Source of the DNA: Hyphomicrobium sp.
Lineage (GTDB): Bacteria; Pseudomonadota; Alphaproteobacteria; Rhizobiales; Hyphomicrobiaceae
Length of the DNA stretch: 41,958 nt
Direction of reading: 5' to 3'
Assembly: GCA_040080075.1 (NCBI GenBank)
Contig: JBEBJD010000254.1
Location: 1 to 41,958, forward strand
The position numbers and the translations under genes were made by a program. The notes below the pieces were generated by a model. The model made no database searches, was not told the DNA's origin, and was given only the letters and a program-made list of their open reading frames with translations. Positions 1-41,958 of this stretch are shown piece after piece; within the stretch, counting starts at the first letter, position 1, and every line of letters begins with the position of its first letter.

Positions 1-1
1 G

Positions 2-3000
2 ATCGCCGTGGGCTCGGCGGCGTCGACGGCGATAACCGCTATTGGCGCGGAGTTCGACAAGTTCTTCGGAATTGGCGAAGGCACGCAGGTTTTCAACAAC
101 ATCACAAATCAATTTGAAACGACTGACGTTATTGGTGCAGACTTTGCGACCAATGTGCGCACGTTGGGCATCGGTGCGCTGACATCATTCCTCACGGCTG
201 AGATTGCCGAAAGTTTGGGCATTAAAACCGACACGGCCGGCTTCTCTTTTTTCAATTATACAGCAAGTCAAGGCATCAATAAGCTGATCAGCTATGCCGT
301 CGCAAAGGTTGGCGAGGGGTTTAATTTTACCGAAGGGCTGAGCGGCGTCTTGTTCGGTGACGTTAGTACCGTCTTGTCGTCGCCCGTCTACACAGCCGCG
401 AACTTTGCCGCTTTCGCCGGGACCTATCTCGCTAAAGACATTGTCAAGATCGAGAATATCGGCGGTGCCATTGGACAAGCGATCGGCAGCGCCGTGGGAA
501 CCGTTGCCGGTATCGGCCTTGCCAGCTCAGCGCTCGCAATTGGCGTGTTTGGCCCGGCGGCGATCATTGTTGTTCCGTTCCTGGCAGCGTTTGGCGGGAC
601 GGCTATCGGCACATGGGTTGGCAACTTCATCGGGTCGCTGTTCCAGGACAACGGGTATGCCTATGCCAATCTCACGATGTGGAAAGGGCAAACCACATTC
701 ACAAAGTCTGCCATCAATACTGACGACTGGGATTGGGGTAACTCTGTCCAAAACATGCAACAGGCCATTTTCGGTGCGATGAAAAATATAGTGGCTGCTT
801 CCGGCGGAACCACCGCCGGGCATGTTCGCGTGTTCTTTGAGTATGTGAATAGAAGTGCACCAATTATTCGCATTACTGATGCTCCTCCCGGAACGAACTT
901 GGACATTCTGAAGGCTCTGAATGAAACTCCGACCTTAAGAACTGGAAATGGTCAGACCTACCGGCAAAGATACGGAGGCACGGTTTATGGAACCTACGGC
1001 TGGTTTAAGAAAGCTTCGACAGATGGAAAAGCTCTTGTGGACTGGGCGATTATCCGTGCATCCAAGGTCGCGCAATTCGATGGCGATTTTTGGGTCAGGC
1101 GCGCGGTTGGAACGAGCGATGCTATAACAGCGGCGGACTTTGGCCGTCAGATTAACTGGGCTCAGAATTACAGCGCCATAAAGAGCATCCTTGATCAGGT
1201 CGCAGGCACGCCCATTACCGTAAGCCGCCCCAATTTCAACGACGCTGTTGGAACATCGGCAGAAGCGGCCTGGCGTACAGCGCGTAAAATTCTGGTTGAG
1301 ATGGCTCCTGCTGACCGGGTGAATATAGGGACTTATGTGTCCACCGTGCTCTCGACGACCACAGCAGCGTCTGCCACGCTCCTTTTATCGGAAATCGTTC
1401 TGGCGAAAACCTTCGGTGATATTGTCGATGCTGTTACGGCGAATATTGGAGGAACCTGGACAGGGATCGCCGCTCCAAATTTCGGATTATACCATTCGAA
1501 CCAGCAAACAGTCGAATCGGATGCAGCTTTCGCAGCGCGGCTCGCCTCGACAGCGACCAACCTCGCCAGAACCGCTCTGGCCGCGGCGGCATCGACAGGC
1601 GACGCATTCGGCATCGCTGCGATTAGGCAGTCAACGGCAACTTCATCGCAAGTCTTGATGAATCAACTGGCCGTGGCGCTTTCTTTTAGTGCGAACGTCA
1701 AGGGGCTGGACACGGCAGATGCTGCCGATGACTCAACTCTTGTCAAAACGCTACGGTCCCTTGGCCTGACCACTTCGGCATTGACGTCTCCAAACTTCAA
1801 TAGTGTGACCCTCGACACTGCACCGCCGGCCGTTCCAACTGACGCAACTGATCCAAATTATGCCAAGGCTGTCGCTGATCGCGCAGCTTACGACGCGTCA
1901 AACACGGCATCTATTCAAAGCCTCATTATTGAATCGTTGAAGTCATCCACAATTGCAGGCAATCCCCGAGTCGTTGCTGCAGTAAAAGAGACGGCGGCGA
2001 CTACGATCGATATCCTGCTGAAACAATTGGCAACGGCGCGCGGGGCAAGCGTTTTGTTGGATGACCCAAACACGGGTTACCTGAAAATTCTCAGCGAACT
2101 CGGTGTGAATGTGAACACGCTGGGAGCGATGGACTTTAACTCAGCCACAATCACCGCCACGACAGATCCCGCGTATCAGGCGCAAATATTTGATGAGGCA
2201 ACGCGCATTGCGCAGCAGGCCTTGAATACCGCTAACATGTCAGGGGACCAAGCCCTCATCGCGGCACTGCAAACCAATCCAGCCTTAGCGCTGCAAATTG
2301 CGCAGACCTTTGAAGGTTTGGTGAAGGGCTTCGTAGATCAGATGATCGCTGACGGCGGGGCACTTATAAGCCTCGGTAATACCGGCTTCGGCAAGATCAA
2401 TTTCGCACTGATCGCGGCCGCAACAGGTGCAGACCGGGATGCAAAGATCCTTGAAGCAGCGAAGAGTTTGGCGTTCGATGCAGTTCACGGTGCTCGCTTC
2501 GAGGGTCTCGACCTTTATACGTCCCGCATGCTTGCCAACTCTACGGCAAAAACCTTCAATGAGTTGAGCGGCGACTCGATCGTGTTGCACGACTTCAAGG
2601 GCTATTTGTCAAACAAAGACGTTATCGATTCAATCATCAGGGCCAACATACAAACGACCTTTGCCGCAGCCTGGGCAGCGACATTGTTGGTAGCAGAAGG
2701 ACAAAAGACTGCCGGTCAAATATCTGCAGGCGAACTGCAATTATCTACTATTGCCGTTTCTGATTTCGCGGAGGGTTTCTCGAGCTTCTTGTCGCGTTTC
2801 GACGTGGGTTACTACAATGGCGTACTGTCGGATTTGTCCGTATCAATCGATGGCGCCGGCCTGCATGTTGATGTCCCGGGCCCCAACGCAAATGCCGATT
2901 TCACGGTTTCCAATACGATGATAGGGCTCACTCGTCTGGCAGACGGCGCGGCCGGCACGACAACAGCGGGTACCGGTGGCAACGACTTGTGGAACGCTGC

Positions 3001-3889
3001 CGATGGCGCTGGCAGCGCGTTTACTGACGGCACGCCGGAGACGGGACAGTCGAGCAACGACGTTCTGTTGGGTGGGACAGGCGTTGACACCATTAATGCT
3101 GGTGCAGGTAACGATTACATTGCTGGCGGTGCTGGAAATGACGTGCTGAACGGCGGCGCAGGCAAAGACGTTATCGACGGTGGCTTAGGTGCCGATGCCA
3201 TGAGCGGCAGCACCGGCGATGATATCTACATCGTCGACAACGCTGCTGACACAGTCGTCGAAAGCCTCAACGAGGGTATTGATACCGTCTACGCGTCGGT
3301 AAGCGCCACACTCGCAGCCAATGTCGAGAAACTGCAGCTCTCCGGCGCTGCAGCGATTGACGGAACGGGCAACGTTCTTGACAACACCATTATCGGCAAT
3401 TCCGCCAACAACGTTCTTTCGGGCGATTCCGGTAATGATATTCTTGTCGGCGGGGCTGGCAGTGACACGATCCGAGGCGGCGCGGGTAACGACTCCATCA
3501 TTTTTGGTAGCGGAGCGGGAGTGGATGTTATTGACAGCACAGGCGCCCTTGCAACCGACACTGACCGGCTTCTCTTTGACCGGACAATCTCCAATTCGTC
3601 AATTTGGTTTGAGAACGCGGGCAGCGACCTCAAAATCTCTATCCTCAATAGTGGGGGGATTTCCGATGGCCTGCTCGTCAAGGATTGGGATACCGCAGGA
3701 ATGACGCCGATCGACGAGTTCGTATTGGCAAATGGCAAAACGCTGCTTCGAGGCGACGTCGGTGCCTTGATCAGTGCCATGGCTGCCTTCTCGCCAAGCG
3801 CCATAGTTCAGTCGGCAAACGGCGGCAATATTGTAATTCCCGCTAGTGTACAGACAGCGATCGACAGCTCTCCATGGAAATCACTCTGA
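2..3889 (+). CDS. Large RTX-type (hemolysin-type calcium-binding repeat) secreted protein, 5'-partial; probable type I secretion substrate
   Basis: The frame is open from the window edge (codons at 2-7 precede the first start of ORF 8..3889), so the gene continues upstream. Two blocks of GGxGxD nonapeptides: 'GGTGVDTINAGAGNDYIAGGAGNDVLNGGAGKDVIDGGLGADAMSGSTGDD' (~nt 3060-3235) and 'GDSGNDILVGGAGSDTIRGGAGNDSIIFG' (~nt 3395-3515). A ~120-aa non-repeat tail follows, as in T1SS substrates. Gly/Ala-rich hydrophobic stretch at ~nt 455-650. Confidence 0.85.
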   Translation: MAVGSAASTAITAIGAEFDKFFGIGEGTQVFNNITNQFETTDVIGADFATNVRTLGIGALTSFLTAEIAESLGIKTDTAGFSFFNYTASQGINKLISYAVAKVGEGFNFTEGLSGVLFGDVSTVLSSPVYTAANFAAFAGTYLAKDIVKIENIGGAIGQAIGSAVGTVAGIGLASSALAIGVFGPAAIIVVPFLAAFGGTAIGTWVGNFIGSLFQDNGYAYANLTMWKGQTTFTKSAINTDDWDWGNSVQNMQQAIFGAMKNIVAASGGTTAGHVRVFFEYVNRSAPIIRITDAPPGTNLDILKALNETPTLRTGNGQTYRQRYGGTVYGTYGWFKKASTDGKALVDWAIIRASKVAQFDGDFWVRRAVGTSDAITAADFGRQINWAQNYSAIKSILDQVAGTPITVSRPNFNDAVGTSAEAAWRTARKILVEMAPADRVNIGTYVSTVLSTTTAASATLLLSEIVLAKTFGDIVDAVTANIGGTWTGIAAPNFGLYHSNQQTVESDAAFAARLASTATNLARTALAAAASTGDAFGIAAIRQSTATSSQVLMNQLAVALSFSANVKGLDTADAADDSTLVKTLRSLGLTTSALTSPNFNSVTLDTAPPAVPTDATDPNYAKAVADRAAYDASNTASIQSLIIESLKSSTIAGNPRVVAAVKETAATTIDILLKQLATARGASVLLDDPNTGYLKILSELGVNVNTLGAMDFNSATITATTDPAYQAQIFDEATRIAQQALNTANMSGDQALIAALQTNPALALQIAQTFEGLVKGFVDQMIADGGALISLGNTGFGKINFALIAAATGADRDAKILEAAKSLAFDAVHGARFEGLDLYTSRMLANSTAKTFNELSGDSIVLHDFKGYLSNKDVIDSIIRANIQTTFAAAWAATLLVAEGQKTAGQISAGELQLSTIAVSDFAEGFSSFLSRFDVGYYNGVLSDLSVSIDGAGLHVDVPGPNANADFTVSNTMIGLTRLADGAAGTTTAGTGGNDLWNAADGAGSAFTDGTPETGQSSNDVLLGGTGVDTINAGAGNDYIAGGAGNDVLNGGAGKDVIDGGLGADAMSGSTGDDIYIVDNAADTVVESLNEGIDTVYASVSATLAANVEKLQLSGAAAIDGTGNVLDNTIIGNSANNVLSGDSGNDILVGGAGSDTIRGGAGNDSIIFGSGAGVDVIDSTGALATDTDRLLFDRTISNSSIWFENAGSDLKISILNSGGISDGLLVKDWDTAGMTPIDEFVLANGKTLLRGDVGALISAMAAFSPSAIVQSANGGNIVIPASVQTAIDSSPWKSL

Positions 3890-4292
3890 CAGCCAAGTGG
3901 CTTGGGTATTAGGGAGTCAACGTGACGTCTCGGCGGGCGGAATTGTGATCCTGAGCGGTCGCTCTGTCAACTTAGCTGCAAGCTCACGTCACTCCGATAG
4001 CTGGCCGCTAGAGACACGCGTGACCAGGCGTGATCTGGAAGGTTAGAGCAGCTGTCACTTTGACCGAGAATGCGGCGCGGGAGCGCGCGTACTTAAGGAG
4101 GGTTGCCAGTGACCAGAGATCCTTCTCTCGCACTGGTTTGCGTTCAGGGTTGTGCATTGTATACTGATCAGCTGCACGTCGCGGCGCAGGTTTTGTCGCC
4201 GTGTCACTCTATTGATCAGCTGGCAGGTTTTATTCGTTCCGCAGCGCGTCGCATGCGAATAGACTGGGGTCATATTTCTGCGAGAGTATACA

Positions 4293-7200
4293 ATGCAGGG
4301 ACATCTAAGGGACGCAGCGACCTGGAAAGATGCACGCACCGAAATTTACGGGATTCTTGGCGAGTCGGTTTGGATAATCCTGCTGGGCGCCGCGATCTCG
4401 GTCATCCTTTACCTCCCCGACCAGATCAGAGAGCTCTATCGAATTGAGATCGCCGAACGCGGAACAACCGGTTTCGCGCTACTGGCCATTCCAGTCGTAC
4501 TCATTGCTGAGCTAGTGTGGCTCGGCGCCAAGCTGGTGACAACCCATCGTCAAATGGGAGCGGAGGCGCCCCTTCGCTCCACCGACATAGTCGCAACCGC
4601 GCTGCCCGCGGGGCTCGGCACGCTGCCGCTCGTCGCTTTCGCGCTCGGGCTCTACTTTGCGTTGCCCGTGTTGGGAGGCACCATCGGCGAGGGGCAAGCG
4701 ATTGTCGGTCCCGCGTTCGATAAGTACAACGAGCAGCTCGCACGAGATTTTGGGACGCTGCAGAAGTTTGCACTGATCTCAGGCGGCGGTGCGGCCCTTT
4801 TCCTCGTCGGCTCGTTGCTTTTGTCGCATGTTTCCACGGCTTGGATGGCGGCAGCAAATCGAAGGTACTTTTGCACTTGGAGGGCGCTCGCCTTCAGCAC
4901 CGCCATGATCGCCGCTGCGACCGCGGCATTCTTTTTCTTCCCTGTGCCGATCTCGCGCAGCATTGGTGTGTTGGGCATGTTGACGGTGTTCACGCTGTGC
5001 GTCATCGCCACGACAGTGCACCTGACTGTGCTGTCACGTGAGCACCGCTGGCCGCTTATCGCGGTGCCGCTCGCCTTGGCGGTCGGCTTTTCAATCTTCG
5101 ATCTTAACGACAATCACGAGGTCCGTCGGATAACGACTAACGCGGCGGCGAAAGAGCGTCCCAAGAGGGCGCCGTTCGCAGATGACGAGTTCCTGAGTTG
5201 GTACGAAAATCGGCCGGACTTGGCGCAAACAACGGGCGACTATCCCGTATATATCGTCGCGGCGCAGGGCGGCGGAATTTATGCGGCCTACCAGGCCGCA
5301 ATCTTTCTGGCGCGGATGCAAGATGTCTGCCCGTCGTTCAAGGATCATTTATTCGCGATCAGCTCAGTCTCCGGCGGCAGCGTCGGCGGGGCGATCTTCA
5401 CTGCGGCACTTCAAACCATCGCCGCCTCCGGGGCGAGTGCTCCTCCAAAGCCCGTCGAGCCAATAGTACCGCCTGCGATCGGTGCACAGACCGTAGAAAA
5501 CACGTCGATCACCAAGCCAAGCCCATGTCCGGCAATCAAGAAGTTCATAGAGAGTGGCGCAGCCACCGACATGCAAAGCCTGGAGGCACCCGGGCCGCAT
5601 GAGACCGCCGTGCGCCGCATGTTGGCCAACGATCTACTCTCGCCTCTCATCGGCGCGACGTTGTTCACGGATTTCAGCCAGCGTTTCCTGTTTTGGCCAA
5701 TCGGCGTGTTCGATCGCGCCCGCACCCTAGAGGCGAGTTTTGAAGCCGCTTCGTCGCCGACCGGTACGGCCGGCACTGGCCCGCTGGCTCAACCATTCCT
5801 CGATCATTGGGACCCCGCACGCAATCGCGGACCGGCATTGCTGCTCAACGCTACGGACGCGGCGAGTGGCAAACGAGTTGTGATCTCTCCGTTCGTGGTC
5901 CAGTCGGCCGAACTGCAGCAGCGGACAACAAGCCTCGCGCATTTCCCATTCTGGCAGCAGACGGAGCCAGAAACGGAGATCGAGTCGCCGATAGACATTC
6001 CACTGTCGACCGCCGCCGGCATAAGCGCCCGTTTTCCGTGGCTGACACCTGCGGCAACCGTAACGGTCGTGGACGCCGCAACCAAGAAACACCAGAGCGT
6101 ACGTCTCGTAGATGGCGGCTACGTCGACAATTCCGGTGTCGAGACCGCCCTCGATTTGATCCGCAATTTGAGTAGCGTGGTCGAGAAGATTGCGCTCGTT
6201 CCCGCCGCGGCACAGAACGCGCGGGCCCTGCGGCCTGTCAAGCTCAGCCTAATAGCTCTGAGCGGCGGCGACTATCCACTTCGCACCTCGTTCTCCCTCG
6301 GCGAAACATTGGAACCCGTGCGGGCGATGTTCTCAACACGACAGTCGCGGGCCTACTTCGCGCTCGAACGGGCGCGCGAGGAATTGCCGCCGGCACCGCT
6401 CACCTCGAAGGATACGGGCAATAATGTTGTGCCTATTTCTGTCAGTAGCTTCCTCGCGTCAAAACTGGAGAGCCGCTTTTACGAGTTGCCCCTTGGCTGG
6501 GCGCTCGGCAATCGTACTCGCGACATCATCGAGCGGCAGAGCGGGCGCTTCTGGGAATGCCAGTTCGGCGCGAGCTTTGAACAGACGGACAATGCGGCCG
6601 CGCAGGCCGATTGCATTCAGATGCTCATTTATCATGAACTCAATCAGACCTTGGGGGAGGCGGCAGGACGAATCGCCGTCTCGGCCAAGCAAGCACCGCC
6701 CAAGCCTGGCCTGCGGCTCGACAACGCCGCCTTCCTCGCATGCGCCCGCCGCGGCCGGGAGTTCCCAAGGGAGTCATGGGCACTTCTGGGACTGCTTGCA
6801 ATCTGGGATCAACGGCCACAATGGACGGACGACCGGTGGCTGGCTTTTATTCTCGGCTACGTAGCGCACGAGACCGGCGGATTCAGCATCAGGAAGGAAA
6901 GCCTGGACTATCGAACTGCCGGGCGGATCATGGAAATTTGGCCGCAGCATTTTGCTACCATCGATGAAGCAGCCCAGTACGTTGGCCAGCCAGAGAAGCT
7001 GGCCAACAAGGTATACGGCGGAAGATTCGGCAATCGCGAACCCGATGACGGCTGGCGCTATCGTGGGCGGGGCCTGGTGCAGCTAACTGGCCGCGACGAG
7101 TACCGCCGCTACGGCCGTTTGATCGGCGTCGATCTCGAGAGCGTTCCGGACCTGATCCTCGATCCCGAGATCGGCGCGAAGGTCGCGTTTGCACAGGCAT

Positions 7201-7367
7201 TTCCGTTGGGAAGCATCAATAGACTTGCTCCATTCTTCCGGGAAGATCCGGCCGACTATGAGGGCGCCATTAGGCTGCTGCGCGGTGGCTCATTTGGGAT
7301 CGCAGAAATTGTCCTGAGAGTTAAGACGTTTGAAAGCTGCATCAAACAAACCAAGCGCGGGCAATAA
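4293..7367 (+). CDS. Fusion protein: N-terminal polytopic membrane domain + patatin-like phospholipase + C-terminal GH19/COG3179 chitinase-like (lysozyme-type) domain
   Basis: Single 1024-codon ORF; weak SD 'GAGAG' 6 nt before the ATG. About seven hydrophobic segments in the first ~270 aa. Patatin motifs: 'AAQGGGIYAAY', GxSxG 'GGSVG' (Ser codon 5379-5381) and 'VDGGYVDNSG' (Asp codon 6111-6113). GH19-like motifs: 'GYVAHETGGFSIRKESLDY' (Glu codon 6870-6872) and 'YRGRGLVQLTGRDEYRRYG'. Confidence 0.8.
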   Translation: MQGHLRDAATWKDARTEIYGILGESVWIILLGAAISVILYLPDQIRELYRIEIAERGTTGFALLAIPVVLIAELVWLGAKLVTTHRQMGAEAPLRSTDIVATALPAGLGTLPLVAFALGLYFALPVLGGTIGEGQAIVGPAFDKYNEQLARDFGTLQKFALISGGGAALFLVGSLLLSHVSTAWMAAANRRYFCTWRALAFSTAMIAAATAAFFFFPVPISRSIGVLGMLTVFTLCVIATTVHLTVLSREHRWPLIAVPLALAVGFSIFDLNDNHEVRRITTNAAAKERPKRAPFADDEFLSWYENRPDLAQTTGDYPVYIVAAQGGGIYAAYQAAIFLARMQDVCPSFKDHLFAISSVSGGSVGGAIFTAALQTIAASGASAPPKPVEPIVPPAIGAQTVENTSITKPSPCPAIKKFIESGAATDMQSLEAPGPHETAVRRMLANDLLSPLIGATLFTDFSQRFLFWPIGVFDRARTLEASFEAASSPTGTAGTGPLAQPFLDHWDPARNRGPALLLNATDAASGKRVVISPFVVQSAELQQRTTSLAHFPFWQQTEPETEIESPIDIPLSTAAGISARFPWLTPAATVTVVDAATKKHQSVRLVDGGYVDNSGVETALDLIRNLSSVVEKIALVPAAAQNARALRPVKLSLIALSGGDYPLRTSFSLGETLEPVRAMFSTRQSRAYFALERAREELPPAPLTSKDTGNNVVPISVSSFLASKLESRFYELPLGWALGNRTRDIIERQSGRFWECQFGASFEQTDNAAAQADCIQMLIYHELNQTLGEAAGRIAVSAKQAPPKPGLRLDNAAFLACARRGREFPRESWALLGLLAIWDQRPQWTDDRWLAFILGYVAHETGGFSIRKESLDYRTAGRIMEIWPQHFATIDEAAQYVGQPEKLANKVYGGRFGNREPDDGWRYRGRGLVQLTGRDEYRRYGRLIGVDLESVPDLILDPEIGAKVAFAQAFPLGSINRLAPFFREDPADYEGAIRLLRGGSFGIAEIVLRVKTFESCIKQTKRGQ

Positions 7368-7465
7368 TAAGATTATGGCGGCACCGAGCTTCAACGACTT
7401 GCGTGGAAGTCGAAACGCACTACGCCGATTTACGCAAGTCGCTCGACTGACCTGCCCCTGAACTT

Positions 7466-8413
7466 TCATCCAGTCTGACTTAGAGTCTTTTGGTTTAATA
7501 CTGCATCGTCTGGGTGATGAGCAACAGGCCAGATCGCGGAGACCTCATCGATCGCAGCGGGCTGGCCTGTTGCGGTGGCCGGCATAGGCACGAGACCGCT
7601 CGCGAACGCCGCCGGGGTCTGATAGTGGAGCGACGAATGCGGCCGCTCGGTATTGTAGTCGGTGACCCACAAGCCGAGTTCGTCGCGGGCGTGGGCCAGT
7701 CCGAAGAATAAGCGTTCGTTCAGAAGCTCGTCGCGCATGCGCCCATTAAAACTCTCGATGTAGGCGTTCTGCGTCGGCTTGCCAGGCGCAATGTAATGCC
7801 AATCGATCCGCCGATCCGCCGCCCACGACAGTACAGCGTTTGATGTGAACTCGGTGCCGTTGTCCGACACGATCATGCGGGGCTTGCCCCGCTGTTCGAT
7901 GAGCAGGGTCAGTTCGCGCGCCACACGCTTGCCTGAGATCGACGTGTCGGGCACTGCTGCTAAACACTCGCGCGTCACATCATCGACAATGTTCAAAACC
8001 CGGAACCGCCGTCCACTGGCAAACTGATCATGCACGAAGTCGAGGCTCCAGCGCGCGTTGGCGCAATCTGCGATCAGAATCGGCGCACGCATCCCAACCG
8101 CACGGCGGCGGGCTTTGCGCCGGCGAACGCTCAAGCCTTCTTCACGATAAAGCCGATAGATCCAATTGCGGCCCGAGACCTCGCCTTCACGTCGCAACAG
8201 AATGAACAAACGACGGTAACCAAACCGCCGCCGCTCATGCGCCAACGCCCGAAGACGCTCGCGAAGCGCCGTGTCGGGCGCCCGGCGCGTCCGGTAACGC
8301 AGGCTCGTCCGATCCATCGAAAGCAGCCGGCACGCCCGCCGCTCGCTCAGCCCGTGCACCCCACAGGCATGCGCGACAGCACTCCGCTTCGCTGCGGGCG
8401 TCACCATTTTTTT
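7466..8413 (-). CDS. IS3-family transposase OrfB (DDE catalytic part), expressed as an OrfAB fusion by -1 frameshifting
   Basis: The -1 frame from the A7 run reads 'KKMVTPAAKRSAVAHACGVHGLSERRACRLLSMDRTSLRY...'. DDE residues sit in 'WSLDFVHD', 'IVSDNGTEFTS' and 'ESFNGRMRDE'. The stop codon (7466-7468) lies inside the left IR. The 5' part of the tracked 373-aa ORF (8414-8587) is only out-of-frame overlap with orfA. Confidence 0.85.
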   Translation of the reverse strand, partial: KKMVTPAAKRSAVAHACGVHGLSERRACRLLSMDRTSLRYRTRRAPDTALRERLRALAHERRRFGYRRLFILLRREGEVSGRNWIYRLYREEGLSVRRRKARRRAVGMRAPILIADCANARWSLDFVHDQFASGRRFRVLNIVDDVTRECLAAVPDTSISGKRVARELTLLIEQRGKPRMIVSDNGTEFTSNAVLSWAADRRIDWHYIAPGKPTQNAYIESFNGRMRDELLNERLFFGLAHARDELGLWVTDYNTERPHSSLHYQTPAAFASGLVPMPATATGQPAAIDEVSAIWPVAHHPDDAVLNQKTLSQTG

Positions 8414-8667
8414 GAATTGAGGTCTTTCAGAACCGCAACGTCCAGCATCGTCTCGGCCAGCAGCTTCTTCAGCTTGGCGTTCTCGTCTTCCAGCCCACGA
8501 AGCCGCTTGGCGTCTGAGACGTCCATGCCGCCGTACTTGGCTTTCCAGTTGTAAAACGTCGCCGTCGAGATCCCATGGCGGCGGCAAAGGTCGGGCGTCT
8601 TGGCGCCAGCCTCGCTCGCCCGCAATATCCCGATAATCTGCTCTTCCGTGAACCGTGATCGCTTCAT
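8401..8667 (-). CDS. IS3-family transposase OrfA (helix-turn-helix / leucine-zipper part)
   Basis: 'MKRSRFTEEQIIGILRASEAGAKTPDLCRRHGISTATFYNWKAKYGGMDVSDAKRLRGLEDENAKLKKLLAE' is the canonical IS3/IS407-type OrfA sequence. It ends 'NSKKW*' across the A7 run. Confidence 0.9.
   Translation of the reverse strand: MKRSRFTEEQIIGILRASEAGAKTPDLCRRHGISTATFYNWKAKYGGMDVSDAKRLRGLEDENAKLKKLLAETMLDVAVLKDLNSKKW
8407..8413 (-). other. Programmed -1 ribosomal frameshift heptamer A_AAA_AAA of the IS3 transposase
   Basis: Minus strand reads TC[A AAA AAA] TGG TGA in the orfA frame, an X_XXY_YYZ heptamer placed exactly at the orfA/orfB overlap. Confidence 0.7.
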
Positions 8668-8943
8668 CGTCCGTCCCCTCTCAGAGGTTCGGACTCTAAT
8701 TCAATTTGGATGAATTCGGCAGGGGCAGGTCAGCATGCCCTAATTCAGTATTGCCAGGTCCGCAGATCACTCGATAGCGGAAACTCGACGTCTGCCGGCC
8801 ATCGGCAGTAGGCGGGCCGGGCAATTGCAATCCCAGCGGCAATCCGGCTTGGAGTTCAATAGACGAAGACGGAAAGCTGGCGAATACGACGGCGGTTTCG
8901 AACCGTAAAAAAAGTGTAGACGTTCATCGCTCAACGAAATTGG

Positions 8944-10299
8944 CTATCCAATTGCATTTGCGCGCGGCAATTCTAGGCTGACGGCAAGGCCGCCCAGAGG
9001 CGACAGGCCAAGCCGGACATCGCCCCCATAGAGACGGGCGAGGTCACGCACGATGGCAAGCCCAAGACCTGCACCCGGCTTATTGCTGTCCCACCGTTCT
9101 CCAATATTGAAAACGACTTCATAAGCTTCTGGCGGCAGACCGGGACCATCGTCTTCGACAACGATAACAATCTTGTTTCCCGGATGAACAACGCTGGCTG
9201 ATATGTGCACGGACGACTTACAGTGTTTGCAGGCGTTGTCGGCAAGATTGCCTAGCATCTCGTTGAGATCCTGTGCATCACAAGCCACATCAAGCATTTC
9301 CGGGACACGGTTCTCGATCGCAATGCTTCGATCTTTATGCAACCGCGCAAGTGCAGTTGTCACTTCGCTCGCAGACTTTAGGGTCGATGCGATCGTGCCT
9401 GGCGTGGCACGCATGGCGACCGCGCGGGCGCGGGCAACCTGGTACTCAATCTGAGTCTGCATCCTGCGGCACTGATCAAGGATCGTCACCGAAGCCTGCG
9501 CCAGCCCTTGATCCTTGATGCGATAAGCTTCGTCGGTCAGTATAGCGAGCGGTGTTCTCAGCCCATGCGCCAGATTTCCGGCCTGGGTACGCGCCCGCTG
9601 TATAAGTTCAGACGAATTGGAAAGCAAAGAATTCAAGTCGTCGACAAGAGGCTGCACTTCGAGCGGAAAACGGCCATCGAGGCTCTTAGAACTACCTGAT
9701 CGCACGGACGCAAGGCCAGCGCGTAGCTGCGTCAGCGGTCTAAGTGCCAACATGATTAGCAAGCTGGCGGCCGCGATCATGGCAGCGGCAAGTGCGCCGA
9801 GCGCTCCATAGAGCGTGTTGTCGAAACGGCGCATGACCACTTCGAGGTGACGCGCATCGGTTCCCACAAGAAAACGCAGCGGCGGCTCTGACGGATTATT
9901 CCACTCGGCACGTTCGGCAACAAGCATCCGGCCGGTTGGACCTGCGATTTCATGGGTGTGAGCAACAGTGTCAGCAGCGTTATCATTTGGCGTCCTCAGT
10001 ATCGCGCCCTGCAAAGATGCCGAGCGAGCGATAACGCGTCCCTCCCTTTGGATTTCCCAATAAAACCCCGACTGAGATAGATCATATCGTGGATCGCTGA
10101 AGCTGCGCTGAAGTTGCGCACCCGACGCGTCAATTTTTGCCAGCCGCTTTAATTCGTCGAGGTGGACGAAAAGCTCTTCGTGGAACTGTTCTGTGACATG
10201 CTGACGGAACACGGCCGACAACACGGCACCAGCTGCGGCGACGCCTAACGCAGTCCAGATAAAGGCCGAAACGATCAGCCGGGTTCTCAAAGTCCGCAT
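8944..10299 (-). CDS. Two-component sensor histidine kinase (PhoQ-like architecture)
   Basis: Two hydrophobic segments ('LIVSAFIWTALGVAAAGAVLSAVF' and 'LYGALGALAAAMIAAASLLIMLAL') flank a ~150-aa periplasmic loop. H-box 'LAHGLRTPLAIL', N-box 'LGNLADNACKH', G-box 'GAGLGLAIVRDLARLYGG'. SD 'GGAGAA' upstream; 11 nt after the regulator stop. Confidence 0.9.
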   Translation of the reverse strand: MRTLRTRLIVSAFIWTALGVAAAGAVLSAVFRQHVTEQFHEELFVHLDELKRLAKIDASGAQLQRSFSDPRYDLSQSGFYWEIQREGRVIARSASLQGAILRTPNDNAADTVAHTHEIAGPTGRMLVAERAEWNNPSEPPLRFLVGTDARHLEVVMRRFDNTLYGALGALAAAMIAAASLLIMLALRPLTQLRAGLASVRSGSSKSLDGRFPLEVQPLVDDLNSLLSNSSELIQRARTQAGNLAHGLRTPLAILTDEAYRIKDQGLAQASVTILDQCRRMQTQIEYQVARARAVAMRATPGTIASTLKSASEVTTALARLHKDRSIAIENRVPEMLDVACDAQDLNEMLGNLADNACKHCKSSVHISASVVHPGNKIVIVVEDDGPGLPPEAYEVVFNIGERWDSNKPGAGLGLAIVRDLARLYGGDVRLGLSPLGGLAVSLELPRANAIG

Positions 10300-10310
10300 T
10301 TATTTCTCCG

Positions 10311-10955
10311 CTATTCCAGACGGTAGCCGAGGCCGCGAATCGTCTTGATGAAGCCGGCGCCAAGCTTACGGCGCAAGCGGCTAATGTAGACTTCTATGGT
10401 GTTCAGTTCCCGGATATCATCCAATGTATAGAGATGGTCTGCCAGTTCCGATTGCGAAACGATGCGGCCTTTGCGATGCATGAAATAGTTGAGCATCTGC
10501 AGTTCGCGAGCGGTAAACTCGACGGGCCGGCCTTCGACGGTTACTTGCCCGGCCGCTGTATCCAATGCGATCTTACCATGCGTGATTACGGAGTTTGCCA
10601 AACCCGCATTTCGCCGGATTAGGGCTTTGAGCCGTGCAGCCACTTCAGGGATATTGAACGGTTTGGTAATGTAGTCATCGGCACCAGAGTTGAGCCCCTC
10701 GACCTTCTCGGACCAGGTGCCCCGCGCGGTCAGCACCAGAACCGGCATCAATAGCCCCTCTTTGCGCCAGCGTTTGAGGACATCCAACCCCTGCATCTGG
10801 GGTAGTCCCAGGTCAAGAATGACCACATCATACTGCTCATCCTTGCCCATGTGATAGCCGTCGGCACCATTGTCAGCGCGCTCGATGACAAAGCCCGCCG
10901 AAACCAAGCCGGTCATCAGACGGCTAGCTATTTCATTGTCATCCTCAACCAACAA
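10311..10955 (-). CDS. OmpR/PhoB-family response regulator
   Basis: Receiver motifs 'LVEDD', 'DVVILDLGLP', 'VLVLTARG' and 'GADDYITKPF'. Winged-helix part 'ELQMLNYFM...IEVYISRLRRKL...IRGLGYRLE'. The tracked start is TTG 10955; the true start may be ATT at 10964 (see findings). Confidence 0.9.
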   Translation of the reverse strand: MLVEDDNEIASRLMTGLVSAGFVIERADNGADGYHMGKDEQYDVVILDLGLPQMQGLDVLKRWRKEGLLMPVLVLTARGTWSEKVEGLNSGADDYITKPFNIPEVAARLKALIRRNAGLANSVITHGKIALDTAAGQVTVEGRPVEFTARELQMLNYFMHRKGRIVSQSELADHLYTLDDIRELNTIEVYISRLRRKLGAGFIKTIRGLGYRLE

Positions 10956-11000
10956 AATGCGAATTGCGGCCTCCTGTACACAATGCTGATTCCTAACACG

Positions 11001-11060
11001 GAAAGCTGAAAACCAGCTGAATAGTCCACGACCCGTAAATTCAGCTGGCTTTCAGCTTCG
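11001..11060. promoter_or_regulatory. Large imperfect palindrome with internal 11-bp-phased direct repeats in the divergent promoter region; candidate response-regulator operator
   Basis: Left arm 'GAAAGCTGAAAACCAGCTGAAT' (11001-11022) and right arm 'ATTCAGCTGGCTTTCAGCTTCG' (11039-11060) match as reverse complements at 20/22 positions, with a 16-nt spacer. Each arm holds AGCTGAA twice, 11 bp apart (11004-11010 and 11015-11021). Confidence 0.5.
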
Positions 11061-11191
11061 TGTGTCAAGTGCCGCTATGAGCGATGGCACCCACACGAAA
11101 AGCAGAACCAACTCATGAGTAGAGCCAGAACACTTTCCATCCCCCGGTGGCGCACAGCGGTCAGGCAGATGATGACAGTGGGGGCGGCGGA

Positions 11192-11581
11192 ATGAGCATC
11201 GATATCCCAAACCTGGGCTTGGATCCCGCACTTTGCAAACTGACGTTCGTACTTCCGCCAAGCGGTGCCGATTACTTGACGGAGGTTCTACTGACGCTGG
11301 ATCCTCCACTCGCAGGCTTCACAACTTGGACCGCTGAAGGTCACGGTCACGGCTTTGCCAACGCTAATATAAGCGAACGGGTCCGTGGACGTGTCCGGCG
11401 AACGGTGCTGGCCGCCATTCTTCCCCGTCAAAACGTCGCTCAATTGCTTGAGCATTTACGCACTGCAGCCGCCATCCCGCATCTGACCTACTGGGTCGAA
11501 CCTGTGGAACTCTTCGGTCAGCTATTGAACCAGGAGCGATCCAATTCAACTGAACCGTTGAACGCGAGGGAATCGCAATGA
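11192..11581 (+). CDS. Small cytoplasmic protein, DUF3240-like (family commonly linked to metal RND operons)
   Basis: ATG at 11192 is preferred over the tracked 11147 start (the upstream extension is low-complexity). 'FVLPPSGADYLTEVLL...LAGFTTWTAEGHGHGF...RVRGRVRRTVLAAILPRQNVAQLLEHL' was recognised from memory as DUF3240-like. The stop overlaps the next start (ATGA at 11578-11581). Confidence 0.5.
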   Translation: MSIDIPNLGLDPALCKLTFVLPPSGADYLTEVLLTLDPPLAGFTTWTAEGHGHGFANANISERVRGRVRRTVLAAILPRQNVAQLLEHLRTAAAIPHLTYWVEPVELFGQLLNQERSNSTEPLNARESQ

Positions 11582-11745
11582 GCTATCTTTCTTTGTATGT
11601 GTTGCCAACCTTTTTTGTTGTTGCGATTTGTGCGCTCACACGTTGGGCCCTGGCACAGCGGGATAGTCAAAGTGCCGTTGTGGAGCGATTGTGCAGTGGA
11701 CCGCAGTTGTTTGAAAGTCATTTGCCGGGCAGTGACCTGCCATGA
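11578..11745 (+). CDS. Unannotated 55-aa ORF with N-terminal hydrophobic helix (below the ORF-track cutoff)
   Basis: Hand translation: 'MSYLSLYVLPTFFVVAICALTRWALAQRDSQSAVVERLCSGPQLFESHLPGSDLP*'. ATGA overlap with the upstream stop (11578-11581) and with the downstream start (11742-11745). Confidence 0.45.
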   Translation: MSYLSLYVLPTFFVVAICALTRWALAQRDSQSAVVERLCSGPQLFESHLPGSDLP

Positions 11746-12005
11746 TCTTGCAATCGCTTGTCCGCGCGGCAGCAATGACGATGTTCATCGTCTGGGCCAT
11801 CGCTCAACCTTCCCAGGCTCAATCGCATGATATCCCTTGGCCACGCGGCGCGTCGCGGCAGGAGGGTTTTGGACACTGTGCCAAGGGGCCCTGCATGAAA
11901 CGTTCATCATTCGCGGGAAGTGTGCCTCACCGGCATGCAGGACCACGCGCGTGCGAAGGCAAGGGTGCTGCGGGCTATAAATTTGGCAGCCCATTCAGCT
12001 GTTAG
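11742..12005 (+). CDS. Small exported Cys/His-containing protein, unknown function
   Basis: Signal-like N-terminus 'MILQSLVRAAAMTMFIVWAIAQPSQA/QS'. The mature part contains 'GHCAKGPCM', 'HRH' and a C-terminal 'FSC'. Translationally coupled to the preceding ORF; lies directly upstream of the RND adaptor gene. Confidence 0.45.
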   Translation: MILQSLVRAAAMTMFIVWAIAQPSQAQSHDIPWPRGASRQEGFGHCAKGPCMKRSSFAGSVPHRHAGPRACEGKGAAGYKFGSPFSC

Positions 12006-12153
12006 ATCTATTCGCCGGCGATTTGGCCGCGGGATAGAAACAGCCCAAGCGCGTTGAATGGGAGGGATCGCTTGTGTCCGTTCAGGCTGGCTTCAGGTTG
12101 GCGTGCGATGAGGACAACTCTTAACCAGACATTACGCAAGTTGGGCCCAACTC

Positions 12154-13212
12154 ATGATCACTTCGCCACGTTGCTTTAGGCTTTTGCTGCCGCTGCCACT
12201 CCTCACTATCTTCGCGCACGGCGCCGGAGCCAGCGACCTGCCTGTTCCAAACGAGCAGATCGAAGCGCTTGGAATACGGCTCGTAGAGGTTGCCGGAACA
12301 GAATCACAGCCACTCGCCGTTTTGCCAGCAACAGTAATTCCAGCAGCTAAAGCCCGCACATTGGTGCCGTTGCCGTTCTCAGGCACAATCGTCAAGACCC
12401 ATGTCCTGGTTGGCCAGGACGTCAAGAAGGGACAGGACATCGCGACCATCTCCAGTCAGGATTTCCACGAGATCCAAGCCAAGATCATCGAAAGTGATGC
12501 CGAGCTGATGAAGGCGAAACTCAACGCTGAGCGCCAGCGCATTCTGGCTGACAAAAAGGTCATCGCCAGCAACGACGCATTGGAAGCAGAAGAGCTAGTC
12601 CAGAAAATCCGCACCATAGGCGCAGAATTCAAGGACCATGCAGAGAGCTTTGGCCTGCGCAAGGTCGACGAATTTTCATTTGTGGTCGTTTCGCCTGCTG
12701 ACGGTAAGGTCGTGGAGTTGAGCGCAGTCAATGAGAAGGCCGATGCAACGGCCGGTATTGCTATGTTGCGAACGAGTGCCGAGCGTTGGCTTGAGGTGCA
12801 GATTTCCGTCGATCTCGTCGCCCGCACACAAGTTGGCGACCGTGTCGAAATCGACGGGAAGCCTGCTGGAAATGTCATTTCTATAGGATCGGCAATCGAT
12901 CGATTGACCCGGTCCGCAACAATGCTGGTGTCACTTCCCCACGACACAGATCTGGTGGAAGGCCAAAACGTCTCTGTTACCATTCTTGGACAGGTCAGCA
13001 AGAGCGCCTCAGCCGTTCCTGCTGCGGCCGTCACGTTCATTAATGGCAAGCCCTCGGTATTTCTTCGCACGGCCCAGGGTTTCAAAAAGCTCGAGGTTAC
13101 GCTCTTGGGTAAGTCACCATTGGTCGCCACCGTTTCGGGCGATCTTACGGCAGGTCAGCTCGTTGCCGCTAGCCGGCTTCCCGAACTCGAAAACCTCGTC
13201 GCGGTGGATTAG
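12154..13212 (+). CDS. RND efflux periplasmic adaptor (membrane fusion protein, CzcB/CusB-type)
   Basis: Signal-like N-terminus 'LLLPLPLLTIFAHGAGA', lipoyl/hairpin region 'VKKGQDIATISSQDFHEIQAKIIESDAELMKAKLNAERQRIL', beta-barrel C-terminal half. Stop is 3 nt before the RND pump start. Confidence 0.8.
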   Translation: MITSPRCFRLLLPLPLLTIFAHGAGASDLPVPNEQIEALGIRLVEVAGTESQPLAVLPATVIPAAKARTLVPLPFSGTIVKTHVLVGQDVKKGQDIATISSQDFHEIQAKIIESDAELMKAKLNAERQRILADKKVIASNDALEAEELVQKIRTIGAEFKDHAESFGLRKVDEFSFVVVSPADGKVVELSAVNEKADATAGIAMLRTSAERWLEVQISVDLVARTQVGDRVEIDGKPAGNVISIGSAIDRLTRSATMLVSLPHDTDLVEGQNVSVTILGQVSKSASAVPAAAVTFINGKPSVFLRTAQGFKKLEVTLLGKSPLVATVSGDLTAGQLVAASRLPELENLVAVD

Positions 13213-13215
13213 TTC

Positions 13216-16200
13216 ATGCTCAGACGCTTGATCGAGTTTTCGCTCACCCAGCGAGTTTTAATCCTTGTTCTGGGCGTGCTGCTTGCGGCGTCGGGAACCT
13301 ACGCCTATCTGCACATTCCGATTGATGCCTTCCCTGACATTTCTCAGACTCAGGTGAAGATCATCATGAAAGCTCCGGGCATGACGCCCGAGGAAGTCGA
13401 GGCGCGCGTCATTACGCCGGTCGAGATGGAGTTGCTGGGCATTCCCCACCAAGTCATTCTGCGCTCGTCCGCCAAATATGCGCTTGCCGACATCACTGTC
13501 GACTTCCACGATGGCACTGATGTCTATTGGGCCCGCCAACAAGTCGGCGAGCGGCTCGCGGGTGTGCAAGGCGACCTGCCAGGTGGTGTTTCTGGCGGTA
13601 TGGCACCGATCTCTACGCCTTTGTCGGAAGTTTTCATGTTTACGATCGAGAGCGACAGCCTGTCTCTCGACGAACGGCGTGCCCTGCTCGACTGGACAAT
13701 AAGGCCGGCGCTGCGCACCATCCCAGGCGTTGCCGACGTCAACGCACTTGGGGGTTATGTCCGCACATTTGAAGTTGTCCCCAACAGCGGCGCACTGGCA
13801 CAAGCCGGGCTCGGCGTATCGCAACTTGCCGAATACATCGATGCAAGCAATCGCAACGACGGTGCTGGCCGCCTTTCGGAGGGTGAGAAGGCCTTGGTCG
13901 TTCGCGCCGAGGGGGCCATCAAATCCATTGCCGATCTCGAACAGGTCGTCGTCAAGAACGAAGCCGGCCGCATCCTACGTTTGCGTGATGTTGCCAGTGT
14001 GCGGACTGGCAGCATGACACGTTACGGCGCCGTAACTGCTAACGGCAAAGGCGAGGCAGTGGAAGGCATCGTCTTGTCGCTGCGTGGCGCCGATGCCAGC
14101 GCCGTAACCAAAGCTGCCCGCCAGAAAATTGAAGATCTGAAGAAAGTGCTTCCCGAGGGCGTCTCGCTTCACACATTCTATGACCGGTCCGATCTGGTGC
14201 AGAGGGCGGTTGGAACCGTACAAAAGGCGCTGGTCGAAGCCACCATCCTTGTTGTCATACTTTTGCTCGCGTTTTTGGGAAACTTGCGCGCGGCCCTCGT
14301 GGTCGCCGTTAGTTTGCCGCTGGCGGCGCTGTTTGCTTTCGTCCTCATGGGCTACGCTGGCATGTCGGCCAACCTGATGAGCTTGGGTGGGCTTGCCATT
14401 GCCATCGGCCTGATCGTCGACGCCGCCGTTGTGGTGGTTGAAAATACGGTTGAAGCGCTAGAACACGAAGGCGTGCAAGACCGGGTACCATTGCTGCACC
14501 AGATCTATCGCGCCGCAAGCGATGTTGCTGTGCCTGTCGCGTCCGGTATCACTATTATCTGCCTGGTGTTTTTACCTCTCATGTCGTTGCAGGGCCTGGA
14601 GGGCAAGCTGTTCGCACCAGTGGCGCTCACCATTATTTTCGCGCTCAGCGGATCACTGTTGATTTCGCTGACGCTGGTCCCTGTTCTGTCATCATATGTG
14701 TTGAAATCGCAACCCCACAGCGTGCCACTCCTGATGCGCGTGCTGAACGCTGGCTATGTGCCGCTTTTGAAGCTCTGCCTCAAACGCCCGGTCATCGTAT
14801 ATACTGCAGCCATGGCTGGCTTGGCCGCCATGGTCTACGCATATGGGGCCTTGGGTAAATCGTTCATGCCAACAATGGACGAAGGCGCAGTCATCATCCA
14901 GACTACAAAACTTCCATCGATAGGTCTTAGCGCCAGTCTCGACGGCGATATCAGTGTTCAGAAGCACATCCTGGCCAATGTTCCAGAAGTAGACAGGATC
15001 GTGTCTCGCGTCGGTAGTGATGAACTTGGCCTTGATCCGATGGGCCCCAACGAGACGGACAATTTCCTTGTGCTGAAGCCCAAGGAAAGCTGGCGCGATC
15101 CCGACAAGGAGAAACTTGTCGAGCATCTGCGCCAGGCTGTCGCGGTCATGCCCGGACTGGAGTTCTCGTTCACGCAGCCGATCGAGATGCGCACGGCTGA
15201 AATGCTGACAGGGTCGCGCGGCGATCTCGCCGTGAAGATCTTCGGTCCGGAACTGGCTGTTCTCTCGGATCTTGCGGGCCAAGTGCAGCAAACGATCGGC
15301 AAAGTGCCTGGGGCCTCCGAGGTGTCGACGGTTGCCAACGATACGGTCGACTATCTGCAAATCATCGTCGACCGCATGGCGGCAGGCCGCACCGGGCTGT
15401 CGGCCACCAGGATAGAAGACGAGTTGCGGGCACTCTTGGAGGGCACGCGTGCTGGCACTATATCGGAGGCTAACCGGCGAACGAACATCATCATCAAAGG
15501 ACAAGAAGAGATCCGGCAATCGCCCGAACTGTTCACAACGACCCAATTTGCAGCCGGCGATGGCGGACTGGTCCGTATCGGCGACGTCGCCAAGATCACG
15601 CGCAGTACGGGCCCTGTTAAAATCGACCGCGAAAACGCATCGCGGTTCGCGCTCGTCCAGGCCTATGTCTCCGGACGCGACTTAGTTGGCTTTGTCGAGG
15701 ACTCGCAAAAGGCCGTCATGGCACAAGTTCCACTGCCAGCCGGGTACACTATGGTCTGGGGCGGTGAATTCGAAAATCAGCGCCGGGCGGCGGCGCGTCT
15801 CGCCATCGTTGTTCCTCTGGCGCTCGTTATGATCGCTGTGGTGCTGTTTGCAACACTCAGGTCGCTCAGGCAATCGATGCTTATTCTCTCGAATGTACCA
15901 TTTGCGATGGTCGGTGGCGTCTTGGCGCTATGGGCCTCGGGTGAGTACCTTTCTGTGCCTGCCTCAGTAGGCTTCATCGCGCTACTGGGTATTGCCGTAC
16001 TCAATGGACTGGTGCTCGTTACTTACTTTAATCAGCTGATCGCGGAGGGAACCCCAGTCGACAGAGCCGTCCTGGAGGGAGCCGTGCGGCGATTGCGGCC
16101 CGTGCTCATGACGGCGAGCATTGCGGCCTTCGGACTTGTGCCTTTGCTTTTTGCTACGGGGCCGGGATCCGAGATTCAAAAACCTCTGGCGATTGTCGTG

Positions 16201-16335
16201 ATCGGTGGTCTGATCACGTCAACCGCACTTACGCTGCTGCTGCTGCCGGTTCTATTCGCTCGCTTCGGCGTCGCCACTGAGGACGTGCGGCCCAAGGACA
16301 TGGAGCCCCGGTGGATTAACCCGTTTGCAGTGTGA
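13216..16335 (+). CDS. RND efflux pump, heavy-metal-efflux (CzcA/CusA) family
   Basis: 1039 aa. N-terminus 'LIEFSLTQRVLILVLGVLL...PIDAFPDISQTQVKII' is typical of HME-RND. The TM4 signature 'AIGLIVDAAVVVVEN' (~nt 14400-14445) has a single Asp as in CusA rather than the DD of AcrB-type pumps. Two large periplasmic loops and 12 hydrophobic segments. Confidence 0.9.
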   Translation: MLRRLIEFSLTQRVLILVLGVLLAASGTYAYLHIPIDAFPDISQTQVKIIMKAPGMTPEEVEARVITPVEMELLGIPHQVILRSSAKYALADITVDFHDGTDVYWARQQVGERLAGVQGDLPGGVSGGMAPISTPLSEVFMFTIESDSLSLDERRALLDWTIRPALRTIPGVADVNALGGYVRTFEVVPNSGALAQAGLGVSQLAEYIDASNRNDGAGRLSEGEKALVVRAEGAIKSIADLEQVVVKNEAGRILRLRDVASVRTGSMTRYGAVTANGKGEAVEGIVLSLRGADASAVTKAARQKIEDLKKVLPEGVSLHTFYDRSDLVQRAVGTVQKALVEATILVVILLLAFLGNLRAALVVAVSLPLAALFAFVLMGYAGMSANLMSLGGLAIAIGLIVDAAVVVVENTVEALEHEGVQDRVPLLHQIYRAASDVAVPVASGITIICLVFLPLMSLQGLEGKLFAPVALTIIFALSGSLLISLTLVPVLSSYVLKSQPHSVPLLMRVLNAGYVPLLKLCLKRPVIVYTAAMAGLAAMVYAYGALGKSFMPTMDEGAVIIQTTKLPSIGLSASLDGDISVQKHILANVPEVDRIVSRVGSDELGLDPMGPNETDNFLVLKPKESWRDPDKEKLVEHLRQAVAVMPGLEFSFTQPIEMRTAEMLTGSRGDLAVKIFGPELAVLSDLAGQVQQTIGKVPGASEVSTVANDTVDYLQIIVDRMAAGRTGLSATRIEDELRALLEGTRAGTISEANRRTNIIIKGQEEIRQSPELFTTTQFAAGDGGLVRIGDVAKITRSTGPVKIDRENASRFALVQAYVSGRDLVGFVEDSQKAVMAQVPLPAGYTMVWGGEFENQRRAAARLAIVVPLALVMIAVVLFATLRSLRQSMLILSNVPFAMVGGVLALWASGEYLSVPASVGFIALLGIAVLNGLVLVTYFNQLIAEGTPVDRAVLEGAVRRLRPVLMTASIAAFGLVPLLFATGPGSEIQKPLAIVVIGGLITSTALTLLLLPVLFARFGVATEDVRPKDMEPRWINPFAV

Positions 16336-16460
16336 CGTCGTAATGACAATAGCGTTGTAGCGTTGCGCGCCTACGACTTAACGCTTGAATCGCAAACGCC
16401 GGAAAGTCCGGAACGAAGGAGGCACGAGAGCCACACTATTTTCAACCTGGGGGAGTATTA

Positions 16461-17858
16461 ATGCCAGCGCGCAATAGACGAATTCTATGGTCACTGTCAC
16501 TGTCTCTGATTGTGCCGGCGGCGCTGATTGGCTGCGCTGATCCGATTGGCGATTCGGCAACATCCGCGATCCCCGCGCCGGGCTCGCTTACTTCAGACCG
16601 GCAGCTTCCGTTGCGCCCTTGGGTTCCCGATCCGCAGGCTGTCCCCGGATCGGATGGTCCGGCAAGGGTAACTGAAACGATTGGGTTGCAGGCTGCGGTC
16701 TCGCGCGCCGTGGAACACAGTCCTCAGCTTAAAGCCGCGTTCATGGAGATCGAGGCACGTCACGGCGAGGCCGCGCAGGCGTCCTACAGGATAAACCCAG
16801 AAGTTAGCCTCGACATTGAGAACTTCGCCGGTACGAAATCCAAGACCGGCTTTGATGTTGCCGAGGAGACATTGCAGATCTCTCAGACGATCGAACTCGG
16901 AGACAAGCGACTGAAGCGCCTGCGCTCTGCTAGCCTCGAGGCTTCGGTCGCCGGTTGGGACTATGAGGCCGCGAGATTGTCTGTTGCGGCAAAAGCCGCT
17001 GACTATTTTGTCGACGTTCTTGCGAGCCAGGAGAGAATAACTGTTCTCGACGGCTTCATTGCGACCGCCGCGAATACAAAAAACGCGGTGGAAGCGCAGG
17101 TCAAGGGGGGCAAGGCGTCTCCGATCGATCTCGACCGGTCTAATATCGTGCTGGCGCGCGCCAAGGCGCAACGCGAAGCCGAGGCCGCCAAGAACGCAGC
17201 ATCACGTCAATCGCTGTCGGCCCTATGGGGCGGTGGCGGCAGGGCTTTGTTCGCAAGTGTAGCCGGAAAACTCGATAAGGGCAGGAGTGTGCCGTCGATC
17301 TTGCAGGTCAAGTCGATGCTCGATTCAAACCCTGCGCTCGCCCGCTGGGGTGACGAGATTGGCAAGCGCTACGCGATCCTCGATGTCGAACATTCCAAAT
17401 CCATCCCGGATTTCAAGGTCGGCTTAGGAACAAGAGTCTTCAATGAAGATGGCAGCGCGGCACTCGTTGCGTCCGTATCTGTCCCGCTTCAGGTATTCGA
17501 TCGCAACGAAGGAAATATCGCAGCGGCCGAGCGGCGAATCCAGCGGTCGCTCTATGAGGAGCAATCGGCCAGGCGCGATATGACGTCGGCGTTGACGGAG
17601 ATAATTGGCGCCTTGAATGTCGCCCATGCCCAGATCCGGGCTCAGGAAGACGACATCCTGCCCTCCGCTCGCTCGGCCTACGAACGAACCCGTACAGGCT
17701 ACAGCGAGGGAAAGTTTGACTTGCTACATCTATTGGATACGCAAAGGACGCTGCTGGAAAGCCAGTTTGAAGCCGTCAATGCGCGGGCAGACTTCACCAA
17801 GGCTAAAGTGCGACTCGATATGCTGACCGGGCAAGGTGCCGGATCCTCGCAGGAGTAA
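16461..17858 (+). CDS. Outer-membrane efflux factor lipoprotein (TolC/CzcC family)
   Basis: SD 'GGGGGAG' upstream. Lipobox 'ALIGC'. 'LQAAVSRAVEHSPQLKAAFMEIEARHGEAAQASYRINPEVSL' and a second internal repeat are typical of OEP-family proteins. Confidence 0.85.
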   Translation: MPARNRRILWSLSLSLIVPAALIGCADPIGDSATSAIPAPGSLTSDRQLPLRPWVPDPQAVPGSDGPARVTETIGLQAAVSRAVEHSPQLKAAFMEIEARHGEAAQASYRINPEVSLDIENFAGTKSKTGFDVAEETLQISQTIELGDKRLKRLRSASLEASVAGWDYEAARLSVAAKAADYFVDVLASQERITVLDGFIATAANTKNAVEAQVKGGKASPIDLDRSNIVLARAKAQREAEAAKNAASRQSLSALWGGGGRALFASVAGKLDKGRSVPSILQVKSMLDSNPALARWGDEIGKRYAILDVEHSKSIPDFKVGLGTRVFNEDGSAALVASVSVPLQVFDRNEGNIAAAERRIQRSLYEEQSARRDMTSALTEIIGALNVAHAQIRAQEDDILPSARSAYERTRTGYSEGKFDLLHLLDTQRTLLESQFEAVNARADFTKAKVRLDMLTGQGAGSSQE

Positions 17859-18229
17859 AAAAGTGGTCAATAGTTTTGACCCATCAAATAACTGGCGGCG
17901 CGCGGCGGCCGGGTCGCGGATCGCGTGTCGCCGCGCGCAAAGAAAAAATACCGGCGCGCCAGAGTATTGACTCTTCCATTGGTAGGTTGGGCGCCGGTAT
18001 AAGTTGTTTATAGCTGAAGGGTTTTGTCCGCCACGCTTGGCCTCTGGTGGCAAAATAGACATGGTCAAGCTTGTTGCACGATTCCCGCCTAAGCACAGAT
18101 CGTAAGCATCCTGTGAGGACCGCAGATAATAGGGAGAGGCGGGATGAGGGGCGCTCGTGCAGGACGACGTTGCTCTGCAACTTTGTCGGTGGCATTTTTT
18201 GTTGGTGATCCGCTGGGATACCGTGTCAG

Positions 18230-18822
18230 TTGCTGAAGGTGGTCGAGTTGATGGGTCAGCAACTTAGCTTTTTGGACAGAGATGCGACGTTGCACCACGT
18301 GTTTTTTGCGTTCCTGCCGGACGCGGCGATGGCGGCGTGCGCGGTGGGAATCGCATGCGATGTGCGTCGACGCTTGGGGCTGACGGCAACGCCGATCCCG
18401 CCGGAGCGCCTCCATGTCTCTTGCTATCTGTCTGTGATTTTTTTGGCCGGTGTCCGCCAGCTGTCATCGATAATGCAATGAGGGCAGCCAGCACTGTTTC
18501 GATGGCGCCATTCAAGGTCGAGTTCGATCGTGTCGCAAGCTTTTCCGGAGGTCATGGGAAGCGAGCTCTTGTGTTGACGGGTGGCGACGGCCTCGATGGT
18601 CTCGTGACACTCCGCAAAGCCCTGAGACAAGCAATGACGAAGGCCGGCTCGAGACTCCAGCCGCAGTCGGGCTCCTCACCTCATTTGACCATGATGTACG
18701 ACGATCGAGCGTGCGATTCTTTCCCCATCGAACCGATAAGCTGGACCGTCAGCCGATTTGTTCTTGTTGATAGCCTGGTCGGCCAATCGAGGTGCATGCA
18801 TCTGGGGCAGTGGTCTCTCTGA
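18230..18822 (+). pseudogene. 2',5'-RNA ligase (LigT/ThpR, 2H phosphoesterase) family gene interrupted by a frameshift
   Basis: The N-terminal half, with the first HxS/T motif ('FFAFLPD...PERLHVSC'), is in the frame of ORF 18230..18481. The C-terminal half, with the second motif ('PFKVEFDRVASF...SPHLTMMYDD...WTVSRFVLVDSLVGQSRCMHLGQW'), is in the frame of ORF 18337..18822. The frames can be joined at a T7 run (18438-18444). Confidence 0.7.
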
Positions 18823-18892
18823 GATCGCGATCGGCGGCATCTTTGGCGCAATCTGCCTGACGTTCGCCTGCGCTGCCGGACAACGCTTGTGA

Positions 18893-19705
18893 TCAGGCGG
18901 CCGGAGCTTGGGCAGCACGGGCGGCCTTCCAGTTCCACGGCAGAAGCTCATGGATGCCTTTCAACGGGTGATCCGCGATGCGGCTGAGCACGCCGGCGAG
19001 CCAGGCGCGGGCATCAACGTCGTTGAGCTTGCACGTTTCGATCAGCGTGAACATCGCGGCAGCGCGGTGTCCGCCAGAGTCCGAGCCGCAGAAGGTCCAG
19101 TTGCGACGCCCGACTGCGATACCACGGACGGCGCGCTCCGCCGCGTTGTTGCTCATGCAGAGATGACCGTCGTCGAGGAACCGTGTGAAGGCAGTCCATC
19201 GCTTGAGGCTATAGTCGATGGCCTTCGCGAACGGCGCTTTCGACGAGTGCTTCTTGCGTTCACCGCGTAGCCAAGTCTCCAGATCTTCGGCCAGTGGCTT
19301 CAATCGCTCCTGGCGCACGACGCGCCGCTCGGCCGGGCTCTTGCAGTTGATCTCGCGCTCGGTGGCGAACAACGCGTCGATGCGCTTTACGGCCTCGATG
19401 GCGACCGGGGCCCTCTGCAGTTCGGCGAACTCGAAGAACTTGCGGCGGCCATGGGCCCAGCATGCCACCTCGATGATCATGCCCGGCTTGCGACCCTCGA
19501 CGTAGAGGCCGTTGTAGACGGAGTAGGCGTCAGCCGGCATGAGGCCGGCATAGGTTACAAGGTGACGCTCGGGATGCTCGCCACCGCGATTGCGCGCGTA
19601 ATGCAGGAGAACCGCCGGTGCAGCGCTGCCGCCAAACGGACGATCGTCGCGCACATAACCCCAGAGCCGCGCCACATCGCATTTGCCCTTCGCCAGGACC
19701 GGCGC
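18893..19705 (-). pseudogene. IS66-family transposase (TnpC) 3' fragment, N-terminal ~half missing
   Basis: 'PVLAKGKCDVARLWGYVRDDRPFGG...HYARNRGGEHPERHL..YAG...ADAY..YNGLY...EVACWAHGRRKFFEF...LCMSNNAAERAVRGIAVGRRNWTFCGSDSGG..AAAMFTLIETCKLNDVD' matches the conserved C-terminal core of IS66 TnpC. No tnpA or tnpB and no N-terminal region are present. Confidence 0.8.
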
Positions 19706-19775
19706 CCTCGTCATCGACGCCGTGGATTTGGAAGACATTCTTCGCAATATCAATGCCGACGGTGCCAGTCTGCAT
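19701..19775 (-). pseudogene. IS110-family transposase 5' remnant (first ~25 codons)
   Basis: From ATG 19775 the minus strand reads 'MQTGTVGIDIAKNVFQIHGVDDEGA'. This matches the characteristic IS110-family N-terminus (G-[IL]-D-[IL]-AK-x-x-FQ-[IV]-HG-[VI]-D). It then runs directly into the IS66 fragment in another frame. Confidence 0.6.
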
Positions 19776-20240
19776 GTGGACGATCCCCTCAGGTGATTTG
19801 TTGTTCAACGATCACCGTTTGGCACATTCGATGCCGGGAGCGGGCGTCGTCCACCCCATCAAGTGGGCTGACACAACGATTGCTCGTAGACTACTCTGAA
19901 GTCGGACGAGCCGATGGTTTAGGCGAGGAATGTGCTCAATGGCGGAATTCCCGCAACGGCGTTGGGCCGCTTCAGACGTTGTTGTCTCGCGCGAGACCAG
20001 TAGATGGTCAAGTCGAAGGAAAGATTTTTTAAGGCGTGCGCAACCGCAGACTTTGTCAAGCGAACAAAACCCGTAACCGACCTTGGAGAACGAGGGTCAA
20101 CGGCCTCAATCTCATCGGATTCGATCATCGAACGCGTCTTGGCCGGCCGGCACTTCAGCAGATACTCAAAAGGGATTGATTCGGTGACCACAACCGTGTT
20201 CTAATAGAATATAATTGGAATTGGCGCATGGGAGGTAGTC

Positions 20241-21653
20241 ATGCGGCAGCTGAAAGTAGTTTGTTCGGCACTTTTCCTTACCACCGGTATTTACTTCGTT
20301 TCTTCCGCTTTCGTGAACCAGCCCGCAGTAAGCCAGGATTTCGGGTTTCGCGGCTTCGGCAAGGCTTTGAAGCGGGCAACGCGCATTCCTCAATTTAACG
20401 CTCCGTCGAATCGCGGATCATCGGGCACGTCCTCTCGCTCTCGCGACGGCTCGCAAGAGCGCAATTCTGGCGGTGAGAATTCGGACGGAGGCGCCTATAG
20501 CAGCGACTCTGCAGCCGGCCCTTCCAGGGAAGAGCAGAAGGCTAATAAGGCCGCTGAAGCCCGGCTCGAAGCAGCGCGGGCCGCCAAGAATCTTTATCGC
20601 TACCGCAAGGAGATTCAGGAGCAAGATAAAGCGCGCGTTCTCGAACGCGGCCGCGATGTCGATCAAGCCATCAAGGACTTCATCAGCAAGCTCGCGGACC
20701 TTCACCTGAGCCTGCGCAAGAAAAAGGGGGCCGATGCCAGGATCGCCCAGGGAACCACTGTCAACGAGGTCACCGAAGGCTCGGTCAGGAATGCCATCGA
20801 GGCCGCCTACGACAAGGCAGGACTCAATGCATTCGCTAGAATGGCCGGCGAGATGTGGACCAAGGATCGCCTTCTCGTTCGCATCGTCGATCATTCCCAG
20901 TCGCAGCTCGGCGGTTACTTCAACGGCGTGGGTGCCCAGGGCCCATCGATGAACGACCTCAAGGCCGACGTCTTTCCCAAATCGGCCAGCAATGTCTACG
21001 GCACCGCACTTGAGTTGAGCGAGCTCATCGGCGTCAGTCACAGCTACGACCGGTTCGTCCGTACGGTTTATGAGAACGTCGACCCGGGCAAGAGCAATCC
21101 CCTGACGAATGGCGGGGACAGCCGCTACGAGCGTTTCGTCACCGCCGCCATCAACTCCGTTCCGTTGCAGAAGTTCGTCAAAAAGAGCGGCGCTGTTTCT
21201 GCAGATGCGGCAGGTCTTGAGCGCAATTTCCAGTTCCGTTTCAGGGCCCGGCGAACGCTCTATGATTGCCTCTCTGCGAACGTCCCGAAACTCATGCGCC
21301 AACTCGGCGGCACCACGATCGATGCCGCCCATCAGGCGCCTGCGGGCCCGAAGGAGAAAACTCGTAGCGCTGGCGTTCAAGCGAATTCGGAATCGGTGAC
21401 GGGGCCTGGAATGCCGACTGGCACCGTCGCGCCGGCCGGGACCCATAACCAGTTCGATGCTGTCTGGGAGAGGACCCAACAAGATCTTGGCTCCACGTGT
21501 GCCAGCCGGATTGCAATCCTGGCAGGTGAGAAAGTGCGGCCAGTCCCCGCGCATTGGAGCAGTGACGGCGATGACGAGCCGGCATCGAGTGGTCCAGCCT
21601 TACACGATCAGATTGAGCCTACAGATGTCGAGAATGGCGGCACCGCAAATTGA
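20241..21653 (+). CDS. Orphan exported protein (470 aa), unknown function
   Basis: SD 'GGGAGG' 5 nt before the ATG. N-terminal hydrophobic segment 'VVCSALFLTTGIYFVSSAFV', Ser/Gly/Arg-rich low-complexity region, charged helical region 'EEQKANKAAEARLEAARAAKNLYRYRKEIQEQDKARVLERGRD', then ~300 aa with no recognisable motif. Its antisense 378-aa ORF is Arg/Ala-rich shadow. Confidence 0.7.
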   Translation: MRQLKVVCSALFLTTGIYFVSSAFVNQPAVSQDFGFRGFGKALKRATRIPQFNAPSNRGSSGTSSRSRDGSQERNSGGENSDGGAYSSDSAAGPSREEQKANKAAEARLEAARAAKNLYRYRKEIQEQDKARVLERGRDVDQAIKDFISKLADLHLSLRKKKGADARIAQGTTVNEVTEGSVRNAIEAAYDKAGLNAFARMAGEMWTKDRLLVRIVDHSQSQLGGYFNGVGAQGPSMNDLKADVFPKSASNVYGTALELSELIGVSHSYDRFVRTVYENVDPGKSNPLTNGGDSRYERFVTAAINSVPLQKFVKKSGAVSADAAGLERNFQFRFRARRTLYDCLSANVPKLMRQLGGTTIDAAHQAPAGPKEKTRSAGVQANSESVTGPGMPTGTVAPAGTHNQFDAVWERTQQDLGSTCASRIAILAGEKVRPVPAHWSSDGDDEPASSGPALHDQIEPTDVENGGTAN

Positions 21654-21699
21654 GCGGAACAAGGGCATCCCTTGTTTGATGACCCTTCATGAGGGGCAT

Positions 21700-24600
21700 A
21701 TGACTTTGACTGGGTGTTTGAGACGGGCGAATAGGATCGCGGCCAATCTCGCCGCCGCTAGAAGCTTTTTCGGCGTTTTATGTCTGATGCTGATCGCCGG
21801 CACCGCTCATGCCGATCAGAAGACGCGCCGCGCATTCGTCGTCGGTGTCAGCGATTACCAAGACGGCAGCGGGCTGCCGAGCCTCGTCTCGCCCGCGCAG
21901 GATGCTGACGACGTCGAGTTGGCCCTGTCGCGTCAGGGCATCGGCTTCGAGATCAGAAAGCTAAAAAACGACGCCGTCAAGGACAAGCAGACATTCGATG
22001 AGACATTCGATGCCTTTGCCGAAGAGATCAATCCCGGTGACGACGTACTGTTCTACTTTTCAGGCCATGGCTACTACGTCACCGGTAAGGGGAACTATTT
22101 CCTCTTGCCGAGCGCCAAGAACCAGATCGCTTACCTGACGTTTCTTAAGAGCACATCGAAGGACGAGGCCCGCGAGCTCGATACGGAGGACAAGCAGACA
22201 AAGCGGTTCGAGCAGTGGATAAGTGAGGTCGGCATATCGGAGCAGGATCTCGAGGCAAAGATCAAGGCCAGGAAGCCCGATGTCACAATCATCATAGCCG
22301 ATGCCTGCCGCAGCTTCAGCACAGCAACAAAGGGGGCAGTCCTTGCTAAGGGTGACGGCGGCCTTTCGCTCCCGGCCGAAACCGCCACTGGAGTGTTCCG
22401 CCTCTATTCTGCCCAGAAGGGCCAGGCGGCGAACGATGGCACAAAGTCCTCAGCGGGGAAGAGCAAGAAGAGCTCGGATGAGGAAGGCGATACGGCAACC
22501 AAACGAAAGGCACGCGCCGAGCGGAAGCCGAACTCGCTCTATACGCGTGCGCTGTTGCGTTTCATCTCCACACCGAAGCTCGAGATAAACGAACTGCATG
22601 CGAAAGTGAAGCGCTACGTCCGGGCTGCCGCCGTCGAGTCTGGCGGCATCCAGATTCCTGATTTCAGCGAAGGCCAGAACTCGACCGACTTCTTCTTCTT
22701 CCAGGGTGACGACGGCGGCGACACCCTGGCGGCCTGCGCAACCGCTTCCGACGAGCTGGAACGACTTCGCTTTGGCGTGAGCGCGGGCAGCGTGTCGCGC
22801 GACGAGATCGAAGCCAAGCGCGGAGAACTCGCTCCGTGCGGACGGGAGTATGTCGAGGGAATCGCAAAGATCGCCCGGCTGCAATCCCAAGGAGCAGGTG
22901 AGTTGCAGGCGCAAAGTGGTGGGCCAGGCTCGAGCCTTGATCCACGCAAGACCGACCCCGGCGATCCCACTCAGCTCTGCGATCGCCTCGCCGCCTCTCC
23001 GTTCGATAAGGATCGGCCGCAGGGTATCGCCGGTGTGGACATCAGGCGCTTGGCACTCGATGGATTGGGAAGTGCCGCCGATCGCCAGCGCCCAGTCGAT
23101 GAGATCGCCCGCGCCATCGATGCCTGCACAAAGGCAGTTGCCGACAAAGGCCGCGTGGCCCGCTTCAAGTTCAATCTCGCCAGCGCGCACTACGCCATGG
23201 CAACGCTGTCGATTGGCCTGAGCCGTGACGAGGCGCTGCGGCAGGCCTCGATCCTGAACCAGGAAGCTGTCGATCTCGGCTACGCGGCGGCCTACAACAG
23301 CCTCGCCCTAATGCACCAGAACGGCGAGTACTTCGAGGCGAAGCCGCGCCCGGACGCAAAAAAACAAGCTGGCCAAAAGCCTGCTACGGCCGATCCGATA
23401 TCTCCCGCCGGAAGCGAGCAGCCAGAAACGTTACAGCAGGCCTCAGTCGCCTCTCCGCCAAATCGCAAGAAAGCGCGGGAACTCCTCCAGCGGGGCGCCG
23501 ATCTCGGAAACGTGTTGGCGCAATACAATCTCGGTCTCGCGTATAAGAACGGCGATCTCGGGGTCAATGCGGCACTGGCCGACGACAACAAAGCCGGGTC
23601 CGACCCGACCTCGGAGAGGACCAGCGCGGCCATCGCCTATCAGTATTTGTCGAAGGCCGCGGAAACCGGCTTCGTCCCCGCCAGCATCGAGACAGCCCTT
23701 GCCTTGAAGGAAGGCCGTGGAATTGCACCGGATCCCCGGCGGGCCATCGAGCTACTCGAGATCGGCGCTTCGCGGGGGTCGTGGGAAGCCATGTACCAGA
23801 TCGCACAAATCTATGACTCGGGCGCCTACGGCTCTGATCCCGACGACATTGAGGACGATATTTCGCACAACGCGAGCGAGGCGCTGATCTGGTACGCACG
23901 AGCCGCTGAGGCGGGCGACACACGTTCGCAGGCGCGGCTCGCAGACATGCTGACAAAAGGGACGGGTGTGCCGTCACCGCAGCCCGAAACGGCCGCGCGC
24001 TATTGGCGGCTGGCGGCCGCGGGCGGCGACGAGCTGGCGCAGTTGCAGCTTGCAAACCTTGTGCGCGACGGCGGAATCCCGGCGCGGCCGAAAATGGAAG
24101 GCGACCCGGACGGGGGAGCCGAGGAGATCTATACCCTCTACCGCAGTGCCTTCGTGCGGGGTAATCCGGCTGCTGGGCTGGAACTCGCCAAGCTCTTTCG
24201 AACCGGTTTTCCTCCAGAGAAGGGCTCTGTGGCCATCCCAAAGAGCCCGGAAGTTGCCGTGGCGCTGCTGTGGGAGGCGATTACGCGTGCGCGCCGGTTT
24301 CCTGACGACAGCTACGAGGCCGATCCTGCCTACGAGCAGCCGTTTGGGGCGGAGCTGATCCGACTTTACGACGCTAGCGAAGCCAAGCGTGACGATGGAA
24401 CGTCTCTTATTACTGAAGGCCAGATCGAGCAGCTTCGCGCGGACTACGGCGATCCGGACAAGTTCATTTACATCAATGCCAATGCACTCTCGCCAAAGCA
24501 GATCCGCTGCAAGGGAATGCTGGTCACCGAGCCCGTTTGGGTTGGGCTGTGGGACGCTAAGTCGTCCGCGTCTCCAGTGGAGCGGCAGTTCGATTGGTAT

Positions 24601-24804
24601 GAGCGCTACCACAGATGCAAGGACAAGCCGCCGAACTCGAAGCTCAAGGATGAGGATCTGGGTTTCAGCAAGAAGATTCGTGAGCTCGTGAGGCAGCAGT
24701 ACGAGAACGCCGAAAAGGACCGCGAGAAGGATCCGCTCAAGGCGAAGTCGTTCTCCGATCGGTTGATCGACATCGTCGTGAAAGACAAGGACAGGAAAAA
24801 GTGA
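21700..24804 (+). CDS. Exported caspase-like (peptidase C14) protein with C-terminal Sel1-like repeats
   Basis: Start chosen at ATG 21700 (SD-like 'GAGGGG' upstream; ATG 21679 is possible). The tracked 21457 start would overlap the previous gene by ~200 nt. Signal-like 'FFGVLCLMLIAGTAHA/DQ'. Caspase dyad 'FYFSGHG' (His codon 22066-22068) and 'IIIADACRS' (Cys codon 22306-22308). Sel1-like repeats include 'AAYNSLALMHQNGEY', 'LAQYNLGLAYKNGDLG', 'ALIWYARAAEAGD' and 'AARYWRLAAAGGD'. Confidence 0.85.
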   Translation: MTLTGCLRRANRIAANLAAARSFFGVLCLMLIAGTAHADQKTRRAFVVGVSDYQDGSGLPSLVSPAQDADDVELALSRQGIGFEIRKLKNDAVKDKQTFDETFDAFAEEINPGDDVLFYFSGHGYYVTGKGNYFLLPSAKNQIAYLTFLKSTSKDEARELDTEDKQTKRFEQWISEVGISEQDLEAKIKARKPDVTIIIADACRSFSTATKGAVLAKGDGGLSLPAETATGVFRLYSAQKGQAANDGTKSSAGKSKKSSDEEGDTATKRKARAERKPNSLYTRALLRFISTPKLEINELHAKVKRYVRAAAVESGGIQIPDFSEGQNSTDFFFFQGDDGGDTLAACATASDELERLRFGVSAGSVSRDEIEAKRGELAPCGREYVEGIAKIARLQSQGAGELQAQSGGPGSSLDPRKTDPGDPTQLCDRLAASPFDKDRPQGIAGVDIRRLALDGLGSAADRQRPVDEIARAIDACTKAVADKGRVARFKFNLASAHYAMATLSIGLSRDEALRQASILNQEAVDLGYAAAYNSLALMHQNGEYFEAKPRPDAKKQAGQKPATADPISPAGSEQPETLQQASVASPPNRKKARELLQRGADLGNVLAQYNLGLAYKNGDLGVNAALADDNKAGSDPTSERTSAAIAYQYLSKAAETGFVPASIETALALKEGRGIAPDPRRAIELLEIGASRGSWEAMYQIAQIYDSGAYGSDPDDIEDDISHNASEALIWYARAAEAGDTRSQARLADMLTKGTGVPSPQPETAARYWRLAAAGGDELAQLQLANLVRDGGIPARPKMEGDPDGGAEEIYTLYRSAFVRGNPAAGLELAKLFRTGFPPEKGSVAIPKSPEVAVALLWEAITRARRFPDDSYEADPAYEQPFGAELIRLYDASEAKRDDGTSLITEGQIEQLRADYGDPDKFIYINANALSPKQIRCKGMLVTEPVWVGLWDAKSSASPVERQFDWYERYHRCKDKPPNSKLKDEDLGFSKKIRELVRQQYENAEKDREKDPLKAKSFSDRLIDIVVKDKDRKK

Positions 24805-26516
24805 CCTCTGTCCGGGTACGTTCCGTGAGCCAAATTCAAGCCGTGCGTTCACGCGTTGTGGCCGGCGAGCTAACTAAGCCAAGACCAGCGGCGGCTCGAT
24901 CTCATCTGGTATGGGCCCGTCGGCTTGCCGTCCTTTTTCTCACTCTAGTCATTCTGGCCTCTGGGGTGCCGCCGGCTGCGGCGGATGCCGAACTGTTGCA
25001 GGCGCCGGGTCAGGGGGGGAGAATTCTCGCCCTTGTTATCGGCATAGATCACTACAAGAACACAAAGATTGCTCCGGTCCTGAATGGCGCCGTGGCTGAC
25101 GCCAACGACATCGCTGCCACCCTCACTCGAATGGGCGTGACGAATCTGAAACTTCTTCTCGAGGAGCAGGTCACGCGCGCTGCACTCGAGGCGGCCATGG
25201 CGGAGGTGGAGCAAGATGCGCGGCGTGGCGATCTGGTGATCGCGACCTATGCTGGACACGGCAGCCGCGAGAAGGAGCTCGTTGCAGGCAGCGAGCCCGA
25301 CGGCAAGGATGAGTTCTTCGTACTCTGGGGCTTCGACTCGAAGGGGCCCGGCACGGCCGAGCGGATGGTCGACGATCAGGTCTTCGACTGGCTGAAACGC
25401 ATTGCCGCCAGGGGCGCCGGAACGATTTTTGTGGCCGACAGCTGCTATGGCGGCGGTATGACCAAGGGCATCCAGCGCCGCCCCGACGGCCCCAGCGTGC
25501 GGGCGATCGAGCGCGTCGACGAGCCTGAGCAGGCCGGACGCGGTGCCTACTACATTGCCCCCGAGGAGGATGAGTTACCACCGGTCAGAGCCGGCTCACC
25601 GGACGATGACGCAACGAGCCAGCTAGCCGGTCTTTCATTCATTTCTGGCGTCGACGACAAGCACCTTGCGCCCGAGGTACGCCTTGCCGATCAACCGACG
25701 CCGAGAGGGGCGGCGAGCTTCGCGTTTGCGCGGGCGCTGGAAGGAGTAGCTGACCGGGAAGGCGACCGGAACGGGGCCACAACGCGCGCCGAGCTGTTTG
25801 GGTTCCTACATCGCACGGTCGCACATTTGAGTCAGAACCAGCAGGCGCCCGACACCAAACCGCGAACGCTTGAGACCGCTTCGGTCATCCTATTTCGCGG
25901 CTCGCCCTCAAGCCCGGAAACAGCTGTCGCCGCATCGAAACGGGAGAAATTGAGCACCGCCGGCCTGGCACCCGGGCAGGTGCTATCCGGCGTCCTCTGG
26001 GATGGCGCAACAGGCAATGCCATCGACTATTCAGGGGCCGTTCTGGCATTCGGAATCGCCAAGACTGACATCCTCAAGGTCGAGCAACGAGTATCGGCCT
26101 TTCGAATACTTGCGCGCCTGGCCAGCGGACGCGCGATCGACACAGCACTGAACCCGGGCGACCGCAACCTGAAGAATGGCGAACGCTTTGAGCTCGCCAT
26201 CAGCGGCATTTACGGGCGCCATCTGATCCTTATCAACCTTGCCGGCAATGGCACGGTTCAGTTCCTGTTTCCGGCGGGCAACGCGCCCAATTACATGGAC
26301 AAGAACGAACTCACGATACCTTTGAAGGTTGGCGCGCCTTTCGGATCCGACACGATTGTCGTCGTGGCGAGTTCCCAGCGAAGGCGCGAGCTTGAGGCCG
26401 ACCTCAAGTCAATCGACGAGAAGACTGCTTCGCTCGACCTCGCTGCCCTGCTCGAGAAAGGCCTCGATGCAGAAGATCGCCTCGGTCTCGCCACCTACAC
26501 GACCGTGCCCAACTGA
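24801..26516 (+). CDS. Exported caspase-like (peptidase C14) protein with DUF4384-like C-terminal domain
   Basis: The GTG start overlaps the upstream stop (GTGA, 24801-24804); the exact start is uncertain. Signal-like 'LAVLFLTLVILASGVPPAAADA'. Caspase dyad 'LALVIGIDHY...VIATYAGHGS...TIFVADSCYGGG'. C-terminal 'GERFELAISGIYGRHLILINLAGNGTVQFLFP...TIVVVAS' resembles DUF4384. Confidence 0.8.
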   Translation: MTSVRVRSVSQIQAVRSRVVAGELTKPRPAAARSHLVWARRLAVLFLTLVILASGVPPAAADAELLQAPGQGGRILALVIGIDHYKNTKIAPVLNGAVADANDIAATLTRMGVTNLKLLLEEQVTRAALEAAMAEVEQDARRGDLVIATYAGHGSREKELVAGSEPDGKDEFFVLWGFDSKGPGTAERMVDDQVFDWLKRIAARGAGTIFVADSCYGGGMTKGIQRRPDGPSVRAIERVDEPEQAGRGAYYIAPEEDELPPVRAGSPDDDATSQLAGLSFISGVDDKHLAPEVRLADQPTPRGAASFAFARALEGVADREGDRNGATTRAELFGFLHRTVAHLSQNQQAPDTKPRTLETASVILFRGSPSSPETAVAASKREKLSTAGLAPGQVLSGVLWDGATGNAIDYSGAVLAFGIAKTDILKVEQRVSAFRILARLASGRAIDTALNPGDRNLKNGERFELAISGIYGRHLILINLAGNGTVQFLFPAGNAPNYMDKNELTIPLKVGAPFGSDTIVVVASSQRRRELEADLKSIDEKTASLDLAALLEKGLDAEDRLGLATYTTVPN

Positions 26517-26927
26517 ATCGGCGCTACGAGGGCAAGAATATGTGATCTTGCCAGAAAGTTCTTTGCGAAATGATAGTGACCGCCAGCCGCGCGTCGTTCT
26601 GACGTGACGTGGTGAGGTAAGAGCGCAAAGCGCGAAGGGACAGCGGTCGCAATTCAATGCGGCGCCAATTCGTTCACTGGCTGTCCGGTTGTGTCCGCGG
26701 TACCTCTTGACGCGGTGATCATTAGCGGACACCGCGGCGGTGCAAAATCTCCGCCGTCGTTACTTCGGCTACGGGTCACCTGCCAGCATGAGCAGCACAT
26801 GCCGGCGACGACGGCCCTACCCCAACAAGCGGAAAGCCCTGGCGATTTTTGCGTCTTCGACAGCTGGACCTCCAGCTCCGCAAAGGCCCGATCGAGCGCG
26901 GCACGGGGAGAGCGCGTCAAAAGGTGT

Positions 26928-29732
26928 CTATTTTGCCCCTTCGCCCACGACGACGAACGGTGCCCAAATCGCGGGGTGCGCGGCGGGCTGCCAATTCTTC
27001 GGCCGGGACACGTCGGCCATGGCTGCCAGCATGGCCAATCTCAATGCTTCGGCGCGGCCGATTGCAGGGTCACGCTTCAACTCAGCGAAGGCGCCGGTCG
27101 TCAGCTTCACGGCGGCATGGCTGTCTACGTACCAATGCGAGACCAGGAGCGCGCGGGCGCCCGCATAGAAGAATGCGCGACCGAGGCCCGAGAGCACTTC
27201 GGTGTCACCGATCTCGCCGCCTGATGCGGTATTGCAAGCTGATAGAACTACCCAGTCAGCGTTTAGCTTTAATTGACTTACCTCTGAGGCGGTAAGCAGC
27301 CCATCATCCTTCTCCGTGGCCGTTTCCGGCGGCGTCAGTATCAGAGCCGGTTCGGATCGAACTTTGGCGATACGTTTCGTCTCGCTCGCCAAGAGGCCGT
27401 GAGTCGCAACATGCACGACGGCATAGTTGGCAAGGTCACCCGAGCCGCTGAGCGACTTAATCCTATTCTCGGTCGCATTGCTCCCGAGATTGACGTCGCC
27501 AATGTTAGCACCGAGAAGGCTGGCGACTGCGCATAATTCGTCCGCTGTCTCGGGGAGGGGGGGGTGACGGCGCAAACTTTCGACATCGCCGGGACCGCCA
27601 CGAAAGTATTTGGCGATGCTCTCGGGAACCTCCCAGCCGGCGATTTCGACCGGCTTGGCACGTGGCTCGCTGGTGCACATTTGCCGGGAAGATGCCGTCC
27701 GGTCCGAACCGTCCCACCCCATCAGTAGCGGGTTACCAAAACCGATGAAGGGATGCGATGCTGTTCTGGTTTTGGTAAACTGGCGCAATGCGCTGAGGCT
27801 CGAAACCGACGGAAGCACGCTAATTGCATGGCTCTTTGCAAGCCAGGCCGCCTTTGCATATTGCCCGGCATCCTCGGAACTCCCAGGGTCTGGCTTGTCT
27901 GTAACAAGTACTTGGAATGGCAACGACGCAAGCGGCCCCGCAGATACGATCAGCAGCTTTTTACCAGCGATGAGATCATTAAATGGGCCGACGAAATCGC
28001 GGTACAAGCCGTGCGCAGTGGCAAGGTCGAAGGGGAGCGGAGCGTTGGCTTTGACTTCGGTTTCTGTGAGTAGTTTGCAGCGTTCGCGCCGCATTGATTG
28101 CTCTTGTTTTCGCCACTTATCCCCCTCGCTCGCTTCCTGCCATCTGCTGGGATCAATCCAGTTTGACGAATCTAACCCGCAGCGGAGCCTCTGCACTCTA
28201 GTTGCAATCTCGTCCTGATCGAGTGCAAGCTTGACCCATCGAACATCATCGTGGGCCACAGCCCAGACAAATGAACCGGTCCCCGTAAGCGTCAGCAGGA
28301 TCAAAACCTCGTCCGGCCTTAGCTGCTGTTGAACCTCCTTGAAGGATAGTGGCTCGGGTCTGACGAGTGAATGATATTCAGGGAATTCGCTTTTTAGCCG
28401 AGCGTCCGCTTCCGCAATGTGCTGCTCAATGCCGGTCAACTGGTCTCGCAATGGTTGGCTGTTGTCCCGGCCAGTCTGTTGAGTACTTGCGGAAAGACTC
28501 GCAAGCAGCTGCTTGTCGAGCTTCGACCATTTGCCAGATAGATCCTGACTTAAGCGGACCAGATCGCTCAACGCTCCAACCACTTTGCCCTGGCGTGCCG
28601 CCATCTGCGCCAGAGCGGTGGCTGCCGCGGTCTGCCCCGCCCATTGGGCCATGTTAAAGGCTTGCTCTGCAAGCGAATGCTGGAGCGCCGGCATCTCTCT
28701 GGCGCGTTCCCACGCAGTGCCCAGATAGGATTCGAACAGGACCCGGTTCCAGGGGGTGTCGAGCGGACTGCCGGCACGCGCGGACACCATCTGCGCACTG
28801 TTGCGCATCCGGTCAATGACGATCTTCACCGCTTGGTTCGTATAATCAAGGGACTGAGCCCACTGACGTTGTTGAGCGGAAACCGCTGCAAGATTATGTA
28901 GAGTGAAAGCAACCTCGGCATTGTCGCGGCCTGGCGCTCTGAAGATTACCAATGCTCGACGTAAGTAAGCTGCAGCGTCTGCATAACGCCCTTGAGCTTG
29001 GTAGACCAAGGCGAGATTGTTGCAAGCCAGCGCTACGTCCGAGTGGATGGGGCCCCGCACCCGTACGAAAATGCGCAGTGCGCGGTGAAAAAGTGACTCT
29101 GACTCATTGTAGCGCCGTTCAGCGAGGTAGAGCCGGGCGAGGTTGTTGTATCCAAGCCCGGTGTCGAGGCTTTCTAGGCCACGGGAGTTTTCGAAAATCT
29201 GAACGGCTTGTTTATGCATGCGCTCCGCTTCTTGAAACCGGCGCTGCACTTGGTAAACCTCGGCCAGTTGGCTCAATGCCAGTGCTACTTGAGGATGGTT
29301 TTCGCCGAGCGATTTTTGCCTGATCTCCAAGGCGCGTTGATAGAGTGGTGCCGCTTCGGAATAGCGGCCCTGCAATTGAAATACGAAAGCCAGGTTTTTG
29401 AGGCCGGTGGCAACGGAAGGGTCGTCGCGGCCTAGTTTCTGTTCCAATTTTCCGATGGCGCTGCGATACATTCTCTCAACATCATCGAAGCGGCCTTCGT
29501 CTAAAAATTGCTGAACACGGACTTCGAATGGCAACGCTGGCCCGGCAGTCACATTCTCCTTGGTGTCGTCACCTGCAATAGTGAATGCGGGGATGCTATC
29601 ATTGGGAGATCCAGGTGGAGTGGTCAGCAAGTGAGCAAGCGGCTGTTCAGCATGCAGTTGGGTTAGACCGGCAACGAACGAGATGATCAAAAGACCACAA
29701 GCCAGTGCGCGTATCCGCCTGCACAGCTCCAT
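26928..29732 (-). CDS. Exported TPR-repeat / CHAT-domain (caspase-fold) protein
   Basis: Signal-like 'ALACGLLIISFVAGLTQLHA/EQ'. Five or six kinesin-light-chain-type TPRs ('LKNLAFVFQLQGRYSEAAPLYQRALEI', 'LSQLAEVYQVQRRFQEAERMHKQAVQI', 'YNNLARLYLAERRYNESESLFHRALRI', 'CNNLALVYQAQGRYADAAAYLRRALVI'). CHAT dyad 'YAVVHVATHGLL' and 'WVVLSACNTASGG'. Confidence 0.85.
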   Translation of the reverse strand: MELCRRIRALACGLLIISFVAGLTQLHAEQPLAHLLTTPPGSPNDSIPAFTIAGDDTKENVTAGPALPFEVRVQQFLDEGRFDDVERMYRSAIGKLEQKLGRDDPSVATGLKNLAFVFQLQGRYSEAAPLYQRALEIRQKSLGENHPQVALALSQLAEVYQVQRRFQEAERMHKQAVQIFENSRGLESLDTGLGYNNLARLYLAERRYNESESLFHRALRIFVRVRGPIHSDVALACNNLALVYQAQGRYADAAAYLRRALVIFRAPGRDNAEVAFTLHNLAAVSAQQRQWAQSLDYTNQAVKIVIDRMRNSAQMVSARAGSPLDTPWNRVLFESYLGTAWERAREMPALQHSLAEQAFNMAQWAGQTAAATALAQMAARQGKVVGALSDLVRLSQDLSGKWSKLDKQLLASLSASTQQTGRDNSQPLRDQLTGIEQHIAEADARLKSEFPEYHSLVRPEPLSFKEVQQQLRPDEVLILLTLTGTGSFVWAVAHDDVRWVKLALDQDEIATRVQRLRCGLDSSNWIDPSRWQEASEGDKWRKQEQSMRRERCKLLTETEVKANAPLPFDLATAHGLYRDFVGPFNDLIAGKKLLIVSAGPLASLPFQVLVTDKPDPGSSEDAGQYAKAAWLAKSHAISVLPSVSSLSALRQFTKTRTASHPFIGFGNPLLMGWDGSDRTASSRQMCTSEPRAKPVEIAGWEVPESIAKYFRGGPGDVESLRRHPPLPETADELCAVASLLGANIGDVNLGSNATENRIKSLSGSGDLANYAVVHVATHGLLASETKRIAKVRSEPALILTPPETATEKDDGLLTASEVSQLKLNADWVVLSACNTASGGEIGDTEVLSGLGRAFFYAGARALLVSHWYVDSHAAVKLTTGAFAELKRDPAIGRAEALRLAMLAAMADVSRPKNWQPAAHPAIWAPFVVVGEGAK

Positions 29733-29805
29733 CGTCCCCTCCGTTTAAGTCCGCGTTTGCAGGTAATGCATGAGTGCCACGGCAGCCAAGACACTGGGCC
29801 GGATA

Positions 29806-30114
29806 TTATTGACCGTCCACCTCAGGCATGGGTTCAAGGCGCCCCTTACCCATTCCCACTGAACCACCGCCTTCACCGGATTCAGATGTACTTCCTTCCA
29901 TTCCAGGCATTGGACGCTGTTGCATATTGAGATCAGGATAAGGCGGCGGGGATACCCCACCGGGTGAAACTGGTCCGGGGACGCCCGGAGTCCATCTCGG
30001 TTCAATCGGCTCCGTTGTCCCTTCCGTTTGAGCCTGTGCAATCGGCCACAGAAGTCCCACATTTAACGCTGCAACCATGCCTACAAATACCAGGGATCTG
30101 AAAAGTCTGCGCAT
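29806..30114 (-). CDS. Small exported Pro/Gly-rich protein (102 aa), unknown function
   Basis: Start moved to ATG 30114, preceded by SD 'GGGAGG' at 5 nt; the tracked longer ORF has no support. 'MRRLFRSLVFVGMVAALNVGLLWPIAQA/QTEG' is signal-like. The mature part is Pro/Gly/Glu/Met-rich ('PGVPGPVSPGGVSPPPYPDLNMQQRPMPGMEGS'). It lies 73 nt upstream of the CHAT gene on the same strand. Confidence 0.55.
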   Translation of the reverse strand: MRRLFRSLVFVGMVAALNVGLLWPIAQAQTEGTTEPIEPRWTPGVPGPVSPGGVSPPPYPDLNMQQRPMPGMEGSTSESGEGGGSVGMGKGRLEPMPEVDGQ

Positions 30115-31193
30115 GAATGCCTCCCTGAACTGGAAACGCCAGAATGGACTGCGGCTCAGATTCCGAATGCGGCGTTTGGGCTCGATAATGACGAGATCAA
30201 AACGCGGTGCCTGAGAGCAGGCCAAGGACGGCCACCACCTTTTTAAAACTCCCGGCGGCCCAGAAGAAGACTTATCATGGAGTACCGTCGATGTCAGCAT
30301 CGGTGTAAAATCGTCGTTCGAAGCCACGTCTGCAACACGGACGGTAGTCATTACCTTGCGGAAGTCACGGTGCTCGTAACCGTCTGTTGAAGTCTGCGGC
30401 GTGAGGTGGGATAATTACTCATGCGGTCGACTGGGAGGACCAGTGCCCCAAGGGCAAGCAATCCCACCACCAGTTCGGCGTCCGCGGGTGGAACAGTTCA
30501 ACGCCGTTCGACGAGCTTGCGGTTTATTGAGAGCCGCTTGCGTAGGCGGGAGTATCGCGCGCACCTCGCGGAAGTGAGGGTCAGGCACAGTCCGGCCGCT
30601 TCAAATGTTCAGCGTCGTTCCAATCAGCTTACTAATGGCCTGCATGGAGGTCTTAAGCATCGTCTTTTTACTGGAAGGCATGCTGGCGGCCTGAACGCGT
30701 GCCGAAACCCGGATACCCCGGAGCACATCATCGACCTGCTGAGCGAGTACCCACTAGGGGCAAGGTTATCCTGCCAGCCCACAAAGAAAACATCCAACTG
30801 AATGGCTTTGTGACGCTGGCGTCGCTTGGTGCCAGGGGCAAGCCAATTGAATGCATCATCCAACTATTCGAATATTATCCCGAAACCGATACGCATAAGT
30901 CCGGAAAACAGGCATCTGCTACATTCGGCGCAACCAACAAAATTGAATTGATCAATGTTGCGCTACCCCGCTCACAAAAGCATTGTGCCCTATTCTTTCG
31001 CTTACGGAGCGAACCGGATTATTGGCTTATCATCTCTCATTACTTGAGAGAAAAATGCAACACTTGCACAGATAAATAGGAATATCAGGCGATGTATGTT
31101 GAGTGACTGCTTATTCATCGCGATAGAATGCATCGATATTTTTTGTGCTAACTGCGATGACTCTTAATGGGCACCGTCAGATCGGAGATTTCG

Positions 31194-32111
31194 ATGCGGA
31201 GGCTGGCTTTTTGGGGCGCCATTAGCGCGATCTTGGCGGGTGGCAGCGCATGGGCGGCTGATCTGGGAGTGCCCGAGCCAATCACAACTCCTGACGGCGT
31301 ATCCACATCTGGTTGGACACTGCAGTTCACGACCTACGGCTGGGTGCCCTGGCTAACTGGCGAAGCCAAAATCGCAGGGCGTTCATTTGACGTCGATGTG
31401 GGCCCCCAGGATATTTTCAAGAATCTCGACTGGTCCCAAATACCTGCGTGGATGAGCTACATGGAAGCTCGTAATGGCCGGCTGAGCTTGTTCAACGATA
31501 TAGTTTACTCAAAAATTGCCGGCTCCGCAGACTTTGCCAAAACAGTCACGCGCCGGGTCGCCACCCTCACTCTCGGCGGCGAAATCGAAGCAGATTATGA
31601 GCAGGCAACCGTTGAGGCAGGTGCCGCCTACGAAGTCTGGTCGAGCGGCAGCCACGGTTCAGCCGGTGTTACTGCAATTGATGTATTGGCCGGTATTCGC
31701 TATTGGCATCAGGAAGCGAGCCTCTCCGCTAACGTCAACGCGACGCTGTCGATTGAGGGACCGCGTGGGCTGATTGGATTGTCCAGATCTGGAAATCGAG
31801 TGTTTGCCAAATCAGGTTCCGTAGATTGGGTTGACCCCATTGTTGGCGCGCGCTTGCGGCATCAGGTTGCGCCGGGTCAGGAGCTAGTGCTACGGGGCGA
31901 CATCGGAGGATTTGGTGCGGGCAGCGATTTCTCGTGGCAGGCCATTGGAACGTACAACTGGCAGATGTGCACAGTGGGCGGATTGGTGCTTAACGGCTAC
32001 GCCGGCTACCGTGCTTTACAGGTCGACTACGAGCAGGGCTCTGGCCTCAAAGAATACAAATATGATGTGCTGCAACACGGTCCGGTTTTTGGCCTCACGA
32101 CGAATTTCTAA
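31194..32111 (+). CDS. Outer-membrane beta-barrel protein
   Basis: ATG 31194 with SD 'GGAGA'. Signal peptide 'AFWGAISAILAGGSAWA/ADL'. Alternating amphipathic strands and a C-terminal 'GPVFGLTTNF' with terminal Phe, typical of OM barrels. Confidence 0.7.
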   Translation: MRRLAFWGAISAILAGGSAWAADLGVPEPITTPDGVSTSGWTLQFTTYGWVPWLTGEAKIAGRSFDVDVGPQDIFKNLDWSQIPAWMSYMEARNGRLSLFNDIVYSKIAGSADFAKTVTRRVATLTLGGEIEADYEQATVEAGAAYEVWSSGSHGSAGVTAIDVLAGIRYWHQEASLSANVNATLSIEGPRGLIGLSRSGNRVFAKSGSVDWVDPIVGARLRHQVAPGQELVLRGDIGGFGAGSDFSWQAIGTYNWQMCTVGGLVLNGYAGYRALQVDYEQGSGLKEYKYDVLQHGPVFGLTTNF

Positions 32112-32283
32112 CACGCACCAATCGATCCCTTGATGAACGCCACTTAGCCAAGCTACTTGCCGTTCATTGGCACCCGGTCCGCCCAAGTAAGCATTTACTG
32201 TGTGTTGATAGAATAAGCTCCAGGGTCGAGATGTAACCGCTCCGGCTCAATTGCGACCCAAGCATTAATCCGCAATCAACTTC

Positions 32284-33081
32284 TCACTGGCTCGTTGGGA
32301 ACAGGAACGTTAGCGTTGAGCGGAGAGCGAAATCATGCGGCCCAGCATCTGGACTTTCAGCCCAGTAGCGCACTCCGCCACCAAGACTGACGGGTTGTTT
32401 GCCGATCATCAAAAGCTTACTCACGTTGAAATTGACGGGCACAGACCAGGCCTCCGCAGTCCAGTCGTAAGTGGACTCGGTGTTGAGACTGAATGTCCAG
32501 GCATCTGGCGTGGTATATGACACGAATGGCTGCAGGAATGTGCTGCTCACGTCCGCGCGGACATCTTCTCCCGCAAAAGACCAGATGTGATTGGCAAGTA
32601 CGCCAAGCGTCCAGCCATTCTGTTGTGTCAGCATCACCGCGGTAGGTCCGGCACCCCACTTTTCTGTGCTGAGCAATTTGTCCGTGCCCGTCGGCAGCAA
32701 TATTACGGGACCAACACCCCAGATAACGCCATTTGTTGGTTGCTTCGGCGAGAAGAAGAGACTCTGGACCGTATCGCTGAGACCTGTCTGTTCCCCTGCA
32801 AGCGGAAAAATATCATCTTGCCAGACGACTGGTACGATCGTTCGTGAGATCAAATTCCAGTCTTGATTGAGCGAGATCGGAATAACCGGTTGGATATTGA
32901 GAGTAACCTTTTCCCCGTCCCGGTCCGGCCCAATGTGGCCGTCATAATTAAACTGTAGTGGTACGCTGATCAACGAGGCGATGGGGTTGGAAAGTTTTTT
33001 GGCGAGATCAGCAGAGTCCTGCGCGCCCGCCGCTGTGGGCAACAATGCATATGCCAAAAGTACAACCGGGCTCCATCGCAT
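32284..33081 (-). CDS. Outer-membrane barrel of the MetA-pathway/'transporter' family
   Basis: Signal peptide 'VVLLAYALLPTAAGA/QD'. The N-terminal 'LAKKLSNPIASLISVPLQFNYD' motif and ~265-aa size resemble the putative phenol-degradation MetA-pathway OM channel family. Family assignment is from memory. Confidence 0.6.
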   Translation of the reverse strand: MRWSPVVLLAYALLPTAAGAQDSADLAKKLSNPIASLISVPLQFNYDGHIGPDRDGEKVTLNIQPVIPISLNQDWNLISRTIVPVVWQDDIFPLAGEQTGLSDTVQSLFFSPKQPTNGVIWGVGPVILLPTGTDKLLSTEKWGAGPTAVMLTQQNGWTLGVLANHIWSFAGEDVRADVSSTFLQPFVSYTTPDAWTFSLNTESTYDWTAEAWSVPVNFNVSKLLMIGKQPVSLGGGVRYWAESPDAGPHDFALRSTLTFLFPTSQ

Positions 33082-33387
33082 TATTCACCTCACAATCACG
33101 TTCCTGAAAAATTACTCGCTTTCACGCTGCCTAACGACACTTATTCACTTGATACTTTGGAACCGCTCGGGTCGTGTGACCGGCTGGCCACATTTTTTTG
33201 CGACCGAATGCCCCCGTGATCGGTCAACGATATCGCGGTATATAAAAAACGAGGATCATGGGTCAAAAGCGGCTGACAAGCCTACCCCAATTCTGACGAT
33301 ACCAATCCCGCTCATCAGCAATTCAGTTGGCGTATGGGTAATGGCATGTTTTGAAGTTGTTCACGGTTCACCATCGCCTTATAGGTT

Positions 33388-34569
33388 GTGATGGTTATGG
33401 AAATTTATTCGGGGGCCGGAGCCACAGTGGTTAGACAGACTATTCTTAGCTTGGCCGCTGCCCTTTTTCTCGCCGGGTTAACTGCATGCGCTTCTCGGCC
33501 GGGCAGCGAGGTTCTTGAACCCATCGCACATGTGCCGTCGTATACAAACAAAGTTCGTTTGCTGGTCGCGACCACCAGAGAACGCGGCAGCGCCGAAGAC
33601 CCCAACGCGTTTACTGCCGTTCGCTCCAAAGTTCTTAATTACTCAGCACTAACGGTATCTATTCCCACAAAGCACGTTGCAGGTGAAATCGAGTGGCCAG
33701 ACCAGACACCTCCCGATCCCTCACGGCACTTCATCACGACGGATCGTCAATTTCTCGGCGGCAACGAATTCCTCGGTGAAATCCGGCAACGATCCAGAGC
33801 AGGAGGGAATGAGGCCAACAGCGTTCTTGTCTTTGTGCACGGCTACAACACGCTCTATGAAGAAGCCGTCTACTGGATGGCCCAGATCGTAAACGACTCC
33901 GGCTTTACTGGCACGGCCGTATTGTTTGCATGGCCATCGCAGGGCAAGGCGCCACTCTATCTTGCTGATCGTGAGGCGACGACCTATTCTCGCGACTATT
34001 TCGAACAAGCGTTGTTGCAGATGTCGGCGGTGCCCGAGGTTCGCGAAATCAATATCTTGGCCCACAGCATGGGGAACTGGCTTGCCGTCGAGACGTTGCG
34101 GCAGGCCAAGATGAATGGCCACGGAAATTTTGGTGGCAAGCTCGGGGAAGTCATCCTGGCATCGCCCGATCTCGACGTTACCGTGTTTCGCACCCAGCTT
34201 GATGTGATCGGCCCGCTGGAGAAACCCATTACTGTTCTGGTCTCGGGAGACGATAAGGCGCTGGCGCTGTCTACGGCATTGGCGGGCGGAGTGGACAGGG
34301 TGGGTAAGATGACGGCATCTGACGGTCGCGTCATTGCTGGAGCCGAGCGTTACAATTTGCGAGTCGTCGATCTCACGGCGGTCGATGATGGCCAAGGCAA
34401 TCACCACAGCAAATATTCCAAGTCCAGCACCGTTATTGCTGCAATCGGCAAGGGCCTTTCAGGTAATGCCGCCAAAAGTCAGCCCGGAATTGTCTCTGCA
34501 GTTGCTGAGGCCGGAAATAGTCTGATCAAAATTCCCACGGCCATTTTGGGCGGGACGGCACCACAGTAG
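33388..34569 (+). CDS. Lipoprotein alpha/beta hydrolase, DUF900 family
   Basis: Lipobox 'LAGLTAC'. 'VLVFVHGYNTLYEEAVYWMAQIVNDSGFTGTAVLFAWPS' and nucleophile elbow 'ILAHSMGNWL' are the DUF900 signatures. The start could be GTG 33388, ATG 33391 or ATG 33397. Confidence 0.75.
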   Translation: MMVMEIYSGAGATVVRQTILSLAAALFLAGLTACASRPGSEVLEPIAHVPSYTNKVRLLVATTRERGSAEDPNAFTAVRSKVLNYSALTVSIPTKHVAGEIEWPDQTPPDPSRHFITTDRQFLGGNEFLGEIRQRSRAGGNEANSVLVFVHGYNTLYEEAVYWMAQIVNDSGFTGTAVLFAWPSQGKAPLYLADREATTYSRDYFEQALLQMSAVPEVREINILAHSMGNWLAVETLRQAKMNGHGNFGGKLGEVILASPDLDVTVFRTQLDVIGPLEKPITVLVSGDDKALALSTALAGGVDRVGKMTASDGRVIAGAERYNLRVVDLTAVDDGQGNHHSKYSKSSTVIAAIGKGLSGNAAKSQPGIVSAVAEAGNSLIKIPTAILGGTAPQ

Positions 34570-34638
34570 ATGAAGGGATACGGGCCTTGCCCGTTGCCCC
34601 AAACAAAGTCCGCATTGCCATAGTGGCCGCAAAGCCGC

Positions 34639-36285
34639 CTACCGTGTGGCAGGAGAGAACTCAGTGTTGAGGGCTTTAAGGAGCCGGGCATCGCGGCCAT
34701 AGATGTCCTGATAGAAGTATGCGCTGCCATCAAATTGCGGGTCGACGGTCCAGTAGAGCAACAGAACGGGAAGCGGCTTTGGCAGATTGACCTGATAAAG
34801 TTTTCCAGCAGCCACGATGCTATCGATTTTTGACCGATCCCAGCCTAGACGATTTCCCAGAATGATCTCAGCCAGTTTCATCGGGTCTTCGACGCGAATG
34901 CAGCCGTGACTGAAGGTCCGGCCTGACTTTCCAAATAGGCCGCGTCCCGGCGTATCGTGCAAGTAGACAGAGTACTTATTAGGGAACAAAAACTTCACGA
35001 GGCCTAGGGCATTTTTGGGTCCCGGCCTCTGGACGACTCCATAAGGAAAAGTCGCGGCCGTCCACTGCGTCCAGTCGATCGTGGCAGGATCGACTGCACC
35101 ACTCGTACTTGTCAGCGTGTAATTGTTGGCCGCGAGATAGCCCGGATCTGCGCTGGCCTTCGCAAACATCTCGTTGCGCACGATGCTGCGTGGCACCGTC
35201 CAATCCGGATTAAAAACAATCGACTTCATTGCCTCAGTGAAGATGGGAGTTTTGTGATAGGTCTGCCCGACAATAACCCGCGTACCCCACACGGGCTTTC
35301 CTTCGAGCACCACGCGCAAATAGAACCCGGCCACATTGACGGCTACAAACTCATCACCGATGGTCCGCAAAATCCATCGGCCGCGCTCCAGGTTGACACG
35401 AATCTGTTCAATGCGCGTCTGCACTGGCACGTTGAGTTCAGCTTGTGTTTGCGGACCGAGATTTCCTTCAGCCTCAAGTCCGTGACTCTTCTGGAATTTG
35501 CGCAGTGCCTCGGTAAGTTTCTCGTCGAGAATTTCTGAGGAAGCATTGCCGTTATCTTGGTATTCACCCGTAACTGCCAAACGCTGGCGTAGAATGGGTA
35601 TCCGTACGTCTGAAGCGCCTGGCTTCACAGCCGGTCCGGGAGGCAGTTGCGGCCATCCACCTGTGTCGCTGTAGTGCGTATACGCCTGCAACATTGCCTT
35701 GAGGGACTGATAAATGGGATGAGCGAGCTTTGCCTTCTCGACAAGGTTTCCGGCGGCTCCCTCTGCAATTGCAGAGGAAATAATTTTGACAGGATCTCCG
35801 GAGAGTGCGGGCCGCGCAAAGTTCCAGTTTGGGTCCAGCCCGTTGGGGCTGACTTTACCAAAATAGAGCTGGTACAGAAGCCGCACGAAGGCATCGCTAA
35901 GTATAATGTCGCGATCGGCACTATTGGCATCATTCACAGCCGGATCTGAAAAATCTGCGACAGCTTTGCCGTGGAAGTCAGTTGGCAACAGACCATCTTC
36001 CCAACTCCGCCTAACCGCTTCCTTTAGTGCGGTAATGTTGGCAGGATTGGTCCACAAGCGTTGATACCCCATCGACTCATAGAGCTTGGGCAAGAAATCG
36101 AAACTGGCGATCCGTGCGCCACTGATAGATCGCCCCCCAGGCTTACCGAGGGCAATAACGCGAGCCTGGATGTCAGAATTTGCGCCAGCACGAACGGCCG
36201 GTTCAGTGACCGGGGGAGAAGTGCCCGCTGCCGCGGGGAAGCAGAGACAAACAGAGGCGGCGATAGTGAATGCTGTAATGCGCAT
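34639..36285 (-). CDS. YcbB/LdtD-type murein L,D-transpeptidase
   Basis: Start set at ATG 36285 ('MRITAFTIAASVCLCFPAAAG', signal-like). PG-binding module 'LTEALRKFQKSHGLEAEGNLGPQTQAELN'. YkuD catalytic region 'SVYLHDTPGRGLFGKSGRTFSHGCIRVEDP'. Confidence 0.85.
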   Translation of the reverse strand: MRITAFTIAASVCLCFPAAAGTSPPVTEPAVRAGANSDIQARVIALGKPGGRSISGARIASFDFLPKLYESMGYQRLWTNPANITALKEAVRRSWEDGLLPTDFHGKAVADFSDPAVNDANSADRDIILSDAFVRLLYQLYFGKVSPNGLDPNWNFARPALSGDPVKIISSAIAEGAAGNLVEKAKLAHPIYQSLKAMLQAYTHYSDTGGWPQLPPGPAVKPGASDVRIPILRQRLAVTGEYQDNGNASSEILDEKLTEALRKFQKSHGLEAEGNLGPQTQAELNVPVQTRIEQIRVNLERGRWILRTIGDEFVAVNVAGFYLRVVLEGKPVWGTRVIVGQTYHKTPIFTEAMKSIVFNPDWTVPRSIVRNEMFAKASADPGYLAANNYTLTSTSGAVDPATIDWTQWTAATFPYGVVQRPGPKNALGLVKFLFPNKYSVYLHDTPGRGLFGKSGRTFSHGCIRVEDPMKLAEIILGNRLGWDRSKIDSIVAAGKLYQVNLPKPLPVLLLYWTVDPQFDGSAYFYQDIYGRDARLLKALNTEFSPATR

Positions 36286-36445
36286 AACGTTCAGTCTTTC
36301 TGCATACCTCGAACCAACAGAACCTGACACTTCGCCTGATGCCAATTGTCATCGCCGCCACCGTTAACTCGTCTGGACTGAATACATCCCGCTTGGGGAA
36401 AAAAGTGACACTAACTCCACATTGAGCCGGGCGCTCACGGATCGT

Positions 36446-37765
36446 CTACGGTGCACGCTCCGAGGAGGCGCCCTGAGCCGGTCCAGTCTCCGCCGGCACA
36501 GGCGGCCAGCATACCTTTGTCTGAGCGCGGCACGTGTAATTCCCAGCAACAATCAGATTTATATTGGATGTGCACGTAACGCTGCCACGGCCGGCCGTGT
36601 ACTCCCGTATCCCTTCCTTTGCTGTGAACTTCTTGACACGAACGTCCAGTAGCTTGCGTGCATCACGTGACGTAGCCTCTTGCCCCCAATCCGTTACACT
36701 CGATCCGACAGTCCGGCACTTGGGAGCGGCTGAAACCACGGCACTTGGGCCAGGGTTAACATTAATCGTCCCAGTCGAGATTCCGGCAGCAGTAGAGGCA
36801 GGTGCGGCGCTTTCCGCGAAGGTCTGATTGCGAGCCGGGAACACGACCATGCCAACCTTATCGATGATCTCGCCGCACGGTTCTGTCAGCATCGCCTTCT
36901 GATCTGTCAGGCATTGCACTATACGCCCTTCGCCTGGCTTTGTTCCCGTACAGAGCGCGGCAATGTCAGGCAGGCAAGCGTCAATAGACTGGCTGACCTT
37001 CTCGATGAGCAGTTCTGCCTCGCCTCTAGCTTCGCCAAGTGCACTCTCACAAGCTGCACTTCTCTTGTCTGCATGCGCAATCAGACAAAAGGCAAGACGG
37101 CCCTCTCCCGGCGCCACATTAGAACAAAATGCCTCAAGATCGGCCCCGCACCCCTGCTTCCCCTTCTCTATAATTTCCCGAACGCTCGCATCGAGTGCGG
37201 TTAAAACCTTCATCCTTGACGAAGCCTCAGCGGGTTCCACTACCTGCGCTTCCGCGACGGAGTCGAAGGTAACCGATGGAACGGGACTACTATCCGCTAC
37301 AGATTGGTTATGTGCAGGGAAGATTACTTTACCCACTACGTCGATCACCTCACCGCAGTCGTTGCTGAGCGCAGGTTTGTTGCCGGCTAAACACTTGGCA
37401 ATGTCTCCGGTGCCAACCTCCAAGCCGGAGCAATGCGTATCAATGTCGGATCTGCACGCAGCAATTGATGGATTGGCAGTCTCGATGAGCTTGTCTGCAG
37501 CGCGACTCGCATCAAACAGCGCATATTCGCATTGTGGGCTTCTCTTATCGGCGTTCGCCATCAGGCAAAACGCCAACCGGCCTTCGCCCGGTGTGACCAT
37601 GGAACAATAAGTCTTCAGGTCGAATTGGCACTTGCGCGTTAGATCTTCCACAATCTCCGCAACACCCATTTTCAAGGAGCCGAGTTCGGCGCTATAGGCT
37701 TCCCGTGGCGCCATCATAGCACCAGCCAAGAAAACGCCCAATGCTAGCCAAGCTGAAATTCTCAT
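36446..37765 (-). CDS. Exported cysteine-rich repeat protein (4 x C-x7-C-x12-C-x11-C units) with Cys-containing C-terminal domain
   Basis: Start set at ATG 37765 ('MRISAWLALGVFLAGAMMAPREAYSA', signal-like). Four units, for example 'CQFDLKTYCSMVTPGEGRLAFCLMANADKRSPQC' and 'CGADLEAFCSNVAPGEGRLAFCLIAHADKRSAAC'. Confidence 0.75.
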   Translation of the reverse strand: MRISAWLALGVFLAGAMMAPREAYSAELGSLKMGVAEIVEDLTRKCQFDLKTYCSMVTPGEGRLAFCLMANADKRSPQCEYALFDASRAADKLIETANPSIAACRSDIDTHCSGLEVGTGDIAKCLAGNKPALSNDCGEVIDVVGKVIFPAHNQSVADSSPVPSVTFDSVAEAQVVEPAEASSRMKVLTALDASVREIIEKGKQGCGADLEAFCSNVAPGEGRLAFCLIAHADKRSAACESALGEARGEAELLIEKVSQSIDACLPDIAALCTGTKPGEGRIVQCLTDQKAMLTEPCGEIIDKVGMVVFPARNQTFAESAAPASTAAGISTGTINVNPGPSAVVSAAPKCRTVGSSVTDWGQEATSRDARKLLDVRVKKFTAKEGIREYTAGRGSVTCTSNINLIVAGNYTCRAQTKVCWPPVPAETGPAQGASSERAP

Positions 37766-37808
37766 CTCTATAGTTCCCGCACTCACTTGATTAGTTGCAG
37801 CAGCTCTC

Positions 37809-39314
37809 TCACTTTGACCTTGCATCCTCGACAAGTTTACGGCGAGCGGCAAGGCCCTCTTGCATATCCTTAAAAACGATGTAGTACCGGTGGACATTGC
37901 GAACGTATTGAACCGTTTCTAATCCAACCGACTTCCACACGGACCATTCGACATTTTCATACCAGACGTTCGGGTTTGCAGACTTGGCTCTCAACCCCTT
38001 GATGCGTTCTGGACCCGCGTTGTAGGAAGCCAGAAGAAGCATTAGCCGGTCAAAATCCGTCACTTCCGGTTGATTGACATAGCGCTCGCGCATGAACCGG
38101 AAATAGCGCGCAAACGCATGCACGTTAACTTCCAGGTTCTCGATATTAGGAAGATTGATGTTCGGGTCCCGTGCTGTTGCGGCCATCATCTGCATAATGC
38201 CTGTCGCGCCGGACGGCATTACAAGCCTTTGGTCGAAGCGCGATTCCTGGAATGCAATCGCAGCTATCAGATACGGGTCGACGTCATACTTCTCGCCGTA
38301 TTTGCGAAACAGCGACATGAGCCCCTGAAGCCTGTTCTTGTTCTCGTCGCTGTTGGCTCGTTTGAGAAATTTGTCTGTCTTGACGTACTCGGCATAGATA
38401 ATGTTGCCACGCTCAGTTCCCTTGCGCGACTCGGCCACGTATCTGTTTACAACTTCGGCCAGTTTTGGACTTTCCTTACGAAAGGCCCAAGCGATCTGAC
38501 CATCACTGCGCAATGCAACCGCCTCATGAGCCCGAGTGTTGGTGTAGACTTTTTTCCATAGTTCATAAGTGTGGCTATCGATAACCATGGCAGGTACGAT
38601 TTCTGCCTGCACCATTTCCAAAATGTCTTCGTCTTCGAGCCGGGGATCTGCCTCAGACACGTTGATTGGCGCAAGATTCCTGGCAGACAACTCTGCATTC
38701 ACCTTTTGAATACTTTCGAAATAGCTGCTCGCGCGCCGGACCAAAACGGTCTTACCCGAGAGCCCATCGATCGTAGCGATGTCACCGGAGCCAGCGGGCG
38801 TTACGATGAACTCGCGCACACCTGTCAAAAGAGGGTCGGCGAAGGCAATCTTTTCCTGGCGTGCGGGCGTTATTGTGAGGTTCGCAATGGCGATATCGCC
38901 CTTGCCGGAATTCAGGTCGTCGAATAGCTGGTCCCGAGGGGGCGGCACTGCCACAATGAATATGCGCTTCGATTTATCGGCAACCTTCGCGTTCAGTTGT
39001 TTTTCGAAATCACGCAACAACTCCACGGCGACGCCGTGCATGTTGCCGCCGTCCAGGAAGAAGAACGTTTTGCTGAATGGAATGAGAACGCGAATTTGCC
39101 GCTTCCTGACCATCCCATCGTAATCTCCGAGCCATGGTGCCGATGTGGCATCACGAAATGGCTGCCCTGTTTCAATCGCATGTGCTGACCAGACACCAAT
39201 GCCCAGCAGCGCAACCAGCACAATGCATAGAACCGATATCCTCCATACTCGCCGCGCGGGGGGCCTAAGCATCCCGGTTGCACACTGTGTCATCGGTTGC
39301 CCCCATGGCGCCAT
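37809..39314 (-). CDS. mltF: MltF-like membrane-bound lytic murein transglycosylase (solute-binding-like domain + SLT domain)
   Basis: N-terminal anchor 'ISVLCIVLVALLGIGVWSAHA'. SBP_bac_3-like 'RVLIPFSKTFFFLDGGNMHGVAVELLRDFEKQLN...DIAIANLTITPARQEKIAF'. SLT motifs 'IAAIAFQESRFDQ', 'GATGIMQMM' and 'LASYNAGP'. Confidence 0.85.
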   Translation of the reverse strand: MAPWGQPMTQCATGMLRPPARRVWRISVLCIVLVALLGIGVWSAHAIETGQPFRDATSAPWLGDYDGMVRKRQIRVLIPFSKTFFFLDGGNMHGVAVELLRDFEKQLNAKVADKSKRIFIVAVPPPRDQLFDDLNSGKGDIAIANLTITPARQEKIAFADPLLTGVREFIVTPAGSGDIATIDGLSGKTVLVRRASSYFESIQKVNAELSARNLAPINVSEADPRLEDEDILEMVQAEIVPAMVIDSHTYELWKKVYTNTRAHEAVALRSDGQIAWAFRKESPKLAEVVNRYVAESRKGTERGNIIYAEYVKTDKFLKRANSDENKNRLQGLMSLFRKYGEKYDVDPYLIAAIAFQESRFDQRLVMPSGATGIMQMMAATARDPNINLPNIENLEVNVHAFARYFRFMRERYVNQPEVTDFDRLMLLLASYNAGPERIKGLRAKSANPNVWYENVEWSVWKSVGLETVQYVRNVHRYYIVFKDMQEGLAARRKLVEDARSK

Positions 39315-39345
39315 CGTAGCATCCCAAACTGGTATGACAGCGCGC

Positions 39346-39783
39346 TCATTTCAGAGAAATCTGCATTCCACTCAGATCAAGTGAGAATTCGAGACCAATC
39401 TGTTTGCCGCGCAATTTCAACACAACCCCCTTGGAGTTCTTGAGCTGCGCTGTTTTTGATCCACCCGCAGCCGCCACGCCCGCCTGGAGCGCCGTGTAGG
39501 TCCCCTCAATATCGGACGATGAGTTAAGCCCCGTGGCCTCCCCGATGAGTTCTGCCTTAGATGCTCCGATTGTGGCACCAAGACTGACCCCACCGATATT
39601 GAGCGGATAGGCCTTTCCACCGAACGTCAACGTACCGCTACCGCCACTGACGCCGAGAATGAACCCAGCTTTGTAGACTTCGATAGCAATTTGACCGGAC
39701 TCAGCACGCGACGGCGTACTGCCTGCCAGCAAGAGTGCGGCAACCGCTATTGCCATCTGAAATCGGCGCATTGAATTGAACAT
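39346..39783 (-). CDS. Small exported Gly-rich beta protein, unknown function
   Basis: Start set at ATG 39783 (SD 'AAGGGA' at 7 nt). Signal 'MAIAVAALLLAGSTPSRA/ES'. The mature part is Gly/Ser/Ala-rich ('GFILGVSGGSGTLTFGGKAYPLNIGGVSLGATIGASK'). Confidence 0.6.
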   Translation of the reverse strand: MFNSMRRFQMAIAVAALLLAGSTPSRAESGQIAIEVYKAGFILGVSGGSGTLTFGGKAYPLNIGGVSLGATIGASKAELIGEATGLNSSSDIEGTYTALQAGVAAAGGSKTAQLKNSKGVVLKLRGKQIGLEFSLDLSGMQISLK

Positions 39784-39841
39784 TGACTTATCCCTTGATT
39801 GACGCCCGCGGTTCATGCCGCTGTCTGATTTTATATTCCGG

Positions 39842-40882
39842 CTACTTGTCCGTGCGCAGGAACTCCACGCGCCGGTTAATTGCTCGGCCCTGGAGGGTAG
39901 CGTTATCACCCTTGGGCACGGTTGCTCCAAAACCTCCGGTCTGTAGTCTTGCCGGCGCTATGCCCTGCGCAGTAAGTGCAGCGGCCACCGACGATGCACG
40001 TTCCGCAGACAGCTTCTGATTATAGGCTTGGTTGCCAATCGAGTCGGTATGACCATTAATCTGGAGTGTCCAGGTCGGGTTATTTTTGAGGGTGATGGCA
40101 ATATCCTTCATGAGTGCAGATGACTGTGCTTGCACCGTTGCTTTGTCGAAATCGAAATGAATGCCATAGTGATCATACCGGCGAAGTGTGCTGAGAGACT
40201 GCTCCATCGCGGATTTCATCGATGCGCCGGCCGTCACCCTGGTAATTCTCTCGGCACGCAGTTCCTTTTCCCAACTGAACTGAATCGTGCTCTGCAGCAT
40301 CAAAGGGTTGTTCTTGTTGTCGAGAAAATAGAAGTCTCCAGTTCCGCCCTTGTCGCCAGATGAAAACGTGCCCGAAGCATGCACAGCTGGAACTTGCACA
40401 ACTTGATCCTCGATAAGCACCGGTATCTTTATGTCTTTCTCCACGAGGGTAAGCAGGCCATCAATCCTGGTAAGCTTGGCGTCGTGCACCAAAGATAATG
40501 CCGTCTTCCCCGTCGTCCGCAATTCCACCAACGACGTCCCTGAGATGCCAAGTGACGTCGTATTGGGTATGACAAGCGGCATACCTGCCGCGTAACCGAG
40601 GACATAGCTTTTCGCTGTCTCCCGGTCGGCATTCAGAATGTTGCGCTGGACGGCCAGGCCGCGCGAGCTTGAGTAGTTGAGGCTCAACTGCTCCGGAGAT
40701 ATTGCAGTGAAAGTCACCGTCCCTTCCGCATCGGGACCAAAGCGGTTGCTAAAAGCCGTCGTCACTTGCCCGCCGGTATGCGGCAGCAGAGGACCTGCAT
40801 ACTCCTCGGCCAGCGCCAGTTGCGACAGTCCGGCGAATGACATCAACGCCACTAGACCGATATTATAATAACAAATTCTCAT
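39842..40882 (-). CDS. OmpA-family peptidoglycan-binding protein with novel N-terminal domain
   Basis: SD 'GGGGGGAAG'. Signal 'LVALMSFAGLSQLALA/EE'. C-terminal OmpA domain 'FDFDKATV...LQINGHTDSIGNQAYNQKLSAERASSVAAALTAQGI...GRAINRRVEF'. Confidence 0.85.
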   Translation of the reverse strand: MRICYYNIGLVALMSFAGLSQLALAEEYAGPLLPHTGGQVTTAFSNRFGPDAEGTVTFTAISPEQLSLNYSSSRGLAVQRNILNADRETAKSYVLGYAAGMPLVIPNTTSLGISGTSLVELRTTGKTALSLVHDAKLTRIDGLLTLVEKDIKIPVLIEDQVVQVPAVHASGTFSSGDKGGTGDFYFLDNKNNPLMLQSTIQFSWEKELRAERITRVTAGASMKSAMEQSLSTLRRYDHYGIHFDFDKATVQAQSSALMKDIAITLKNNPTWTLQINGHTDSIGNQAYNQKLSAERASSVAAALTAQGIAPARLQTGGFGATVPKGDNATLQGRAINRRVEFLRTDK

Positions 40883-40954
40883 TTCAAACTTCCCCCCGGG
40901 TATTGAATTGCCGCCATCGCCTAATGTTGACTGATCACGGTGCTATAAGGGTAA

Positions 40955-41905
40955 TTATTGCGTCTCGACTTTTCGCCATTTTGTATCCGGATCGAAAGAC
41001 CTGATGCGGGCGGCTACCTGCTTGGAGTCCGGACCCAGATCCTTCTCGAACACATCACCATCCTGACTGACGATGAAGGACATGACACCCGAATTCCCAT
41101 ATTCCGCAGGGGTTGCAATCAGCGCGAAGCCGCCGATCATGAGATCGTTGACAATATATTCGCGCGCGCCACCTGCTGCATTCGGTCCCTGCGCATATAG
41201 GATCCTGTAATGATACCCATGATAGGCTGGAGGGCCTTCTGAACCACTGGTTCTCCTGTAACCTTCACTTTGCGCTTGGGCGACAAGCGGACCAAATGGA
41301 CTTGCATCCCCATCACTAGTGGCCGGCCAATAGAGACCGTCCTTGCGGCCCTCGCGGCTCAACAGCCTCCGGGCATATTGAATTCCAGTACCGTCGCGAT
41401 CACTCTCGGCGTACTCGCGCTGCGCATCGACATAGGCACGCATGACTTCAATTGCTGCGAGTTCGTTCTCGCCAATTCGCCGCGTCAGGATTTCGTCGAG
41501 ACCCGCTGCAGTATCCCACTGCCACCTTCCATCTTTGGCAACGAGCGGGACCGGGAAGGGGAACGATTCCTTGCCGATCACGAGGATGGCTTTGGAGGCA
41601 TCCTCCTGCTTCACCTCGTGAGCGTCGTCGAAGGCCGTTGTGAATTTGGCTCGCCTCGCTGCATCGGCGACACTATCGCCAGAGTCAGCAATAGCTGCTC
41701 CATCAGGGCCAAGCACCGTCAGAAGTGCCTCGGGGCCTTCTGTGCGAACAGCAGCGATGAGTGCCGCGACGGCTTCCCCGGTCGAGGAAAACGAAGCCTG
41801 AGTGCGACTGGCTGCTTGAGCAAGTCCAATACTTAAGGCGGCAGCACAATAAGCAGTCAAAAGAGATACTGGTCTTGCGAACTTGGAAATAGAAGTGCGA
41901 CGCAT
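40955..41905 (-). CDS. DUF2950-family exported protein
   Basis: Start set at ATG 41905 ('MRRTSISKFARPVSLLTAYCAAALSIGLAQA', signal-like). 'YHGYHYRILYAQGPNAAGGAREYI...GGFALIATPAEYGNSGVMSFIVSQDGDVFEKDLG' is the conserved DUF2950 C-terminal signature (from memory). Confidence 0.7.
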   Translation of the reverse strand: MRRTSISKFARPVSLLTAYCAAALSIGLAQAASRTQASFSSTGEAVAALIAAVRTEGPEALLTVLGPDGAAIADSGDSVADAARRAKFTTAFDDAHEVKQEDASKAILVIGKESFPFPVPLVAKDGRWQWDTAAGLDEILTRRIGENELAAIEVMRAYVDAQREYAESDRDGTGIQYARRLLSREGRKDGLYWPATSDGDASPFGPLVAQAQSEGYRRTSGSEGPPAYHGYHYRILYAQGPNAAGGAREYIVNDLMIGGFALIATPAEYGNSGVMSFIVSQDGDVFEKDLGPDSKQVAARIRSFDPDTKWRKVETQ

Positions 41906-41958
41906 GATAAATGCTCCATTTTGGCTGGTCCCATCCAAAGGCAGGATGCAACTTGACG

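Follow-up and report, generated by a model that had tools for sequence, protein, structure and literature searches.

The window analysed here, a stretch of 41,958 nucleotides from Hyphomicrobium sp., contains one unbroken reading frame, with the ATG at position 4293 and the stop codon at positions 7365-7367, which codes for a protein of 1024 amino acid residues (ORF listing and translation; Table 1) and which is called with identical sequence on an ENA contig. The initial annotation had described this protein as a polytopic membrane domain followed by a patatin-like phospholipase and a GH19 lysozyme-like domain. The translation, the hydropathy profile, an AlphaFold2 (AF2) model of the 1024 residues (pLDDT 83.7, pTM 0.83) and profile matches all bear out the three parts, and every codon position quoted there for a motif matches the translation. 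An ORF with RTX repeats (8-3889) precedes the gene by 400 bp on its strand, an IS3-family element lies downstream, and a DUF900 hydrolase is encoded elsewhere in the window. The scan for promoters and terminators around the gene gave no signal exceeding the shuffled expectation, and the NCBIfam search returned zero matches.

Table 1. Features of the gene coding for the three-domain protein and of its downstream flank, with positions in the window.
Feature	Residues or motif	Position (nt)	Strand	Basis or remark
Complete gene (7TM, patatin/cPLA2-like, GH19-like)	1024 aa	4293..7367	+	ORF listing, translation
Polytopic membrane domain, seven predicted TM helices, no Pfam family	1-271	4293..5105	+	hydropathy, AF2
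Polar motif at the end of TM1	P42-D-Q44-x-x-E47-x-Y49-R50	4416..4442	+	conservation
Motif immediately past TM7	N272-D273-N274-H275	5106..5117	+	conservation
Patatin/cPLA2-type acyl-hydrolase domain with long insertions	317-800	5241..6692	+	Pfam, Foldseek
Putative oxyanion-hole glycines	Gly326-Gly328	5268..5276	+	GGGIY from residue 326
Putative disulfide, Cys346 to Cys412 (codon 5526-5528)	Cys346	5328..5330	+	pairing from sequence order
Predicted nucleophile, G-G-S-V-G elbow (GGSVG from residue 361)	Ser363	5379..5381	+	conservation
Predicted catalytic Asp, D-G-G motif (VDGGY from residue 606)	Asp607	6111..6113	+	conservation
Putative disulfide closing an 18-residue loop	Cys756 to Cys774	6558..6614	+	conservation
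GH19 endolysin-type, lysozyme-like module	805-1024	6705..7364	+	profile, PDB and fold matches
Putative disulfide, Cys817 to Cys1016 (codon 7338-7340)	Cys817	6741..6743	+	first and last GH19 helix
Predicted catalytic Glu, PaGH19Lys E51 (HETGG from residue 859)	Glu860	6870..6872	+	alignment to 9eoi
Predicted second catalytic Glu, PaGH19Lys E60	Glu869	6897..6899	+	alignment to 9eoi
Thr in Q-L-T, PaGH19Lys T129	Thr932	7086..7088	+	alignment to 9eoi
IS3-family element		7447-8733		perfect 14-bp terminal inverted repeats; begins 80 bp past the stop codon

Since 408 homologues were retrieved at E≤1e-3 among 8000 scored candidates, the majority of them full length, the three-domain architecture is far beyond chance. 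An assembly fusion of separate genes, against which the initial annotation had cautioned, was ruled out by unbroken homologues of 999-1073 residues in the complete chromosomes of Bradyrhizobium ottawaense, B. arachidis and B. centrosematis, and the search of other genomes proposed there yielded hundreds of full-length homologues.

The about seven hydrophobic helices previously noticed in the first ~270 residues were recovered by a 19-residue Kyte-Doolittle scan (residues 21-39, 61-79, 113-131, 159-177, 198-216, 224-242 and 253-271) and by the AF2 model, in which helices span residues 2-268 with high pLDDT; TM7 is modelled as a short helix of 12 residues, and TM3 is weakly hydrophobic family-wide. 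Two polar motifs are conserved in this domain. In the first, Pro42, Gln44, Glu47, Tyr49 and Arg50 are invariant in sets A1 and A2, and in the broad family Gln44 is kept in 75 and Glu47 in 70 of 76 sequences; this motif would face the same side of the membrane as the lipase domain. In the second, His275 is present throughout A1 and in 74/76 sequences of the broad family, and Asp273 does not vary in A2. When 14 TM domains were scanned with Pfam, no consistent match emerged, only scattered single ones (XK-related and, in other members, DUF4271, EpsG and DUF6056), which we judged spurious, and Foldseek retrieved no significant match for the TM part in the PDB.

The middle domain is assigned, from its motifs and its modelled structure, to the patatin/cPLA2-type Ser-Asp hydrolase fold, and lipase activity is predicted. 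The Pfam Patatin profile (PF01734) aligns with residues 325-620 at E 0.002 and 18.7 bits, below the cut-off of 27.7, whereas homologues pass this cut-off (P0150, 46.1 bits; P0207, 40.9 bits; L082, 39.2 bits) and many of them carry precomputed PF01734 matches, so that the profile test suggested earlier failed for this protein and succeeded for these relatives. Foldseek matched the AF2 model to CapE (5.7e-5), VipD, cPLA2, PlpD and iPLA2-beta. Both the G-x-S-x-G nucleophile and the D-G-[AG] aspartate are present (G361-G-S363-V-G365 and D607-G-G), and the two residues that had been named as catalytic are near-invariant: Ser363 in A1 without exception and in 275 of 293 aligned family members (94%), Asp607 in 273/273. 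G-x-S-x-G, D-G-G and, in part, the Gly-rich oxyanion loop are shared with the known patatin/cPLA2 lipases (CapV/CapE, VipD, ExoU, PlpD, cPLA2 and iPLA2-beta), and the long Ser-to-Asp spacing with insertions is shared with cPLA2. The GGG is kept in at least 298 of 301 family members and is followed by I-Y-A-A, with Tyr330 in place of Lys/Arg and Ala in place of the final Gly of G-G-G-x-[KR]-G; of these 301, 283 have Tyr and 11 have Arg at position 330. This difference from the patatin relatives hints at another head group on the substrate, which, with Tyr where the phosphate-binding Arg would be, may be something other than a phospholipid. The lipase domain has a mean pairwise identity of 50%, compared with 33% for the GH19 and 31% for the TM domain, which suggests that the strongest constraint in the family acts on the lipase domain.

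The C-terminal module was below the cut-off of Pfam Glyco_hydro_19 (19.2 bits against 25.5), so this part of the proposed check was negative; nevertheless, its assignment stands on the phrog_181 endolysin profile (1.5e-40), on PDB endolysins (9ms6, 1e-19; 4ok7, 6e-16; 6e-30 in the profile search) and on the GH19 alpha-helical fold (Foldseek TM-score of 0.73 to 4ok7 and 0.79 to 9eoi). Many stand-alone GH19 proteins match it at E≤1e-30, with at most 48% identity. The active site of the endolysin PaGH19Lys includes E51, E60 and T129 (PMC12329726). In the protein studied here His859, Glu860, Glu869, Tyr908, Gln930 and Thr932 are kept and correspond to that active site (residues 923-934 read YRGRGLVQLTGR); the initial annotation had named Glu860, and the alignment adds Glu869 and Thr932, the latter at the place of the Thr/Ser that positions water in this subfamily. 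The H-E...E and Q-x-T residues, as well as the fold, are thus common to this module and the GH19 endolysins SPN1S (4ok7), PaGH19Lys (9eoi) and PWe1 (9ms6) of PHROG 181. The module differs from them in being the C-terminal domain of a 1024-residue membrane protein, in the conserved Cys817-Cys1016 pair, in an Arg aligned with PaGH19Lys Asn188, and in its lack of a phage context: no holin, spanin or prophage gene flanks the gene in the window or its counterparts in the homologue loci. The triad is also altered in most family members. Among the 161 GH19-bearing sequences, position 860 is Glu in 85 and Asp in 65, position 869 is Glu in 122, and position 932 is Thr in 48 and Val in 57; the canonical Glu/Glu/Thr combination is found in 37 (about a quarter, this protein included) and Asp/Glu/Val in 48. 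The GH19 triad is degenerate in most members that carry the module, whereas the lipase dyad is near-invariant.

The TM-patatin family is large, a profile of the TM domain having retrieved at least 1151 clusters from many phyla at E≤1e-3, and it is uncharacterised: we found in the literature no characterisation of this architecture and no experiment on family members. Its hosts are soil Alphaproteobacteria, including Bradyrhizobium, and members of several other phyla. Of 329 collected sequences, 297 combine the TM domain with patatin, 160 with GH19 and 137 without it; the TM domain is alone in 28, which we took as fragments, and in none of the 329 is it joined to another recognised enzyme domain. 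In most phyla with this family GH19 is absent, and in P0207 a VHL-beta domain occupies its place. By these distributions the seven-helix domain and patatin form an obligate unit, present mostly without GH19, and GH19 is an optional, clade-specific accessory.

We clustered the ORFs within four genes on each side of the gene at 73 loci and inspected about 85 loci overall. The initial annotation had seen no immunity, sensor or signalling gene in the window, and likewise none is conserved beside the homologues in the ~85 loci; no CD-NTase cyclase adjoins any homologue, no secretion apparatus, PAAR/VgrG or adaptor/chaperone gene occurs near the gene or in the ~85 homologue loci, and the PADLOC defence models gave zero matches. 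The only recurring neighbours, an uncharacterised 433-residue protein and a RoxA-like cytochrome c, belong to the Bradyrhizobium clade and are missing from the window and from other clades. Across many Bradyrhizobium species the gene occupies one syntenic chromosomal locus, and in other lineages its neighbours are unrelated. The gene probably works alone, without partner genes. The idea that the insertion sequence may have displaced partners is not supported, as the genes downstream are unrelated in the closest relatives (50-56% identity).

These data bear on a first alternative, raised in outline in the initial annotation, in which the protein is a single-gene suicide, abortive-infection or programmed-lysis device, whose seven helices sense damage or infection and unleash lipase and muramidase on the cell's own envelope. 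Patatin lipases serve as CBASS effectors, and such a device would be consistent with the match to CapE, with the full lipase dyad and full GH19 triad of this protein, and with the variable regions in which it and its two closest relatives are found, among IS elements, an integrase and TIR-STAND/TIR-NB-ARC-TPR, TPR, CHAT and caspase-like genes. Nevertheless, we consider it unlikely: a CD-NTase cyclase accompanies CapV/CapE in their operon, neither a cyclase nor a sensor or other partner gene is conserved here, no defence model is matched, and the shared Bradyrhizobium locus argues in the same direction. Moreover, dual-activity killing would not be the function selected in the family, because in most members GH19 is missing or its triad is degenerate.

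The orientation of the protein in the membrane is a second point of choice. The soluble part (~750 residues) has exactly six Cys, all conserved and forming three sequential pairs, a feature not shared by the known patatin relatives: Cys346 is kept in 276/301 and Cys412 in 261/301 sequences; Cys756 and Cys774 are invariant in A1 and found in 239/242 and 207/207 aligned members, respectively; and Cys817 (159/161) and Cys1016 (155/161) surpass the catalytic residues of GH19 in conservation. The family-averaged net loop charge is about +5.9 on the N-terminal side and about -1.8 on the C-terminal side, and the short TM4-TM5 loop bears 4-6 Lys/Arg. Based on this charge bias and on the three Cys pairs, we infer that the N-terminus is cytoplasmic and both catalytic domains are periplasmic. 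The substrate of GH19, peptidoglycan, and a GYF_2 domain at the N-terminus of one family member were also counted for this orientation.

In the opposite arrangement, with TM7 not crossing the membrane or an even number of helices, the soluble domains would be cytoplasmic, the lipase would act on the inner leaflet and GH19, lacking access to the wall, would be a vestigial or repurposed binding domain. The 12-residue TM7 of the model, the six Lys/Arg within 25 residues past TM7 in this protein (a stretch that would favour the cytoplasmic side), the degenerate GH19 residues of most members and the per-sequence Lys/Arg count with a crude TM predictor, which is near balance (38 C-terminus-out against 31 C-terminus-in), all point that way. 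We regard this arrangement as quite improbable, since the paired cysteines and the family-averaged charge speak against it, the GH19 pair has outlasted the catalytic residues, as expected of a folded extracytoplasmic domain, and the GH19 of this clade is still 44-48% identical to stand-alone endolysin-type proteins.

That the protein enters other cells as an antibacterial or anti-host toxin, in the way of ExoU, the T6SS Tle lipases or PlpD, is very improbable in spite of the likeness of its patatin fold to VipD, ExoU and PlpD and of the DUF900 hydrolase in the window. T6SS Tle and T3SS ExoU come with a linked apparatus, an adaptor or chaperone and an immunity gene, none of which adjoins the gene at any locus, and type Vd autotransporters of the PlpD type have a POTRA domain and a C-terminal 16-strand beta-barrel, both absent here (Pfam, AF2), where the C-terminus is the all-helical GH19 module. 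Seven conserved TM helices that bear invariant polar motifs and are joined to the lipase in every member fit a resident membrane enzyme better than the antibacterial toxin that had been envisaged. The suggested release or lysis factor for the RTX protein can be practically dismissed: the neighbouring gene on the same strand and one further RTX gene adjoining a homologue in Hyphomicrobium are all that favour it, the two RTX proteins resemble each other in their nonapeptide repeats only, none of the 73 loci has an RTX-like neighbour, which makes the adjacency coincidental, and RTX proteins leave the cell by type I secretion, not by lysis.

We therefore favour, with a probability of about 0.55, a resident, stand-alone envelope lipid hydrolase of the inner membrane, facing the periplasm and equipped with a peptidoglycan-directed GH19 module. 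In this enzyme the seven-helix domain would hold a disulfide-stabilised Ser363-Asp607 acyl hydrolase at the periplasmic face, and the polar residues Gln44, Glu47, Arg50 and His275, on the lipase-side face, would probably help to feed membrane lipid to the active site. The GH19 module would bind the peptidoglycan layer and probably, in the case of this protein, cleave it too. The seven helices and the lipase would be the ancient, obligate core, to which GH19 was added later, directing or coupling the enzyme to the cell wall. Turnover or remodelling of envelope lipids, possibly with local remodelling of the wall, would be the likeliest role, and defence or attack less likely ones. An unregulated periplasmic lipase and muramidase would be dangerous to the cell, so that some form of gating must be expected. 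The variable-region setting of this protein and its closest relatives, which suits a conflict role too, was counted against the envelope enzyme, as were, for its orientation, the short TM7 with the Lys/Arg-rich stretch past it, the weakly hydrophobic TM3 and the near-balanced per-sequence count.

A more specific version, which we put forward only tentatively, treats the seven helices (with Gln44, Glu47, Arg50 and His275) and the periplasmic patatin domain as one machine for extracting lipid from the inner membrane and hydrolysing or transferring its acyl groups, coupled to peptidoglycan in the GH19 clade. Membrane-lipid turnover would then be tied to the cell wall in a way not recognised before, or the acyl transfer would be directed at the wall. 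In OafA and OafB (acyltransferase-3/SGNH), too, a polytopic membrane domain that has conserved polar residues is fused to a periplasmic Ser hydrolase/transferase acting on envelope polymers; this likeness is an analogy only, as the TM domains have no sequence or Pfam relation and the folds differ (patatin versus SGNH). PlaF of Pseudomonas aeruginosa, a single-pass inner-membrane phospholipase A1 that remodels membrane lipids, is also a resident lipase and has been proposed to serve membrane lipid homeostasis and not attack, but it differs in its alpha/beta-hydrolase fold, its single TM helix and the lack of a cell-wall module, and is not homologous.

To our knowledge, nearly everything known of patatin lipases in bacteria concerns weapons, be they toxins that are injected or suicide effectors of CBASS. 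The relatives named above reside in the cytosol, are injected or are autotransported, whereas the protein described here is fused to seven TM helices, is probably periplasmic and lacks a context of activation by cyclic nucleotides, ubiquitin or Rab. Such a permanent fusion suggests a housekeeping or stress function in the lipid metabolism of the envelope that has so far gone unstudied, and domain content of the type "patatin plus lysozyme" would by itself be poor ground for calling a defence system. If the integrated machine outlined above is real, the family would be a new class of envelope enzymes, represented by at least 1151 sequence clusters from many phyla. Among the carriers, Bradyrhizobium is agriculturally important. 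The GH19 fusion is a natural example of an endolysin domain taken into cellular service. Most lineages have lost the catalytic residues of GH19 and retained the fold, which makes a catalytic and a wall-binding function of the module directly testable against each other.

We were able to identify a single uninterrupted ORF, from the ATG at 4293 to the stop codon at 7365-7367, by ORF listing and translation; it encodes a 1024-residue protein whose residues 21-271 contain seven hydrophobic segments according to a hydropathy scan. The three-part polypeptide described in the initial annotation was confirmed, as all its quoted motifs were located at the corresponding codons. Its two catalytic domains were not recovered by Pfam above threshold (Patatin, 18.7 bits for a cut-off of 27.7; Glyco_hydro_19, 19.2 bits for a cut-off of 25.5), and a NCBIfam scan of the protein gave zero matches, but other evidence upholds both domains and settles that they are real. 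The GH19 module matched the PDB endolysins PWe1 (9ms6) at 1e-19 and SPN1S (4ok7) at 6e-16, the solved endolysins at 6e-30 when the family profile was used, and PHROG 181 "endolysin" at 1.5e-40; many stand-alone GH19 proteins of 197-300 aa also match it, with identities up to 48%. In an AlphaFold2 model built from 35 homologues (mean pLDDT 83.7, pTM 0.83), Foldseek comparison with the PDB related residues ~805-1024 to GH19 endolysins (TM-score 0.73-0.79) and the middle of the protein to CapE, VipD, cytosolic PLA2, PlpD and iPLA2-beta. The same comparison gave no significant match for the membrane part, and the membrane domain had no consistent family match in Pfam.

The three-domain architecture recurs in other genomes. 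A search of 5.8 billion proteins retrieved 408 homologues at E ≤ 1e-3 among 8000 scored candidates, the top 120 being nearly all full length (950-1110 aa, 34-56% identity) and homologues being named "predicted chitinase", "patatin-like phospholipase family protein" or "hypothetical"; when one genome was scanned for each species, at least 565 species proved to carry a relative. The membrane-domain profile (A2) matched 1151 clusters at E ≤ 1e-3, and 485 at E ≤ 1e-10, among 1.84 billion representatives. The long form, with GH19, is present in Bradyrhizobium, Hyphomicrobiaceae, Allosphingosinicella and uncultured Alphaproteobacteria, and a shorter form (690-850 aa), matched only over residues ~30-785, in Alphaproteobacteria, Burkholderiales, Cyanobacteria, Acidobacteriota, Planctomycetota, Verrucomicrobiota and others. 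Among 329 collected TM-patatin family sequences, 160 combine the TM, patatin and GH19 domains and 137 the TM and patatin domains without GH19, while 28 with the TM domain alone and four without a TM match were taken as fragments; in none of the 329 is the TM domain paired with another recognised enzyme domain. Since, in addition, one member (P0207) has a VHL-beta domain at the C-terminus in place of GH19 and another (P0177) a GYF_2 domain at the N-terminus, the seven-helix domain plus patatin forms the obligate core, and the C-terminus is a site at which accessory modules are attached. Assembly fusion can be excluded, because Bradyrhizobium ottawaense, B. arachidis and B. centrosematis carry family members in complete chromosomes. 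On two metagenome contigs the family gene was called as two pieces (P0250/P0004, 890 + 172 aa; P0251/P0045, 896 + 154 aa), with the GH19 end as a separate ORF, which may reflect frameshifts or sequencing errors.

Conservation is highest in the lipase core (mean pairwise identity 50%; GH19 33%, membrane domain 31%). The GGG motif is kept in at least 298 of 301 aligned patatin domains, Ser363 in 275 of 293 aligned family members and Asp607 in all 273. After GGG-x, 283 of the 301 domains have Tyr and just 11 the canonical Arg; with the phosphate-binding Arg replaced in this way, the substrate may be something other than a standard phospholipid. About 6% of the aligned family have Ala or Gly instead of the nucleophile Ser363, with GGG and Asp607 intact, and may be pseudo-enzymes. 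We also noticed invariant polar residues just past TM1 (P42, Q44, E47, Y49 and R50) and just past TM7 (D273 and H275), whose conservation suggests that the membrane domain is more than a passive anchor.

The active site of the endolysin PaGH19Lys comprises H50, E51, E60, Y103, Q127, T129, I187, N188 and R197, and its E51V substitution abolished lysis (PMC12329726). In the alignment to this structure (9eoi), H859, E860, E869, Y908, Q930 and T932 are kept in the window protein, whereas an Arg occupies the site of N188; judged by this alignment, its module has kept the residues that muramidase activity requires. Across the family, the GH19 residues are far less constrained than those of the patatin domain: of 161 modules, 85 have Glu and 65 have Asp at position 860, 122 have Glu at position 869, and 48 have Thr and 57 Val at position 932. 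The canonical Glu/Glu/Thr combination is kept in only 37 modules, and Asp/Glu/Val, found in 48, corresponds to the main Bradyrhizobium clade. In most relatives the module probably has a wall-binding or altered-specificity role.

Neighbouring genes differ in each lineage examined. B. ottawaense, for example, has YkuD and polysaccharide genes there; in one MAG the gene is flanked by a tol-pal cluster and, on its other side, by a sensor kinase/response-regulator pair; Allosphingosinicella has ribonucleotide reductase; and beside the closest relatives lies a GMC oxidoreductase, SelO or TIR-NB-ARC-TPR gene. When the ORFs neighbouring the gene were clustered across 73 loci, only one recurrent pair emerged, a 433-aa protein without Pfam match and a RoxA-like dihaem cytochrome c. 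This pair is restricted to the Bradyrhizobium clade, where it follows long-form genes with the Asp/Glu/Val variant, downstream and on the same strand, at locus L009 (11401-15031) and 13 other loci. The IS element had been suspected of displacing partner genes; it displaced no visible partner, because the downstream genes of the nearest relatives are unrelated. We favour a stand-alone gene for envelope lipid turnover or remodelling, with a probability of roughly 0.55, the architecture being far more certain than any physiological role. The self-lysis or abortive-infection effector proposed initially, here as a single-gene device, is retained as a rather unlikely alternative: the catalytic residues of both domains are intact in the clade of the window protein, and this clade occupies variable regions with IS elements and genes of conflict type close by, but PADLOC defence models gave zero matches and the neighbourhood is not constant. 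Of the two closest relatives, one (P0002; locus L091, 407-2719) lies near a large TPR protein and the other (P0005, on a JGI contig) near a TIR-NB-ARC-TPR STAND protein and a phage-type integrase, which suggests that this sub-clade tends to variable regions.

Averaged over 35 homologues, the net loop charge is about +5.9 on the N-terminal side and about -1.8 on the C-terminal side, and the TM4-TM5 loop is short, with four to six Lys/Arg residues; together with seven helices, these charges place the N-terminus inside and the C-terminus outside. The soluble part (~750 residues) has exactly six cysteines, every one of them conserved. They form three consecutive pairs along the sequence (C346/C412, C756/C774 and C817/C1016), of which the third is found only with the GH19 module and is conserved above its catalytic residues. 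Such a pattern would be typical of disulfide-bonded extracytoplasmic proteins, and the GH19 module was counted for a periplasmic location since the muramidase substrate sits there. Cytoplasmic soluble domains with a vestigial GH19 module would agree with a nearly balanced Lys/Arg count, obtained by a crude per-sequence method, with the short TM7 helix of the AlphaFold2 model and with the Lys/Arg-rich segment past TM7 in the window protein; given the averaged loop charges and the paired cysteines, we consider this arrangement quite unlikely and the soluble domains likely to be periplasmic.

We propose that the window protein is a resident inner-membrane enzyme, whose seven-helix domain would present a disulfide-stabilised patatin/cPLA2-type Ser-Asp acyl hydrolase on the periplasmic side of the membrane. 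The cluster of conserved polar residues lies on this same side and plausibly guides membrane lipid into the active site, and the C-terminal endolysin-derived module would target peptidoglycan. Both catalytic domains fall within well-known superfamilies, and databases already list the family under generic names; full-text literature searches turned up no account of the architecture or of a family member. Three features appear to be unreported: the 7TM domain, which is unclassified; the obligate fusion of this domain to a patatin lipase that is probably periplasmic; and the recruitment of an endolysin module that is partly degenerate.

The antibacterial, delivered toxin also considered initially is poorly supported and very improbable. 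Release of the adjacent RTX protein is hardly credible: an RTX gene adjoins one other family locus, in a Hyphomicrobium, with likeness to the window RTX protein in the repeats only, and an RTX-like neighbour is absent from all of the 73 loci.

Catalytic motifs and other features of the window
Feature	Position	Strand	Remarks
RTX-repeat protein	8-3889		>1293 aa; upstream of target gene; ORF may run off left window edge; no adjacent type I secretion genes within the window
Oxyanion glycines GGG326-328	5268-5276	+
Ser363	5379-5381	+
Asp607	6111-6113	+
Glu860	6870-6872	+
IS3-family element	7447-8733		perfect 14-bp terminal inverted repeats CTGACCTGCCCCTG; begins 80 bp past target stop
IS3 transposase ORFs	within 7447-8733	-	two, overlapping
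Histidine kinase	8944-10299	-	two-component system
Response regulator	10311-10955	-	two-component system
Membrane-fusion protein	12154-13212		czc-like RND operon; divergent from two-component system
AcrB-type pump	13216-16335		czc-like RND operon
Outer-membrane factor	16461-17858		czc-like RND operon
LigT-like 2'-5' RNA ligase	18337-18822		adjoins IS66 ORF
IS66-family transposase ORF	18893-19753		only 286 aa; probably a remnant
Peptidase_C14 protein	21457-24804	+	caspase-like, with Sel1 repeats
Second Peptidase_C14 protein	24801-26516	+
TPR-CHAT protein	26928-29732	-	convergent
DUF900 alpha/beta-hydrolase	33388-34569	+
YkuD L,D-transpeptidase	34639-36345	-	with PG_binding_1 domain; adjoins DUF900 hydrolase
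Cys-rich-repeat protein	36446-37897

A conflict-type gene cluster was also observed in the window, at 21457-29732.

Follow-up and report, generated by a model that had tools for sequence, protein, structure and literature searches.

The window analysed here, a stretch of 41,958 nucleotides from Hyphomicrobium sp., contains five contiguous genes (A to E, Table 1) whose products all open with a basic stretch, then a hydrophobic one, then an AxA-type site, D being convergent with A-B-C. Directly upstream of A lies the insertion-sequence debris already pointed out in the sequence-only reading, an IS66-family remnant that spans only positions 75-283 of the DDE_Tnp_IS66 profile; we regard it as context outside the module, although its place beside A indicates that the region was rearranged in the past. 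The window is also rich in envelope genes (YkuD, SLT, OmpA) and contains no CRISPR-like array; its open reading frames of at least 150 aa yielded, as had been stated, neither an NTPase or gasdermin nor a Cas, nuclease or cyclase domain.

Table 1. Coordinates of the genes and neighbouring element within the window.
Feature	Position	Strand	Description	Profile support
Gene A	20241..21653	+	470 aa, exported-looking, probable partner of the C14-Sel1 protease	
Gene B	21700..24804	+	1034 aa, C14 + Sel1	Pfam
Gene C	24801..26516	+	571 aa, metacaspase-like	Pfam
Gene D	26928..29732	-	934 aa, TPR-CHAT	Pfam
Gene E	29806..30114	-	102 aa, Pro/Gly-rich, probable partner of D	
IS66-family transposase fragment	18893..19753	-		Pfam DDE_Tnp_IS66 3.8e-62 + IS66_C

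Protein B consists of a signal peptide, a C14 caspase-fold domain (Pfam Peptidase_C14, 1.3e-16), a Cys-containing linker, Sel1 repeats (9.5e-21) in a region that matches solved Sel1 proteins, and a C-terminal domain whose counterpart in relatives resembles DUF2610. In the B-like gene of locus L042, which, like that of L068, shares the whole B architecture, DUF2610 reaches 26.9 bits (gathering score 21). The dyad of B is His124/Cys203 (motifs SGHG and DACR) and that of C is His153/Cys215 (AGHG and DSC), and both are retained in all intact orthologues. C matches Peptidase_C14 at 8.3e-15, and its alignment to Yca1 and GSU0716 extends to the S1-pocket Asp and the DSC motif; since a metacaspase-type S1 Asp is present in both B and C when aligned to Yca1, both are predicted to cleave after Arg or Lys. 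The C14 assignment of C thus holds, whereas the DUF4384-like end also ascribed to it is weak (19.2 bits, under the gathering score of 27). Protein D matches TPR_12 (1.7e-47) and CHAT (4.8e-49), and its dyad, His778 and Cys833, is conserved in 119-120 of 120 homologues, so that the earlier claim of three caspase-type proteases with intact dyads is borne out.

The proposed export of these proteases also gains support. All orthologues of A, B and C have signal-peptide-like N-termini, as do some 70 representatives of the A family and, of the 120 TPR-CHAT proteins closest to D, about 100; the call combines a crude heuristic with conservation, and is supported by invariant non-catalytic cysteines, of which there are six in B and two in the core of A. 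Proteases B, C and D thus look both extracytoplasmic and catalytically competent. The stop codon of B and the GTG start of C do overlap by GTGA, with AGGA/AAGGA upstream, an arrangement by which C would be translationally coupled to B, whose own ATG is preceded by GAGGGG.

Genes A and E had been described as orphans, which is correct insofar as neither has a Pfam or NCBIfam match (nor does A have one in PADLOC). A is, however, part of a family that comprises at least 137 clusters at 50% identity, and for E there is a single homologue. In A, the signal peptide is followed by a basic, Gly/Ser/Arg-rich low-complexity stretch and then by a conserved all-helical core (approximately residues 95-440) with many invariant polar residues; a confident AF2 model of this core (pLDDT 85.8, pTM 0.78) found no fold match in PDB or BFVD, be it pore-former-like or enzyme-like, and the viral contigs searched held no match to the A family. 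B follows A in loci L001-L005 and likewise in each of the 16 genome loci, which come from Hyphomicrobiaceae or alphaproteobacterial metagenome-assembled genomes (MAGs) and among which the genomic position varies and A, B and C are the only conserved flanking genes. In a wider sample of 80 metagenome loci (soil or peat) carrying the fusion-type A domain, a C14-Sel1 gene lies directly upstream of the A-type gene in 65 of the 65 with upstream sequence. Four further proteins, from other bacteria, carry the A domain fused C-terminally to an exported caspase itself, two as SP-C14-A (P0086, P0091) and two as TIR-TM-C14-Sel1-A (P0121, P0135). Adjacency in about 85 loci together with these four fusions argues that A is a true partner of a caspase-like protease, as the sequence-only reading had suspected for the secreted proteins of this locus.

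The same comparison bears on whether all five genes form one extracytoplasmic proteolytic system, in which the three proteases would act as a cascade or jointly process both secreted proteins. This reading draws on the contiguity of the genes in the window and on the exported look of all five products, yet in none of the related loci, at least 17 of them distinct, does a CHAT gene or an E gene lie within 10 kb of A-B, the E-D pair recurs alone, with no caspase genes nearby, in L025 and L026, D is convergent to A-B-C, conserved neighbours are limited to A, B and C, and the IS66 fragment marks a rearranged region. The order A-B(-C) and the order E-D are each kept in relatives, but none of these loci has all five genes together, and the single-system reading is largely refuted; we now hold it to be very improbable.

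What recurs in L025 and L026 is a homologue of E, also of 102 aa and 58% identical, directly upstream of a D orthologue (67% identical). The conserved C-terminal motif of E (MQQRPMPG...GGxSVGMGKGRLEPMP) recurs in cis in the TPR-CHAT homologue P0210, at the mature N-terminus, with a Smith-Waterman score of 66 against 38 +/- 4 for shuffled sequences, none of 300 reaching 66. This linkage, drawn from two closely related genomes and one fusion, points to E as a true partner of D, and since its motif is part of the protease in a relative, E might be a detached N-terminal propeptide, a ligand or a substrate of D. The protease itself is an ordinary member of a very large signal-peptide-bearing TPR-CHAT family (672 homologue clusters at E<=1e-20, the majority with an N-terminus resembling a signal peptide), and in this respect the original reading was overstated.

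Gene C follows B in 13 related locus entries and is missing in at least five (L017, L018, L020, L022, L024), with an exported trypsin in its slot or neighbourhood in L020 and an exported Trypsin-DUF4384 protein plus a C14-FGE-sulfatase in L022. Among the 32 metagenome loci with enough sequence, the gene before C14-Sel1 encodes a C14 protein in 16 and a TIR protein in the other 16, and all nine scanned proteins upstream of C14-Sel1 end in an FGE-sulfatase domain, the interchangeable types being SP-C14-FGE-sulfatase and TIR-TM-FGE-sulfatase, the latter with one transmembrane helix between its two domains. The caspase domain of C shows no specific relationship to the C14-FGE proteins, and it is by position and domain type only that C would be the equivalent of this variable slot. 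On these grounds A-B-C appears to be the local form, in Hyphomicrobiaceae, of a three-gene envelope system that is widespread. We found no description or model of such a system in the literature, Pfam, NCBIfam or PADLOC, the last giving generic caspase or TIR matches only; the system is apparently undescribed, in agreement with the earlier impression that the organisation was not a known one.

The explanation we favour, with somewhat better than even confidence, is that two independent exported protease-plus-partner modules have come to lie side by side by chance, one of them, A-B-C, being a variant of the widespread envelope system and the other pairing the exported TPR-CHAT protease D with the small secreted E. 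In the first, which would be a single operon, the constant elements would be B, with its signal-peptide-C14-Sel1(-DUF2610-like) architecture, and the exported helical partner A, which has no recognisable fold; the variable third protein would pair an effector (another caspase, a trypsin-type protease, or a TIR held in the cytoplasm by one transmembrane helix) with a binding domain, either DUF4384 or FGE-sulfatase (C-type-lectin fold). B would work in the periplasm on A or jointly with A, its most likely target being the basic disordered linker of A, while the Sel1 repeats would dock it onto a ligand of the envelope and the third protein would contribute ligand sensing and a second output. Both the proteolytic control of A and a conflict role for A-B-C are inferred.

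A may instead be a periplasmic inhibitor, chaperone or adaptor of B, one that keeps the protease latent or presents substrates to it, a logic comparable to that of staphostatin with staphopain or NlpI with Prc. We consider this unlikely, if a serious contender: strict A-B linkage, the C-terminal fusions, the invariant polar residues of the core (consistent with a specific interface) and a fold without pore-former-like or enzyme-like match all accord with it, and there is no direct counter-evidence. The linker, which is long, basic and disordered, and the cases of EACC1 and Pepco (PMC12642450) favour a substrate by analogy only. Judged by the fusions, A would fit a regulatory, an inhibitory or a substrate-recognition domain equally well.

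The TIR variants and the swapping of effector types suggest an envelope-located conflict or surveillance role, and thereby lend circumstantial support to the conflict function that had been floated from the window alone. That A-B-C instead does housekeeping in the envelope of Hyphomicrobiaceae and related soil bacteria, unconnected with conflict, strikes us as a little less probable than the adaptor role for A. Such a function would suit genes that are chromosomal, that in several MAGs adjoin ychF, pth and rplY, that are spread over divergent members of one family (identities of 33-47% for A and 38-65% for B), that have neither viral matches to A nor mobile or defence genes consistently nearby, and that lie here in a window rich in envelope genes; A-B-C diverges roughly with its hosts, an observation that, with the housekeeping neighbours, accords equally with defence and with a physiological function passed on vertically. 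Against it stand a third component that is dispensable and changes catalytic type (caspase, trypsin, TIR), the presence in half of the wider family of TIR, typical of immunity and NAD-depleting effectors, the proximity of DUF5906 or DUF4231 genes in some loci, and the variable genomic position. A housekeeping system might process proteins in the periplasm, serve quality control or take part in cell-envelope morphogenesis, and its Sel1 repeats would bind peptidoglycan or a polarity factor.

That B, C and D are merely secreted digestive or nutritional proteases with unrelated neighbours agrees with their signal peptides and with an environmental soil or water organism as source, but is hardly credible: dedicated partner genes, domain fusions, repeat domains for protein interaction and TIR-TM variants all speak against it, and no secretion system beyond Sec is associated. 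Gingipains, clostripain and PmC11 are likewise secreted clan-CD enzymes of caspase-hemoglobinase fold that work extracytoplasmically and cut after basic residues; they differ in belonging to families C25 and C11, in lacking Sel1 or an A-type partner, in their secretion routes, and in having known digestive or virulence roles.

Parallels to A-B-C are also seen in the prokaryotic defence modules in which a caspase- or trypsin-like protease stands beside latent EACC1, Pepco, gasdermin, MBL or alpha/beta hydrolases (PMC12642450; Kaur et al. 2020, PMC7159879), EACC1 and Pepco being known to be protease-activated (PMC12642450). Common to both are a caspase-fold cysteine protease strictly linked to a small or unknown protein, an interchangeable effector (caspase, trypsin or TIR) and FGE-sulfatase (FGS) lectin-fold domains as presumed binders. 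The defence modules are, however, cytoplasmic and coupled to STAND, MoxR-vWA or other NTPase sensors, whereas A-B-C has no NTPase, all its protease and partner domains carry export signals, and A is a helical domain of 250-300 residues unrelated to EACC1, Pepco or gasdermin; the NCBIfam model caspase_w_EACC1 reaches just 45 bits, where its cut-off is 140. The bacterial metacaspases and orthocaspases catalogued by Asplund-Samuelsson et al. (2012, PMC3501461) already include, from bioinformatic work, C14+Sel1 and C14+FGE-sulfatase architectures, N-terminal hydrophobic helices interpreted as signal peptides, and alphaproteobacterial operons with several metacaspases, so that on exported C14-Sel1 proteins the original reading was overstated; the catalogue contains neither the three-gene set nor the A family nor a function for them. 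For D, the nearest comparison is Craspase (type III-E CRISPR, Cas7-11 with the TPR-CHAT protein Csx29), which has the same TPR and CHAT composition and the same dyad; D differs in its signal peptide, in a window devoid of cas genes and CRISPR arrays, and in its putative partner, the small secreted Pro/Gly-rich E in place of Csx30/Csx31.

The window forms part of a 78-kb metagenome contig (ENA ERZ795400 NODE_11). ORF listing and Pfam scans of it established five genes, A to E, which upholds the sequence-only reading of three adjacent caspase-type genes accompanied by two secreted partners, but the further claim that all five form one system did not survive, since the order conserved across relatives comprises A, B and C only and the E-D pair recurs apart from them. 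A word-indexed search returned a close A family of eight clusters, and the order A, C14-Sel1 gene, C14 gene was found in L001, L002, L004 and L005, with a frameshifted copy in L003; no CHAT gene is present in any of these five loci. Species-representative genomes were scanned and yielded 16 loci, each from a MAG of Hyphomicrobiaceae or of unclassified Alphaproteobacteria; tblastn with the window's five proteins placed A and B side by side in 16/16, with C next in most, and D and E never within 10 kb. All-against-all comparison of the flanking ORFs singled out three conserved genes and no others, A (20 locus entries), B (20) and C (13), counts that include near-duplicates (L001 = L010, L002 ~ L009, L003 ~ L016) and that come from MAGs or metagenome contigs throughout, with frameshifts in L003, L009, L014 and L019. 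The sole homologue of E (58% identity) lies directly upstream of the 67%-identical orthologue of D in two further loci (L025 and L026), neither of which has caspase genes near the pair. Given that A and B recur without D or E, and E-D stands alone elsewhere, the juxtaposition of the two modules in the window appears to be incidental, and the IS66 transposase fragment adjoining A, which accounts for the IS debris reported upstream, is consistent with rearrangement.

Features of the window and of related loci (L numbers are genome or metagenome contigs, P numbers individual homologous proteins)
Sequence	Feature	Position	Strand	Length	Pfam match
Window	ORF with RTX calcium-binding repeats	8-3889	+	1293 aa	
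Window	ORF after the RTX ORF	4293-7367	+	1024 aa	none
Window	IS3-type integrase gene	7466-8587	-		rve, HTH_21
Window	Two-component system and CzcCBA-like RND efflux operon, upstream of the five genes	8944-17858			HisKA/HATPase, OmpR-type regulator; HlyD_3, ACR_tran, OEP
Window	LigT-like 2'-5' RNA ligase ORF, upstream of the five genes	18337-18822	+		
Window	IS66 transposase, 5'-truncated, upstream of the five genes	18893-19753	-		
Window	A, putatively exported, helical core	20241-21653	+	470 aa	none
Window	B, C14-Sel1 protease	21700-24804	+	1034 aa	Peptidase_C14 1.3e-16; Sel1 9.5e-21
Window	C, C14 protease	24801-26516	+	571 aa	Peptidase_C14 8.3e-15; DUF4384 19.2 bits (gathering score 27)
Window	D, TPR-CHAT protease	26928-29732	-	934 aa	TPR_12 x4; CHAT 4.8e-49
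Window	E, Pro/Gly-rich protein	29806-30114	-	102 aa	none
Window	Series of envelope genes, downstream of the five genes	31167-41938			DUF900, YkuD, SLT, OmpA, DUF2950
L019	Second exported C14-Sel1 gene	3-1505	+		
L020	Exported plain trypsin, immediately after B	14092-15249	+		
L022	Exported Trypsin-DUF4384 protein and C14-FGE-sulfatase protein	14037-17542	-		
L047	Extra membrane or TIR gene right after A	2761-4395	-		
L070	Extra membrane or TIR gene right after A	5738-6997	+		
L086	Extra membrane or TIR gene right after A	7735-9747	+		
L027	P0121 fusion gene and adjoining DUF5906 gene	3575-6355 and 7537-11553			
L029	Tandem TPR-CHAT paralogues, the first being P0210	2162-5020 and 6655-9723			
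L030/L031	TPR-CHAT homologue P0147	around 5001-8771			

The protease assignments proved largely sound. Peptidase_C14 (PF00656) scores 61.4 bits in B and 55.5 bits in C against a gathering score of 21.4, and the dyads proposed for them, SGHG with DACR in B and AGHG with DSC in C, are kept in all intact orthologues; the CHAT domain of D (PF12770) reaches 167.8 bits against a gathering score of 24, with its dyad, His778 and Cys833, present in 119-120 of 120 homologues. The DUF4384-like end attributed to C (PF14326) is less secure, as its score lies below the gathering score and its orthologues return only 'weak' precomputed matches; the Trypsin-DUF4384 protein of L022 is itself barely above that threshold (27.1 bits). 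C can be aligned to the yeast metacaspase Yca1 (4F6O) and to GSU0716 ('ADA' versus 'NDA', 'DSC' versus 'DSC'), and B has the same two aspartates, in its 'QDA' loop and in 'DAC', two residues before the catalytic Cys. Together, the Asp of the 'xxDA' loop and the Asp preceding the catalytic Cys by two residues form what we take to be a metacaspase-type acidic S1 pocket; metacaspase S1 aspartates predict cleavage after Arg or Lys, and the same specificity is therefore predicted for B and C. At the DNA level, the TGA stop of B overlaps the GTG start of C as GTGA, as had been noticed, with AGGA upstream, and GAGGGG precedes the ATG of B.

Export of the three proteases, another proposal of the sequence-only reading, draws support from the N-termini of all five products, which show a basic, then hydrophobic, then AxA-type pattern, and from the conservation of this pattern in relatives: a signal-like segment is found in every orthologue of A, B and C despite low identity, in about 70 full-length A-family representatives, and in about 100 of the 120 closest TPR-CHAT homologues, where it mostly ends in AxAQ. 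The caspase domain of B begins directly after the predicted cleavage site, and the invariant non-catalytic cysteines, six in B and two in A (a disulfide Cys343-Cys420 being predicted for the core of A), would fit disulfide-bonded periplasmic proteins. A Tat signal was considered for C, but its RR is not conserved across orthologues, so that export by the Sec route is more likely. Many A-family proteins (P0005, P0007, P0011, P0016 and others) carry a Gly-zipper-like hydrophobic stretch (e.g. AIGIGAGLLLLNEAAKAM) right after the signal peptide, which may serve in membrane association and is degenerate in A of the window.

A had been regarded as an orphan; an eight-sequence profile run against 1.84 billion representatives, however, gathers 137 clusters at E<=1e-3 and 58 at E<=1e-30, so this description no longer holds. 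None of the 58 members has a Pfam match on the A domain, NCBIfam and PADLOC returned nothing for A, and the profile has no match among PDB sequences. A full-length AlphaFold2 model built from eight sequences was poor (pLDDT 54) and gave meaningless Foldseek matches, and the core (residues 95-440) was remodelled from 58 sequences (pLDDT 85.8, pTM 0.78); the fold search that had been proposed for the 470-aa product thus ended with a confident model made entirely of long helices and no fold match, nothing in PDB or BFVD falling below E 0.4 (best about 0.5).

In four distant matches the A domain is fused to other domains. P0086 and P0091 read signal peptide-C14-A domain, and P0121 and P0135 read TIR-one TM helix-C14-Sel1-(B-type C-terminal domain)-A domain, an architecture that would place B and A in a single chain behind a membrane anchor with the TIR domain in the cytoplasm. 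Next to the P0121 gene is one for a DUF5906 (primase/helicase-associated) protein, a hint of mobile-element surroundings. When metagenomes were scanned with the fusion-type A domain, 117 loci emerged, of which 80 were fetched, their domains being called mostly by BLAST with our own domain queries and confirmed with Pfam in a subset. A C14-Sel1 gene with the B-type C-terminal domain lies directly upstream of the A gene, on the same strand, in 65/65 loci with upstream sequence; in L042 that C-terminal domain passes the Pfam model DUF2610 (26.9 bits versus 21). All in all, an A-family gene is adjacent to or fused with C14-Sel1 in the window, in the 20 locus entries, in L028 (a distant A gene after a gene ending in the B-type C-terminal domain), in all 65 metagenome loci and in the four fusions, and A is best described as a putative dedicated caspase partner of unrecognised fold.

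The gene preceding B in these metagenome loci is of two kinds. Where at least 2 kb more sequence was available (n=32), it encodes a C14 protein in 16 loci and a TIR protein in the other 16 (14 called by BLAST, L086 and L095 by Pfam), and an FGE-sulfatase domain forms the C-terminal end of all nine such proteins that were scanned with Pfam. This domain, called 'FGS' and of C-type-lectin fold, is treated as a ligand binder in conflict systems (Kaur et al., PMC7159879). The C14-FGE proteins have signal peptides, and in the TIR-FGE proteins one TM helix separates the two domains. Among Hyphomicrobiaceae, C is missing from at least five loci; L020 has instead an exported plain trypsin, and L022 an exported Trypsin-DUF4384 protein and a C14-FGE-sulfatase protein, so that proteases of different classes seem to be accepted in the third slot. 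The constant parts of the proposed system are a signal-peptide-bearing C14-Sel1 protease and an A-family protein, and the variable part would be a putative effector (caspase, trypsin or TIR) joined to a binding domain (FGE-sulfatase or DUF4384), the window presenting a C14 with a weak, below-threshold DUF4384. An orthology test of C against the C14-FGE proteins revealed no specific relationship between their caspase domains; the equivalence of C is thus positional and architectural only. Some X-B-A cassettes carry extra genes right after A (L086, L070 and L047), one encoding a 670-aa protein with a DUF4231 match and the others additional TIR proteins in which one or two hydrophobic helices are present. 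In the MAG of L019 the A-B-C cassette is preceded, at a distance of 10 kb, by another exported C14-Sel1 gene, and several exported caspase homologues per genome occur in such MAGs.

To our knowledge, all characterised bacterial caspase and CHAT systems are cytoplasmic. In type III-E CRISPR Craspase, a cytoplasmic TPR-CHAT gene is linked to Cas7-11/gRAMP, a CRISPR array and Csx30/31, whereas D has a signal peptide; gasdermin-protease systems place a gasdermin-fold gene next to the protease that cleaves it, whereas the model of A is all-helical and neither A nor E has a Pfam or PADLOC match. EACC1 modules hold a small, beta-rich EACC1 (about 13 kDa; PMC12642450) beside a caspase, in contrast to the 470-aa helical A, and the NCBIfam profile caspase_w_EACC1, whose cut-off is 140, gives 45 bits for B and 31 bits for C. 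Conflict systems built around an NTPase (STAND, vWA-MoxR ternary; Kaur et al. 2020) have a linked STAND, MoxR, vWA or GTPase component, which A-B-C lacks and which occurs neither in the window nor among the conserved neighbours of related loci. The reported absence of NTPase, gasdermin, CRISPR-Cas, nuclease or cyclase partners stands, no such domain (nor any Cas domain) being present among the window ORFs, nor any repeat array. A 2012 catalogue (PMC3501461) already lists exported C14-Sel1 and C14-FGE architectures as well as alphaproteobacterial operons with several metacaspases, so exported caspase homologues as such are not new; in the journals that our literature search covered, we found no description of the A family, the three-gene cassette, the TIR-TM variants or the E motif. 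From known protease-partner and effector-swapping systems the cassette would differ in being extracytoplasmic, in having no NTPase and in its new constant component.

Besides export signals and intact dyads, the loci show a strict A-B linkage, both by gene adjacency and by fusion, a swappable third component and TIR variants predicted to span the membrane, and we infer that B acts in the periplasm together with A. In our preferred reading A is cleaved in the basic, disordered linker behind its signal peptide, in view of the S1 aspartates of both caspases and by analogy to the protease-gated partners EACC1 and Pepco (PMC12642450); A could equally well be an inhibitor or adaptor, which fits the fusions just as the cleavage of A does. 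Sel1 repeats, which in conflict systems are taken to associate with peptidoglycan or the envelope (PMC7159879), may position B. As to the role of the system, the exchange of effector types and the presence of TIR and FGS domains point to conflict or surveillance, against which a physiological envelope function is a serious rival, in agreement with the housekeeping-like neighbourhoods in several MAGs, with the lack of matches to the A profile among the viral contigs scanned, and with PADLOC giving no specific match to the cassette. Taken to its full extent, the surveillance role would make A-B-C and its relatives a periplasm-resident immune or surveillance system without NTPase, a proposal that we consider rather improbable as a whole: recognition of a foreign or damage-derived ligand in the envelope would fall to the lectin-fold or DUF4384 domain, caspase B, anchored by its Sel1 repeats, would in turn cleave A and free or activate the helical domain of A, and the output would be either more periplasmic proteolysis (C14 or trypsin variants) or a cytoplasmic TIR NADase activated across the membrane (TIR-TM variants). 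Were it true, protease-gated defence modules would have a counterpart outside the cytoplasm, one whose constant component is new and of novel fold. About 100 loci hold the conserved protease/partner/variable-effector cassette, its protease and partner domains all with export signals, and in half of the wider family one membrane helix appears to connect the cassette to a TIR domain in the cytoplasm. If B does act with A in the periplasm, caspase-type proteolytic signalling would extend to the bacterial envelope, protease partners would gain a new protein family of unrecognisable fold, and the compact three-gene system would be suited to heterologous expression.

The E-D module calls for a separate treatment. 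D belongs to a family of 672 clusters at E<=1e-20 among those scored, whose members NCBI names 'CHAT domain-containing tetratricopeptide repeat protein' and most of which look exported; with a family this large, D itself is ordinary. The exported TPR-CHAT proteins as a whole are a very large, unstudied group. A first metagenome scan with D alone as query found nothing. For E the gene caller chose a start that gives 181 aa, and we prefer the shorter version because the sole homologue has 102 aa. The C-terminal motif of E, MQQRPMPG...GGxSVGMGKGRLE, aligns to the mature N-terminus of the TPR-CHAT protein P0210 (MEQRPLPG..GGQFGMGKGRVD), just before the first TPR, with a Smith-Waterman score of 66, compared with a best of 38 +/- 4 (max 54) for shuffled E over the same database, 0/300 shuffles reaching 66. 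The presence of this motif in cis makes E look like a detached N-terminal piece of such proteases, perhaps a propeptide, ligand or substrate. In L029 and L030, the small ORFs that precede TPR-CHAT genes were examined as equivalents of E and are unrelated, without signal peptides; the E-D partnership is therefore lineage-specific, and its support is thinner than that for A-B. P0210 is the first of the two tandem paralogues in L029. The homologue P0147 sits amid resolvase, HEPN_AbiU2 and T5orf172 genes, a defence-island-like setting that differs from the neighbourhood of D.

Around the two modules, megablast found no match to the region among plasmids, and promoter and terminator scans were uninformative, with counts at shuffle level. 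The RND efflux operon, which adjoins the two-component system, and the caspase genes are bracketed by mobile-element remnants, and the listed GTG start of the RTX ORF (base 8) falls at the extreme edge of the window. The downstream envelope series comprises a DUF900 hydrolase, a YkuD L,D-transpeptidase with a PG_binding domain, a Cys-rich-repeat protein, an SLT+SBP_bac_3 (MltF-like) transglycosylase, OmpA, DUF2950 and two signal-peptide proteins of 314 and 265 aa that have no Pfam match and are possibly outer-membrane proteins.
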